From positions 1-41,843 of the forward strand of contig JAYTCK010000069.1 in assembly GCA_043736515.1 (NCBI GenBank): a stretch of 41,843 nucleotides of DNA. Reading direction: 5' to 3'. Positions 1-41,843 of this stretch are shown piece after piece (within the stretch, counting starts at the first letter, position 1; every line of letters starts with the position of its first letter). Made by a program: the position numbers and the translations under genes. Source of the DNA: a bacterium (GTDB taxonomy: Bacteria > Patescibacteriota > Minisyncoccia > Phycocordibacterales > UBA6899). The notes beneath the pieces are model-generated. The model did not search any database, had not been told where the DNA came from, and worked only from the letters and a program-made list of their open reading frames with translations.

Positions 1-17
1 GCCACTTCAATGTAATT

Positions 18-491
18 ATGATTTCTGTCCCCACACCGAAGCCGCGAGGAATCTCCATACTCGAGGTGGTGGTCGCCATTTCTATCATCACGCTTATGAG
101 TGTGCTTGTGTACGCGCCTTTCAATGATTTTCGTGCACAAAAAACACTTGATGCATCGGTGGAAAAAATACTTTCCGCCTTCAGTCAGGCTCATCTCGAC
201 ACCATATCATCAAAAAATAATAACCAATACGGTGTGCATATTGCCGCGGGGGAGGTTGTCTACTTCACTGGTCCGACTTATGCAACGGGTACTGCGACGA
301 ATCTCATTTTCACACTTCCACCTGCGATAGAAATTTATAGCATTAGCCTCACGGGAGGAGGCAGTGACGTGCTCTATCAGCGGCTTTCAGGCGCAACAAA
401 TCAAAACGGCACCTTTAAATTGCGTCCAAAAGGCAGAGTAAGTCCTGTGACAACTATTACGGTAAATAAAACGGGCGCAACTTCGATTTGA
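18..491 (+). CDS. Type IV minor pilin / pseudopilin (FimT/GspH-like)
   Basis: Class III prepilin signal RG|ISILEVVVAISII followed by a hydrophobic helix; first gene of a pilin cluster. Confidence 0.8.
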   Translation: MISVPTPKPRGISILEVVVAISIITLMSVLVYAPFNDFRAQKTLDASVEKILSAFSQAHLDTISSKNNNQYGVHIAAGEVVYFTGPTYATGTATNLIFTLPPAIEIYSISLTGGGSDVLYQRLSGATNQNGTFKLRPKGRVSPVTTITVNKTGATSI

Positions 492-542
492 CGGCACCAG
501 CCGCTTCTTTCGTGTTGGCATAACTTGGTCTATAATTAACAT

Positions 543-1079
543 ATGTGTTTGTTCACTAAGTTTTTTAAAGCACACAAGAGTAGAATGCCCACATGCTCTC
601 GTGTGGGGTTTACGCTCATAGAAATTGTTCTTGCTTCAGGAATTCTTTCGACATTTATGGTTTCTATTGCACTTTACTATAAAAAGATCTTGGACGTTAG
701 TGAAGACACCACGCGTCACATTCAATCAGGTTTTTTGCTCGAAGAGGGCCTTGAGGCGGTAAAACTTATGCGTGATTTGAGCTGGTCTACAAACATCGCT
801 CCGCTTTCGACAACAACGACATATTATCTTTATTGGACAGGCACTACGTGGACCAGCACTACAACTTCCGTGGTAATTGAGAATGTATTTACGCGAACAT
901 TTACCCTTGGCGATGTGTATCGTGATGCCTTTGATAATATTGTAGCCACTCAAGCCCTCGGAACCTTCGGCACGAGCAGTAAGAAAATAATTTTTAATGT
1001 AGTGTGGCAAAGCAAGGGGGGGCGTGTAACGAAAACAAAAACAGCAGAAACATATATTATGAATTTATTTAGCAATTAG
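543..1079 (+). CDS. Type IV minor pilin (PilV-like); true start may be ATG 585
   Basis: G|FTLIEIVLASGIL N-methylation motif; LEEGLEAVK helix typical of PilV-like proteins. Confidence 0.8.
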   Translation: MCLFTKFFKAHKSRMPTCSRVGFTLIEIVLASGILSTFMVSIALYYKKILDVSEDTTRHIQSGFLLEEGLEAVKLMRDLSWSTNIAPLSTTTTYYLYWTGTTWTSTTTSVVIENVFTRTFTLGDVYRDAFDNIVATQALGTFGTSSKKIIFNVVWQSKGGRVTKTKTAETYIMNLFSN

Positions 1080-1086
1080 CGACGAG

Positions 1087-1605
1087 ATGATATTTCACAG
1101 GAACACAAAGAAAGGGTTTTCACTAATTGAAGTCGTCGTATACGTTTCACTTTTTTCGACGTTATCTGGCGTTGCCATGGCCTCACTTTTTGCCTCTGTC
1201 AGAGCATTTAATGAATTGCGCATTTCTCGGGATATTAATGATTCATCAGTGACCATTATGGAGCGACTGACGCGCGACATCAAAAGCGCAACGACGATCG
1301 ACCTCATTAACAGCACATTTGGCGCCACTCCCGGAAGACTGACCCTTAATACACGCAACGCCTCCGGCACCACGCTCGTTGTTGAATATTACGTTGCGAC
1401 ATCAACATTGCGTATCAAAGAGAACGGCATAGATGTCGGTTCGCTCATGTCCGCAAAAACAAAAGTGGACGGCCTCATTTTTCGTCAGATCAATCTCGGC
1501 AATACCGTGGCTGTCAAAACAGAACTTCATCTCAAATCTTCTCGAGGCTCAGTGAGTGACGCGGATCATTTTTATAATACGAGCATACTGCGTGGCAGCT
1601 ATTGA
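1087..1605 (+). CDS. Type IV minor pilin (PilW/PulJ-like)
   Basis: KKG|FSLIEVVVYVSLF motif; MERLTRDIKSA segment typical of PilW/PulJ. Confidence 0.85.
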   Translation: MIFHRNTKKGFSLIEVVVYVSLFSTLSGVAMASLFASVRAFNELRISRDINDSSVTIMERLTRDIKSATTIDLINSTFGATPGRLTLNTRNASGTTLVVEYYVATSTLRIKENGIDVGSLMSAKTKVDGLIFRQINLGNTVAVKTELHLKSSRGSVSDADHFYNTSILRGSY

Positions 1606-1609
1606 TACT

Positions 1610-3427
1610 ATGTCTATAATAAAAACATTTATAAAAAACAAAGAGCGCGGCGCAGCACTGATGATCGTCGTATTTTTCTTCGTCACGATTTCAATTGCGA
1701 TCGTACAGTCCGCAACAATGGGAGCAATTGCCGAGCTGCGTACATACCGCACACTCGCATCATCTAAATTTGCCTATGTGGCGGCAGAGGCGGGGATCGA
1801 GGATATCTATTTTCGTACAATAAGGGAGATGCAGATACCTAGTACTGCAACGATAGTACTTAACAATGCAACATCGAGTGTGACCGTAAATAACATTTCT
1901 GCTACCGAAAAGGATATTTTTGCTACGGGGTGGACCGAGAGCACGTATCGTAAACTTTTTATGAAAACATCTAAGGTGTATAGTGTCTCACTCCTCTACG
2001 GTGCACAGATAGGCGAAGGTGGAGCGACCATGAATAATGGCTCTAAGGTAAATGGGCTCGGCCTTACCGATGGTGACGTGCATTCAAACGGTGCTATTGT
2101 GGGCGGCAGTGCGAATATTACTGGCGATGTGACGGTCGCCGCCCGCCTTGAGAACGACCAGATCGCAAGCTCAACCGTGTGTAATACCAGTGAGGTTATG
2201 GGTCAATCAAATCCCAAAATAGATCATGCGCAAAGTTTTGTGATGTCGAGCACTTCTCCCGATACGCTGGCAAGGGTCTCTCTCTACTTGATGCGTAACG
2301 GCAATCCCGCAAATGCAACGTTACGTATTGTTGCTGATGTGGGGGGATTTCCCGGCACGTCTACTGCTCACACACTCGCCACACAAGTCATTCCATATTC
2401 AATTGTTGGAACTTCACTGGGATGGGTAGATGTGAATTTTGCTACTCCTACTTTTTTAAATCCTGGCGTGACGTATTGGCTGGTTTTTGATTCAGGACAA
2501 CACGCATCACGTTATTGGTATTGGTGCAGAAGCACTGCCGATGTGTATTCGCTCGGCTCCCCTGTGTATAAACAGGACTGGAGTTCTGCTTTGGCTTGGA
2601 CCGCACTTGGAGGAGATTTAAATTTTAAACTTGCCTGGGGGGGCGGTACAAGCATTATCAACGGTATTGCCATCTCGGGGACAGCAAAGGCGGACACGAT
2701 CACCGGTGCGACAATTGGTGGCGACGCCTACTATCAAACAATTAGCGGATCAACGGTAGCAGGAACTTCGTTTCCCGGATCGCCCACTCCCTCATACGTC
2801 GCGCTTCCGCTCACTGCTACGGCAATAACTCAATGGAAAAATGATGCAGAAAACGGTGGAGTTATTGCTGGCGACTACACAATTGGTGGTGGTAGCAGCG
2901 TACAACTGGGCCCCCGAAAAATTACAGGAAATCTTACCATTGAAAATGGCTCAACACTCACACTGACGGGAACGGTGTATGCTACTGGGGCGATTGTCAT
3001 GAATAATAACGTATTAGTAAAATGCCACTTCGACTTCGGCTCGAGGGGATGCATTTTAATGTCCGACAAATCCATCAACATCGGCAACAACGCAACGTTC
3101 GGGGGCTCAGGGAGTGCTGGAAGTTACGTCTTCGTGCTCTCGACGAAACAGGGGTGTCTTGGGCCCGGCTCTTCTACACTCGAGTGCACAACCAATAATA
3201 GCGCTATAGCCATTTCAAATAACGTTAATTACGCACTTTTTTACGCAGGAGAGTCAATGGTGGATATCTCTAATAATGCAAAAATTACTGCGGTTGTGGG
3301 ATACAAACTTAGCCTCTCAAACAACACAGAAATAATTTATGACGGCGCACTCATGGACATGGGTTTTCAGCCGAGTGCTACGGGGACGACGGGGTCGTGG
3401 AATGTCAGCCGCTGGAACGAATTCTAA
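1610..3427 (+). CDS. PilX-like N-terminus fused to a large beta-rich putative adhesin
   Basis: ERG|AALMIVVFFF, then AYVAAEAGIED (PilX N-terminal motif); long Gly/Asn/Thr-rich beta region; start taken at ATG 1610 just after the upstream stop. Confidence 0.75.
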   Translation: MSIIKTFIKNKERGAALMIVVFFFVTISIAIVQSATMGAIAELRTYRTLASSKFAYVAAEAGIEDIYFRTIREMQIPSTATIVLNNATSSVTVNNISATEKDIFATGWTESTYRKLFMKTSKVYSVSLLYGAQIGEGGATMNNGSKVNGLGLTDGDVHSNGAIVGGSANITGDVTVAARLENDQIASSTVCNTSEVMGQSNPKIDHAQSFVMSSTSPDTLARVSLYLMRNGNPANATLRIVADVGGFPGTSTAHTLATQVIPYSIVGTSLGWVDVNFATPTFLNPGVTYWLVFDSGQHASRYWYWCRSTADVYSLGSPVYKQDWSSALAWTALGGDLNFKLAWGGGTSIINGIAISGTAKADTITGATIGGDAYYQTISGSTVAGTSFPGSPTPSYVALPLTATAITQWKNDAENGGVIAGDYTIGGGSSVQLGPRKITGNLTIENGSTLTLTGTVYATGAIVMNNNVLVKCHFDFGSRGCILMSDKSINIGNNATFGGSGSAGSYVFVLSTKQGCLGPGSSTLECTTNNSAIAISNNVNYALFYAGESMVDISNNAKITAVVGYKLSLSNNTEIIYDGALMDMGFQPSATGTTGSWNVSRWNEF

Positions 3428-3556
3428 CAAAAGCCTTAATTTTAGCGCACTGCTTGTCCTTCCCACTTTGGGTTCGGAAGACGTATAACCCATACGTCTC
3501 CTCGAACACCAAAGTGCTCCAGGACTGCGCATTGCATCTAAAATTAAGGCTTTTGT
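3427..3556. repeat. 130-bp long imperfect hairpin element (intergenic)
   Basis: Perfect 19-bp terminal inverted repeats acaaaagccttaattttag / ctaaaattaaggcttttgt; inner stems cactttgg/ccaaagtg, gttcg/cgaac, agacgtat/atacgtct; loop aaccc. Confidence 0.85.
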
Positions 3557-3595
3557 ACATTCTGGCGAGGTTTGTTTGTCTGATATAATATTCCT

Positions 3596-4363
3596 ATGAA
3601 ATTAATTGTAGGCAATTGGAAGATGTATCCAAAAACGCTTCCCGAGGCGAAGACTATTTTTGCGGCTGAGAAAAAGAGTGTGCGAAATACAAAGCGTGTC
3701 AAAACGGTTATTTGTCCACCGCATCTTTTTGTTTATCCGCTTATTTCCGCTTTGGGTAAAGGTACAAAAGGACTTACTATTGGTGCGCAAAATGTATTTG
3801 GGGAAGATGAGGGTGCACGTACTGGGGAGACTTCTCCTAAGGCACTCAGTTCGATTGGGGCAACTCACGTTATTATCGGTCATTCTGAACGCCGCGCGCT
3901 CGGAGAAACGAACGCCCTGGTTGCGCAAAAGGCTGGAAGGGCAGCTGCCAACAAGCTCACGACAATATTGTGCGTAGGCGAACATGGGCGTGATGATGGC
4001 GGTGCCTATTTCAAGGAAGTAAGCGAACAGTTGCGCCACTCCCTTGCCGGATTCCCGCGAGCCAGTACAAAATATTTAGTTATTGCCTATGAGCCTATTT
4101 GGGCAATCGGCGCCAAAGCACTCCGCCCGGCAACACCAGCCGATTTTCATGAAATGAGCATTCTCATTCGTAGACATATGGTTGAACAGTTTGGAAAGGC
4201 CGCGGGTTTTAAAATACCGATTATCTATGGAGGTTCCGTAGACGAGCGCAACGCTTTAGGGTTTTTGAAGGACGGAGAAGCTGACGGACTTTTAGTTGGA
4301 CGAGTAAGCCTCAACCCCGAGCAGTTTGGTGCGATTATTAAGATCGCAGAAAACATAAAATAA
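3596..4363 (+). CDS. tpiA: Triosephosphate isomerase
   Basis: VGNWKM, IIGHSERR, AYEPIWAIG, YGGSV and DGLLVG motifs. Confidence 0.97.
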   Translation: MKLIVGNWKMYPKTLPEAKTIFAAEKKSVRNTKRVKTVICPPHLFVYPLISALGKGTKGLTIGAQNVFGEDEGARTGETSPKALSSIGATHVIIGHSERRALGETNALVAQKAGRAAANKLTTILCVGEHGRDDGGAYFKEVSEQLRHSLAGFPRASTKYLVIAYEPIWAIGAKALRPATPADFHEMSILIRRHMVEQFGKAAGFKIPIIYGGSVDERNALGFLKDGEADGLLVGRVSLNPEQFGAIIKIAENIK

Positions 4364-5496
4364 TGATTACCCTGCCACTTGCTACCGAAAACAAAGATTT
4401 TTTCACTGGGAAGCGGGTGCTCCTTCGTCTGGATCTTAACGTGCCTCTTGAAAACGGGGAGGTACGTGACGCCTATCGAATTCATGAATCACTTCCAACC
4501 ATTGAACTTTTGCGGAGTGTCGGCGCACGAGTTATCATCATCAGCCATATTGGTAAGGGTGCACCTTCCGACACCCTCGCCCCCGTTGCAGAATATTTAC
4601 AAAAGAAATTTCCACTTACATTTCTTCCGTCTCTCATGAACGGAGAAAACACACGCGTAATAAATGAAATGGTAAATGGTGATGTGGTGATGCTTGAAAA
4701 TGTGCGCCACAATATCGGAGAGGAAAGCAATGACCCCGAGTTTGCTGCGTATCTTGCAGGCATGGCTGAGGTCTACGTGAACGACGCATTTTCTGTTTCT
4801 CACCGTGCACATGCATCGGTTGTTGGCATTCCCGCACTCCTCCCACACTTTGCAGGACCACGACTTGCCGAAGAAGTGAGCCGGCTTACCTTGGCGCTCT
4901 CGCCTGAGCACCCTTTTCTCTTCGTACTCGGCGGCGCCAAAATTTCAACAAAGATGCCGCTTCTCAAGAAATTTCTTAATAGTGCGGACCACGTCTTTGT
5001 CGGCGGCGCCATTGTTAATAATTTTTTTAAAGCAGCTGGTCACGAGATCGGCACATCGGTGTACGAAGCAAGTGAGATTGCTGGGCTAGAGGCATATACT
5101 CACCACGAACGATTGATACTGCCCACGGATGTCGTCGTCAAAAATGCTGCGGGGAGTGAGGTCCGCAAGATTGCGGATGTGACGCCCGGAGACATGATTG
5201 TTGATATTGGACTTGGTACGATAAAAAAAATGGAAACAATCATCGGCGAAGCAAAACTGATTGTTTGGAATGGACCTCTCGGATTTTATGAGGAAGGATT
5301 TACCGAAGGCACTCGTGAACTCCTCGGGCTTATTGCAGGAAGCCATGCCACATCGATCATTGGCGGGGGAGACACTGTCGCGCTCATTAATGAGATGGGT
5401 GCGCTTGATAAGTTTTCATTTGTCTCAACAGGAGGGGGCGCGATGCTCGACTTTTTGGCGAATGAAACACTCCCTGGCATCGAGGCATTAAAATAA
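4363..5496 (+). CDS. pgk: Phosphoglycerate kinase
   Basis: RLDLNVP, LENVR, VNDAFSVSHRAHAS, LGGAKISTK, WNGPLG, GGGDT and STGGGA motifs. Confidence 0.97.
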   Translation: MITLPLATENKDFFTGKRVLLRLDLNVPLENGEVRDAYRIHESLPTIELLRSVGARVIIISHIGKGAPSDTLAPVAEYLQKKFPLTFLPSLMNGENTRVINEMVNGDVVMLENVRHNIGEESNDPEFAAYLAGMAEVYVNDAFSVSHRAHASVVGIPALLPHFAGPRLAEEVSRLTLALSPEHPFLFVLGGAKISTKMPLLKKFLNSADHVFVGGAIVNNFFKAAGHEIGTSVYEASEIAGLEAYTHHERLILPTDVVVKNAAGSEVRKIADVTPGDMIVDIGLGTIKKMETIIGEAKLIVWNGPLGFYEEGFTEGTRELLGLIAGSHATSIIGGGDTVALINEMGALDKFSFVSTGGGAMLDFLANETLPGIEALK

Positions 5497-5563
5497 ACAC
5501 GTCTTTACATGTCTCGCATGTTCTTCTATAACAAGAAGAGACGTTATTTGAAGGAGTTTTGAA

Positions 5564-6793
5564 ATGGCCTATTGTGACTATGATCCGGTACTCCAGCTTG
5601 CCGATGTGCGTCCTGAAACTCGGTCTCAGGGTGTGAATCCTGCGCTCGAGGACAGCATTACATTTGCCCACGACCCCGCAGATATTGCCGCCGCTTTTCG
5701 CGGACAACGTGATGAAAACTTTTTCATCTACGGAAGATTCAGTCACCCCTCGCTCGTCTTTCTTGGCCGTCAGTTTAAGGCAATCGAAGACGCAAGGTTC
5801 GCACTGTGTCTCGCGAGCGGGCAAGCGTGTGCGGCACTTATTTTTTACTCACTCCTTAATCGCGGTGATCACATTGTTGTTTCCAACCGACTCTATGGCG
5901 GGACTGTCTCACTGCTTGATGATCTACCGCGCTCGCTTGGTATTCGTGTGACACGTGTGGACATCACCAACTTAGATGAAGTGGAGCAGGCGCTCAAAAA
6001 GAAGCGCACAAAACTTCTTTTTGTGGAATCGGTCTCCAATCCGTCCCTTGTCGCGTGCGATATTCCCAAGCTGGGAGCACTTGCACATAAGCAAGGTGCC
6101 TATCTTGGTGTCGACAACACGTTCATGCCACTTGCGGTTCTCCCACTTCGATGCGGAGCAGATCTGGTCATGCACAGCCTTACAAAGTTTGGTGGCGGCC
6201 AATCCGATGGACTAGGAGGAATCATTTGTGTTGGTGAGAGTATTGCAAGCGACGCAGAGCTATTAAAACGAATGAAGTCGTACCTTAGCTTGAATGGTCC
6301 GGTCATGAATCACGGACTTGCTCACGAAATTTCTAAACGCCTATCCCATTTGCGGATTCGTTTTCGTGAGGGATCACACTCTGCACAGGCAGTGGCCGAG
6401 GGATTGGTCCTAAGAGGAATACGTGTACATTATCCAAGTCTCGTTAGTTATGCACACATTGATGCGATGAATGCGATCCTTCGTACGCATTCGCTCGGCT
6501 ACGGTGCAGTACTTGCAGCAGATTTTGTGACAGGAGAAGCAGCAATGCAGTTCGCACGTAATCTTGATGTGACGCATGGAGGCTATTCTGCGGTAAGTCT
6601 CGGCAGTGCACACACTTATGTATGCGCTCCACTTGCGTCGGTGCATTGCGCACAGCACGACAAAGAGATAGCGGGCATGGCTAATCACCGCGCACCTCCC
6701 GAACTCACTCCCGGACTCGTACGTATTGCCTGCGGATACGAACTCCCGCCAGAACTCCAATGGAAGAAAGTCGAAGCAGCAATTCCACGATAG
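5564..6793 (+). CDS. Cys/Met metabolism PLP-dependent enzyme (cystathionine gamma-synthase / methionine gamma-lyase family)
   Basis: YGRFSHP, ASGQA, LYGGT, VESVSNP, VDNTF, HSLTKF (PLP lysine), AVSLG and GLVRI motifs. Confidence 0.88.
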   Translation: MAYCDYDPVLQLADVRPETRSQGVNPALEDSITFAHDPADIAAAFRGQRDENFFIYGRFSHPSLVFLGRQFKAIEDARFALCLASGQACAALIFYSLLNRGDHIVVSNRLYGGTVSLLDDLPRSLGIRVTRVDITNLDEVEQALKKKRTKLLFVESVSNPSLVACDIPKLGALAHKQGAYLGVDNTFMPLAVLPLRCGADLVMHSLTKFGGGQSDGLGGIICVGESIASDAELLKRMKSYLSLNGPVMNHGLAHEISKRLSHLRIRFREGSHSAQAVAEGLVLRGIRVHYPSLVSYAHIDAMNAILRTHSLGYGAVLAADFVTGEAAMQFARNLDVTHGGYSAVSLGSAHTYVCAPLASVHCAQHDKEIAGMANHRAPPELTPGLVRIACGYELPPELQWKKVEAAIPR

Positions 6794-6806
6794 ATCAGAA
6801 AAAAAC

Positions 6807-6833
6807 AACACCCATGTTACATGGGTGTTTTTT
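6807..6833. terminator. Bidirectional intrinsic terminator between convergent genes
   Basis: aacacccatg-tta-catgggtgtt stem with flanking A and T runs. Confidence 0.75.
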
Positions 6834-7239
6834 GTTTACTGCGGATCGTTTCTCCTGTTTTTTCCATTTCCCCCTCTTCGTATGGGGTGCCGTGCCAGTG
6901 ACGGAAGCCGTCTTTCTCGTAACGAGGAATAATATGCACATGGGAATGAAACACTATTTGTCCTGCAGCACCACCATTATTGATACCAATATTAATTCCA
7001 TCTGCCCCTACCGCCTTTTTGACTATTGGTGAAAGCGTGCGGACTGTCTCCATGAGTGTACAAAAATTCGCCGATGAAATATCATAAATATTTTCTGCGT
7101 GAGTTTTAGGAACAACTAAGGTATGCCCTTTATTTACTGGGTGAATATCGAGAAACGCATATGTATGCTCATTCTCAAAAACTTTTTCCGAAGGTATTTC
7201 ACCGGCAATTATTTTACAAAAGATACAATCCTTTTCCAT
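6817..7239 (-). CDS. HIT family (Hint-like) nucleotide hydrolase
   Basis: Starts MEKDCIFCKII; AFLDIHP, GHTLVVPK and the histidine triad HSHVHIIPR. Confidence 0.93.
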   Translation of the reverse strand: MEKDCIFCKIIAGEIPSEKVFENEHTYAFLDIHPVNKGHTLVVPKTHAENIYDISSANFCTLMETVRTLSPIVKKAVGADGINIGINNGGAAGQIVFHSHVHIIPRYEKDGFRHWHGTPYEEGEMEKTGETIRSKQKTPM

Positions 7240-7288
7240 ATATTGAGTATTATATAGGAGCGTGGACTGCTGTGGTAGTATAGGATTC

Positions 7289-8944
7289 ATGACCCCCCAC
7301 CCCCTCTCACTCACACTCCTTGCGAAACGAGGGATTACTGAGAATGCTGCGATTGAACGCTTCCTCTATCCGAACTATGAGCGTGACACGCATGATCCGT
7401 TTGGGATACTCAATATGGACCGCGCCGTCGAGCGCATTCTCCAGGCACTCCGGGAAGGAGAGAAATTTGTCATTTATGGTGATTATGACTGTGACGGCAT
7501 CCCCGGCTCTGTTGTCTTGCATGACCTTTTCAAAAAAATAGGCTGTTCTACGTTTTCGAATTACATCCCTCATCGTCACCACGAAGGATATGGTCTCAAC
7601 AAGGATGCAATAGCAAAATTTGCAAAAGAAGGAATCGGGCTCATCGTAACGGTGGACTGCGGAATTACCGACGTGGCGCAAGTGCAATTTGCGAATGAAT
7701 TAGGAGTTGATGTGATCATCACCGATCACCACCTGCCACAAGCCGTTCTTCCTCCTGCGTATGCAATTCTTAACTCAAAGCAAAATGGCGACACATATGC
7801 CGACAACATGCTCTGTGGGGCAGGCGTGGCATTCAAGCTTGCTCACGCTATTTTATTGCGCGGGAAATTTGCTGACATACCTCTCGGTTGGGAAAAATGG
7901 TTGCTTGATATGGCCGGCCTCTCCACAATCGCAGACATGGTCCCCCTCGTGAATGAGAATCGCGTTCTCGCATACTACGGGCTCAAAGTGCTTCGCAAAT
8001 CAGCCCGTCCCGGACTCCACGCACTTTTGTCGGAGGCCGGAGTCGACCAGCGGTATCTTACCGAAGAAGATGTTGGGTTTACCATCGGTCCGCGGATTAA
8101 TGCTGCGTCACGAATGGATGTACCATTTCGTGCATTTGAACTCCTCTCGACGCGTGATCCGCTTTTTGCAAAAGAACGCGCAATCTTTCTCGCTAGTCTC
8201 AACAACGAGCGCAAACAAGAGGTCGCACGGATGACCAAAGAGGCGAAACGCATACTTGAGAAGCGCCCTATGCGCGAAGTGATTGTTATCGGTAATCCTT
8301 CATGGCGTGTGGGTGTTGCGGGCATCGTTGCGAATCAATTAGCAGTAACATATGATCGCCCCGCGTTTGTGTGGGGCAAGGAAGGAAGTACGATGATGAA
8401 AGGCTCATGTCGCTCAGACGGCCGAGTAAATATCGTTGAGCTTATGATTGCCACACGAGAGGGGGTGTTTACACAAAAAGGGGGACATGAATTCTCTGGA
8501 GGATTCACGGTGGACAGCGAAGCAATCCACTTTCTTGAAGAAGCACTTTGTGATGCACACAAAACTATTGAGAAGAAGCAGAAAAATAATGCTGTTCCCA
8601 ATGCTGACGGAATACTCACCTTGGCAGAGGTAAACGAAGTAACATTTGCTGCAGTAGATGCGCTCGCACCATTTGGTGTAAGTAATCCAAAACCTGTTTT
8701 TTCTTTTAATCATGTGACAATTGAAAAAATTGAACTGTTTGGAAAAACACGGAATCATTTAAAATTGTCACTTACGGATGCTAGTGGAGGCAGGGCACAA
8801 GCCATCGCATTTTTTGCAACACCATCTGATTATGGAGATGCTGACATCACGGTCGGCTCGCGCATTACTCTTCTTGCGCATCTTGAGAAATCCTATTTCC
8901 GCTCCCGCCCAGAACTTCGCCTTCGCATAGTTGGCATACAGTAA
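7289..8944 (+). CDS. recJ: Single-stranded DNA exonuclease RecJ
   Basis: YGDYDCDG, EGYGL, TVDCGI, ITDHH, GPRINAASR, GSCRS and GGH motifs. Confidence 0.95.
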   Translation: MTPHPLSLTLLAKRGITENAAIERFLYPNYERDTHDPFGILNMDRAVERILQALREGEKFVIYGDYDCDGIPGSVVLHDLFKKIGCSTFSNYIPHRHHEGYGLNKDAIAKFAKEGIGLIVTVDCGITDVAQVQFANELGVDVIITDHHLPQAVLPPAYAILNSKQNGDTYADNMLCGAGVAFKLAHAILLRGKFADIPLGWEKWLLDMAGLSTIADMVPLVNENRVLAYYGLKVLRKSARPGLHALLSEAGVDQRYLTEEDVGFTIGPRINAASRMDVPFRAFELLSTRDPLFAKERAIFLASLNNERKQEVARMTKEAKRILEKRPMREVIVIGNPSWRVGVAGIVANQLAVTYDRPAFVWGKEGSTMMKGSCRSDGRVNIVELMIATREGVFTQKGGHEFSGGFTVDSEAIHFLEEALCDAHKTIEKKQKNNAVPNADGILTLAEVNEVTFAAVDALAPFGVSNPKPVFSFNHVTIEKIELFGKTRNHLKLSLTDASGGRAQAIAFFATPSDYGDADITVGSRITLLAHLEKSYFRSRPELRLRIVGIQ

Positions 8945-9030
8945 ATATTTGATACGCAGATGGCTAAGTTGACAATTAATACGAAAAGAATAGTATTTAG
9001 TGTAGTAACTTTCTGTTCTTAGGGTTAATA

Positions 9031-9177
9031 ATGGAATTACACAGCCTATTCTTTGCCGCTGGCGCTGTCTTTGCGGCAATTGGCCTCTATCAAATTTTTG
9101 TCAAAAAAGTTCCCGCTTCCAACTATGTGACGAGCGCATATAGCGGACTGCTCCTTGTTGCCTACATCCTGAAGTAA
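9031..9177 (+). CDS. Small (48 aa) two-helix membrane protein, below the ORF-track cutoff
   Basis: Hand translation MELHSLFFAAGAVFAAIGLYQIFVKKVPASNYVTSAYSGLLLVAYILK*; TTGACA (8969) and TAGTAT (8991) upstream; hairpin plus T-run downstream. Confidence 0.55.
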   Translation: MELHSLFFAAGAVFAAIGLYQIFVKKVPASNYVTSAYSGLLLVAYILK

Positions 9178-9280
9178 TCAGGCATAACCAAAAACTCGTC
9201 TATGAAAAAGTAGATGGGTTTTTTAATATCAAAATCAATTCACTGCACACCGTCAACTCAAAAATCAATTCAAAAATAAG

Positions 9281-9320
9281 AATTATGTTAACACAAGCGG
9301 TCGCTCAGATTAACATAATT
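9281..9320. repeat. 40-bp palindrome, copy A (imperfect)
   Basis: aattatgttaacacaagcggtcgctcagattaacataatt; 36/40 identical to copy B. Confidence 0.85.
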
Positions 9321-9328
9321 CATGTGTA

Positions 9329-9946
9329 ATGTATAATGAGTACATGGAGAGAAAAAAACACCGAAAGATCGTTGAGGAAGGTGCAAAAGTAGTGCGCCGG
9401 AGAACAAATATTCAACACGTATTATTACACACGATTGCATCAGCGGGTGTGCTCAGTGTTGCCTTGCTTGCACCGAATGCATTGCAAGTACTCCGCATGT
9501 TTGATGCAGGCAAGGCAAGGCAAATGAACCCAAAATATCTTTTTGGATCAGCATTTGAAAAATTACTCCAGAAGGGGATGGTGAAAATTGAGATGACAAG
9601 CAGGGGTAAGCGAGTGAGGCTTACCGAGCTCGGTGAGCACGAGTTCGCACGAATGGTCGCTCGGCATCCGGATCGAAGAGTCCACAAACATTGGGATAAG
9701 CGCTGGCGAATGGTGATCTATGACATTAGTGAAGAGAAAAAGCACATACGTCTGCGATTACAAGAGATGTTGCGAGAATTTGGATTTTATAAATTACAAA
9801 ATAGTATATGGATCTACCCCTATGACTGCGAAGCGCTCATGATTCTGCTCAAGGCTGATTTTAAAATCGGAGGCGAGGTATTGTACGCTGTTGTAGAGAA
9901 AATTGAAAATGATCAGCCTATCAAGAAATACTTTGCTCTAAAATAA
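9329..9946 (+). CDS. PaaX-like transcriptional regulator (winged HTH + Cas2-like ferredoxin-fold domain); start may be ATG 9344
   Basis: RLTELG wing; WDKRWRMVIYDISE...R..L...GFYKLQNSIWIYPYDC is the PaaX central-domain signature common in CPR. Confidence 0.8.
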   Translation: MYNEYMERKKHRKIVEEGAKVVRRRTNIQHVLLHTIASAGVLSVALLAPNALQVLRMFDAGKARQMNPKYLFGSAFEKLLQKGMVKIEMTSRGKRVRLTELGEHEFARMVARHPDRRVHKHWDKRWRMVIYDISEEKKHIRLRLQEMLREFGFYKLQNSIWIYPYDCEALMILLKADFKIGGEVLYAVVEKIENDQPIKKYFALK

Positions 9947-9956
9947 ACACTGAGCG

Positions 9957-9996
9957 AATTATGTTAACCCAAGCGGTCGCTTGGGTTAACATAATT
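9957..9996. repeat. 40-bp palindrome, copy B (perfect 19-bp arms)
   Basis: aattatgttaacccaagcg-gt-cgcttgggttaacataatt. Confidence 0.9.
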
Positions 9997-10043
9997 TTTC
10001 AAAACTTTTTTTTATAACGCTTTTTCTTCCCTGTATTCATGCT

Positions 10044-10793
10044 ATGATAGTGCTCATGGAAAATTACGAGGGACATCTTTTGTTTACGGACGGGTCGTCG
10101 CTCGGGAATCCGGGTCCAGGGGGCTGGGCAACGATCCTCGTTCTTTTGGGTGACCGTGTTATGGAAATGGGCGGCAGAGAAACACATACGACAAATAATC
10201 GCATGGAACTTATGGCCCTCGCAAAAGGGCTTGAGCGGATCGCAGATGAATCCGGGGACCTGACCATCTACACAGACTCAAAATATGTACACAAGGGCGC
10301 AACCGAATGGTCTGTGGGTTGGAAGAAGCGAGGCTGGGTCACGATGGCAAAGACTCCTGTTGAAAATCGGGAACTTTGGGAAGAAACACTCTCCCTTCTC
10401 GACGACAGAAAAAAATGGGGAAAGATGTTTTGGAAACATGTTCCTGGACACTCTGGAGTTGCAGGAAATGAACGGTGCGATGAGATTGCCACAACATTTG
10501 CAAAAGAGGGTATTCCCGAACTTTTCGAAGGTGATCTTGGTGACTACGCGATTGATATCTTGAATATCACCATTGATGAAGTGAAGTCAGCCGAGCGGAG
10601 CGTCGCTCGCGCTCATGGACGAGCTAAGGCATATTCGTATCTCTCGTTTGTTGGTGGGGTTGCGATGCGACATGCAACATGGGCAGAATGTGAAGCTCGC
10701 GTAAAAGGAAAACCAGGAGTGAAATTCAAAAAAGCAGTTTCAAAAGAAGACGAAGAGGCAATCCTTAACTCCTGGGGTGTCATCAAGCTTTAA
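10044..10793 (+). CDS. rnhA: Ribonuclease HI with C-terminal hybrid-binding (viroplasmin-like) domain
   Basis: FTDGSSLGNPGPGGW, TTNNRMEL, YTDSKY and HVPGHSGVAGNERCD; C-terminal TWAECEARVKG..VKFKK. Confidence 0.93.
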   Translation: MIVLMENYEGHLLFTDGSSLGNPGPGGWATILVLLGDRVMEMGGRETHTTNNRMELMALAKGLERIADESGDLTIYTDSKYVHKGATEWSVGWKKRGWVTMAKTPVENRELWEETLSLLDDRKKWGKMFWKHVPGHSGVAGNERCDEIATTFAKEGIPELFEGDLGDYAIDILNITIDEVKSAERSVARAHGRAKAYSYLSFVGGVAMRHATWAECEARVKGKPGVKFKKAVSKEDEEAILNSWGVIKL

Positions 10794-10797
10794 TACA

Positions 10798-10839
10798 AAA
10801 TTACGTTAATTACTTCGACCGAAGTAATTAACGTAATTT
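10798..10839. repeat. Palindrome copy C (perfect 20-bp arms), inverted relative to A/B
   Basis: aaattacgttaattacttcg-ac-cgaagtaattaacgtaattt; same ends and CGGTCG centre as A/B, with a different but fully paired middle. Confidence 0.88.
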
Positions 10840-10895
10840 ATTTTAAAAAATATTTTGCACTCTTTGTGCTTTGGTCGATTCTCTATTAGGATAGT

Positions 10896-12470
10896 GTGAT
10901 GCATTTTGTGGCACGAGCGCTGCCTCCCTTTCTCCTCGCCTTCCTTGTTGGGGTATTTTTTTCTTCCTACGGCTTAGCATCATTTTGGCTGGCGGGATTT
11001 TTTGCCATGCTCGCTATAGCACTGCTTTGCGTAAGCTTCTCACCTGATCGCGGGAATAAAATATTTCTTTTTTCTGTATTTTTAATTGGCCTCGCGTTTG
11101 GAGTATGTCGCTTTACTTTTTGGGAGGGAAGAGCAACTAACACTCTGCTGTCGAGTCGTGTAAATATGCACGTCACACTTGTGGGTGTGGTAAATAGTGA
11201 GCCGGATGTGCGCGAAGGGAAAACACATCTTACCCTCGCACTACGTACGCTTGAGGGAGAAGTGAAAGAGCACGAGGTGTTTGGCAGCATGCTTACTATT
11301 GTGCCGCGCTACCCCGCTTTTGAATATGGTGATGTGCTACACATTTCCGGCAAACTTGCTCTACCGAAAAAGTTTGCTGAGGAGGACGGACGGGTATTTG
11401 ATTATCCTTCATACTTGGCATCAAAGGGAATCACGTACCAGATGTCATTTGCGAAAATTAAAAAAGTGGGTGAGGGGGAAGGAAATAGTATTATAGAAAA
11501 ACTTTTTTATATTAAAAAACAGTTTAGTGGAGCGCTGGCCCACGCACTTCCTGAGCCACACAACGCGCTTATGGGAGGACTCCTTCTTGGGGGCAAACAG
11601 TCATTGGGTGAAGTATGGCTCGAGCGATTCCGCATCGCGGGGATAGTCCACATTATTGTACTGTCAGGGTACAACATGACCATCGTTGCAACATGGCTTG
11701 TGAGAATTTTTCGCTTTACAGGGTTTGCTGGGAGTCTCAGTGTGGGAGCGCTCGGCATCATGCTTTTTGCCATTATGACGGGAGCAGGGGCTACGGTCGT
11801 ACGTGCGGCAATTATGGCGATCTTGGCACTATTGGCCCGTGCTACTGGGCGCACTCATACGATGGGGCGGGCACTTCTTTTTGCAGGTGCCATTATGGTG
11901 CTCCACAATCCAAGCATTCTTGCGTTTGATCCATCCTTTCAACTCTCATTTCTCGCCTCACTTGGTCTGGTCTACATTGCACCAGTTATTGATGCAAAAA
12001 AGAAAATATTTAAACGCTCTCCGATACTTCGCGAAGTATTCGTCACAACATGCGCGACGCAAATTGCGGTACTCCCGCTTCTCTTGTCCCAAACAGGAAT
12101 GTTGTCACTTGTATCGCTCCCCGTAAACTTACTTGTGCTCCCGATCATTCCACTCACGATGTTCTTTGGATTTATTGCTGGAGTTTTTTCACTCATACTC
12201 CCCTCGCTGGCATTTATTGCTGGGTTACCGGCACACGTCCTTCTTTCGTGGATACTTGCTGCGGCTGAACACTCATCACGCATTCCTTTTGCTGCTCTCC
12301 ACGTACCAGCAGTCTCTTCGTTCATCACGTTTTTCGCATACGGTGTACTTTCGTTGTGGCTTATGCGCGAGCATGGGAGGGGTATCACTTCTCCGACCCC
12401 ACCTTCTCTTTTTCAATCTCAAGTAGTACCTCTTTCGCATTCAGCATCCGATAAAACAGAAATACAATAA
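10896..12470 (+). CDS. comEC: ComEC/Rec2 competence membrane protein
   Basis: FDYPSYL, GLLLG, GIVHIIVLSGYN, VRAAIMA and SFQLSFLA motifs; multiple TM helices. Confidence 0.92.
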   Translation: MMHFVARALPPFLLAFLVGVFFSSYGLASFWLAGFFAMLAIALLCVSFSPDRGNKIFLFSVFLIGLAFGVCRFTFWEGRATNTLLSSRVNMHVTLVGVVNSEPDVREGKTHLTLALRTLEGEVKEHEVFGSMLTIVPRYPAFEYGDVLHISGKLALPKKFAEEDGRVFDYPSYLASKGITYQMSFAKIKKVGEGEGNSIIEKLFYIKKQFSGALAHALPEPHNALMGGLLLGGKQSLGEVWLERFRIAGIVHIIVLSGYNMTIVATWLVRIFRFTGFAGSLSVGALGIMLFAIMTGAGATVVRAAIMAILALLARATGRTHTMGRALLFAGAIMVLHNPSILAFDPSFQLSFLASLGLVYIAPVIDAKKKIFKRSPILREVFVTTCATQIAVLPLLLSQTGMLSLVSLPVNLLVLPIIPLTMFFGFIAGVFSLILPSLAFIAGLPAHVLLSWILAAAEHSSRIPFAALHVPAVSSFITFFAYGVLSLWLMREHGRGITSPTPPSLFQSQVVPLSHSASDKTEIQ

Positions 12471-12996
12471 CAGCGGCGACGATCATGAGTATGATTCCGT
12501 ATGACTTCCACATCATCGCACCTTTTCCAAAGGTATAGCCAATACCAATGAATATGAGCGACCATATCCATGATGCGGAAAGCATGATGGCGGCAAATTT
12601 TCCTCGATGTACCTTTCCGAGTGCAGCAGGGATAGGGATAAATACCTTGATTGCAGGAAGCAGTTTTCCGATAAATAGAAACCAAAGACCTTTTTTGCGA
12701 AATACAATTTCCACCTTACGAATATCTTCTTCACGAAAAATTTGGAATCGTTTCACGTAGGTAATCCCGTGTCGGCGAATTGCTTCATAGAGAAGTACAT
12801 TACCAACGGCATTTCCGAGTGCCCCCACAATCGAGGCGGGGAGAAGGAGGAGTGCACCCGTGCCGACGAAGTACCCGACAACGACATAGAGGATTTGACT
12901 TGAAGGAAATGAAAGAAAACCGTTCGCGACCATTAGTCCGAAGATGCCAACATAACTAAATCCCACAATAATCGCCTCAATATCCATGTGTGCCAT
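12385..12996 (-). CDS. DedA family membrane protein
   Basis: FPSSQIL, GNAVGNVLLY, FRKKG..FLFIGKLLPAIK..IPIPA pattern; start ATG 12996 or 12987. Confidence 0.85.
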   Translation of the reverse strand: MAHMDIEAIIVGFSYVGIFGLMVANGFLSFPSSQILYVVVGYFVGTGALLLLPASIVGALGNAVGNVLLYEAIRRHGITYVKRFQIFREEDIRKVEIVFRKKGLWFLFIGKLLPAIKVFIPIPAALGKVHRGKFAAIMLSASWIWSLIFIGIGYTFGKGAMMWKSYGIILMIVAAVIVFLFYRMLNAKEVLLEIEKEKVGSEK

Positions 12997-13137
12997 TATA
13001 GCAAAGAAGTGAGACAAGGAGTGTGGCAAAGCTTCACAGAATTATCATAATGTGTTGTGCTCAAATTTTCCTTGTCATGAAAGCAGGCTAGACTATTATA
13101 AAAATAGTAATTGTTTTTTGTCAATCTAAGGACAGAT

Positions 13138-14166
13138 ATGAACAAATCTCGATCTGTAACGGAAGTGCCTTTTGTTCGAGACTTTGCATTCGAGGCCCAG
13201 ATTCGTGAACGTTGCGAGAAGTTTTTTGCAACCGTGCGAACAGTCATTGTTGGTGACGACGATCTTTTGTGGGGATTCCTGGTCGCACTGTTTGCGCAAT
13301 CCAGCATTCTTTTAGAAAGTCGTCCCGGTGAAGGAAAATCACTGTTCATGCGCGCAGCCGCAGCTGCTCTTTCACTTGAAGCGAAATGGCACCAGTTCAA
13401 AGGTGACGATCTCCCAGGAGAGCTCATCGGAACAGTCTATAGAGAAGATGGTGAGATCAAGGTTATTCGTGGACCGCTGTTTACGAATATCTTTATGGGA
13501 GACGAGATCAATCGTGCGCCCTCAAAGGCGAAATCTCCGCTCTTAAATGCGATGCAAGAAAAATTCGTAAAGATTCCCGGCAGTGAAGTCGTGGAGTATC
13601 TTCCGAACCCGTTTTTCTTTGTCGGAACACAAAATCCGATCGAAGAGGCGAGTGACACGTATCGACTTGGCCGGGCGGAACTTAACCGCTTTGGCATGAA
13701 GATCAAAATTCCCGTTCATTCGGTCGATGATCTCAAAAAAATCATCGTACGCAATCCCGACAAAAATCTCGCGCGCATCGAACCCGTATTCTCACGAGAA
13801 GAAATTCTCAACATCATCAAGTATGTTCAGGATCTTTCAGGCTCAGCGTTTGTCTCAAACGGCTTCACGAAGGATATCAATGATGATCCCATAGTGGGCT
13901 ACATTGCTCGTCTCGGAGCAGCAACGAATTTTACTGCTGACGGCAAGGCAACCCCGAAAGGTGCCTCAGGCCGCCCCATGATGAGTCTTTGGCTCCTCAT
14001 GAACGCCTATCGTGTTGTGAATGGGTTTAGAAATCTCTCTGCATACGACGTGCAGCAAATGCTTGTAAAGGCGTGGGCACACCGCATGAATACAGAAGAT
14101 GATGAAGAAGCAGAAATGATTCTTCAGGGCACGCTGAAGCGGATCTCACCGATTCCCAGGGAATAA
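13138..14166 (+). CDS. moxR: MoxR family AAA+ ATPase
   Basis: Walker A LLESRPGEGKS; Walker B MGDEINRAPSK; LLNAMQE, PFFFVGTQNPIE, TYRL..AELNRF. Confidence 0.9.
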   Translation: MNKSRSVTEVPFVRDFAFEAQIRERCEKFFATVRTVIVGDDDLLWGFLVALFAQSSILLESRPGEGKSLFMRAAAAALSLEAKWHQFKGDDLPGELIGTVYREDGEIKVIRGPLFTNIFMGDEINRAPSKAKSPLLNAMQEKFVKIPGSEVVEYLPNPFFFVGTQNPIEEASDTYRLGRAELNRFGMKIKIPVHSVDDLKKIIVRNPDKNLARIEPVFSREEILNIIKYVQDLSGSAFVSNGFTKDINDDPIVGYIARLGAATNFTADGKATPKGASGRPMMSLWLLMNAYRVVNGFRNLSAYDVQQMLVKAWAHRMNTEDDEEAEMILQGTLKRISPIPRE

Positions 14167-14167
14167 T

Positions 14168-14986
14168 ATGTCAAAAAAATTTTCTATTCGCATCTCTTCG
14201 TTAATCCGCTCTCGCCTTTCGGGCGGCCTCGCAGGCGCCCGAAAGGATATCGGGGGTTTGGAATTCGAAGAGTTGCGTGAGTTTGAAGTGGGGGACCCGC
14301 TTACTGCAATCAACCACGAGATAAGCTTGAGACAAGGAAGAGACATGGTTGCGATGAGAATGCCGGACCGTAGGGCTGAACTTATCCTTTTGATCGACAC
14401 GACACCGTCTATGGTGTTTGGCGCAGAAGGAGAAAAAAAACTGCAGCAGGCTGAAGAACTGCTCGTGCTCGCGGCCGTAATTGCCAGAGAGTATCAAGCA
14501 CGTTTGACGATCCGGTATCACGCTCTGAAAACCGGAAAGAAATACCTTTCGGAATTTCCCGTGATGCAATTCTCGGAACGTGGGATTCAGAAAGAATTCG
14601 CGAAATTTACTCAGATTGCTTTTCGTGAGGACCAGCTGCAAACCTTTGACGTCAAGCAGGCATTACAGGAACTTGCCTTGGAGGGCAAGCGTCGAACGCT
14701 CGCTGTGGTCATTGTTTCTGATTTTCTCTACCCTGCAGATTACGGAGAGGAACTCTGTAAGCTTAAGGCTGATCGACACACGGTCATCGGAGCGGCAACG
14801 CTGAGCAGTGCGGAGATTGCACTCCCATCGCTATCTTTTGGCGCCTTGCGCGTGAGGGATAGTGAAACGGGAGTATCCGCGCTTTTGGCCAGATCTCCCG
14901 AACATTTCTTCGACACGCACACGGCGCTGTGGAAGACATTGCGTCTTCCGCTCGAAGTGATGCAACCACAAGGAGATCAATTGTGA
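14168..14986 (+). CDS. DUF58 (vWA-like) protein of the MoxR operon
   Basis: GLEFEELREFEVGDP..IN, LIDTTPSMVFG, VIVSDF and RDSETG motifs. Confidence 0.88.
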   Translation: MSKKFSIRISSLIRSRLSGGLAGARKDIGGLEFEELREFEVGDPLTAINHEISLRQGRDMVAMRMPDRRAELILLIDTTPSMVFGAEGEKKLQQAEELLVLAAVIAREYQARLTIRYHALKTGKKYLSEFPVMQFSERGIQKEFAKFTQIAFREDQLQTFDVKQALQELALEGKRRTLAVVIVSDFLYPADYGEELCKLKADRHTVIGAATLSSAEIALPSLSFGALRVRDSETGVSALLARSPEHFFDTHTALWKTLRLPLEVMQPQGDQL

Positions 14987-16647
14987 ACACGAATCGATTG
15001 TCGGCGCGAATCCTCGCGGCGCTCGCCATCCTTTGGGGTGGATGCGTTGCGTACGGAGAACCGATCGTACTGCCAAACACATTGCCCGAACTCTCAAATT
15101 CATCAAGGGTGCCCAACATGGTATTGCCCAGCTCGGGAATATCAGGTGAGGAATTCACTTTTGGTGTCGAATACAGAGATTTTGATGGAGAAAAGTGTTC
15201 ACCATGCCAGTTGTGGATCGATCTCGATCAAAACGATACGTATGGTGAAAACGAAAAATTCGACATGTCACTCGTGGACAGCACGACAGACAAGGAGATT
15301 TCCCTCGTTGAGTGGGACGCACAAGATTGGAAAGAGTGGAGGAGGTTTGTCTTAAAGAAGAGAATCGAAAGCAATTCGCTGAACACTCAATTTGCATACC
15401 GCTTTGTGTTCAAGGATGGAAAAGACGAACCAGCCAGTACCACCATTTATGCTCAGGAGCAAAAAGTCATCGTCCGCCCCACGCTTGTTGTGAGGGTGGA
15501 CAAGACCTCATATGAAGCAGTTTCTGGCGGGTCATTTCGTGTGGACGTTCACGTCTATATGGAACAGAACCTTACCAAACAGATTGTCTTTAAATGGGAT
15601 CAAGTAGATCGCATGGCGCTTCCGAAAGGTGTGACACTAAGAGAACGCAAGGTGCTCGTGCGCCGGGCAAATCGCGACTATGATGTCGCAGAGCTCACGC
15701 TGTACTTTGATGTGCTGCGTGATGTTGCGTCTGGCACACATCAGCTTGTATTTCCCCGCATGTCATTTGAGGTGAAAATTCCCTCAACCGATCGCAAGAA
15801 GCCGGATCAATCAAAGCAGGAGCCACTGACAATTCCGAACATCGAACTTGTCGTCGTGCCTATTCGCGTGAGCACACCGCTCGTAAGCGCAACAGCACTC
15901 ACGATTGGCTCCTCGTTCAACTACCACTTTTCGGTTTCACTGAATGCGGATTTCAAAGACAAGGAAGCGCTCATCGCAGGACTTCGGGCGCAAACCCTGC
16001 TTCCGTTCCGGGTACTGAAACATGGCGTGCATGTAGGAGAGCAATCCGGACGTTCGACAGAGATTGCCGTCAACTATGTGCTCTCGATTGAAGACGGAAT
16101 CTCCGGGCAGTTCCAGATTCCTAGCTTTTCCGTTGGAAGCATCACCCTCCCGCCTCAGCCGATCATTATGTTTCCGATCGAGCCACCCGGAAAAGTTCCG
16201 GCGAGCGCGAAGGAGATGGAGCAACTGACCAGTCGCATAAAAATGCTTGCTGTTCCGATCATGCCGCAAAATGTGGCGTATATGGAAGACTCACCGAAAT
16301 ATCTTGCAATCGCCGGAAGCGTAACACTTTTCGTTTTCGCTGTTGTGTTTTGGGGAATTCGTCGGAAGGCAAAAGAAAAGGAAGCCGCTAAAAACAATGA
16401 AGAACGTGCGATGAGCAATCTCACTCGGGCTTATCAGGATGCAGAGGAGTCGTTCGCTTTGTCCAAGAATCATCGTCATCACGCAGAGATGTATCATGCG
16501 CTCCGTGCGCTGGTACTCGCTCGTCACAAGCGGACTGATATCGAGGAAGGAGTGCTTGCTCGGGAGCTACAAGAGCTTCTGGCAGTGACTGACCCCGACA
16601 TCGAGAAACTCGCGACACTTGAAGAAGAATACTTTACCACGTCATGA
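14983..16647 (+). CDS. Exported membrane-anchored protein (BatD-like position)
   Basis: N-terminal signal-like segment, Ig-like beta-rich body and C-terminal TM helix (IAGSVTLFVFAVVFWGI); GTG 14983 overlaps the upstream stop. Confidence 0.6.
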   Translation: MNTNRLSARILAALAILWGGCVAYGEPIVLPNTLPELSNSSRVPNMVLPSSGISGEEFTFGVEYRDFDGEKCSPCQLWIDLDQNDTYGENEKFDMSLVDSTTDKEISLVEWDAQDWKEWRRFVLKKRIESNSLNTQFAYRFVFKDGKDEPASTTIYAQEQKVIVRPTLVVRVDKTSYEAVSGGSFRVDVHVYMEQNLTKQIVFKWDQVDRMALPKGVTLRERKVLVRRANRDYDVAELTLYFDVLRDVASGTHQLVFPRMSFEVKIPSTDRKKPDQSKQEPLTIPNIELVVVPIRVSTPLVSATALTIGSSFNYHFSVSLNADFKDKEALIAGLRAQTLLPFRVLKHGVHVGEQSGRSTEIAVNYVLSIEDGISGQFQIPSFSVGSITLPPQPIIMFPIEPPGKVPASAKEMEQLTSRIKMLAVPIMPQNVAYMEDSPKYLAIAGSVTLFVFAVVFWGIRRKAKEKEAAKNNEERAMSNLTRAYQDAEESFALSKNHRHHAEMYHALRALVLARHKRTDIEEGVLARELQELLAVTDPDIEKLATLEEEYFTTS

Positions 16648-16663
16648 CCAAAGGAGTTTAAAA

Positions 16664-17686
16664 ATGGTGTCATTCGAACATGGATGGGCGCTCCTCCTTT
16701 TACCGGTGGTGGCGCTCTTTTTTTGGAAACGCGGATCTTCCCGCGGACTCCGATTTTCTTCGCTTCGTGCAGGGAGAGTCGGAACTCGCTTTGAAGATTT
16801 CTTGGCGGGTGTGCCAACGTTTGCGGTGATGGTATCGCTCATGTTGGCAATCGTTATGCTTGCAAATCCTCAGGGTTCCGTTGAAGAGAACTACAAGGTG
16901 CAGCTCGCATATCGCATTATCGGTGTGATCGACAAGTCGGGGAGCATGCTGGCGGACAATAAAATGGTCATCGCAAGAAAGGCAACGCTCGACTTTCTTG
17001 CTCATCGCAAGAAAGATCTTGTTGCCATACTTCCTTTTGCCGATACAGCACTTTTTGCGGAAGGAACACCGTTCACTACAGACAAAGAATATGTAATGGA
17101 GACTACTTCAGTAATTGATGTAGGCAGTGGCGGAACTGCGATCGGGGACGGGATCCTTGGAGGCGTATGGTATATGCTTCGCGACCTCTACGTTACCAAA
17201 AAGATGAAAGAATCCGGTATTGCGTTGCCGCCTTGGCATACGCTCCGCGATACGCTGAAGCAAGAAAAACCCGAAGAACACATAAAAATAATGGACAAAA
17301 TCGCAAGAGAATTTGGTGCGTTCGAGGGGAGCTTCATTGTGCTTGTGACGGACGGCGAAAATAATTCTGGTGTGCCGCCTGAGGTTGCAATTGAATTTGC
17401 CGCAGGACTCCGGATTCCGGTTTATGTGATCGGAATCGGGGGTGACATCAGCGCGCGCCCACCATTTGTCGATGTGCTCGAAAGTACCGGCGGAGCATAT
17501 TTTCACTCCGCGGTGCCCTCTGACATTGTCCACATGTATCGGCGAATTGATGAATTGAAACCGACCCGCACTCGGACGCAAGTCGTAGTGAGGCAGCGGA
17601 GCTTTCGTACTGAGCTGGCTCTTGTTGCGTGCGTACTCTTGGGGTTCGGTCTGTTAGTCCGGAGCACCTATCTTGTTGTTGAATAA
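16664..17686 (+). CDS. vWA domain membrane protein (BatA-like)
   Basis: MIDAS DKSGSM, GTAIGDGI and LVTDGENNSG; N- and C-terminal TM helices. Confidence 0.88.
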   Translation: MVSFEHGWALLLLPVVALFFWKRGSSRGLRFSSLRAGRVGTRFEDFLAGVPTFAVMVSLMLAIVMLANPQGSVEENYKVQLAYRIIGVIDKSGSMLADNKMVIARKATLDFLAHRKKDLVAILPFADTALFAEGTPFTTDKEYVMETTSVIDVGSGGTAIGDGILGGVWYMLRDLYVTKKMKESGIALPPWHTLRDTLKQEKPEEHIKIMDKIAREFGAFEGSFIVLVTDGENNSGVPPEVAIEFAAGLRIPVYVIGIGGDISARPPFVDVLESTGGAYFHSAVPSDIVHMYRRIDELKPTRTRTQVVVRQRSFRTELALVACVLLGFGLLVRSTYLVVE

Positions 17687-17692
17687 CCCTTT

Positions 17693-18346
17693 GTGGAGGC
17701 ATGTATGAAATCATTCTCTTTCCCTTCCTTTCCCTCCACCGTTTCACGACGGTGGAAGATCGGCGTGGTGGGCTCCCTTTTGGTTGTAGCAGTTGGCATG
17801 CTTGCCCTCAGCTATGAGATATATCAAGTGGAGTCACGCATGAAGTATGCAGACGAGGAACTCAATCTAGGGCGACCTCGCGTCGCAACGAGTATGCTCA
17901 ACGAACTCGATAAAAGACAGTCGTTTATGCTGCTTGCTCGTGTCGGGGTAATTGATCGCGAAGCGTTTATGCGCTTACGTTGTGCGGCGACAGTTCTCGA
18001 TCGCGAGTATGAAAAGGCAGTGGACGTATGTTCGGCCGCGCTCAAAGTTGCAACAAGCGATCACGCAAAGAACGAGATTCTTTTCAACAGAGCAACTGCA
18101 TATATTCCGCTTGCATTGTCAGGAATCACTCCAAAGGGACTCTCGCGTGCGACTGAAGATCTGAAATCCGTTCTCCGTACAGCCGAACATTCACGAGCCG
18201 CCCTGCTTCTTGAAAAGATTAACCTGATGAAGGGGGGAGAAGGGAAAGGCGAACCACAGGCAGGCGACCAAAAAGGACGTCCTAGTGTGCAAATGTTCGA
18301 CGAAGCACCGTCATCAGGCGGTGCCGGAAATAATGAAGGGTTCTAA
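17693..18346 (+). CDS. TPR-like membrane-anchored protein (BatC-like)
   Basis: N-terminal TM, helical repeats (YEKAVDVCSAAL, ILFNRATAY) and low-complexity tail; operon context. Confidence 0.6.
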   Translation: MEACMKSFSFPSFPSTVSRRWKIGVVGSLLVVAVGMLALSYEIYQVESRMKYADEELNLGRPRVATSMLNELDKRQSFMLLARVGVIDREAFMRLRCAATVLDREYEKAVDVCSAALKVATSDHAKNEILFNRATAYIPLALSGITPKGLSRATEDLKSVLRTAEHSRAALLLEKINLMKGGEGKGEPQAGDQKGRPSVQMFDEAPSSGGAGNNEGF

Positions 18347-19438
18347 ATGATGAGCACCGCGCTTCTGCATATACCATATGCAGTCGGAATAATTACCCCA
18401 GTCTTCATTCTTTTTGTGCTGTCTTACATCATCCGTAGAAAAAAGGCGCTCAAGGGACACCCGTCACTTGTTCTTGGTGCAAATAGCACCGTAGTTGAGC
18501 TTGTGCGATTTGGTGCACTGTACACAGCGCTTGTGTCTACAATACTTGTGCTTTCGAGTTTTGTGTATGAAAAACGCACAACAGTCCCACTCGTTGAGGG
18601 TTTGGAAATAGCGACACTTATCGACTGCTCTCGAAGCATGTTGGCGCCCGTTGGAGATGAAAATTTTACTCCTCGATTGAGAGTGGTCACTACTGCGGTC
18701 GATGATGCCCTTCGTCGCTTAAAGGCGGATCGATGGGGCATCGGCTGCTTCTCTGAAAGACTCAACGGAATATCTCCGCTCTCAAATGATTACGAGCGCC
18801 TGCTGCGTCCAAAACTTGATGTCATGGAAGATCATCGGTATATCGAGCTAGTCGGTAAAGGGTCAAATTTTGCAGCCGGCATAGAGGGATGTATGAAGAT
18901 TTTTAACGTCAAAAAGACAAATAAGAAAGTCTGCATTATCCTCTCCGATGGAGAACCCCAAGGCGATGAAGCAAAATTGCAGGATGCACTTGTGAATGCT
19001 GTCGCAGAAATGAAGTCGCTGATCGCACTTCACAAACTCGATGTCTCCTTCTATTTGGTTGGAGTCGGAAGTCCTGAGCAGCCTTATAAAATCCCGGCTT
19101 TTGATGACAACGGAAATCCAATTGGATTTTTGATGGACAGTGAAGGCAATGCGTGGACCACTCGCCCCGACCCTGAGTACTTGAAGAGAATTGCCGATCA
19201 GTTTCAAGGCGAATACATTCACCTGAAGCCTGGCGAACTACTCTCTCGTATTTTGGAAGACATTATGAACGTCGAGCGTCGGCGTGTCGGTGAAAAAGAA
19301 GAGGTTACGGAAGTGGAGATGGCAACACCGTTTATCCTCCTTCTCATTGTGAGTTTGTTTGTGTTTATGGTTTGTCCGAAACGCATCTCCGGTTTTCGGA
19401 GTTTGCGCAATAAAAAAGTTCATGCCCCCACACGATAA
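18347..19438 (+). CDS. vWA domain membrane protein (BatB-like)
   Basis: DCSRSMLA MIDAS, SPLSNDY, ILSDGE, VGVGS and YLKRIA motifs. Confidence 0.85.
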   Translation: MMSTALLHIPYAVGIITPVFILFVLSYIIRRKKALKGHPSLVLGANSTVVELVRFGALYTALVSTILVLSSFVYEKRTTVPLVEGLEIATLIDCSRSMLAPVGDENFTPRLRVVTTAVDDALRRLKADRWGIGCFSERLNGISPLSNDYERLLRPKLDVMEDHRYIELVGKGSNFAAGIEGCMKIFNVKKTNKKVCIILSDGEPQGDEAKLQDALVNAVAEMKSLIALHKLDVSFYLVGVGSPEQPYKIPAFDDNGNPIGFLMDSEGNAWTTRPDPEYLKRIADQFQGEYIHLKPGELLSRILEDIMNVERRRVGEKEEVTEVEMATPFILLLIVSLFVFMVCPKRISGFRSLRNKKVHAPTR

Positions 19439-19459
19439 CGTGCGAGGGCATTTTTTTTG

Positions 19460-20539
19460 TCACTTTCGCTCTTTTCCGAGCGTAAGTGTGACATCGAATT
19501 GCTTGCTGCCGCGCAGAATCTTTATTTTTACTTTCGTGCCTTCTCTCTTGGTAATGATCAGGCGTTTCCAGTCTTCCGGTTTTGTGACCGCTTCGTCATC
19601 AATTGCAAGGATGATATCGCCGGGAACAAGTTTCCCAAGAGCGGGACTTTGCGGATCAATAGTCATGGTCCTGAGGCCGTCAATTGCTGGAGATATTCCA
19701 AACAGTGCACGTGTTTGCGGGTCAATACCGTCGACAGTGATGCCGATCCAGCCGCTGCCATACGACGATGTTTGAGCACCGGAAAGAAAGTCTTTGACTA
19801 CCTTGGCGGGAATTGCGAAGCCGAGGCCGATATTTCCCTCGCTTTTTGTAAAGATCATCGTGTTGATCCCGACCACTTCAGCCTTAATGTTCACGAGTGG
19901 TCCGCCAGAATTTCCGGGGTTGATCGCCGCATCAGTTTGAATGAAGCGATGGATCTTTGATGCTGATTCGATACTTCGCGAAGGATTACTCACGATGCCC
20001 ATTGATGCGCTATCCTGAAGACCAAATGGACTTCCGATAGCGTACACGAATTCCCCACCTTGCAGTTCAGTCATTGAAAGCGTGCCCGTGGTAAGGTCAG
20101 GAGGAGCATTTTTAATCTGGAGTTGCGCCAAGTCGAGCCCGTCGCCCGCAAGACCGAGAAGTTCGGCATCGTAAGTTTTTTGGTTCGAAAGAGTCACCTT
20201 GTAGGCATAGATCAATTCTGCTTTCTTGCCTTTCCGTATGAGTTCCGCAGGATCAACGACGTGTTTGTTGGTGATGATCTTCCCGTCTTTTGTGGCGAGA
20301 TAGCCGCTTCCTGTTGAGTTCGGTGATTCTTTTCCTTTCAAAAGATTGCCGTTGCCATCGCCGATTTGCGTGACCGCGATCGAAACCACGAAGCTGCGGG
20401 CTTTCTTATTGATGGCAACCTGCTCGTTTTGTAGCTGCTCGAGGAGCGATGGGACAGCCCAGGCCACAGTGGAAAAAAACAACCAAAAAGTCATAAAAAT
20501 CACAAGGATCTTTTTCATACACACCCCCATAAAGTACAC
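19460..20539 (-). CDS. HtrA/DegP-like serine protease with PDZ domain
   Basis: TGSGY, ITNKHVV, DLA, AIGSPFGL and IQTDAAINPGNSGGPL; C-terminal PDZ (SPA..LVPGDII). Confidence 0.93.
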   Translation of the reverse strand: MYFMGVCMKKILVIFMTFWLFFSTVAWAVPSLLEQLQNEQVAINKKARSFVVSIAVTQIGDGNGNLLKGKESPNSTGSGYLATKDGKIITNKHVVDPAELIRKGKKAELIYAYKVTLSNQKTYDAELLGLAGDGLDLAQLQIKNAPPDLTTGTLSMTELQGGEFVYAIGSPFGLQDSASMGIVSNPSRSIESASKIHRFIQTDAAINPGNSGGPLVNIKAEVVGINTMIFTKSEGNIGLGFAIPAKVVKDFLSGAQTSSYGSGWIGITVDGIDPQTRALFGISPAIDGLRTMTIDPQSPALGKLVPGDIILAIDDEAVTKPEDWKRLIITKREGTKVKIKILRGSKQFDVTLTLGKERK

Positions 20540-20682
20540 TCTTAACTTATGCTAACGGAGGAAGCCCTGTTGTCAATGATTTGTAATCACTCACTTTTTA
20601 TAGAGAAGTGTCAACGGTGCCTTTTTTCATGTGAAGGGTTACGCTGATATATAGAACGTTCATCTTTATATGAGGTAGAAAT

Positions 20683-21822
20683 ATGTTTACCAAATTTTGG
20701 AAACGAACCCCCCCAGCCGCTCGACTCAACACCACTCGACCTTCGCGCCCCGCTACGGTGCATGATGTTCAGGCGATAGGCTCTCAGCTAATGGAGCATT
20801 GGTACGCACTTGAGCGTAAGCGTGCACGCAAAAAAATGCTGCGATGGCTCGGTGCATTTGCCGTGCTCGGCGTACTCGTGTTTTATGCCACAATCTGGAG
20901 CGACAACGATCGTGTTGTGCTCAATCACACATCGCTTGATAAACCGTTTGTCGGAGTTTCCGGCGGTAAAGGTACAGGACTCGTTGCGGTGATGAGAATT
21001 TCAGGCAGTATTGACGGCGACTATCTTGGTGATAACTCTCCGGAAAACACTGTCCGTGTCCTTCGTGAATCTTTTGTGCAAGCTGAAGGCCAAAAGAATC
21101 TTGCCGGCGTGCTCCTTCTTATAGATTCCCCCGGCGGAGGCGCAGCGGCAAGCGCGCAACTCTATCGACTGACGAAACGATTTCGCAACACACATCCCGA
21201 TATTCCGGTGGTGGCATACATATCTCAGAGCGCTTACTCGGGCGGGTATTGGGCTGCGCTTGGCGCAGAGAAAATCATTGCAGATCCGGTAGCAGTCGTT
21301 GCAAATATCGGTGTCATCCAGCGATTTTTCAACACAAGTAAGCTTGGTGACGCCATTGGCGTAACCGAAGAAGAGGTTTCATCCGGTCCGCGAAAAGGTG
21401 CCGGAAGTCAGTGGAGAAACTTATCTCCGGATGACCGGACAATGATGAGCCGCGCTGCTCAAGGATTCTTTGAGCATTTTCTGGAAGCAATGAGTGATTC
21501 TCGGAAAATCCCGATTGAAATTCTGATGCGAGAGGCGAGAGAGGCTCAGGGCCGTACAAGCGGAGCATGGTTCTCTGCAAAGGATGCCCTTGCCGGCAAA
21601 TTAGTGGACGAGATTATTCCTATTGAAGACTTCTTGGAGCACGAAGCACCAAAGTTTGCGGCAAAGAAAAAATTTGCAGAAATCGATTATGTCAGTCTTG
21701 AAAAAGACAAAAATGAGATCACTGACTCCATAAAAAAATCCAGTCAGGCAGTAGCCGCAGGGTTACTGCGCGCGTTAAAGCAAGAAGCTGCACAAAGCAG
21801 CAAAAGCATTCGCGCGGAATGA
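20683..21822 (+). CDS. sppA: S49 family signal peptide peptidase SppA
   Basis: LIDSPGG, AYSGGYW, NIGVI and SGPRK motifs; N-terminal TM. Confidence 0.88.
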   Translation: MFTKFWKRTPPAARLNTTRPSRPATVHDVQAIGSQLMEHWYALERKRARKKMLRWLGAFAVLGVLVFYATIWSDNDRVVLNHTSLDKPFVGVSGGKGTGLVAVMRISGSIDGDYLGDNSPENTVRVLRESFVQAEGQKNLAGVLLLIDSPGGGAAASAQLYRLTKRFRNTHPDIPVVAYISQSAYSGGYWAALGAEKIIADPVAVVANIGVIQRFFNTSKLGDAIGVTEEEVSSGPRKGAGSQWRNLSPDDRTMMSRAAQGFFEHFLEAMSDSRKIPIEILMREAREAQGRTSGAWFSAKDALAGKLVDEIIPIEDFLEHEAPKFAAKKKFAEIDYVSLEKDKNEITDSIKKSSQAVAAGLLRALKQEAAQSSKSIRAE

Positions 21823-21853
21823 CCGTAAAAAATAAGAGCACTATATTGTGCTC

Positions 21854-21908
21854 TTTTTTATACCCCAAATTGTCAAGGTCGGACCTTGACAATTTGGGGT
21901 ATAAAAAA
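21854..21908. repeat. 55-bp perfect palindrome between convergent genes
   Basis: 27-bp arms ttttttataccccaaattgtcaaggtc-g-gaccttgacaatttggggtataaaaaa. Confidence 0.92.
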
Positions 21909-21940
21909 CACGCACATCTGTGCGTGTTGGTTTTATTTGC

Positions 21941-22606
21941 TTATGCGAGGTGTGCGATGTCTCCCCACCGCTCCACGATCCATCCATCCCCTGCATCCGA
22001 AAAAGTTTTGCGTGTTTCGTATGCCAGAATCGATAGTCCTGCATTACCAAGTCGAAATTGATAGCTGTTGAGGTCGTGCGATGAGAGATGTTCCCCCCGT
22101 TGCGACGCTGCCAGGAGTGCGGTTGCAAATACGCCATGCGTCACCAGTCCTATGTGTGTATCAGGGAGTGCAAGTAGGTATGCGAGCCCTTCGATTGCGC
22201 GCGCCTTCAGTAAGGCGAAATTTTCCCCATCTCCATATACATAGGCAGGATTGTGAAAGTACGTCCGCCCTTCATGGAAGATGGTGAGCGCGTCTCTATC
22301 AGTCGTTAATTTCCCATGCATGAGTGTTGGGTGCTTTCGCTCAACAAAGAGTGGCGAAGAAATTGGCACGAGCCCGATTGCCCTACCGACCAGTGTTGCG
22401 GTCTCCATCGCACGAACATGGCTACTGCTGATGAGTGTCGTTATTGGGTGCGCCACCCAGTCTCTTCCCAGTCGATCTCCAAGTTTTATTGCTTGCTCTC
22501 GTCCTAGGGAGGTGAGTGGCTCATCACTACCTTGGAATCGGCCATTCACATTTGAGTATGTTTGCCCGTGACGCATCAGATATAACGTCTTGTGTCTTAT
22601 TCCCAT
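21941..22606 (-). CDS. Histidine phosphatase (phosphoglycerate mutase-like) family protein
   Basis: LYLMRHGQT, PLTSLGREQA, SSHVRAMETA, GEN, LVTHG motifs; ATG 22606 overlaps the upstream stop. Confidence 0.9.
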   Translation of the reverse strand: MGIRHKTLYLMRHGQTYSNVNGRFQGSDEPLTSLGREQAIKLGDRLGRDWVAHPITTLISSSHVRAMETATLVGRAIGLVPISSPLFVERKHPTLMHGKLTTDRDALTIFHEGRTYFHNPAYVYGDGENFALLKARAIEGLAYLLALPDTHIGLVTHGVFATALLAASQRGEHLSSHDLNSYQFRLGNAGLSILAYETRKTFSDAGDGWIVERWGDIAHLA

Positions 22607-23151
22607 AGTAGTATTTCCTTCCAGTTTGCCCATGTGAGGCGCGGTTGATGAATGATGTGTCGATTGTACGGCTGATCGTACAATATATGTTTCCATGCAG
22701 GCACGCAAATTCCTGTGATATCCGGCTTATCATCAACAAGAATATCTCCGTACACCAGTGTCTTGTCTCGTGTAAGCACGATCCGTTCAACGAATTCTTG
22801 CCCCAAATGTTTTTTTACCCAAGCAAACTTTTCTGTGACACAGTTATCAAAGATCTTCTTGGGAGATGTACAGATGCGTACATCGAATCCTCGGGCAAGG
22901 AGTCCATGCATCGCATCAACTGCGCCCGGGATAGGATCAAGATTGAAAAAAAATCCTGGACGAAGTGCTAACGCTCCGATACGCGTGCGGTATACTTCCG
23001 GAAAATGCTCCTCAGTATTGAAGCAATCCGCTTCTTCGGGAAGCAGTCTCGGAAGTTCAGGAAATTCGTGCGCGATAGCTTCAAGGTGCGCCTTCGTATA
23101 GTTGGCGAGTACACCGTCTTGGTCAAATAGAATGATACGTAGTTTTTTCAT
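22597..23151 (-). CDS. 5'(3')-deoxyribonucleotidase (NT5C-like HAD)
   Basis: FDQDGVLA, FFFNLDPIPGA, ICTSP, EKFAWVKKHLG, TRDKTLVYGDILVDDKP and QPYN motifs. Confidence 0.92.
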   Translation of the reverse strand: MKKLRIILFDQDGVLANYTKAHLEAIAHEFPELPRLLPEEADCFNTEEHFPEVYRTRIGALALRPGFFFNLDPIPGAVDAMHGLLARGFDVRICTSPKKIFDNCVTEKFAWVKKHLGQEFVERIVLTRDKTLVYGDILVDDKPDITGICVPAWKHILYDQPYNRHIIHQPRLTWANWKEILLWE

Positions 23152-23708
23152 AGTAGCTCCTTTGTTAACTGGTTAGTGATGAGTTTTTGAAAAATACGAC
23201 CCTGGATGTCGGCATCAAGCAGTGCGTTGTGCGGAAGTTCTTCGAATTTAACCCCGACATGGGTTGCCATGTTTTTAAGTGTTGTATTTTTCCACGAGCA
23301 TTTTGTGAGTCCCATGAAATACGCTTTCATATCGAGGGCAGCATGTCCAAATGGGTTTGTGATTCCGTATTCTGCGAAATACCATGCGACAAACATCCAA
23401 TCGAAGGGTGCGTTGTTCGCAACGAAGAGAGGTCTTTGCCCGGGTTTGCATTGTTGCTTTGCCCACTCGGCAAATTCCTTCATTGCCTGTTTGGGACTAA
23501 TGGCATCATGGCGCCGCTCTAGCGTCTCTTTTGTCGTCCCTGCTGCGCGAAGCGCTGCAAGTGAAGAGCGCGCTTTGGGAAGGAGAGTAATCTGCCGCTC
23601 GAATGTTTGTGCTCTACCAATAGTAACTGCCCCGAGCTCATACATGCTGTATTTCCCTGGTGTGCGCCCTGTTGCCTCAATGTCTACCGAAATCATGCAT
23701 TCCTTCAT
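23148..23708 (-). CDS. DEDDh 3'-5' exonuclease family protein
   Basis: SVDIEATG, ANNAPFDW and HNALLDA motifs. Confidence 0.88.
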   Translation of the reverse strand: MKECMISVDIEATGRTPGKYSMYELGAVTIGRAQTFERQITLLPKARSSLAALRAAGTTKETLERRHDAISPKQAMKEFAEWAKQQCKPGQRPLFVANNAPFDWMFVAWYFAEYGITNPFGHAALDMKAYFMGLTKCSWKNTTLKNMATHVGVKFEELPHNALLDADIQGRIFQKLITNQLTKELL

Positions 23709-23850
23709 ATTTTTTCTTTCAATGAACTATTCATCCGATGTGATTGTAGCAGCATATTTGTTTTGTGTTTGAAAAATAATACGAATGTGAAGTGTTCTGT
23801 AATAGAAAAGCAATTCACCCTTGTTTTTCAATGTGCTTTACAATACAATT

Positions 23851-23871
23851 GTTGTATATAATTTATACGAC
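23851..23871. promoter_or_regulatory. Palindromic operator candidate in front of the TrmB-like gene
   Basis: gttgtata-taatt-tatacgac (7/8 arm match) overlapping a TATAAT, 3 bp before the ATG. Confidence 0.45.
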
Positions 23872-23874
23872 TTT

Positions 23875-24609
23875 ATGGAACACAAGCTTTTTTTGCAAAA
23901 ACTTGGACTGACAGCGCGTGAAAGTACGGTGTATCTTGCACTGCTTCAATCGGGACAAATGGGAGTATCAAACATCGCACGGAAGACAGGGCTCTACCGC
24001 ACTGACGTATACGGAGCACTTTCACGCCTTGGGGATGAAAATCTCGTCCTGATATCTCCGAAGGGAAAATATCGTGTATATAAAGCAGCCTCACCAAAGC
24101 TTTTAGAAAAAAAGTTTCTCGAGCTTTCCAATCATTTCGACGAAACAATCGAGAGCCTGACAGAGCTTCATCGACAACCCGAAACACCACGCCCCCGGGT
24201 GACCTACGTCGAAGGCCAAAAAGGAATCAGCGGCATACATGATGACATTGTGACCACACTTAAAAAAGGAGACACGTATTTTCGGTATAGTTCGGCAATT
24301 GTACGAGGCGATGAAAAACGGCAGAATTATCTATCCAAGAAATATCGCCTCATGCGTGATGTGAAACAACTGGAGCGTAAGGTCATAACCAATGTCCCAA
24401 ATAAGTCAGGGAAACATCCTCGCCTTGAGCGCGAGATCAAAGTTGTTCCGCCTGATTTTGATCTCTTCGAATACAACATCTCCCAGATCATCTATGGCGA
24501 CAAGGTGGCCGTGATTGACTATAATACTGAGACGGGTGTGATTATCGAAAACCCTACGATAGCGAAGTTTCAGGCAAAGATCTTTCAGCTTCTCTTTAAA
24601 AAACTGTAA
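23875..24609 (+). CDS. TrmB family transcriptional regulator
   Basis: LGLTARESTVYLALL..G..VSNIARKTGLYRTDVYGALSRL HTH; YVEGQKGI and IYGDKVAVI..GVIIEN C-terminal domain. Confidence 0.88.
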   Translation: MEHKLFLQKLGLTARESTVYLALLQSGQMGVSNIARKTGLYRTDVYGALSRLGDENLVLISPKGKYRVYKAASPKLLEKKFLELSNHFDETIESLTELHRQPETPRPRVTYVEGQKGISGIHDDIVTTLKKGDTYFRYSSAIVRGDEKRQNYLSKKYRLMRDVKQLERKVITNVPNKSGKHPRLEREIKVVPPDFDLFEYNISQIIYGDKVAVIDYNTETGVIIENPTIAKFQAKIFQLLFKKL

Positions 24610-24653
24610 AAGTACTCTTTGGCAAAAAAGTGAGTTTGTATTATATATACAAT

Positions 24654-25325
24654 ATGTCCTCATCAAAAAAATACACACATGCAGTGATTGCGACCGATGT
24701 CGCTATTTTCACCATTGAAGAAGGGGAGCTTATGGTTCTCCTTATCGAAATGAAAAAGGCACCGTATCAGAAACACTGTGCACTTCCGGGCGGACTCGTG
24801 CGCGGAGAAGAATCATTGGAAGACGCCGCTTTTCGCCACCTCAGCGACAAGACGGGAGTGTCTCGCGTCTACCTGGAGCAGCTTGCCGCATTCGGCGAAC
24901 CAGGGCGCGATCCCTTTGGTCGCGTTGTTTCAGTCGCGTACTTCGCACTTATCCCGCTCGGTGCTCGCGAACTCAAAACAACTGAGGAGTACGGAGGAGT
25001 AGCATGGTATGGTGTCGGCAAGCTACCCAAATTGGCCTACGACCACCGTGAAATTTTGAATGCGGCACTTCTTCGTTTGCGTGCAAAACTTGAATACACA
25101 AATATTGTCTACGGGCTTTTGCCAAAAACGTTCACACTCTCAGAACTTCAGCGTGTCTACGAGATTATCCTTGCGCGTCCAATCGATAAACGCAACTTCC
25201 GCAAAAAGTATCTCTCGCTCGGACTTATTGAAGAAACAAAAGGAAAGCGTGAGGGCGGTGCTCATCGTCCTGCACAGCTCTATCAGTTCGCATCGCATAA
25301 ACCCATCGCGATCGAAGTGCTCTAG
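24654..25325 (+). CDS. nrtR: NrtR family regulator (Nudix + winged HTH; ADP-ribose-responsive repressor)
   Basis: ALPGGLV..EESLEDAA.R.LSDKTG (degenerate Nudix box), LEQL..F..PGRDP.GRVVSVAY, LAYDH, FTLSELQ.VYE and DKRNFRK..GAHRPAQLY. Confidence 0.92.
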   Translation: MSSSKKYTHAVIATDVAIFTIEEGELMVLLIEMKKAPYQKHCALPGGLVRGEESLEDAAFRHLSDKTGVSRVYLEQLAAFGEPGRDPFGRVVSVAYFALIPLGARELKTTEEYGGVAWYGVGKLPKLAYDHREILNAALLRLRAKLEYTNIVYGLLPKTFTLSELQRVYEIILARPIDKRNFRKKYLSLGLIEETKGKREGGAHRPAQLYQFASHKPIAIEVL

Positions 25326-25334
25326 GATATACGC

Positions 25335-25362
25335 AAAACGCGAATCTCATCCGTTTTACGTA
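25335..25362 (+). repeat. 28-bp direct repeat, left copy (within a short hairpin element)
   Basis: aaaacgcgaatctcatccgttttacgta is identical to 30082-30109. Confidence 0.9.
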
Positions 25363-25383
25363 TGTTCCATATCATTCACACTT

Positions 25384-25409
25384 AAAAACACGGCCTCGCC
25401 GTGTTTTTT
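25384..25409 (+). terminator. Intrinsic terminator after nrtR
   Basis: aaaaacacggc-ctc-gccgtgtttttt. Confidence 0.7.
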
Positions 25410-25431
25410 CTACGGCTCTGTAAGGCTATAC

Positions 25432-25452
25432 TTAGTGTATTATACACACTTT
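25432..25452. promoter_or_regulatory. Putative NrtR operator 1
   Basis: ttagtgta-ttata-cacacttt, an imperfect match to TTAGTGTA-N5-TACACTAA. Confidence 0.6.
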
Positions 25453-25480
25453 GTCCACAGATGGGCTTGCGCAGATTTGG

Positions 25481-25501
25481 TTAGTGTATATACTACACTA
25501 A
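25481..25501. promoter_or_regulatory. Putative NrtR operator 2 (perfect arms)
   Basis: ttagtgta-tatac-tacactaa upstream of the pncA-terY operon. Confidence 0.75.
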
Positions 25502-25510
25502 GTTACGCAG

Positions 25511-25667
25511 GAGATGAAGGAGTGTAGGGCGCTCATGGACCCCCAGAGATACGGAGTTCGCGAGCGCCTTATACGATGCTTATCACTACGTTCACGCGTA
25601 CGTTGACATAAGAATATCGTAGACACGGTGCACCTCTCGGATTTCCCGATAGGTATCTTCAATCTTT
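25511..25667 (+). ncRNA. Candidate structured 5' leader / ncRNA
   Basis: Hand-found stems tagggcgctc/gagcgcctta, tacgat/atcgta + cttat/ataag and acctctcgg/ccgataggt, closed by gagatgaag/cttcaatctt. Confidence 0.4.
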
Positions 25668-25686
25668 CAGGAGTTAAGGAGTTATC

Positions 25687-26511
25687 ATGAAAGCACTGAA
25701 AATGCATCTCTTGGTTATCGATCCGCAGAACGACTTTATGGACAAGGCAGGCGCCAGCCTTCCTGTCGCTGGCGCGTCGGAAGATATGAAACGCCTCGCG
25801 GCATTCATCGCTCGCGCCGGGCACAAGCTTGCGGACATCCACGTGACACTCGATTCGCACCACACCATTGATGTCGGCCATCCCGGTATGTGGCGTGACC
25901 AGGTTGGAAAACTTCCGGGCGCGTTCACTATCATCACGCCGGACGACATCGAAAACGGCGTGTGGGCACCGCGTGACCCCGGCCTCCGTGCGCGGCTCCT
26001 CGGATATGCGAAAGCCCTTCATGTCGGCGGCAAATATCCACTCATGGTTTGGCCCGAGCACTGCCGTATCGGCACCCCGGGACATAACGTTGAAGCAACG
26101 CTTGCCGCGGCACTTGAAAATTGGGAACGCAAAGAGTTCATCAACGTCGACTACGTGACCAAGGGGACCAATCCGTTTACCGAGCACTATGGTGCGCTCA
26201 TGGCGGAAGTGCCCGACGCTGAAGATCCTTCGACGTCGCTCAACACCGCGTTTCTTGAAACGCTCCGTGATGCTGACATCGTGCTTGTTGCGGGAGAAGC
26301 GCTCTCGCACTGTGTGAAGTCGACGGTGGACCAGATCGCCGCGACGATCGGCGACGAGCATATCAAGAAGTTCCACATTCTCACCGACTGTTCGAACCCC
26401 GTTTCCCAAGTGGGTAACGGACCGGACTTTCCGGCCATTGCAAAACTATGGCTCTCCGACATGAAGTCTGCGGGTATGACCTTGGTCAGCTCGCAAGATG
26501 TTCTGCGGTAA
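25687..26511 (+). CDS. Nicotinamidase / cysteine hydrolase (isochorismatase family)
   Basis: LLVIDPQNDF, TLDSH, WPEHCRIGTPG, VTKG and AGEALSHCV catalytic motifs; AAGGAG RBS. Confidence 0.88.
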   Translation: MKALKMHLLVIDPQNDFMDKAGASLPVAGASEDMKRLAAFIARAGHKLADIHVTLDSHHTIDVGHPGMWRDQVGKLPGAFTIITPDDIENGVWAPRDPGLRARLLGYAKALHVGGKYPLMVWPEHCRIGTPGHNVEATLAAALENWERKEFINVDYVTKGTNPFTEHYGALMAEVPDAEDPSTSLNTAFLETLRDADIVLVAGEALSHCVKSTVDQIAATIGDEHIKKFHILTDCSNPVSQVGNGPDFPAIAKLWLSDMKSAGMTLVSSQDVLR

Positions 26512-26543
26512 GCCATTCAACCTCTCTTTGAAAGGAGAACATC

Positions 26544-27290
26544 ATGCCACGTCTTGATAACAGCATGCAGGGCTATAAGCTCGGCGGAAACTTCACGTTC
26601 ACCGCAAAGCGAATTGAAAAACTCGGCGCAACCGAGTATACGCTCGTCACGATCGCACTCGATGAAACTGGTTCTGTCAGCGGTTTTGAAGCAGAGCTTC
26701 AGGCGATGTTGGTTCAGGCGGTCGAGTCGTGCAAACGCTCGCCACGCTCCGACAATCTGCTCGTACGCGTACTTTACTTCTCGAGCAAGTATCCGAAGGG
26801 CTTAAGTGAGATCCACGGCTTCAAGCCGCTTTCTGAGATCGACACCAGTCTCTACCCAGTACCCAGCCCCGGAGGAATGACACCGCTTTGCGATGCGACC
26901 TACTCAGGCATCGGCGCGATGAATACATACGGCAAAGATCTCTTTGCACAGGACTACCTTGTGAACGGCATCGGCTTCGTCATTACCGACGGCGGCGAGA
27001 ATGCATCGACCGCAACAATGGATATGGTAAAACAAGAATTCAAAAAAGCCGTAAGCGGCGAATGTCTTGAATCACTCGTTTCCGTTCTGATTGGGGTCAA
27101 TGCGCAATCGTGCCGCTCATTGCTTGAGGCATTTGCGCGCGATGCAGGCTTCGATAAATACATCGATGCCGGCGATGCGAACGAACGTAATCTTGCGAAG
27201 CTCGCAGCGTTCGTTTCTCAGTCGGTGTCGAGTCAATCGCAGTCGATCGGAACGGGCGGCCCGAGTCAGCAAATTGCCGCAACGATCTAA
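26544..27290 (+). CDS. vWA domain protein, TerY-like
   Basis: MIDAS DETGSV, GGMTPLCDA and VITDGGENAS; directly upstream of PP2C-like and kinase genes. Confidence 0.82.
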   Translation: MPRLDNSMQGYKLGGNFTFTAKRIEKLGATEYTLVTIALDETGSVSGFEAELQAMLVQAVESCKRSPRSDNLLVRVLYFSSKYPKGLSEIHGFKPLSEIDTSLYPVPSPGGMTPLCDATYSGIGAMNTYGKDLFAQDYLVNGIGFVITDGGENASTATMDMVKQEFKKAVSGECLESLVSVLIGVNAQSCRSLLEAFARDAGFDKYIDAGDANERNLAKLAAFVSQSVSSQSQSIGTGGPSQQIAATI

Positions 27291-27365
27291 TGGTTCTTTG
27301 GACAGCAATCAACCCTTTGGGCGGCGTTATCATGCCGCCCATTTTTATTTCCGAAAGGAGTGACC

Positions 27366-28259
27366 ATGAAATTTTCAGTTGACCATCATTTCGTGATCGG
27401 TGACGATCACGCAGCACAGGGGAAGCCCTGTCAGGATCATGCGCTCTCGGCGTGCAAGGATGGCATCGCCGTCGCAGTTGTTTCGGACGGCTGCTCGTCG
27501 GGCGGCGAAACCGATATGGGTGCGCGTGTACTGACATTTGCAACGATTCGCTCGATTCTCGTCCACTTTTGCGTGACACATGCGCTTCCAGGGGTGGAGG
27601 CTGTTGAGGAAGAGCGCGCACTTATTGAAAGTACCACCATGAACATGCTCGGACTTTACCGCGACGACATGCTTGCGACATCGATTGCCACCGCGGTCAC
27701 GGACGAAGGAGGTTTTGTGTATCTTGCAGGAGACGGGGTCATTGCCGTTACCAAAAGAGACGGGAGTATCGAACTCTTGCGTTTTGATTGGGCACGCAAC
27801 ATGCCTGCGTATCCGCATTATCGTGACGATCAATTTGCCGCATTCATTGCGGCACAGGGTGGCGACAGCGAAGGAGAGCTGATGAGCCGTGAGCGTGTCA
27901 TCCGTTATGCTGATGGCACGGAAACAGAAGCCGAAATGCTCGGTATCACTCTCGCACTCGGCATTCGCGGTGTGACGCTCAACTTCGATGCACACAGCAT
28001 AGCGGAGGAGATCGCATCTATTGCAGTCTTCACCGATGGAGTGACGCAGATCGATGGTGTCGACTGGAAGGATGCCGCGTGTGAACTTCTTTCGTTTAAG
28101 AATACAACCGGAGCATTTGTGAAACGCAGGATGAATGCGGCGCTCAAGAAATATCGCAAGGAAGGAAAAAGTCCGCTTGATGATCTGGCGTATGCCGTCA
28201 TCAGCATTGATCAACCGAGAGAAGGAGAAGATTATGAGTCTCGAGAGCAAAACGCATAA
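27366..28259 (+). CDS. PP2C-like protein phosphatase (TerY-P triad type)
   Basis: IGDDH....PCQDH, VVSDGCSS, AGDG, FTDGV and DDLAYA motifs. Confidence 0.85.
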   Translation: MKFSVDHHFVIGDDHAAQGKPCQDHALSACKDGIAVAVVSDGCSSGGETDMGARVLTFATIRSILVHFCVTHALPGVEAVEEERALIESTTMNMLGLYRDDMLATSIATAVTDEGGFVYLAGDGVIAVTKRDGSIELLRFDWARNMPAYPHYRDDQFAAFIAAQGGDSEGELMSRERVIRYADGTETEAEMLGITLALGIRGVTLNFDAHSIAEEIASIAVFTDGVTQIDGVDWKDAACELLSFKNTTGAFVKRRMNAALKKYRKEGKSPLDDLAYAVISIDQPREGEDYESREQNA

Positions 28260-29976
28260 GGTTTCTTTGGAAGGACGAGGGACAATCACCCTTCGCCCGA
28301 GTGATTACATCACCTCAGGAGGCGAGGGAGTGATCTACCGCTTTGGACGCGAAGTGATCAAACTCTATAGTGACCCGCAAAAGATGCGGCGCGACGGAAT
28401 GGAGGAAAAGATCGCGCTCCTTGCGAAGCTCAAGCATGTATCTATTGTCGCTCCTTCGGGACTCGTTTGCGATGCAAAAGGTGAGCCTATCGGGTATTAC
28501 ATGCCGCACATCATCGGCGAGCCGCTCGCACGGGTCTTCACCAATGACTTCCGCACACGCGAAGGATTCACCGGGGAGTCTGCGCGAGTGCTTGCCATGC
28601 GGATGCGTGATGTTGTTCGTGCGGCGCACACATTCGGAGCACTTTTGGTTGATGCCAATGAGCTCAACTGGCTCGCCGCGCTCGACAAGAAGAAAGGCCC
28701 GACCCCCTATGTGATCGACGTTGATTCTTGGCAGGTCGGACGATTCGGCGCATCGGTCATCATGCCGTCCATCCGCGATTGGCATACTAAGGGATTCACT
28801 CAAAATTCCGACTGGTTTGCTTGGGGGATTGTGACGTTTCAAATTTTCTCTGGCATCCATCCGTACAAAGGAGTATTGCCTGGATTTGAGCGAAGTGATC
28901 TCGAAGGTCGCATGAAAGCAAGCAAGTCCGTTTTTGAAAAAGATGTCAGGCTTCCTCATGCGGTGCGGGACTTCAATACAATTCCTGCCGGACTCCTTGG
29001 GTGGTATGAAGCGGTCTTTGCCCAAGGTGAGCGCTGCGCTCCACCTGATGCGTTCGATACGCGGACAAAACAAGGAACAATTGGTTCTGTACTTCGCGTT
29101 GTGACGCAAGGCACGAAAAGCGCGCTGGTGTACGAAAAATTGCTGGGAGCATCCGGAAAAACCGTTGTGCGGATATTTCCTTCAGGGATCGCATTGTCCT
29201 CGGACGGTACACTGACGTGCCTCCGCACAAAGCGAGAGTACGTACTCTCGCTTCAGGGGAAGATTGAGGAAGTGGTACGCGTGAGCAGAGGATACCTGTG
29301 CGGAAGCATGGATGGAGGCAAAGCCGCATTTCACTTTGTCGACGAGGCAACGGGGAATGCAACGGCACTTCAACTTCCAATAAATACACAGAAACTTTTC
29401 CGGAGAGGGGAGCGCATGTTTGCGGTGAGCGATGGAAGTATCACTGAATTGAAGCTGACCATGTTCGGGAAGCCGATCCTCTCCTCCGGCACGCAGTGGG
29501 GCGTCCTTCCTAATGCGACCCAGTTCTTTGACGGCGTGGGGGTTATGGATGCGCTCGGCGCGGCATTTCTCGTACTTCCGTTCGGAGAAAAGGCGTGTGC
29601 GTCACTCCGCGTGCCCGAGCTTGATCGTGCCCGCGTCATCGAGGCAAAAGCCGGAGTGCGATATGTGGCACTCATCATCATCACCAAGAAAGGTGAATAT
29701 GAGCGATGGAGTCTGGTATTCAATAATGAGTACACATCATACACGCTTACTCGAGTAAGTGTGGATGGTCCGGAGCTTAACATGGCGACGCTTCCGAAAG
29801 GTGTCGTGGCCTATATCGACCACGACGGGGAACTCATGGTGTCGGCTCCAGTAAACGGCAACACGACAAAGGTCGAAGACAGCACCATCGCAACCGACAT
29901 GGTTCTTTGCAATTGGGACGACCGCGTACTCTATATAAAGAGTGGAGAACTCTGGAGTATAAGGATGCGTCCCTAA
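28234..29976 (+). CDS. Ser/Thr kinase-like protein (TerY-P triad type) with beta-rich C-terminal domain
   Basis: SGGEGVIY glycine loop, VIKLY, LVDANELNW catalytic loop, IDVDSWQ, SDWFAWGI and GIHPYKG. Confidence 0.85.
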   Translation: MSLESKTHKVSLEGRGTITLRPSDYITSGGEGVIYRFGREVIKLYSDPQKMRRDGMEEKIALLAKLKHVSIVAPSGLVCDAKGEPIGYYMPHIIGEPLARVFTNDFRTREGFTGESARVLAMRMRDVVRAAHTFGALLVDANELNWLAALDKKKGPTPYVIDVDSWQVGRFGASVIMPSIRDWHTKGFTQNSDWFAWGIVTFQIFSGIHPYKGVLPGFERSDLEGRMKASKSVFEKDVRLPHAVRDFNTIPAGLLGWYEAVFAQGERCAPPDAFDTRTKQGTIGSVLRVVTQGTKSALVYEKLLGASGKTVVRIFPSGIALSSDGTLTCLRTKREYVLSLQGKIEEVVRVSRGYLCGSMDGGKAAFHFVDEATGNATALQLPINTQKLFRRGERMFAVSDGSITELKLTMFGKPILSSGTQWGVLPNATQFFDGVGVMDALGAAFLVLPFGEKACASLRVPELDRARVIEAKAGVRYVALIIITKKGEYERWSLVFNNEYTSYTLTRVSVDGPELNMATLPKGVVAYIDHDGELMVSAPVNGNTTKVEDSTIATDMVLCNWDDRVLYIKSGELWSIRMRP

Positions 29977-29987
29977 TGTTCCTCATA

Positions 29988-30113
29988 GACATACGCAAAA
30001 CGGCGACCTTCGCGTTTTTTCCCCAAATGACTCTGGAAGCGGTACCAACCCGTACGGCTTTTCAGAGATCGTTCGGGCGGAAAAACGCGAATCTCATCCG
30101 TTTTACGTAAGTC
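29988..30113. repeat. ~126-bp long imperfect hairpin element containing the right copy of the 28-bp direct repeat
   Basis: gacatacgcaaaacgg/ccgttttacgtaagtc, ttcgcgttttt/aaaaacgcgaa and ctctg/cagag stems; gtac-caaccc-gtac apex. Confidence 0.8.
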
Positions 30114-30216
30114 CTGTAAATTATTTTGCCGCCCACAAAGGGCGGCTTTCTTTTTGACAAGAAAATGGTTGTGTGTTAATTTCATTTGTAGTTTTGACCT
30201 TTACCGTAGGAGCATA

Positions 30217-30834
30217 ATGGAAAAGCAAACTGCCAAGATCGTGATTGGGCCCACGGATGCAATCGTCTTAGTTGACGGTAATAACGACTTTGCTCACCCC
30301 AAAGGTGCCTTGTACTCAAAAGGATTTCCCGGCGAATCCTCAAGTAGGCTGATCGTTAAACACATTCACACCCTTTTTCCGAAACCTTTCGGATATCGCA
30401 TCGCAACGTTTGACCAGCACCCTGCTACTGGACATATCGAATTTGGGATGTATGGCGAGCATGTTGTCAAAGGAACTTGGGGTGCCGAATATCTCGACAG
30501 CCTGAAGCCGCTCTTGTCGCATATGGATTTTCTCTCCTACAAGGGCGAAAATCCGGCGCTGATCAGCTACTCGATCATGGTGAGCTCCTCGTTTGGTGAA
30601 ATGATTGCAGCGATGCGCGCAAAGGGCATCACGCGAGTGTTTGTCGTCGGATGGATGTATACACACTGCGCCGGACTTTCTGCGATCGCATTTGCAACAC
30701 AAGCTTTTGAAGTGTTCGTCATCAGGGACGCGACGCTCAGTGTTTCTGCGAAATTTGGCGGTGACCCGGAACGGATGAAAAAACAACTTGGCATGGAGGG
30801 CGTGAAGGAGATCACCATGGCCGACATCGCGTAA
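30217..30834 (+). CDS. pncA: Nicotinamidase/pyrazinamidase-like (second isochorismatase-family gene)
   Basis: VDGNNDFAHPKGAL, TFDQHP, EHVVKGTWGAE, YKG, VVGWMYTHC and VIRDAT motifs; adjacent to nadD. Confidence 0.75.
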   Translation: MEKQTAKIVIGPTDAIVLVDGNNDFAHPKGALYSKGFPGESSSRLIVKHIHTLFPKPFGYRIATFDQHPATGHIEFGMYGEHVVKGTWGAEYLDSLKPLLSHMDFLSYKGENPALISYSIMVSSSFGEMIAAMRAKGITRVFVVGWMYTHCAGLSAIAFATQAFEVFVIRDATLSVSAKFGGDPERMKKQLGMEGVKEITMADIA

Positions 30835-30854
30835 CAGTTCTTTTGAGAAACAGC

Positions 30855-30879
30855 AACCGACTCACTGAGTCGGTTTTTT
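30855..30879 (+). terminator. Intrinsic terminator
   Basis: aaccgactca-c-tgagtcggtt followed by a T run. Confidence 0.7.
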
Positions 30880-30900
30880 GATATTTACATTTACGATTAG

Positions 30901-30921
30901 TTTGTGTATTATATACACTAA
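30901..30921. promoter_or_regulatory. Putative NrtR operator 3, abutting the nadD start codon
   Basis: tttgtgta-ttata-tacactaa; the last base is the A of the ATG. Confidence 0.72.
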
Positions 30922-31580
30922 TGAATCCTGAGCGAACGAAACGACTTGTCGTGACGGGGTCGGCAGTCAATCCTATTTCCCGTGCGCATCGTGATTGTGT
31001 CGAAGTATTAACGCACTCGGGCCATTTTGATCAGGTGCGTTTTTTTCCTTCAGGATTACGCAAAGACAAGCCGCACTTGATCCACTCTCTGCATCGTGTG
31101 CGCATGGCCCTGCTTGCGTTTGATGAGGAGTGGAAGAAGAGACAGCCGATTCCATTTCATGTTGACCTCCGCGAAGCTTTTCGCGAGAGCATTCCGACCA
31201 TTTATTTATTAGAGGAATTGCAGAAAGAATATCCCGATTACGAAATTGTCTTTGCAGCGGGTGTTGATGTGCTCGAACCTCGAGAATGCCTTCTCGGAAA
31301 GTCCGAGGTGCATTCATGGGATGAAGGAGAGCGGCTGATGAAAGATTGGACGTTTGCTGTCTTTCCGCGTGATGGGTATGCCGATCCCGTACTCCTCAAA
31401 GAAGAGGGGAAGCTCCCGAGTCACTTCATTGTGCTTCCGCCTACTCCCGAGGAGACACGATTGATTTCCAGTACGGAGATCAGGAAACGTGCTGGAGTAG
31501 GGCTTCCTATCGAGCACCTCGTCCACCCTAGTGTTGCGGACTATATCAGGGAACATAAGCTCTATTCCTACGATACCTAA
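30921..31580 (+). CDS. nadD: Nicotinate-nucleotide adenylyltransferase-like
   Basis: GSAVNPISRAH (divergent HxGH), HRVRMALLA, TIYLLEEL, AGVD, ISSTEIR and VADYIREHKLY. Confidence 0.82.
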   Translation: MNPERTKRLVVTGSAVNPISRAHRDCVEVLTHSGHFDQVRFFPSGLRKDKPHLIHSLHRVRMALLAFDEEWKKRQPIPFHVDLREAFRESIPTIYLLEELQKEYPDYEIVFAAGVDVLEPRECLLGKSEVHSWDEGERLMKDWTFAVFPRDGYADPVLLKEEGKLPSHFIVLPPTPEETRLISSTEIRKRAGVGLPIEHLVHPSVADYIREHKLYSYDT

Positions 31581-31592
31581 CAATCTCAATAG

Positions 31593-31621
31593 TTGACACA
31601 AAAGTATGTTTGTGCTATGCT
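31593..31621 (+). promoter_or_regulatory. Sigma70-type promoter for the DGR target gene
   Basis: TTGACA, 17-bp spacer, then TATGCT with a TG extension. Confidence 0.6.
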
Positions 31622-31694
31622 AAAATAGCGAGGAACTTCATTTTCTTGCAACTGAACCAGCAGATTCCGGTGTGTCCTTTGAAAGGAAAACGTC

Positions 31695-32360
31695 ATGAGT
31701 GCCAAAAGCATATGTGACATGGGGCTGACTCAAACCTCCGAATTCGTGGCTTCGCTCGGGAGGGCTGGTTTTACTGCCAACCTTGCGCAGCAGATCATCA
31801 CCGCTCCCGACAACGCGCTGGCCAAAACCATGTACGCTGCGCTTTCTGGTGCCACAACGCTCGACTCCCGCTTCGCGCTCGTCACAACGTTCGACATCAC
31901 CGTTCCCGCCGACTACGTGCACGCAACCCAGCTCGCCACGTTCAAGAAGGAATACGCAAAGCAGTGTTACTTCTACAACGAGGCCATCACCGATGCGAAC
32001 TTCGCCAAGGCCACGACCAAACTCACCCCCGGACGCAAGTTCAAAGTGAAAGTGTTCAAGCAAGCGGTTGCCGGAACGACGACATCCGAAGAGCTGATGG
32101 CGTTCCTTCGAAGCCAGAAAGCCATCTTCACCGGTGCACAAGGCGCCTCCCTCGTCTTCGCACAGAAGCGTCAAGAGCTCCCGAAGGGCTACTGGTACTG
32201 CTCGTTCGACGAGAAAGAAGCTCTCTTCGAAGACGCGGGCGGTTACCGCGGGGTGCCGCGCGTGAGCGCCGACTCCGATGGCGACTTCGATTTCTACCTC
32301 GGCTACTTCGAGGGGCCCTGGCATGACGGGCCCTGCCTCCTGTGCTTCTGCGACGAATAG
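31695..32360 (+). CDS. DGR target (variable) protein with C-terminal variable region
   Basis: Last ~41 codons match the downstream TR except at TR adenines; AAAGGA RBS; no signal peptide seen. Confidence 0.92.
   Translation: MSAKSICDMGLTQTSEFVASLGRAGFTANLAQQIITAPDNALAKTMYAALSGATTLDSRFALVTTFDITVPADYVHATQLATFKKEYAKQCYFYNEAITDANFAKATTKLTPGRKFKVKVFKQAVAGTTTSEELMAFLRSQKAIFTGAQGASLVFAQKRQELPKGYWYCSFDEKEALFEDAGGYRGVPRVSADSDGDFDFYLGYFEGPWHDGPCLLCFCDE
32233..32354 (+). repeat. DGR variable repeat (VR)
   Basis: 122-bp ungapped match to 32695-32816 with 17 mismatches, 16 of them opposite TR adenines. Confidence 0.95.
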
Positions 32361-32411
32361 TCCTTGAGAACTTGGGCACTCAGTTTTAAGCCTAAGATAC
32401 TTTGATCCTTC

Positions 32412-32441
32412 TTGCCCCTGCTACTCAGGGGCAATTTTTTT
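32412..32441 (+). terminator. Hairpin downstream of VR (terminator and/or DGR homing stem-loop)
   Basis: ttgcccctg-ctact-caggggcaa followed by a T run, about 50 bp after the target stop. Confidence 0.7.
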
Positions 32442-32694
32442 ACCAAAAATTTTGTTATACTATTTCTCGGATAGTAGATTATGCATGCGGCCACGGTTTC
32501 ATGCGATCGAATTCTCATGAAAGGAACTTGTGAGAATTCACCGGACACGTCTTGTGAATGGGTGCGGCCTTTTATGAAAAAAATCAAATAAGTCGGTGCG
32601 GCGTGTCGGGAGTTCTGACTCCAAATAAAATACAGGGGGTGGCCGGTGCCGCTTTCAGTGGTATTGATGGCGCGCTGTACAAAGAGCTCGGGGC

Positions 32695-32816
32695 ACGCGG
32701 ACGGTTACCACAGGGTGCCGAACGTGAACGCCAACTCCGATGGCGACTTCGATTTCAACCTCGGCAACTTCGAGAAGCCCTGGAATGACGAGAACTGCCT
32801 CCTGTGCCTCTGCAAC
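32695..32816 (+). ncRNA. DGR template repeat (TR)
   Basis: Adenine-rich counterpart of VR: 29 A, with 7 AAC codons plus AAT and AAG in the VR frame; intergenic. Confidence 0.95.
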
Positions 32817-32827
32817 TCATTTATTTT

Positions 32828-32852
32828 CTCCCACTCTACTTGTGAGTGGGAG
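32828..32852. other. Hairpin just 3' of TR, overlapping the avd stop codon
   Basis: ctcccactc-tacttgt-gagtgggag. Confidence 0.7.
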
Positions 32853-33183
32853 TTTTGTCTGCGAGACTCTTTTTCCATCCGCCGAGCATGCGCCCGACCT
32901 CATCGAGAAGTACAATGAATTTTCCATATGCGGTATGGTCTACGATCTTGTGCTCCCAGGCTATTTGCAGGAAAAACTTGAGCAGGTCGCATTTACCTGC
33001 CGCACTTCCCACAAGAGATAGTTTCTCAAATATATCGTGGGCGAATGTCGCACGAAAGAGGGTTTCCAAAAGCGCAGTAAAAGTATTGTCAATTGCAACG
33101 CCGATAGTGTAGCGGTCAACGCGCTTTATATTTTCCAGATATTCATGCCATAATTTGTACGCTTCCTTTGCGCGCACAAGCAC
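32836..33183 (-). CDS. avd: Avd-like four-helix-bundle accessory protein (5' end possibly frameshifted at the G10 tract)
   Basis: RYTIGVAID...LLE, DLLKFFLQIAWE and LDEVGRMLGGWKK are bAvd-like signatures; located between TR and RT. Confidence 0.88.
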   Translation of the reverse strand: MLVRAKEAYKLWHEYLENIKRVDRYTIGVAIDNTFTALLETLFRATFAHDIFEKLSLVGSAAGKCDLLKFFLQIAWEHKIVDHTAYGKFIVLLDEVGRMLGGWKKSLADKTPTHK

Positions 33184-33199
33184 AAGCGGGACTTGAGCT

Positions 33200-33209
33200 G
33201 GGGGGGGGG
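33200..33209. repeat. G10 homopolymer at the avd/RT junction
   Basis: gagct-gggggggggg-tgac. Confidence 0.9.
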
Positions 33210-34198
33210 TGACTTATTGGTGCATGCTGACTCATACGTACGATTCTCTCATTTCCATTGAAAATCTCCTAGTGACGTGGGAGCGATTTTTACGCGGAAA
33301 GTGTCACCGAAAAGACATCATAAATTTTCAGGGTACGTTGGCGGATAATATCGTGACCCTCCAACGTGACCTTGCCACTCGCACTTACGCACATGGCGTA
33401 TATTTGGCGTTTAACATCTCAGACCCAAAGCCGCGTAATATTCATAAGGCAAACGTTAGGGACAGATTGCTTCATCATCTTATTTATAAAGAACTCTATG
33501 TGTATTTCCACCAGCGATTTATTTACGATTCCTACTCGTGCCGTCCCGACAAAGGAACACATCGCGCCCTTGACCGTTTTCGGTTATTTGCTCGTGGTGT
33601 GTCAAAAAATAATACGCGGACATGCTTTGTGCTCAAGTGTGACGTGAAAAAGTTCTTTGCAAGCATAGACCATGAAATACTCCGCAACATACTTGCACGA
33701 CATATTGCAGATGCAGAATTGCGCAGTCTTATCGAGGCTGTTGTTTCAAGTTTTTCAAGTACTGCGCCAAGCAAAGGTCTTCCGCTCGGTAATTTAACAT
33801 CGCAGCTTCTTGTGAATGTGTACATGCACGAATTTGATATGTATATGAAACAAGCACTTCGCGTGAAACACTATATTCGCTATGCAGATGACTTTGTGAT
33901 TTTTTCAGAAGATAAAGGTTATCTTGAAAATCTTTTACTCTCGATAGATACATTTTTGAGCGAAAAATTAAAACTCACACTTCATCCGGACAAGGTATAT
34001 ATCAAAACGTATGCTTCGGGCGTCGACTTTTTAGGCTGGGTACACTTTCCTCATCATCGACAAATTCGCACCGCAACAAAACGAAAAATCGTGAAAGCAT
34101 TGAAGGGCTATCCAAAGCGAGAAACAGTGAGTTCGCATAGAGGGCTGCTTGCTCATGGGGACACATTTGGGTTAAGGAAGCGCTTGGGGGTGGAGTAG
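33209..34198 (+). CDS. DGR-type reverse transcriptase (start GTG 33209 or ATG 33224)
   Basis: PKPRNI, RDRLLHH, DSYSCRPDKGTH, KCDVKKFFASIDH, GLPLGNLTSQ, YIRYADDFVI and VDFLGW; compact, with no maturase or endonuclease tail. Confidence 0.95.
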   Translation: MTYWCMLTHTYDSLISIENLLVTWERFLRGKCHRKDIINFQGTLADNIVTLQRDLATRTYAHGVYLAFNISDPKPRNIHKANVRDRLLHHLIYKELYVYFHQRFIYDSYSCRPDKGTHRALDRFRLFARGVSKNNTRTCFVLKCDVKKFFASIDHEILRNILARHIADAELRSLIEAVVSSFSSTAPSKGLPLGNLTSQLLVNVYMHEFDMYMKQALRVKHYIRYADDFVIFSEDKGYLENLLLSIDTFLSEKLKLTLHPDKVYIKTYASGVDFLGWVHFPHHRQIRTATKRKIVKALKGYPKRETVSSHRGLLAHGDTFGLRKRLGVE

Positions 34199-34218
34199 CG
34201 AATTACCCACCCAAGGAC

Positions 34219-34253
34219 TTGACGGGAAATACATAGTGTATATAATACACTAA
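34219..34253 (+). promoter_or_regulatory. pncB promoter with overlapping putative NrtR operator 4
   Basis: TTGACG, 16-bp spacer, TATAAT; operator atagtgta-tataa-tacactaa (34233-34253) covers the -10 box. Confidence 0.75.
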
Positions 34254-34362
34254 GATAGCACTCTGTTCTCTGATATCTACTACAAATAGTTGACAAAACA
34301 AGAAAAGCATGTAGTTTTGTGATAGATGTTTCATTGTTTTCAAAACCAACAGGAGTAATCCC

Positions 34363-35670
34363 ATGACTGATTTTGTGCGTCACACGATGCGTCCGGAGAA
34401 GAACGACTGGATCCATCGCTCACCCTGCGATATCGATTTTTACAAGTACACGATGGGGTATTACATCTATACGTATTTTCCGGATACGGAAGTTACGTTT
34501 GAACTCATCGTGCGCGACAAGACAATCCCTATTGCAGATGTGATCGACGAGCGCGAACTCTGTGAACAACTTGAACACGCACGGCAGTGCCGTTACGATT
34601 TCACCACGCTGTCATGGCTCGGTGGAATGCGCGTATACGGTGCGAACATGTTCTCGAATGAATACGTGTACGACTTCTTGGAAAAGTACCGGCTTCCTGA
34701 GTTCCGATTGGAGCGCAAGGGAAGCGGATTCAATATCACATTTCGCGGGACGTGGAAACTTGCGACCTTCTGGGAGACGATCGCGCTTTCCGTTGTAAAC
34801 GAGCTCTACTATCGCTCGCTCATGCGCCGCATGTCCGAAACAGAAGTCGATATTTTGTTTGCTCGCGCGAAAGCAAAACTGTGGGACAAGCTGCAGCGAC
34901 TCAAAGCATATCCCGACCTGAAGTTCATGGGTTTCGAAACACGCCGCAGGTTCAGTTTCAGGTGGCAACACTTCGAGGCGCAATTATGCAAACAGGAAAT
35001 GGGCGCACAGTACCTCGGTGTCTCGAACACGTGGATCGCCTTCAACCAAAGCATCATCCCTATGGGTACCAATGCGCACGAACTACCTATGGTTGAAGTC
35101 GCACTTGCGAATACGTCCGAGGAAAAACGAAGAGCTCAGTACGATGTGTGTGCAAAATGGGAAAAGCTTTATGGCGTCGGTCTACGTATTCTCCTTCCTG
35201 ATGCCTTCGGTACGCCGCAGTTTCTTCTCGGCGCACCAGAGCGGCTCGCACATGAATGGAAGGGTTTACGGCAGGACTCAGGGTGTCCGATAGAGATCGG
35301 CGAGCTCTACATTGCGTGGCTCGAGTCTCATCACATCGACCCCTGCACGAAACTCCTGATCTTCTCTGACGGACTTGACGTCGACGACATGATCAAATTG
35401 CATCTTCATTTCAATGGGCGCATCAATGTTTCCTTCGGGTGGGGTACGCTTTTGGGAAATGATTTCCGCGACTGCTATCCGCGCGAGGGAGAAATCGCAG
35501 CGCTGTTCCGTCCAATCTCGATGGCATGCAAGGTCGTCGAAGCCAATGGCCGTCCTGTTGTGAAATTCTCGGACACAAAAGGTAAAGTGACCGGCGACCC
35601 CGTCGTCGCAGAGGAGTATCGCAAGATCTTCGGCGTTGGTAATGCTGTGGAGCGTGCGATCATCGTCTGA
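34363..35670 (+). CDS. pncB: Nicotinate phosphoribosyltransferase
   Basis: DIDFYKYTM, WETIALS, FETRRRFS, GTNAHE, RQDSG, IFSDGL, SFGWGT and VKFSD motifs. Confidence 0.93.
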   Translation: MTDFVRHTMRPEKNDWIHRSPCDIDFYKYTMGYYIYTYFPDTEVTFELIVRDKTIPIADVIDERELCEQLEHARQCRYDFTTLSWLGGMRVYGANMFSNEYVYDFLEKYRLPEFRLERKGSGFNITFRGTWKLATFWETIALSVVNELYYRSLMRRMSETEVDILFARAKAKLWDKLQRLKAYPDLKFMGFETRRRFSFRWQHFEAQLCKQEMGAQYLGVSNTWIAFNQSIIPMGTNAHELPMVEVALANTSEEKRRAQYDVCAKWEKLYGVGLRILLPDAFGTPQFLLGAPERLAHEWKGLRQDSGCPIEIGELYIAWLESHHIDPCTKLLIFSDGLDVDDMIKLHLHFNGRINVSFGWGTLLGNDFRDCYPREGEIAALFRPISMACKVVEANGRPVVKFSDTKGKVTGDPVVAEEYRKIFGVGNAVERAIIV

Positions 35671-35810
35671 TTTGTTTTGTGAAATGTTTTTGGCGGAGGG
35701 AGACAGTTATCTCTCCGCCCACTTCTTGAGCTCTGTATATTGTGAGATATCTCCAATATAGAGCGCTCAATGAGTGTAAGATCTTTGTTAATTGATTAAA
35801 AGGAAATCCT

Positions 35811-37787
35811 ATGCGTCTCATTAAACTTGCGGGCCTCAATATTGATACGACGGTCGGAAAAATGGAGGGTAATTACAAAGCCCTCCTTTCGGCGTCGGTG
35901 CGTGCGGCAAGAGCCAACGCCACGATTGCTGCATCGCCCGAGATGGTGCTGTGCGGCTATCCAGCCGAAGACCTCGTGCACTGGCAAGGCTTTGTTGATC
36001 AGGAGTGGCAGTATCTCAAACGTTTTGCAGCAGAGACAAAGGCATTCGACACGGTTTTTGTTATTGGGCTTGCCGTCTTTTATGATGACGGTGTCTATAA
36101 TTGTGCCGCTGTCGTGAATCATGGAAAGATCCTCGGTATCGTTCCGAAAGAAAAACTTCCGACGTATGGCGTGTTCTACGACATGCGTACATTTGCGCGC
36201 GGGATCCCGGGACTTCACGGCGAAAAAGAAGGTATTCCGTTCGGTGATATTGTATTTGATCTCCCGTTCGGGAAGTTTGCTGTCGAGGTGTGTGAAGACT
36301 CCTGGTCTCCAGATGGTCCTATGAAGCGCCGCGCATACGCCGGTGCTGAGATCGTCGTGAGCATCAACGGCTCACCCTGGCGCGCAGGTGTTATTGATAC
36401 GCGTCGTGAAATGCTTGCAACGCGTTCATCCGACAACTACTGCACCCTGCTCTACGTCAACGGGGTTGGTGGCATGGATGCGCTTGTTCTTGATGGAGGA
36501 GGATTCGTCTTTCAGAACGGACAGAAGATGCATGAGGCAAAACGCTGGCAGGAAGGCGAGTGGACGCAGGTTGTTGATCTCGATCGCACACGGCTTTCAC
36601 GCAGTGCAAACACAACGCGTCGTATTGATGCGGAAGAATACCGCACCTCAAAAGCACCGATGCCACGGGTGATCCGCTACGAAGATGGCCCAAAGGCAAA
36701 CAATGCGGCGCTTACATATCCGATTCCTAAGGCAAAAAGTTTCATGATTCCCGCACTTCCCGAAGGCCCTACTCAGAGTAATCGCGAAGCATACTTCGAA
36801 GAACTCATTGCGGCGATAGTGTTAGGGTACAAAGGATATTTTGAGAAATCCGGCGTATTCAACTCCACACTCATCGCACTTTCGGGTGGTCGTGACTCTG
36901 CACTCACGCTACTTCTCATCTACATATATGCGAAGGAGCATTTTGCGGGAGAAAAAGACAGCACACAAAAGATACGCAACTTCATTCGCTGTGTATCAAT
37001 GCCAAGCAAGTTCAATTCGGCGACGACCAAGTCGATTGCGCGCGAACTCTCTGAAGAGCTTGGCGTGACATTCGAGGAGCGTCCGATCGATGAAGCATTT
37101 GAACGCGAGCTCGCGGAATTGCGCACACAGCTCGGAGACAAGGAGCCCGATCCTGTGGCGGTACAAAACATTATGCCCCGTATTCGTATGACACGAATGC
37201 AGAATCTCTCAAACGCAACGGGATCGTTACTGGTTCATTGCGGCAACATGACAGAGAAGGCACTTGGCTACGGCACTATTGGGGGAGACTTCACTGCGGG
37301 AGCATATTCGCTTTTAGGTAATCTTCCGAAGTCAGTTGTACGCGCGCTCATCGCGCATTTGCGTAGCACGAGGTTTCCTCTCGCTTCGCTTGACGCACTC
37401 ATTGCATCGGAAGAGTCAGCCGAACTTGCAGATGATCAGCGTGATGAGGATGACATCGGCTCCATTGAAGTGCTCGATGCGTGCATCCACCTCTTTTACG
37501 GCGAAAAGCTGATGCCGCACGAAGTGTATGGTGTCGTACGCGACAATTGGAGTGACGCTGAGCTTTCACGTATGTACCCCGGGTATAAAAAGGGGCTGCT
37601 CAAGAAATGGGTGAAGGGGTTTGTAAAGATGAGTTATAACACTACCTTTAAGTGGGTTGTTGCTCCTCCTGCGACACATCTCGGCTCGCTCGATCTTGAG
37701 CGTGAACGCGCGATCCAGATCCCTATCGTGAAGTCGATGGAGTGGCTACGTGATTCACTTGCTGCTATTGATAGGATGCCAAATTAA
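35811..37787 (+). CDS. nadE: Glutamine-dependent NAD+ synthetase
   Basis: Nitrilase domain PEMVLCGY / KEKLPTY / VCEDSW; synthetase domain ALSGGRDS, NMTEKALGYGTIGGD and SAELA. Confidence 0.93.
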   Translation: MRLIKLAGLNIDTTVGKMEGNYKALLSASVRAARANATIAASPEMVLCGYPAEDLVHWQGFVDQEWQYLKRFAAETKAFDTVFVIGLAVFYDDGVYNCAAVVNHGKILGIVPKEKLPTYGVFYDMRTFARGIPGLHGEKEGIPFGDIVFDLPFGKFAVEVCEDSWSPDGPMKRRAYAGAEIVVSINGSPWRAGVIDTRREMLATRSSDNYCTLLYVNGVGGMDALVLDGGGFVFQNGQKMHEAKRWQEGEWTQVVDLDRTRLSRSANTTRRIDAEEYRTSKAPMPRVIRYEDGPKANNAALTYPIPKAKSFMIPALPEGPTQSNREAYFEELIAAIVLGYKGYFEKSGVFNSTLIALSGGRDSALTLLLIYIYAKEHFAGEKDSTQKIRNFIRCVSMPSKFNSATTKSIARELSEELGVTFEERPIDEAFERELAELRTQLGDKEPDPVAVQNIMPRIRMTRMQNLSNATGSLLVHCGNMTEKALGYGTIGGDFTAGAYSLLGNLPKSVVRALIAHLRSTRFPLASLDALIASEESAELADDQRDEDDIGSIEVLDACIHLFYGEKLMPHEVYGVVRDNWSDAELSRMYPGYKKGLLKKWVKGFVKMSYNTTFKWVVAPPATHLGSLDLERERAIQIPIVKSMEWLRDSLAAIDRMPN

Positions 37788-37794
37788 TCGTATG

Positions 37795-37822
37795 AACCCG
37801 GCCAATAAAGCCGGGTTTTTTT
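37795..37822 (+). terminator. Intrinsic terminator after nadE
   Basis: aacccggc-caataaa-gccgggtt followed by a T run. Confidence 0.75.
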
Positions 37823-37927
37823 ATGTGCAATATTACAGTTTACCGTGGGTTTATTGTTTATCTTGACAAGACACCAGAAAATTGTAATATATTATTCAGA
37901 TTTGTCTTCGTCTTCTTGGAGAAAACA

Positions 37928-38488
37928 TTGAAATCAATTACGAAAATTCCGACTATTGTGTGTAATGTCAGGGGTGGAAGCTTTGTGCTCCGTCCGTTTT
38001 ACGTACACGATGAGGCTTCGCTTGTGGAGCACATCAACAGCTCACATATCGCCGATCGGGTGAGCAATGTCCCGTCGCCATATACGACAGAGCATGCAAG
38101 GGAGTGGCTTGAACACATGCGAATGAATAGTCTTGCACTCAGTGTGGGTGAGAAGACAAAACGCCTCGACTTTGCAATCACTGTTCTGGATGAAGTCATC
38201 GGCTCTGTGGCACTCATAGAGATCAAAGGCCACATGGGGCAACTTTCGTACTGGCTGTCACGTGATTTCCAAGGAAAAGGAATTATGACTGCAGCCGTTC
38301 GAGCTGTGGTCGACTGGGGTTTGAATGAATGCGGCTTTGTGAGGGTCTGGGGGTACACCTGGAGCGATAACACGGCCTCGCAAGCGGTGCTCGAAGGCGC
38401 CGGTCTCAAACTCGAAGGAATCCACAGAAAGGTGTGGCCAAAAAACGGAGAGTTTTACGACTCTCACATGTACGCAATTGTTGTCTGA
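37928..38488 (+). CDS. GNAT acetyltransferase (RimJ/RimL family); start uncertain
   Basis: LRPF, PSPYT.EHA.EW, SYWLSRDFQGKGIMT.AV and NTASQAVLEGAGLKLEG; TTG 37928 chosen because it lies after a TTGACA promoter. Confidence 0.85.
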   Translation: MKSITKIPTIVCNVRGGSFVLRPFYVHDEASLVEHINSSHIADRVSNVPSPYTTEHAREWLEHMRMNSLALSVGEKTKRLDFAITVLDEVIGSVALIEIKGHMGQLSYWLSRDFQGKGIMTAAVRAVVDWGLNECGFVRVWGYTWSDNTASQAVLEGAGLKLEGIHRKVWPKNGEFYDSHMYAIVV

Positions 38489-38501
38489 GCAAAGGAATCA
38501 A

Positions 38502-39398
38502 ATGACCATTTATTTTTACGGAAAAGACGGCGTTATTCTTGATGTGGGCACAATGGCTGAACTTTGTGGCAAACACAAACTTCCGCCGCTTGCTGAGCTT
38601 CGGCTCGACATGTTGTCGGGAGGATATCCAAAGATTTCCGAAAGATCCGAAAATTTTCGCGTGCGCGTCAGCGAAGGATATCGACTACACCAAAGGTTTG
38701 GTCCGTGGGGCGACCTGATGGCGGTGTCTTGTGACGGATCCCCTCCACGTTTCGATTGGATCGCGCCGCTCGCATATCCAAAGCCGGTGCTGGCTGCGGA
38801 CCTGATTCCATTCATTCGCGACTCGGATGGCAGACTCTTTTGGGTGGGCATCAAACGCGGACGCCCTCCCGGAGAGGGAAAGTGCGCACTCATCGGTGGA
38901 ATTCGTGCTATCGAGAAGCGAAAACTGGCTTCGGGAACTACGTATATGCTCGAGACGCCACTTGAAAATCTCATTCACGAAAGTAAAGAGGAAGCAGGAA
39001 TTGCACTTTCATGCGTAAAGGCTGTGGGCGAAGGATCCAATGCGAAAGTTGCGAGTGCAACGGTGAGCATTCCGGAACTGAATATTGTTTCGCAGACGGA
39101 ACTTTTTCACGTAGGCACCGTTCATACTGATATTGAAGTAGAGCGTAATCCCTCAACCGGTGAACTTCGTGTGCATGAGGCAACTGGTTATGCGTTCCAA
39201 CTTCATGTCGGTATTCCGCTTGCGGCGAGCGAGATCGAAGCGGCGCTTCATCCGACGGATGAAGACGAACGCACAATTCCAGTTGTTCGACAAATCGGGT
39301 CGTTCGCGGATGTGGAAGAGATTAATAATTCATTCCATTCTGCACATCACCGCGTACTCTTTTGTCAGGCACTTGCTCTGTGTGCCCGGAATCCATAG
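38502..39398 (+). CDS. Divergent Nudix hydrolase (ADP-ribose pyrophosphatase candidate)
   Basis: LAADLIPF, IKRGRPPGEGKCALIGG...ETPLENLIHESKEEAGI (Nudix box with an insertion). Confidence 0.7.
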   Translation: MTIYFYGKDGVILDVGTMAELCGKHKLPPLAELRLDMLSGGYPKISERSENFRVRVSEGYRLHQRFGPWGDLMAVSCDGSPPRFDWIAPLAYPKPVLAADLIPFIRDSDGRLFWVGIKRGRPPGEGKCALIGGIRAIEKRKLASGTTYMLETPLENLIHESKEEAGIALSCVKAVGEGSNAKVASATVSIPELNIVSQTELFHVGTVHTDIEVERNPSTGELRVHEATGYAFQLHVGIPLAASEIEAALHPTDEDERTIPVVRQIGSFADVEEINNSFHSAHHRVLFCQALALCARNP

Positions 39399-39436
39399 CC
39401 TCCCAAGTTATAGACACACTGAGTTACTTTTTACCC

Positions 39437-39467
39437 AAACGGCTACCTTCACGATAGCCGTTTTTTT
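39437..39467. terminator. Terminator between convergent genes
   Basis: aaacggcta-ccttcacga-tagccgttt followed by a T run. Confidence 0.7.
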
Positions 39468-39504
39468 GTATAAAAAATGCCGAGGTACTACCCTCGGCAT
39501 AGAG

Positions 39505-40503
39505 TCATGCAATATCAAGCGCGTCGCAGAGTTTATTCGCCAGGAGTCTTGCTTCTTCCGAAGCAAGACAGCCGGTGATCCATTCATGCGGAATTGCTAC
39601 TGTGCCATAGCGAAGGCCCAACAGTCCGCCGACTATGCTCGCATTTGTATCAGTATCGCCGCCCGCATTCACTGCGGAAAGTACCCCTTCTTTGAAAGAG
39701 CCCGCCCGCTGACATACTGAAATTACAAAGGGTGCAGTCTCCATTGCGGTAAACCGCGAGGGCAAGAACTCGACGTTCGGAGAGATCGTTGAAAGACAGT
39801 GTTTGATCTCTGCGGCAAAGAGCATCTTGTCCTTCTTCGGAAGGTCGATCATACGCTGAAGATAGTCAAGACTCATTTGGATGAGATGAGCGACAAACTT
39901 CGGAGTAAATTTTTCATAATGGCACTCCTCAAGCGTCGCATATGCAAAGACGGTATACGCGAGAACAAGCGAGCGCGGATCGCGGTGGGTCACGCGGCTC
40001 GACATGTGAAGGAGTGAAATTCCCTGCTGCTCACCTTTGGCAATACCCAAAATCGCAATAGGCAACAATTTCATAATGGTGCCGTTCCCAGACTTTTTTT
40101 GCTCGTCTGCTTCGTGGTGCGCATAAAGTGGCGCGGGTTCCGTGGCTCCATTTTTCCACCGCATCATGCTTTCGAGCGTCATTTTTCCAAAACCAAACGG
40201 TGAGGTGTGAAGTGCGTGGAGGTGAGTATCGATACACGTGCGAAGCGACACACCGCTTGGCTCCTTAATAATCGCTTCAGCCATCGCGGCTGTTAGTGCC
40301 CAATCATCGGTGGTAGCGCCCCGTGTAAGCCCGTGTGCCCAACTATGTTTATGGAGGGCGGCAGGAAGATAACCCGTAACCCCATTTGGCCCCAGTATTT
40401 CTCGGATCTTTGCCCTCGTCATGGTTTCGACAGGTGCACCCAATGCGTCACCAATAGCAACACCAAGATGGGCTGCAATAACCTGATCGCGTGTAATTTT
40501 CAC
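39505..40503 (-). CDS. ADP-ribosylglycohydrolase (DraG/ARH family); start GTG 40503 inferred
   Basis: GVAIGDALGAPVE, TTDDW, GNGTIMK, THRDP and GGDTDTNASIVGGLLG motifs. Confidence 0.92.
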   Translation of the reverse strand: MKITRDQVIAAHLGVAIGDALGAPVETMTRAKIREILGPNGVTGYLPAALHKHSWAHGLTRGATTDDWALTAAMAEAIIKEPSGVSLRTCIDTHLHALHTSPFGFGKMTLESMMRWKNGATEPAPLYAHHEADEQKKSGNGTIMKLLPIAILGIAKGEQQGISLLHMSSRVTHRDPRSLVLAYTVFAYATLEECHYEKFTPKFVAHLIQMSLDYLQRMIDLPKKDKMLFAAEIKHCLSTISPNVEFLPSRFTAMETAPFVISVCQRAGSFKEGVLSAVNAGGDTDTNASIVGGLLGLRYGTVAIPHEWITGCLASEEARLLANKLCDALDIA

Positions 40504-40620
40504 AAATTTTCCTAGGAGTGAATGATCTTCCTCACTTGGTTTATCACGAATATGAATTAATGCAATAAAATAAAAAATCCGCAGCAAGTGCGGATTATTC
40601 CCGAAGAAGGCAATGAACTG

Positions 40621-41670
40621 TTATTTGTGTTTCTTTGTTTTCGAAACTCCGCTCACGCTTCCGCGAACGAGTGTCGACTGATGTATTGCGTTCGCAAAGA
40701 GCATGTCGATCGGCAGGTGCGTCAGCCACGACTTGTGCTGCTCACAGTATGCATAGTCACGAGGGATGGTTCCCGTCACGACGACATCCATGCCGCTTGC
40801 CGCAAACTTTTCTTCGGCAGTCGACATGACGCCGGTCATTTTGTCAGCTTTTGCACTGAAGAGCGGATGGGTTGCCATGAGTGTTACGGATGCCGCCCCT
40901 CTGTCGAAGAGCATTTTCCCTGCCTTGAGCGCAGTGCCGCCCGTGTCGATCATGTCCTCGCTTATCCAGACATGTTTTCCTTCAACGCTCGGCCCTGATC
41001 CGTAGGTCATCCCTTCGACCTCGTTCGCAGCAACGCGATCTTTGTCAATAATTCCGAACGGTATCGGCTCAGAAAGCCCGATCGCCTCTGCCGCACTTCG
41101 CGCAAAGGCACGCACGCGCTTGCCCCCGCCAACATCCGCTGCTATGGCAACAACATTCGCTGCGTCTGGATGCTTACCCAGGAAGTAGGGGAGGAAGATA
41201 TGCTCGCCGAACAAATTGTCGAACGGACCCCTGAAGAATCCTTGGATCTGATCAGCGTGAAGGTCGAGCGCAAAGAGGCGCCTCACTCCTTGATGCTCGA
41301 GAATTCCCGCAAGCAGTGCTGCGGTGATCGGCTCACGCGGTTTCTTTCGATCTTGGCGTGCACATGCAAAGTACGGCAAAACATTACTGAACGATTCTGC
41401 ATCAGCGCGACGCAGTGCGTCATTCACTTGCAGCAATTCCCAGATACCCTTGTTGATATCGGGATAGAATGAATGAAAGAAATACACGTCGGTGTTGCGG
41501 ATCGACTCGGGGATGAACGCCTTGAATTCTCCGTCAGCGAATTGATCGTACCTTACGGTGAGCAGCTTGCCGCAGTCGACCCCACGCTCTTTGAGCGAGT
41601 GGTAGACAGGTTCGGCGACGTAGGTCATCGACGGTGATGTGAGAAGGGTGATTGCTCTGGCTTTGGACAT
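40621..41670 (-). CDS. prs: Ribose-phosphate pyrophosphokinase
   Basis: FADGE, LPYFACARQDRK, REPITA, LDLHADQIQGFF, DVGGGKR, EDMIDTGGT and ATHPLFS motifs. Confidence 0.93.
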   Translation of the reverse strand: MSKARAITLLTSPSMTYVAEPVYHSLKERGVDCGKLLTVRYDQFADGEFKAFIPESIRNTDVYFFHSFYPDINKGIWELLQVNDALRRADAESFSNVLPYFACARQDRKKPREPITAALLAGILEHQGVRRLFALDLHADQIQGFFRGPFDNLFGEHIFLPYFLGKHPDAANVVAIAADVGGGKRVRAFARSAAEAIGLSEPIPFGIIDKDRVAANEVEGMTYGSGPSVEGKHVWISEDMIDTGGTALKAGKMLFDRGAASVTLMATHPLFSAKADKMTGVMSTAEEKFAASGMDVVVTGTIPRDYAYCEQHKSWLTHLPIDMLFANAIHQSTLVRGSVSGVSKTKKHK

Positions 41671-41843
41671 GAAACCTCCGAAAATGATTGACGAGAAGAG
41701 TGAATGAGAAGAACAGAATGAGAAAACAATAACACTATGTTAGTTGTTTGTAAAGAGATCCGTAATGGTTCAATAGCTTGGAATCACCCTAACCATTAGG
41801 ATGATTCATATGCCATACACCACAAACCCCCACATGCCCCGTA

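Follow-up and report, generated by a model that had tools for sequence, protein, structure and literature searches.

The DNA analysed here, called the window below, is a 41,843-nt stretch of contig JAYTCK010000069.1 from a bacterium of the Patescibacteriota. On its plus strand, a nadD-like nicotinate-nucleotide adenylyltransferase gene (30921..31580, Pfam CTP_transf_like 1.8e-06), headed by a match to a palindromic NrtR-like operator (30902-30920), and the nicotinate phosphoribosyltransferase gene pncB (34363..35670, NAPRTase 7.7e-41) flank the genes of a diversity-generating retroelement (DGR). These comprise a 221-aa target gene (31695..32360, plus strand) that carries the variable repeat (VR, 32233..32354, plus strand) at its 3' end, 6 nt separating the VR from the stop, then an intergenic template repeat (TR, 32695..32816, plus strand), the accessory variability determinant gene avd (115 aa, 32836..33183, minus strand) and a reverse transcriptase gene (RT, 329 aa, 33209..34198, plus strand) starting with either the GTG at 33209 or the ATG at 33226. 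All three ORFs of the cassette are intact. The first-pass annotation had described an Avd-like gene following the TR; the gene is present, but it does not simply follow, since it lies on the minus strand and is divergent from the RT. The 25-nt spacer between these divergent starts contains a G10 homopolymer (33200..33209), the sole G/C run of at least 8 in the window, and the contigs of two public runs (X2 and X3) carry G>A at 33206.

The RT (RVT_1, 3e-25) finds its best solved relative in the Bordetella-phage enzyme bRT (8ub7_A, E 2.8e-37), to be compared with 6.8e-18 for a group II intron RT (7uim_D) and 1.2e-17 for a retron RT. A grouping with group II or retron RTs had been named beforehand as the outcome that would speak against a DGR, and it is the bRT chain that matches best instead. 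In this alignment, in which the numbering of 8ub7_A agrees with that given for bRT R74, I181 and Q187 (PMC7826257), R76 is aligned to R74 and L193GNLTSQ199 to I181-Q187, and the palm YADD begins at Y225, confirming the GNLTSQ and YADD motifs read in the first-pass annotation. The RT thus carries LGxxxSQ, in the [I/V/L]GxxxSQ form that is the signature of DGR RTs, whereas group II RTs, which share the common RT fold and palm motifs, have QGxxxSP (PMC7826257). Judged by sequence, the catalytic and DGR-signature residues are kept, and the assignment as a DGR-type RT, far nearer to the Bordetella-phage DGR RT than to group II or retron RTs, is supported. The RT has hundreds of relatives among Patescibacteria MAGs; of 600 candidate stretches, 591 were confirmed. 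A Protein atlas search of the element returned only unnamed Minisyncoccota clusters. The RT also matches 173 phage records at 31-36% identity, among them ANMV-1, VP585, Bordetella and crAss-like phages, which we take to be DGR carriers. As for Avd, it matches PF22296 bAvd with 41.5 bits (cut-off 40, E 2.1e-10) and NF033474 DivGenRetAVD with 50.5 bits (E 2e-13), the latter under the curated cut-off of 80. The divergent orientation of avd and RT is found in 11 of 15 related loci and, in a larger set, in 73 of 81.

Recomputing the repeat alignment gave the result first reported, i.e. 122 nt without gaps and 17 mismatches, of which 16 fall at TR adenines (10 A>G, 4 A>C and 2 A>T) and the remaining one is a TR-C/VR-T at 32346. 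Given the TR composition (29 A in 122 nt), a binomial model puts the chance of 16 or more of the 17 mismatches falling at A at P=1.4e-9. The 29 TR adenines, recounted in the VR frame, all fall in codon positions 1 (10) and 2 (19), with none in position 3. The first-pass annotation concluded from this that stop codons are limited, which stands, yet they are not fully excluded, because the TR codon AAG at residue 207 can give TAG. The last ~21 nt of the VR (32334-32354) look IMH-like and non-diversified. Here, the final two mismatches (32346 C/T and 32352 A/G) hit F218 and D220, neither of which varies among the 40 family members aligned, so they are probably better read as fixed differences between the TR end and the VR end (IMH*/IMH-like) than as products of diversification, and the diversified stretch would then contain 15 mismatches. 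The earlier reading of the C/T as such a difference is kept, but the A/G at 32352 probably belongs with it. At the level of sequence, the presence of two TR/VR differences in the last ~20 nt of the repeat is consistent with a non-transferred end. Beyond the known pair, no further TR copy was found in the 1.28-Mb, 72-contig assembly when A was treated as a wildcard and up to 8 other mismatches were allowed.

The target gene is preceded by a promoter-like site (31593..31621, plus strand; TTGACA, 17 nt, then TATGCT with TG), which matches the consensus at 10 of 12 positions, begins 12 nt past the nadD stop and is proposed from this consensus match only. The 221-aa product matched no Pfam or NCBIfam family, although it has at least 319 homologous proteins. 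Its AF2 model (pLDDT 88.8) shows three N-terminal helices followed by a domain that models as a C-type-lectin-like fold: in a wide VIA-align search, the top 50 matches were almost all C-type-lectin-like domains, over residues ~55-221, with a middling Z of 6.4 for the best one (rmsd 3.2, 101 aligned) and Z 4.8 each for Mtd (1yu0) and TvpA (2y3c). Foldseek of the same model against the PDB gave nothing at E<=0.001, with E values of 0.15 or worse. The high-entropy columns of the family fall on the TR AAC, AAT and AAG codons, and the invariant columns G183, V187, G196, L202, W209, L216 and F218 are encoded by codons without adenine. No signal peptide was seen in the target sequence on inspection by eye. 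The gene is followed, 58 nt beyond the VR, by an intrinsic-terminator-like hairpin (32412..32441, plus strand; 9 bp with 6 GC, then T7), and an equivalent hairpin and T-run also lie ahead of the RNA promoter described below in related loci.

The region around the TR shows the signs of a structured RNA. An extended -10 promoter-like element (TG-n-TATACT, 32453..32461, plus strand), read from the sequence, could be the promoter of the TR-containing RNA; a hexamer of TATACT/TATAAT/TACAAT type occurs at the same position in 11 of 13 rows of an alignment of related loci (A7), and the other two rows start downstream of it. It is followed by a domain (32483..32680, plus strand) for which the alignment fold gives a helix H1 (32483-32504), helices H2-H4 (32515-32577) and a stem P1, in which 32596-32607 pairs with 32669-32680. 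Inside P1 lie hairpin A, a linker with the conserved sequence AAUAAAAUACA, and hairpin B (32635-32656), and all these elements are on the plus strand. This fold has 54 pairs, 36 of which have changed on both sides, and 95.7% of its alignment cells are paired, as compared to 84.1% after shuffling (0/500) and 37-48% when the structure is slid. Its strand is fixed because many of the pairs are G-U, and a sub-model of the domain (R1) gave 72 matches in 71 of 95 sources, every one on the RT strand. The domain ends 14 nt before the start of TR/VR homology. On the other side, 11 nt past the TR, lies a 9-bp stem-loop followed by UUUU (32828..32856, plus strand), which overlaps the 3' coding end of avd and is present in 37 of 69 related loci, its four inner pairs being formed in 125 of 148 cells (shuffle mean 71.7). 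The RNA structures around the TR are thus conserved and covarying, and the TR appears to lie within a separate RNA gene of ~390 nt with a covarying 5' domain of ~200 nt.

The 3' stem-loop agrees with a published prediction of an Avd-binding stem-loop just downstream of the TR, most commonly of 9 bp, for 207 of 278 DGRs (10.1101/2023.10.23.563531). It is therefore a candidate Avd-binding site and/or terminator of the TR RNA. If the stem-loop and its U-tract act as a terminator, the RNA would lack most of the 140-nt spacer of the Bordetella element, and priming may differ. A Bordetella-like 'stop' duplex was considered between 32683-32694 and 32856-32870, from a single-sequence fold with a z of only -1.72, and was rejected, its pairing being lost in related cassettes (alignment A4). 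At 32680, an alternative contig path carries a 14-nt motif for which the assembly gave no match. As for the 5' domain, it is absent from Rfam 15, and a search of 32380-33260 against Rfam at E<=10 returned chance-level matches only, e.g. RT-9 with 17.3 bits against 46.1. No description of it was met in the literature searched, and the domain or the target family may be covered by survey supplements and by Paul et al. 2017 (Nat Microbiol).

Could the RT belong to another kind of retroelement, such as a group II intron, a retron or a defence RT, with the repeat pair being an unrelated duplication? A DGR-RT model is missing from NCBIfam, where the best match, below threshold, is the group II RT/maturase TIGR04416; the score is 134 bits against a cut-off of 300, however, and the retron St85 family NF038233 (64.5 against 235) and the Drt families (27-77 against 200-550) are also sub-threshold. 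The protein has only 329 aa, and its match to the group II model stops at residue 299, which gives no support to a maturase domain; nor did an En domain turn up. In addition, Rfam gave no family at its gathering threshold anywhere in the window, and this holds for the RNAs of group II introns and retrons too. Since the signature motif, the Avd gene beside the RT and the adenine specificity of the repeat differences all fit a DGR, we regard a different retroelement as extremely improbable. A less easily dismissed alternative is a once-active DGR whose target is no longer diversified and whose TR/VR differences are old. Runs X2 and X3, which belong to the same study as the probable source of the window, have a VR identical to that of the window, so that the consensus is stable there; the TR bears the two 3'-end differences missing from the VR, and the lineage does show decay, as the nearest related RT (locus G018:C19, 81% identical) has an in-frame TAG. 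On the other hand, the intact ORFs and retained RT residues of the window, together with the X5 run from a different study, argue against a fossil. Public runs were compared as assembled contigs, in which rare variants are lost, and runs X4 and X5 cover the stretch piecewise, the gap of X5 including 32297-32332 within the VR. One X5 contig (31929-32296, depth 5.4) has 13 differences from the window in all, 4 of them unlisted by the tool; the 8 listed ones within the VR all fall at TR-adenine sites and at codon positions 1-2, whereas such sites make up 16 of the 64 VR positions covered (hypergeometric P 2.9e-6). Divergence of the X5 contigs from the window stays below 1% both across the TR region (3 differences in 491 nt, 32333-32823) and across the RT (33215-34314), which together with the 8 adenine-site changes calls for at least one homing event since the populations split. 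Recent activity, as claimed in the first-pass annotation, is thus supported by between-sample differences in one contig, and the proposed restriction of VR variation to TR-adenine positions held in this comparison of assemblies. We consider a fossil very unlikely. With the adenine-specific TR/VR pair, an Avd, a DGR-type RT and a target with a C-terminal VR all found and intact, the complete DGR announced in the first-pass annotation is borne out, and we assign a probability of about 0.92 to the reading of 31581-34213 as a complete, functional DGR of the Patescibacteria (CPR) clade in the order target-VR, TR, avd (reverse strand), RT.

The position of this DGR between nadD and pncB raises the related question of whether it was gained here or lost elsewhere. 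Orthologues of nadD, 54-59% identical, adjoin pncB in three relatives (G007, G012 and G021), the only ones in which both genes were found, and the two genes are there separated by 155-315 nt without a cassette, in keeping with the first-pass statement that the element separates them. The spacers of these relatives contain the same promoter and palindrome as are found 3' of the RT stop in the window, where the pncB promoter (34219..34252, plus strand; TTGACG, 16 nt, TATAAT) begins 20 nt past that stop and overlaps the palindrome TAGTGTA-N5-TACACTA. DNA similarity to related cassettes is limited to ~31842-34179. By sequence comparison, the cassette accordingly appears to be a discrete 2.6-kb insertion, with nadD on one side and, on the other, the promoter of pncB with its NrtR-type operator. 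A 14-nt direct repeat at 31588 and 34285 (beginning AATAGTTGACA) was considered as a target-site duplication and rejected: both copies are -35 promoter regions, the copy at 34285 is also present in the cassette-free relatives, and several equally good short repeats exist, so we treat it as chance or promoter similarity. NAD genes are found beside none of 81 related DGR loci, and the related cassette G018:C19 is followed by an epimerase-like ORF after its RT. The NAD context, which the first-pass annotation did not recognise as described, therefore looks like that of an incidental insertion, with no evident functional link of the cassette to NAD metabolism. The same genome contains a second DGR, between pilB and pilC, with a TR/VR pair in a minus/minus strand combination, whereas pilB and pilC adjoin each other in all 3 orthologous loci. 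It could be argued instead that the cassette is ancestral at nadD/pncB and was deleted in the relatives, given that only three of them have both flanking genes, and that genome reduction, which is common in Patescibacteria, would fit deletion. The short spacers with the same pncB promoter and operator in all three, the other contexts of related cassettes and the likewise split pilB-pilC pair make this unlikely. A bolder reading of the insertion, that these 2.6-4 kb cassettes are self-contained mobile modules, could be argued from this one genome, in which two cassettes each interrupt a gene pair that is contiguous elsewhere, without a recombinase gene.

The DGR of Bordetella phage BPP-1 (mtd-avd-TR-brt) is the obvious point of comparison. 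Both elements would move adenine-directed changes from TR to VR into the C-terminus of a protein with a C-type-lectin fold, modelled in our case, and both have AAY-type codons, the [I/V/L]GxxxSQ RT motif, an equivalent of R74 and an Avd partner, as well as a stem-loop immediately after the TR on its 3' side. In contrast to BPP-1, the window element is cellular and not phage-borne (RT identity to phage RTs ~31-36%), its stem-loop is followed by a U-tract and extends into the antisense coding end of avd, and the candidate duplex between upstream and downstream RNA is not conserved in its relatives. Its avd, which is also divergent, comes after the TR, and this rules out the 3' end of avd as the RNA ahead of the TR; a dedicated structured domain of ~200 nt sits there instead. 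In the Bordetella element, the avd:spacer duplex has a docking and 'reverse-transcription stop' role. We tentatively propose, as a possibility that we rate somewhat below even odds, that the TR does not belong to an avd-TR-RT messenger in this CPR clade but is the core of an independent structured ncRNA gene of ~390 nt whose 5' domain, an undescribed family, replaces this duplex in docking and in the 'reverse-transcription stop'. The target can also be compared to TvpA of Treponema denticola, which has a C-type-lectin-type variable domain at its C-terminus (2y3c_A, Z 4.8, rmsd 4.3, 135 aligned). TvpA is a surface lipoprotein, whereas the window target is much smaller and without a signal peptide visible by eye. 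Group II introns and retrons differ from the window element in their RNAs, as no intron RNA was matched by Rfam at the gathering threshold and no msr/msd RNA was found by Rfam near the RT, with NF038233 sub-threshold.

A mechanism can be drawn from these parts. The TR would be transcribed inside the separate non-coding RNA of ~390 nt from its own extended -10 promoter (~32453-32461), as a transcript that would run from the structured 5' domain (~200 nt) through the TR (122 nt) to the 9-bp stem-loop with its U-tract. An RT-Avd complex would bind this RNA, the likely Avd site being the stem-loop immediately 3' of the TR, and would reverse-copy the TR to cDNA, wrong bases going in opposite template adenines. 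The cDNA would then replace the VR at the 3' end of the target gene, so that up to ~20 surface codons of the C-type-lectin-like domain could be recoded, with no change to the non-adenine scaffold or to the final ~20 nt. The 5' domain may dock the RT and/or halt cDNA synthesis, in this way setting the 5' limit of mutagenesis.

In its layout, the cassette is of a known kind. According to PMC5758913, architecture B3 is defined by a TR-(avd)-RT order in which avd is reversed, and 90% of CPR DGRs belong to it; the cassette fits this definition. The CPR DGRs of this architecture (Wu et al. 2018, PMC5758913) and of 'DGR clade 2' (Roux et al. 2021, PMC8144416) are no different in kind, being likewise chromosomal elements with a small target without transmembrane or known domain and a VR at the C-terminus. 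Gene order, RT clade and domain-less small target are thus the standard CPR form in these surveys, and the rarity implied by the first-pass annotation does not survive. What is specific to the present copy is its insertion site between nadD and pncB and its target subfamily, shared by 14 of 81 related loci. The element is therefore ordinary for Patescibacteria, except for the large conserved RNA structure before the TR.

The cassette is one more well-delimited, apparently active DGR in a class already abundant in Patescibacteria, and it leaves that picture unchanged. The insertion boundaries, clean to the left and to the right at each of two sites of the same genome, make cassette gain and loss tractable, and the target family, large (at least 319 proteins), unannotated and confidently modelled, is a candidate for asking what CPR cells diversify. 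Finally, the 5' domain of the covarying RNA offers a test case for how cDNA synthesis is primed and stopped in DGRs whose avd is reversed.

The window is one complete contig (C69) from an assembly of 1.28 Mb in 72 contigs with 46.8% GC. The variable repeat (VR, 32233-32354, forward strand) forms the 3' end of a 221-amino-acid target ORF (31695-32360, forward strand), and an intergenic copy on the same strand, the template repeat (TR, 32695-32816), aligns to it over 122 ungapped nt with 17 mismatches. TR adenines account for 16 of these (A>G 10, A>C 4, A>T 2), and the remaining one is a C/T difference at 32346; with 29 adenines in 122 nt, the binomial probability of at least 16 of 17 mismatches falling at A is 1.4e-9. 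The repeat pair reported in the first-pass annotation was thus reproduced by alignment, and counting in the frame of the target ORF placed all 29 TR adenines in codon positions 1 (10) and 2 (19), as had been stated. A scan of the assembly with every A as a wildcard gave no third TR copy. As claimed, stop codons are fewer, but they are not excluded, since the TR codon AAG at residue 207 can become TAG. The protein-level diversity ceiling is 1.05e17 combinations with residue 220 counted in. In an alignment of 40 members of the target family, F218 is invariant (CTC in the TR, TTC in the VR) and D220 is also invariant, yet the TR codon there is AAC. This suggests that the mismatches at 32346 and 32352 lie in an undiversified terminal stretch, like the IMH/IMH* boundary at the VR and TR ends, where the C/T mismatch had been placed and to which 32352 (D220) would also belong.

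Variation in the target family follows the TR. The columns with the highest entropy among the 40 homologues are 184, 189, 191, 193, 199, 201, 204, 207, 210 and 213 (2.8-3.5 bits), and in all of them except 184 and 199 (8/10) the TR codon is AAC, AAT or AAG; the invariant residues G183, V187, G196, L202, W209, L216 and F218 have TR codons without adenine. This is the pattern expected from adenine mutagenesis over a fixed scaffold. The target matches no Pfam or NCBIfam family; it has at least 319 homologues of about 220 amino acids, all unannotated, the named ones coming from Patescibacteria, and its protein-atlas clusters belong to Minisyncoccota. An AlphaFold model built on the 40-member alignment was confident (pLDDT 88.8, pTM 0.73), with three N-terminal helices (residues 11-51) and, beginning near residue 55, an alpha/beta domain that takes up the rest of the chain. 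Foldseek returned weak matches (E 0.15 or worse), mostly C-type lectins. Of 48,161 representative chains compared by structural alignment, 20 matched with Z of at least 5 (best Z 6.4), and the best 50 matches, spanning residues ~55/64-221, were almost all C-type-lectin-like, including formylglycine-enzyme-type folds and the Legionella Lcl C-terminal domain. Two DGR target proteins are also among these 50, both with Z 4.8: Mtd (1yu0; rmsd 3.6, 113 aligned) and TvpA (2y3c; rmsd 4.3, 135 aligned). We accept a C-type-lectin-like fold for the modelled target with the caveat that the Z values are middling, the list of matches being homogeneous. Neither a signal peptide nor a hydrophobic segment was seen by eye in the target sequence; PMC8144416 describes CPR clade-2 DGR targets as typically lacking recognisable domains, transmembrane ones included. 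The N-terminal ~50 residues vary among subgroups of the family alignment, suggesting a modular head joined to a conserved variable domain.

The avd gene (32836-33183, reverse strand, 115 amino acids) matched Pfam bAvd with 41.5 bits for a cut-off of 40 (E 2.1e-10), in agreement with its initial description as Avd-like, and scored 50.5 bits with NCBIfam DivGenRetAVD, under the cut-off of 80 (E 2e-13). The reverse transcriptase (RT) gene (33209-34198, forward strand) encodes 329 amino acids with an RVT_1 match of 3e-25. In a search of all solved structures its top relative was 8ub7_A (328 amino acids, E 2.8e-37), ahead of group II intron (6.8e-18) and retron-type (1.2e-17) RTs, which favours the DGR assignment over either of these enzyme types. 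The 8ub7_A entry is titled "Reverse transcriptase" only; we took it to be bRT, the Bordetella-phage DGR enzyme, because its residue numbering matches Arg74, Ile181 and Gln187 as given in PMC7826257. On alignment to 8ub7_A, R76 pairs with bRT R74 and L193-GNLT-SQ199 with I181-Q187. The RT thus has the DGR-type motif [I/V/L]GxxxSQ, unlike group II and retroviral RTs, which have QGxxxSP instead (PMC7826257), and it carries Y225ADD, so that both motifs noted on first reading are present. All RT families of NCBIfam, a collection without a DGR-RT model, scored far under their cut-offs. In a phage collection, 173 records matched the RT (31-36% identity), and in 105 the match spanned 80% of its length or more; among the 173 are Bordetella phages, ANMV-1, Vibrio phage VP585 and crAss-like phages, which we take to be DGR carriers. 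No Rfam family reached threshold across the whole window, indicating that it holds no group II intron or retron RNA. With the repeat pair, the target and intact Avd and DGR-type RT genes all found, the element is a complete DGR, as first observed and interpreted.

Activity was compared on assembled contigs of public sequencing runs, two from the study of the probable source (X2 and X3) and one from another study (X5). The X2 and X3 contig over 30900-32680 has two differences from the window, none in the VR. The X5 contig over 31929-32296 (368 nt, depth 5.4) has 13, of which nine are listed, and eight of these nine lie in the VR (32239, 32245, 32248, 32250, 32259, 32260, 32265 and 32266), all at TR-adenine sites and in codon positions 1-2. 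Since 16 of the 64 VR positions covered by this contig are adenine sites, the hypergeometric probability of all eight falling there is 2.9e-6. Other X5 contigs differ little from the window, with 3 differences in 491 nt over the TR (32333-32823) and 8 in 1100 nt over the RT and 116 nt beyond (33215-34314), indicating that X5 has the same cassette and right-hand junction with a re-written VR. Such re-writing is as mutagenic homing would predict and speaks against a fossil element. Adenine-specific variation is thus seen between the window and one X5 contig of depth 5.4, and the recent activity proposed earlier gains support from a VR re-written between populations at TR-adenine sites in 8/8 listed differences.

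The X5 flanks differ from the window by 5-6% (20/387 at 30900-31286 over nadD, 20/336 at 35363-35698 over pncB), and the X5 cassette contigs outside the VR (31764-34314) by under 1%; this reflects either a mixture of two strains in the sample or a cassette that is more mobile, or more recent, than its flanks. The X2 and X3 contigs break at 32651-32680, and a 76-nt contig (depth 5-6, for 11-12 on the main path) runs from 32680 into 46 unrelated letters holding a tandem 13-mer. Position 32680 is the exact 3' end of helix P1 in the RNA 5' domain. The assembly does not contain a 14-nt motif taken from this alternative path, which could be an assembly artefact.

The layout corresponds to architecture B3, TR-(avd)-RT with avd on the reverse strand, as defined in PMC5758913. 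The same genome holds a second DGR with this layout on contig C13 at ~27315-29784 (5316-7785 of locus L119): its RT (27315-28346, reverse strand) is 60% identical to that of the window, its avd lies on the forward strand, opposite to the RT, and its TR (28722-28862) and VR (29198-29338, in a 198-amino-acid target) are on the reverse strand. RT relatives occur in 14/40 related genomes, where a divergent avd adjoins the RT in 11/15 loci, and a one-genome-per-species scan confirmed at least 591 stretches (591 of the 600 candidates listed); almost all of the 80 kept are titled Patescibacteria MAGs. Given this layout, the second copy and the many Patescibacteria relatives, the element is a standard CPR DGR, a fresh example of a well-described kind. 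Two loci with RT relatives, L088 and L091, come from MAGs titled Gammaproteobacteria and Bacteroidota, the other titled MAGs being all Patescibacteria; binning error or transfer could account for them. The closest related cassette (contig C19 of genome G018; L011 839-1816, reverse strand; RT 81% and Avd 91% identical, TR nearly the same) has one in-frame TAG in its RT. Locus L047 (2611-4867 and 5406-5865) appears to have a second target-like copy, with its own VR-like stretch, downstream of the RT, suggesting a two-target DGR.

The cassette (31581-34213) separates nadD (30921-31580) from pncB (34363-35670), as first described. Among 40 relatives, pncB was found in four, and the window nadD, queried against these four and G018, was found in G007, G012 and G021 (3/5). 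These three genomes have nadD and pncB on one strand and no cassette between them, with nadD upstream at distances of 155, 252 and 315 nt. Their spacers contain a promoter and a palindrome, TAGTGTA-N5-TACACTA, in common with the window, where the shared stretch starts 20 nt past the RT stop. An NrtR-type regulator gene (24630-25322; Nudix and NrtR winged helix) is followed by two palindrome copies (25433-25451 and 25482-25500); two more stand just before nadD (30902-30920) and before pncB (34234-34252), making four in the window for 0.02 expected. These palindromes point to a candidate NrtR regulon of pncA-like, nadD, pncB, nadE and ADP-ribosylglycohydrolase (39508-40587) genes, with a separate candidate operator retained by nadD and by pncB. 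Judged from sequence, the cassette leaves both the nadD stop and the pncB promoter intact, lying between them. DNA similarity to related cassettes (65-80%) runs from ~31842-31912 to ~34158-34179 and ends there, and the G018 cassette has other neighbours, its RT being followed by an epimerase-like ORF. None of nadD, pncB, pncA or nadE was found near the DGR in 81 related loci, and the NAD-gene neighbourhood is incidental. The second DGR separates a pilB/GspE-like ATPase gene from a pilC/GspF-like gene, and pilB and pilC are contiguous in 3/3 relatives with orthologous pilB. We read both cassettes as probable gains of a compact module; neither contains a recombinase gene.

Conserved RNA structures, as predicted from the alignments, flank the TR on both sides. 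A 9-bp stem-loop followed by UUUU (32828-32856, forward strand) lies 11 nt past the TR and overlaps the last avd codons on the opposite strand. A pattern with fixed outer arms and four free inner pairs was found in 37/69 related loci having enough upstream sequence, with 125/148 inner-pair cells formed (shuffle mean 71.7, maximum 92). This 3' element is already known, since a preprint on the Bordetella element predicts Avd-binding stem-loops, mostly of 9 bp, just 3' of the TR in 207/278 DGRs including CPR ones (10.1101/2023.10.23.563531).

Upstream of the TR, related cassettes have a -10-type hexamer right after the target terminator and then ~200 nt conserved up to the TR. The fold of a 13-cassette alignment contains 54 pairs in nine helices, of which 36 pairs change on both sides, and 95.7% of cells are paired versus 84.1% when shuffled (0/500 reach the observed value); sliding the partners by 1-3 columns left 37-48% paired, a control that favours the structure, since it had been drawn from this very alignment. 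The 3' half taken by itself (hand-written structure, 11-sequence alignment) has 97% of cells paired, and 15/21 pairs change on both sides. A covariance model of this half gave 72 matches in 71/95 sources, each in the orientation of the RT and some 520-650 nt ahead of the RT match, including the second DGR of the genome (E 0.004); in the model-fitted alignment 94.2% of cells pair versus 66.4% shuffled, although fitting biases such an alignment towards the model. G-U pairs are frequent and fix the RNA strand as that of the RT. The forward-strand helices are H1 (32483-32504), H2-H4 (32515-32577) and P1 (32596-32607 with 32669-32680), which ends 14 nt before the start of TR/VR homology and encloses hairpin A, the invariant AAUAAAAUACA stretch and hairpin B (32635-32656). 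The domain matches no Rfam 15 family, and we found no description of it in the literature covered, which included neither Paul et al. 2017 nor any supplements.

The TR would be transcribed from its own promoter (TG-n-TATACT, 32453-32461) into an RNA of ~390 nt whose 3' end would lie at the stem-loop and U-tract or beyond them. The RT probably has its own transcript; one candidate promoter, a weak consensus match, lies within antisense avd (33125-33154). The avd and RT genes are divergent, with 25 nt between their start codons, most of it taken up by a G10 run (33200-33209), the window's sole G/C homopolymer of at least 8, which may affect avd or RT expression; position 33206 in this run is G>A in X2 and X3. 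Avd would bind the stem-loop 3' of the TR, priming would occur without a long spacer, and RT-Avd would produce a cDNA mutagenised at adenines to take the place of the VR, with the 5' domain docking the enzyme and/or blocking it at the TR 5' end. Only two points may go beyond the published record: the conserved RNA domain 5' of the TR and the clean insertion of the two cassettes.

Follow-up and report, generated by a model that had tools for sequence, protein, structure and literature searches.

A length-variable poly-C tract in the first codons of avd as a candidate switch on DGR mutagenesis in Patescibacteria

Contingency loci carry a G/C homopolymer of about 8–12 bases early in an open reading frame (ORF), where its length sets the frame and differs between close relatives. 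In repeat-controlled mutators (repeat-length changes in mutL) and in phasevarions (phase-variable mod methyltransferases), a hypermutable repeat controls diversity or the reprogramming of many genes. A second group of comparators consists of homopolymer frameshifts with transcriptional slippage (poly(A) runs of endosymbionts, dnaX, IS elements) and of +1 shifts on CCC-C. For DGRs, the available text of PMC10053308 describes Avd as ‘essential to retrohoming’ and binding of the bAvd pentamer to the reverse transcriptase (RT) as a requirement for cDNA synthesis. The avd gene of the window (the whole 41,843-nt stretch of DNA that was analyzed) carries a poly-C tract in its 5′ coding region, of the same poly-G/C type as the contingency loci of Campylobacter, Neisseria, Haemophilus and Helicobacter (available parts of PMC3315296, 10.1101/2021.05.14.444138 and PMC11868660), and as in those loci the tract was kept homopolymeric despite the availability of synonymous codons. 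It differs from them in its host (Patescibacteria), in the putatively gated gene (a DGR accessory protein, not a surface or modification gene), in the conservation of the tract over a deep family and in the dominance of an out-of-frame consensus. As in mutL and phasevarions, a diversity-generating gene appears to stand under a hypermutable repeat, although mutagenesis by the avd system is targeted and A-specific, acting on one variable repeat and not genome-wide. Phage contingency loci (bioRxiv 10.1101/2025.10.21.683753, in its accessible text) likewise combine hypermutable tracts with reversible frameshifts in mobile or diversifying elements and with bet-hedging, but the genes described there are those of coliphages and are not DGR components. 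No report of an avd-gating tract was found in the literature searched, which included the accessible portions of the DGR surveys PMC5758913 and PMC8144416.

Coordinates of the locus are given in Table 1. The RT adjoined the template repeat (TR), which lies about 400 nt upstream; in an NCBIfam search of the RT, whose models are not DGR-specific, the best matches were all under their cutoffs. TR and variable repeat (VR) differed by 17 mismatches in 122 nt, and 16 of the 17 fell at TR adenines, therefore the DGR of the window worked in the past. Avd was matched by Pfam bAvd (PF22296; 41.3 bits, cutoff 40), and AF2 predicted a four-helix bundle (pLDDT 91.3; helices 10–26, 37–57, 61–87 and 93–119). 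These two features, together with the adjoining DGR RT and a TR/VR pair with adenine-specific differences, are shared with bAvd of the Bordetella phage BPP-1. In contrast to BPP-1, avd of the window is on the opposite strand between TR and RT, with its start overlapping the RT start by 12 nt, the protein has a repeat-bearing N-terminal tail, and its score against the NCBIfam Avd model (DivGenRetAVD, NF033474) was 50.8 bits, under the cutoff of 80.

Table 1. Features of the avd and RT region, in positions of the window
Feature	Position	Strand	Remark
C10 tract (G10 on the + strand)	33200..33209	-	Homologous C-runs of 7–15 in 70/80 listed relatives
Canonical (ancestral) avd start ATG	33233..33235	-	Reverse complement of RT codon 4 (His)
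30-codon ORF from ATG with C10	33143..33235	-	Off the Avd frame after PPP; TGA 33145-33143
TAA in Avd frame, just 5′ of tract	33214..33216	-	Codon -22 relative to W22; upstream closure of Avd frame
Avd-frame open stretch (VTPPPAQVPL + core)	32836..33213	-	Annotated ORF from GTG 33183, 115 aa
DGR reverse transcriptase, likely start ATG 33224	33224..34198	+	Pfam RVT_1, 2.9e-25
Template repeat (TR)	32695..32816	+	86% identical to VR
Variable repeat (VR), 3′ end of target gene 31695..32360	32233..32354	+	

Translated from ATG 33235, the minus strand gives MSQHAPISHPPP before reading departs from the Avd frame; as assembled, the ATG frame encodes MSQHAPISHPPPSSSPACACARKGSVQIMA (30 aa) before its TGA. 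The C10 tract supplies Pro codons of the Avd N-terminal tail and sets the reading frame. A preliminary description of the locus had given this layout, with the TAA upstream of the tract and GTG 33183 as the first start codon left in the Avd frame, and all of it was borne out; the ORF from this GTG ends at 32836. It had further proposed that C9 or C12 would read through: when a one-base step was made at the C-run (code CCCA=P), ATG 33235 gave MSQHAPISHPPPAQVPLVLVRAKEAY..., open across all 123 residues translated, with the junction peptide ...ISHPPPAQVPLVLVR. This product aligned from M1 over the junction, end to end, with nine natural full-length homologues, which begin MS(E/Q)H...PPPxQxPLVLV. 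An alignment of homologues had been suggested as a check, and many carry the MS(E/Q)H...PPP extension; they do not uniformly start at the equivalent of the GTG, which favors the preliminary description. Its placing of the tract directly against the RT start was mistaken: related RTs start M-[F/L]-x-H-x-Y at the equivalent of ATG 33224, 14 nt past the tract, M[F/L]xHxY of these proteins can be aligned to MLTHTYDSLISIEN at the RT N-terminus, and GTG 33209 is merely the first start codon of the RT open frame. ATG 33235 and RT codon 4 occupy the same three base pairs on opposite strands, so the divergent avd and RT starts overlap by 12 nt (ATG-N6-CAT).

The C10 tract was the only G/C run of at least 8 in the window, where the next longest was 7; under a first-order Markov model 0.013 runs of at least 10 are expected for G, and under an iid model 0.05 for G or C, so it is not a chance run. 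Other homopolymers of the window include G7/C7 at 1016, 2637 and 20708 and A8/T8 at 5223, 14433, 22946, 10006 and 19451. The comparison set comprised 80 listed of 259 genomic relatives (Patescibacteria; 547,780 nt), making 81 sequences with the window. C-runs occupied the same place in the listed relatives at the frequency given in Table 1, with a modal length of 10 (30/71 counting the window), and 65 of the 68 G/C runs of at least 8 in the 80 listed loci were at the avd tract site. ATG-N6-CAT with an RT-like N-terminus was found in 43 run-bearing sequences, and the stretch from ATG to run was open in the Avd-start frame in 43/43, with 13/47 and 15/39 open in the other frames. Avd cores (113–121 aa) were intact in 81/81, and pseudogene decay of avd was rejected for this reason. 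In place of the C-run, two loci carried (CA)13 (L041) and (CA)11 (L047), with the canonical ATG out of frame in both; an interrupted run (L009) was also out of frame, and more distant relatives had RERERERE and LSLSLSLS tails, the more distant Avd families including ones with PPP, (GA)n and (CT)n tails. That one site holds repeats of different types is a sign of selection for DNA mutability. The tract family is deep, with Avd identity down to 42–50% (L074–L080), and the presence of a length-variable run at the same site in most relatives suggests that a switch or dial for hypermutation is built in. At least 120 protein homologues were also listed, but as the query included the tail these are a biased sample of states and were left out of the frequencies.

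The frame of the upstream ATG relative to the Avd core was scored in 69 run-bearing sequences, the window included: 9 were in frame, 41 needed +1 and 19 needed -1. All repeat-free loci were in frame (7/7 vs 9/69, Fisher p = 4e-6), therefore frames break only where the repeat is present. The share in frame fell short of the 1/3 that free switching would give (p = 1.7e-4), and +1 was in excess over -1 (p = 0.006). Homopolymers are error-prone, and the true tract could be C9 with avd simply intact, an assembly or sequencing error that the preliminary description had named as an alternative. Some related loci are from long-read assemblies, judging by contig names (L014, L031), and three contigs end about 100 nt or less from the tract (L045, L066, L068). 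With 60/69 run-bearing sequences out of frame over many studies and assemblers and every repeat-free locus in frame, however, the error reading needs an error rate of about 90% at one site, and the nearest relatives were also called short (P0001, with 99% core identity; P0002/L001; P0272). Assembly error cannot explain the tract pattern, because it spans the whole family, and as an account of the window it is highly improbable.

A tree was built for 54/81 rows by a quick method (LG+G4), leaving out 27 rows without a confidently delimited RT. Frame state was without phylogenetic signal (14 changes vs 14.6 in shuffles; 209/500 shuffles as low), and a clade-fixed frameshift was ruled out by the scatter of states over this tree. 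The window (C10, +1) and its sister L001 (C8, -1) differed. Three proteins (P0003, P0004 and P0052) had cores identical over 104 compared positions and three N-terminal states, as C9, C10 and one further length would give, and protein clusters at 90% identity contained both long and short forms. The closest DNA pairs shared a length (L022/L024 and L038/L040, C10; L007/L008, C11; L055/L057, identical), so stability of the consensus length is possible. Among the contigs of one lineage, 62 were in one state vs 1 and 3 in others, and these minor states could be assembly errors.

Genuine use of GTG 33183, also raised in the preliminary description, would yield a tail-less 115-aa Avd regardless of the tract, with some other role for the G-run, for example in spacing or as leader of the divergent RT promoter. 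The public annotation of the window's contig uses this codon (P0271, 115 aa), the AF2 bundle runs from residue 10 so that only P9 and L10 would be lost, and some start codon was present at L10–V13 in 42/63 out-of-frame sequences. Such codons were not enriched out of frame, however (11/16 in frame, Fisher p = 1.0; GTG at V11, 24/63 out of frame vs 7/16 in frame), and selection for an internal avd start was rejected on this ground. As a start, the GTG is not conserved: in L001, the nearest relative, the codon is GTA, and 17/63 out-of-frame sequences had none of ATG, GTG and TTG between the last stop and a point 5 codons before W22. P9, V11 and L12 were invariant and the PL codons varied synonymously, therefore translation normally starts upstream. 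GTG 33183 was also without an AGGAG box and without a TATAAT-N6 context, the two patterns at other genes of the window. On the strand of the RT, TA-rich -10-like hexamers often came straight after the run, 6–7 nt before the RT ATG (for instance in L006, L023, L038, L056 and L064), but the distance from run to RT ATG varied from 9 to 33 nt (43 sequences), and a sigma-70 promoter scan of 32300–33500 gave nothing above shuffle expectation (one + strand site, 33125–33154, vs 1.3 expected from shuffles). In the window, GGGGGTGA lies 11–14 nt before ATG 33224; the same spacing range across the 43 sequences led to rejection of the G-run as an RT Shine-Dalgarno in general. Rfam gave no family at gathering score, the sole row being JA04 (32367–32450; 26 bits vs gathering 81, E = 0.72). 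A working start at GTG 33183, with another role for the G-run, is thus quite unlikely.

The main rival to DNA-level switching is slippage at the level of RNA or of the ribosome. Every cell would initiate at ATG 33235, with the frame restored on the C-run by RNA-polymerase slippage (the run is as long as the RNA:DNA hybrid) or by tRNA-Pro slipping +1 (or -1) on CCC-C while the ribosome stalls at poly-proline, and with no DNA switch; tract length would then be a dosage dial for Avd (in frame high, +1 low, -1 lower), not an on/off control. Long homopolymers lead to transcript slippage, and CCC-C is a sequence on which tRNA-Pro readily shifts +1. That, unexpectedly, the in-frame state was rarer than chance and +1 dominant keeps slippage alive against a DNA switch: out of frame was the norm and +1 was enriched (41:19), while the ATG-to-run frame was open throughout, all cores were intact and run length peaked sharply at 10 in every frame state. 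A hairpin of at least 6 base pairs beginning no more than 3 nt past the run was found in 24/71 sequences, and the Patescibacteria DGR clade is active in at least half of cases according to the accessible text of PMC8144416. As in slippage-rescued genes, two conserved ORF parts meet at a long homopolymer, the DNA is out of frame in most members and both avd ORF parts stay under selection; the differences are that the avd run is C/G and not A/T, that shift direction is not conserved, and that two loci have (CA)n. The conserved shift direction of programmed frameshifts was absent (+1 41, -1 19, in frame 9), all three states occurring among sister taxa. Neither ribosomal nor elongation slippage is favored by (CA)n tracts such as those found at this site, and directly after the run the window offers neither a 0-frame stop nor any other evident stalling codon. 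The hairpin was missing from the window (z = -0.3) and from 47/71 sequences, and is probably not a general part of the element. The existence of seven repeat-free in-frame loci indicates that constitutive full expression is tolerated. Recoding in every cell is possible but doubtful. It is rather unlikely that +1 is the normal working state across this large DGR family, in which Avd would be made only via C-run slippage (tRNA-Pro or polymerase), with Avd dosage, and hence targeted hypermutation, tracking the translational or nucleotide state of the cell and length acting as a heritable dial set by evolution.

On the best reading of these sequences, a conserved simple-sequence tract sets Avd expression and the window is in an out-of-frame (+1) state. 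The probability that the tract does so by switching in DNA length, setting full Avd and so gating hypermutation, was put at roughly 0.55. In the proposed mechanism, avd would begin at ATG 33235, overlapping the divergent RT start, and would encode a short disordered tail followed by the poly-C tract, the conserved AQxPLVLV and the four-helix bundle. Tract length would decide whether ATG 33235 is in frame with the Avd core, so that C10 of the window, one base too long (+1), would give the 30-aa peptide only, and C9 or C12 full-length Avd. The length would most likely be altered by slipped-strand mispairing at replication. Production of full Avd would be limited to cells whose tract is in frame and, because Avd is reported as essential for retrohoming (available text of PMC10053308), mutagenic retrohoming would be confined to those cells, a hypermutable switch placed on a hypermutator. 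The traits of a contingency locus that were present are a C10 between start and core at which a one-base change restores the ORF, over-representation of the tract at the avd site where it is kept as a repeat, and length and frame that differ between relatives, though the four closest DNA pairs share a length. The phase-variable tract of the preliminary description was thus upheld as a conserved homopolymer of variable length that sets the frame throughout the family, and its slipped-strand switch was supported in part. We infer DNA-level length switching within populations, and its effect on mutagenesis, from this comparison. For a DNA-level switch, the in-frame deficit and +1 excess need the extra assumption that the ON state is costly, or else point to recoding. 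Roux et al. reported recent activity in 50–75% of DGRs in all groups, with the Patescibacteria clade under average (available text of PMC8144416), a level difficult to reconcile with a full off state in most consensus alleles unless minority cells or leakiness contribute. In the AF2 model, with helix 1 from residue 10, the GTG-started 115-aa product retains the bundle, therefore the ‘off’ state may be leaky in the window.

Most avd genes in the family are mis-annotated, being called from an internal GTG, TTG or ATG (113–115 aa), and surveys of DGR ‘activity’ should score tract state. In most assembled genomes a repeat in the first avd codons puts the gene out of frame, with both ORF parts still under selection, and the tract would be a conserved, sequence-encoded control point for restraining or timing DGR mutagenesis in one of the largest natural DGR reservoirs. 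If recoding is at work, the C-run would be a new and widespread site of recoding. If switching takes place at the DNA level, the tract would be a contingency locus gating a hypermutator, and diversification would be confined to a subpopulation.

The cassette is a DGR, with features as tabulated below. Its Avd scored 41.3 bits against Pfam bAvd (cutoff 40) and 50.8 against NCBIfam DivGenRetAVD, under the cutoff of 80, and avd lies between the template repeat (TR) and the RT gene on the opposite strand. Of the 17 mismatches between TR and the variable repeat (VR), 16 fall on TR adenines, so the DGR was functional in the past. The flanking NAD-salvage genes encode isochorismatase-like and cytidylyltransferase-like proteins, NAPRTase and an NAD synthase with a CN-hydrolase domain, and the setting looks chromosomal. 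A terminator-like hairpin directly follows TR and spans the avd stop codon; it could stop the TR transcript ahead of avd antisense.

Coordinates of the DGR cassette and the avd start region in the window
Feature	Position	Strand	Remarks
avd ATG	33235	minus	followed by eight codons, SQHAPISH
C10 run	33209-33200	minus	first C is third base of CAC, the last SQHAPISH codon
TGA ending the ATG-33235 frame	33145-33143	minus	
TAA in the Avd frame	33216-33214	minus	
GTG, first Avd-frame start codon	33183	minus	115-aa ORF, end 32836
RT		plus	RVT_1 match, 2.9e-25
RT start ATG	33224	plus	
avd/RT start overlap	33224-33235		ATG-N6-CAT
TR	32695-32816		
VR	32233-32354		3' end of ORF 31695..32360
Terminator-like hairpin	32828-32852	plus	9 bp, then TTTTGTCTGC
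NAD-salvage genes	30154-31580, 34363-37787		flanks of the cassette

As the preliminary description had stated, the avd ATG leaves the Avd frame when the run has 10 C: the assembled frame reads MSQHAPISHPPPSSSPACACARKGSVQIMA to its TGA, and a single one-base step at the run gives MSQHAPISHPPPAQVPLVLVRAKEAY..., with no stop across all 123 residues translated. No other G/C run of at least 8 was present in the 41,843 nt, and the chance expectation for runs of at least 10 was 0.013-0.05. The tract had also been said to abut the RT start, which did not hold, as GTG 33209 is merely where the open RT frame has its first start codon. In related RTs the protein begins M-[F/L]-x-H-x-Y at the equivalent of ATG 33224 (sequence comparison), and the tract therefore ends up 14 nt ahead of that start. 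RT codon 4 is then, in reverse complement, the avd ATG, and the divergent genes overlap by 12 nt, so that the start codon of each is the fourth codon (His) of the other; the overlap was also found in 43 related sequences. An AGGAG box was absent at both starts. Other window genes show an AGGAG box or else a TATAAT-N6-ATG context, the latter at several (543, 3596, 30921); GTG 33183 has neither, and ATG 33235 has GAGAAT-N7-ATG, a resemblance that suggests leaderless mRNAs.

Species-representative genomes were scanned with the Avd alignment; 355 stretches matched, 259 encoded relatives, and the best 80 (L001-L080) were analyzed, each anchored on invariant W22 (numbering of the 125-aa Avd-frame read starting VTPPPAQVPL). 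These loci were labelled mostly Patescibacteria or unclassified 'bacterium' MAGs, and about a dozen as other groups (Gammaproteobacteria, Bdellovibrionales, Thermodesulfovibrionales). A C-run of at least 7 occupied the equivalent site in 70 of the 80 and was kept in the most distant of them (L074-L080, Avd identity 42-50%). Run lengths including the window (n = 71) were 7 (5 sequences), 8 (9), 9 (9), 10 (30), 11 (12), 12 (2), 13 (2), 14 (1) and 15 (1). The avd tract accounted for 65 of 68 G/C runs of at least 8 in the 547,780 nt of the 80 loci (median GC 42%). A G27 run in L029 (position 2866, 175 nt upstream of W22) resembles a poly-G artefact, and contigs L045, L066 and L068 stop within ~100 nt of the avd tract, perhaps because assembly broke off there at a site that is heterogeneous or hard to read. 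In 24 of the 71 sequences (L002, L007, L008, L025, L011, L038, L040 and others) the first 25 nt past the run, from the AQx and PLV codons, form a hairpin, GCACAAGC-N3/5-GCTTGTGC; both arms are altered in L025 and L011 (TCACAAG...CTTGTGA), and the window has no such post-run hairpin. From W22 to the stop, CCC made up 68 of 101 proline codons in the 81 Avd cores, and the invariant P9 codon is mostly CCG, CCA or CCT; the CCC excess may come from a constraint on the nucleotide sequence towards the 3' end of avd, adjoining TR.

Frame was scored from an upstream ATG reading open into the run. Among the 71 run-bearing sequences the Avd core was in frame in 9, required a +1 step in 41 (including the window) and a -1 step in 19, and had no upstream ATG in 2. 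A stricter independent set, defined by ATG-N6-CAT with M..H.[Y/F] on the reverse strand, gave 4 in frame, 26 +1 and 13 -1 (n = 43). The ATG-to-run frame was open in 43/43 of this set, the remaining frames across that stretch in only 13/47 and 15/39, and Avd cores were intact in 81/81 (113-121 aa). Ten of the 80 loci had no C-run of at least 7. Two carry (CA)13 (L041) or (CA)11 (L047) at its site, ~60-80 nt 5' of W22, and L009 has an interrupted run; all three were out of frame. The seven repeat-free loci (L020, L043, L058, L063, L065, L067, L069) were all in frame with the canonical ATG, against 9 of 72 repeat-bearing sequences (Fisher p = 4e-6). Both parts of the ORF are therefore under selection, with the frame broken at the repeat alone. 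What the data establish is an ORF in two parts with a labile repeat between them. Wrong tract lengths in the assemblies are a very improbable source of this pattern, as they would need a ~90% error rate at one site, over many studies, with every repeat-free locus in frame.

The 125-aa Avd-frame read, including VTPPPAQVPL, was used as protein query and returned 256 proteins at E ≤ 1e-3 among 269 candidates. Of the best 120, 36 were 113-115 aa and started within LVLVRAKE, 83 had longer N-termini and one was unanchored. The long forms carried PPP in the tail in 46/83 and an M..H motif (MSEH, MSQH, MNKH etc.) in 49/83. Nine natural long forms align with the one-step product of the window from M1 through the junction; the N-terminal extension deduced in the preliminary description is thus a real family feature. 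It is predicted to be a short disordered tail, since in an AF2 model of the 125-aa read (pLDDT 91.3) residues 1-9 are coil and helix 1 begins at residue 10; by this model, the GTG product would lose only invariant P9 plus L10. Tails of repeat types other than the C-run occur at this N-terminal site across P0025, P0069, P0142, P0154 and P0171: THTHTH tails correspond to (CA)n in DNA, and more distant Avd representatives (P0142, P0154, P0171) have tails reading RERERERE and LSLSLSLS, for which the DNA would be (GA)n and (CT)n. Database N-termini of this family are unreliable, because gene callers put many avd starts at an internal GTG, TTG or ATG (113-115 aa) and others at fortuitous upstream out-of-frame codons, e.g. 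VNIKSY... in P0004 (further examples: P0002, P0052, P0059, P0109, P0271, P0274 and others).

Genuine use of GTG 33183, with the tract serving something else, is an unlikely account. A start codon at L10-V13 was present in 42/63 out-of-frame vs. 11/16 in-frame sequences (p = 1.0), and GTG at V11 in 24/63 vs. 7/16. No ATG, GTG or TTG lies between the last stop and five codons before W22 in 17/63 out-of-frame sequences, and the position reads GTA in the nearest relative, L001. Residues P9, V11 and L12 never vary, and changes in the P-L codons are synonymous, so translation normally begins further upstream. The GTG start thus fails as a family solution, though it is possible in the window.

Lability was assessed on a tree of RT plus Avd core (54/81 rows; 27 without a confidently delimited RT were excluded). 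Frame state changed 14 times vs. 14.6 in shuffles, and as few changes occurred in 209/500 shuffles. The window (C10, +1) and its sister L001 (C8, -1) differ in state, as do L048/L059, L049/L053 and L016/L037. Avd proteins P0003 (MSEHKIVPPPAQ..., 1 contig), P0004 (VNIKSYPPPAQ..., 62 contigs) and P0052 (VLVRAKE..., 3 contigs) have identical cores over 104 compared positions; judged from the codons, the P0003 and P0004 N-termini would be one DNA sequence read with C9 and with C10. Clusters at 90% identity hold both long and short forms. The four closest DNA pairs each share one run length, which speaks against fast turnover.

The tract would act as a contingency locus switching Avd on and off at the DNA level, a reading we put at roughly 0.55. 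It is favored by the classical contingency-locus anatomy, by (CA)n in place of the C-run at two loci together with tails in more distant relatives that look like (GA)n and (CT)n, and by the scatter of states over the tree. Unexpected under simple switching are the rarity of the in-frame consensus (9/69, p = 1.7e-4) and the excess of +1 over -1 (41:19, p = 0.006). One explanation is a costly on state, with most cells off; the other is expression of out-of-frame alleles through RNA polymerase or tRNA-Pro slippage on the run, which is possible but distinctly less probable than a DNA switch. According to Roux et al. (PMC8144416), a Patescibacteria-restricted DGR clade is below average in activity, yet recent activity is given for 50-75% of DGRs in every group, figures compatible with leakiness as well as with active minorities.

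Full-text searches of openly accessible papers, including one on repeats in Patescibacteria, gave no account of repeats, homopolymers or frameshifts in avd; the literature covered also includes PMC5758913, PMC10053308 and PMC8144416. Phase variation by simple-sequence repeats is well known, as are DGRs; what is new is a conserved repeat gating a DGR accessory gene throughout a deep lineage.
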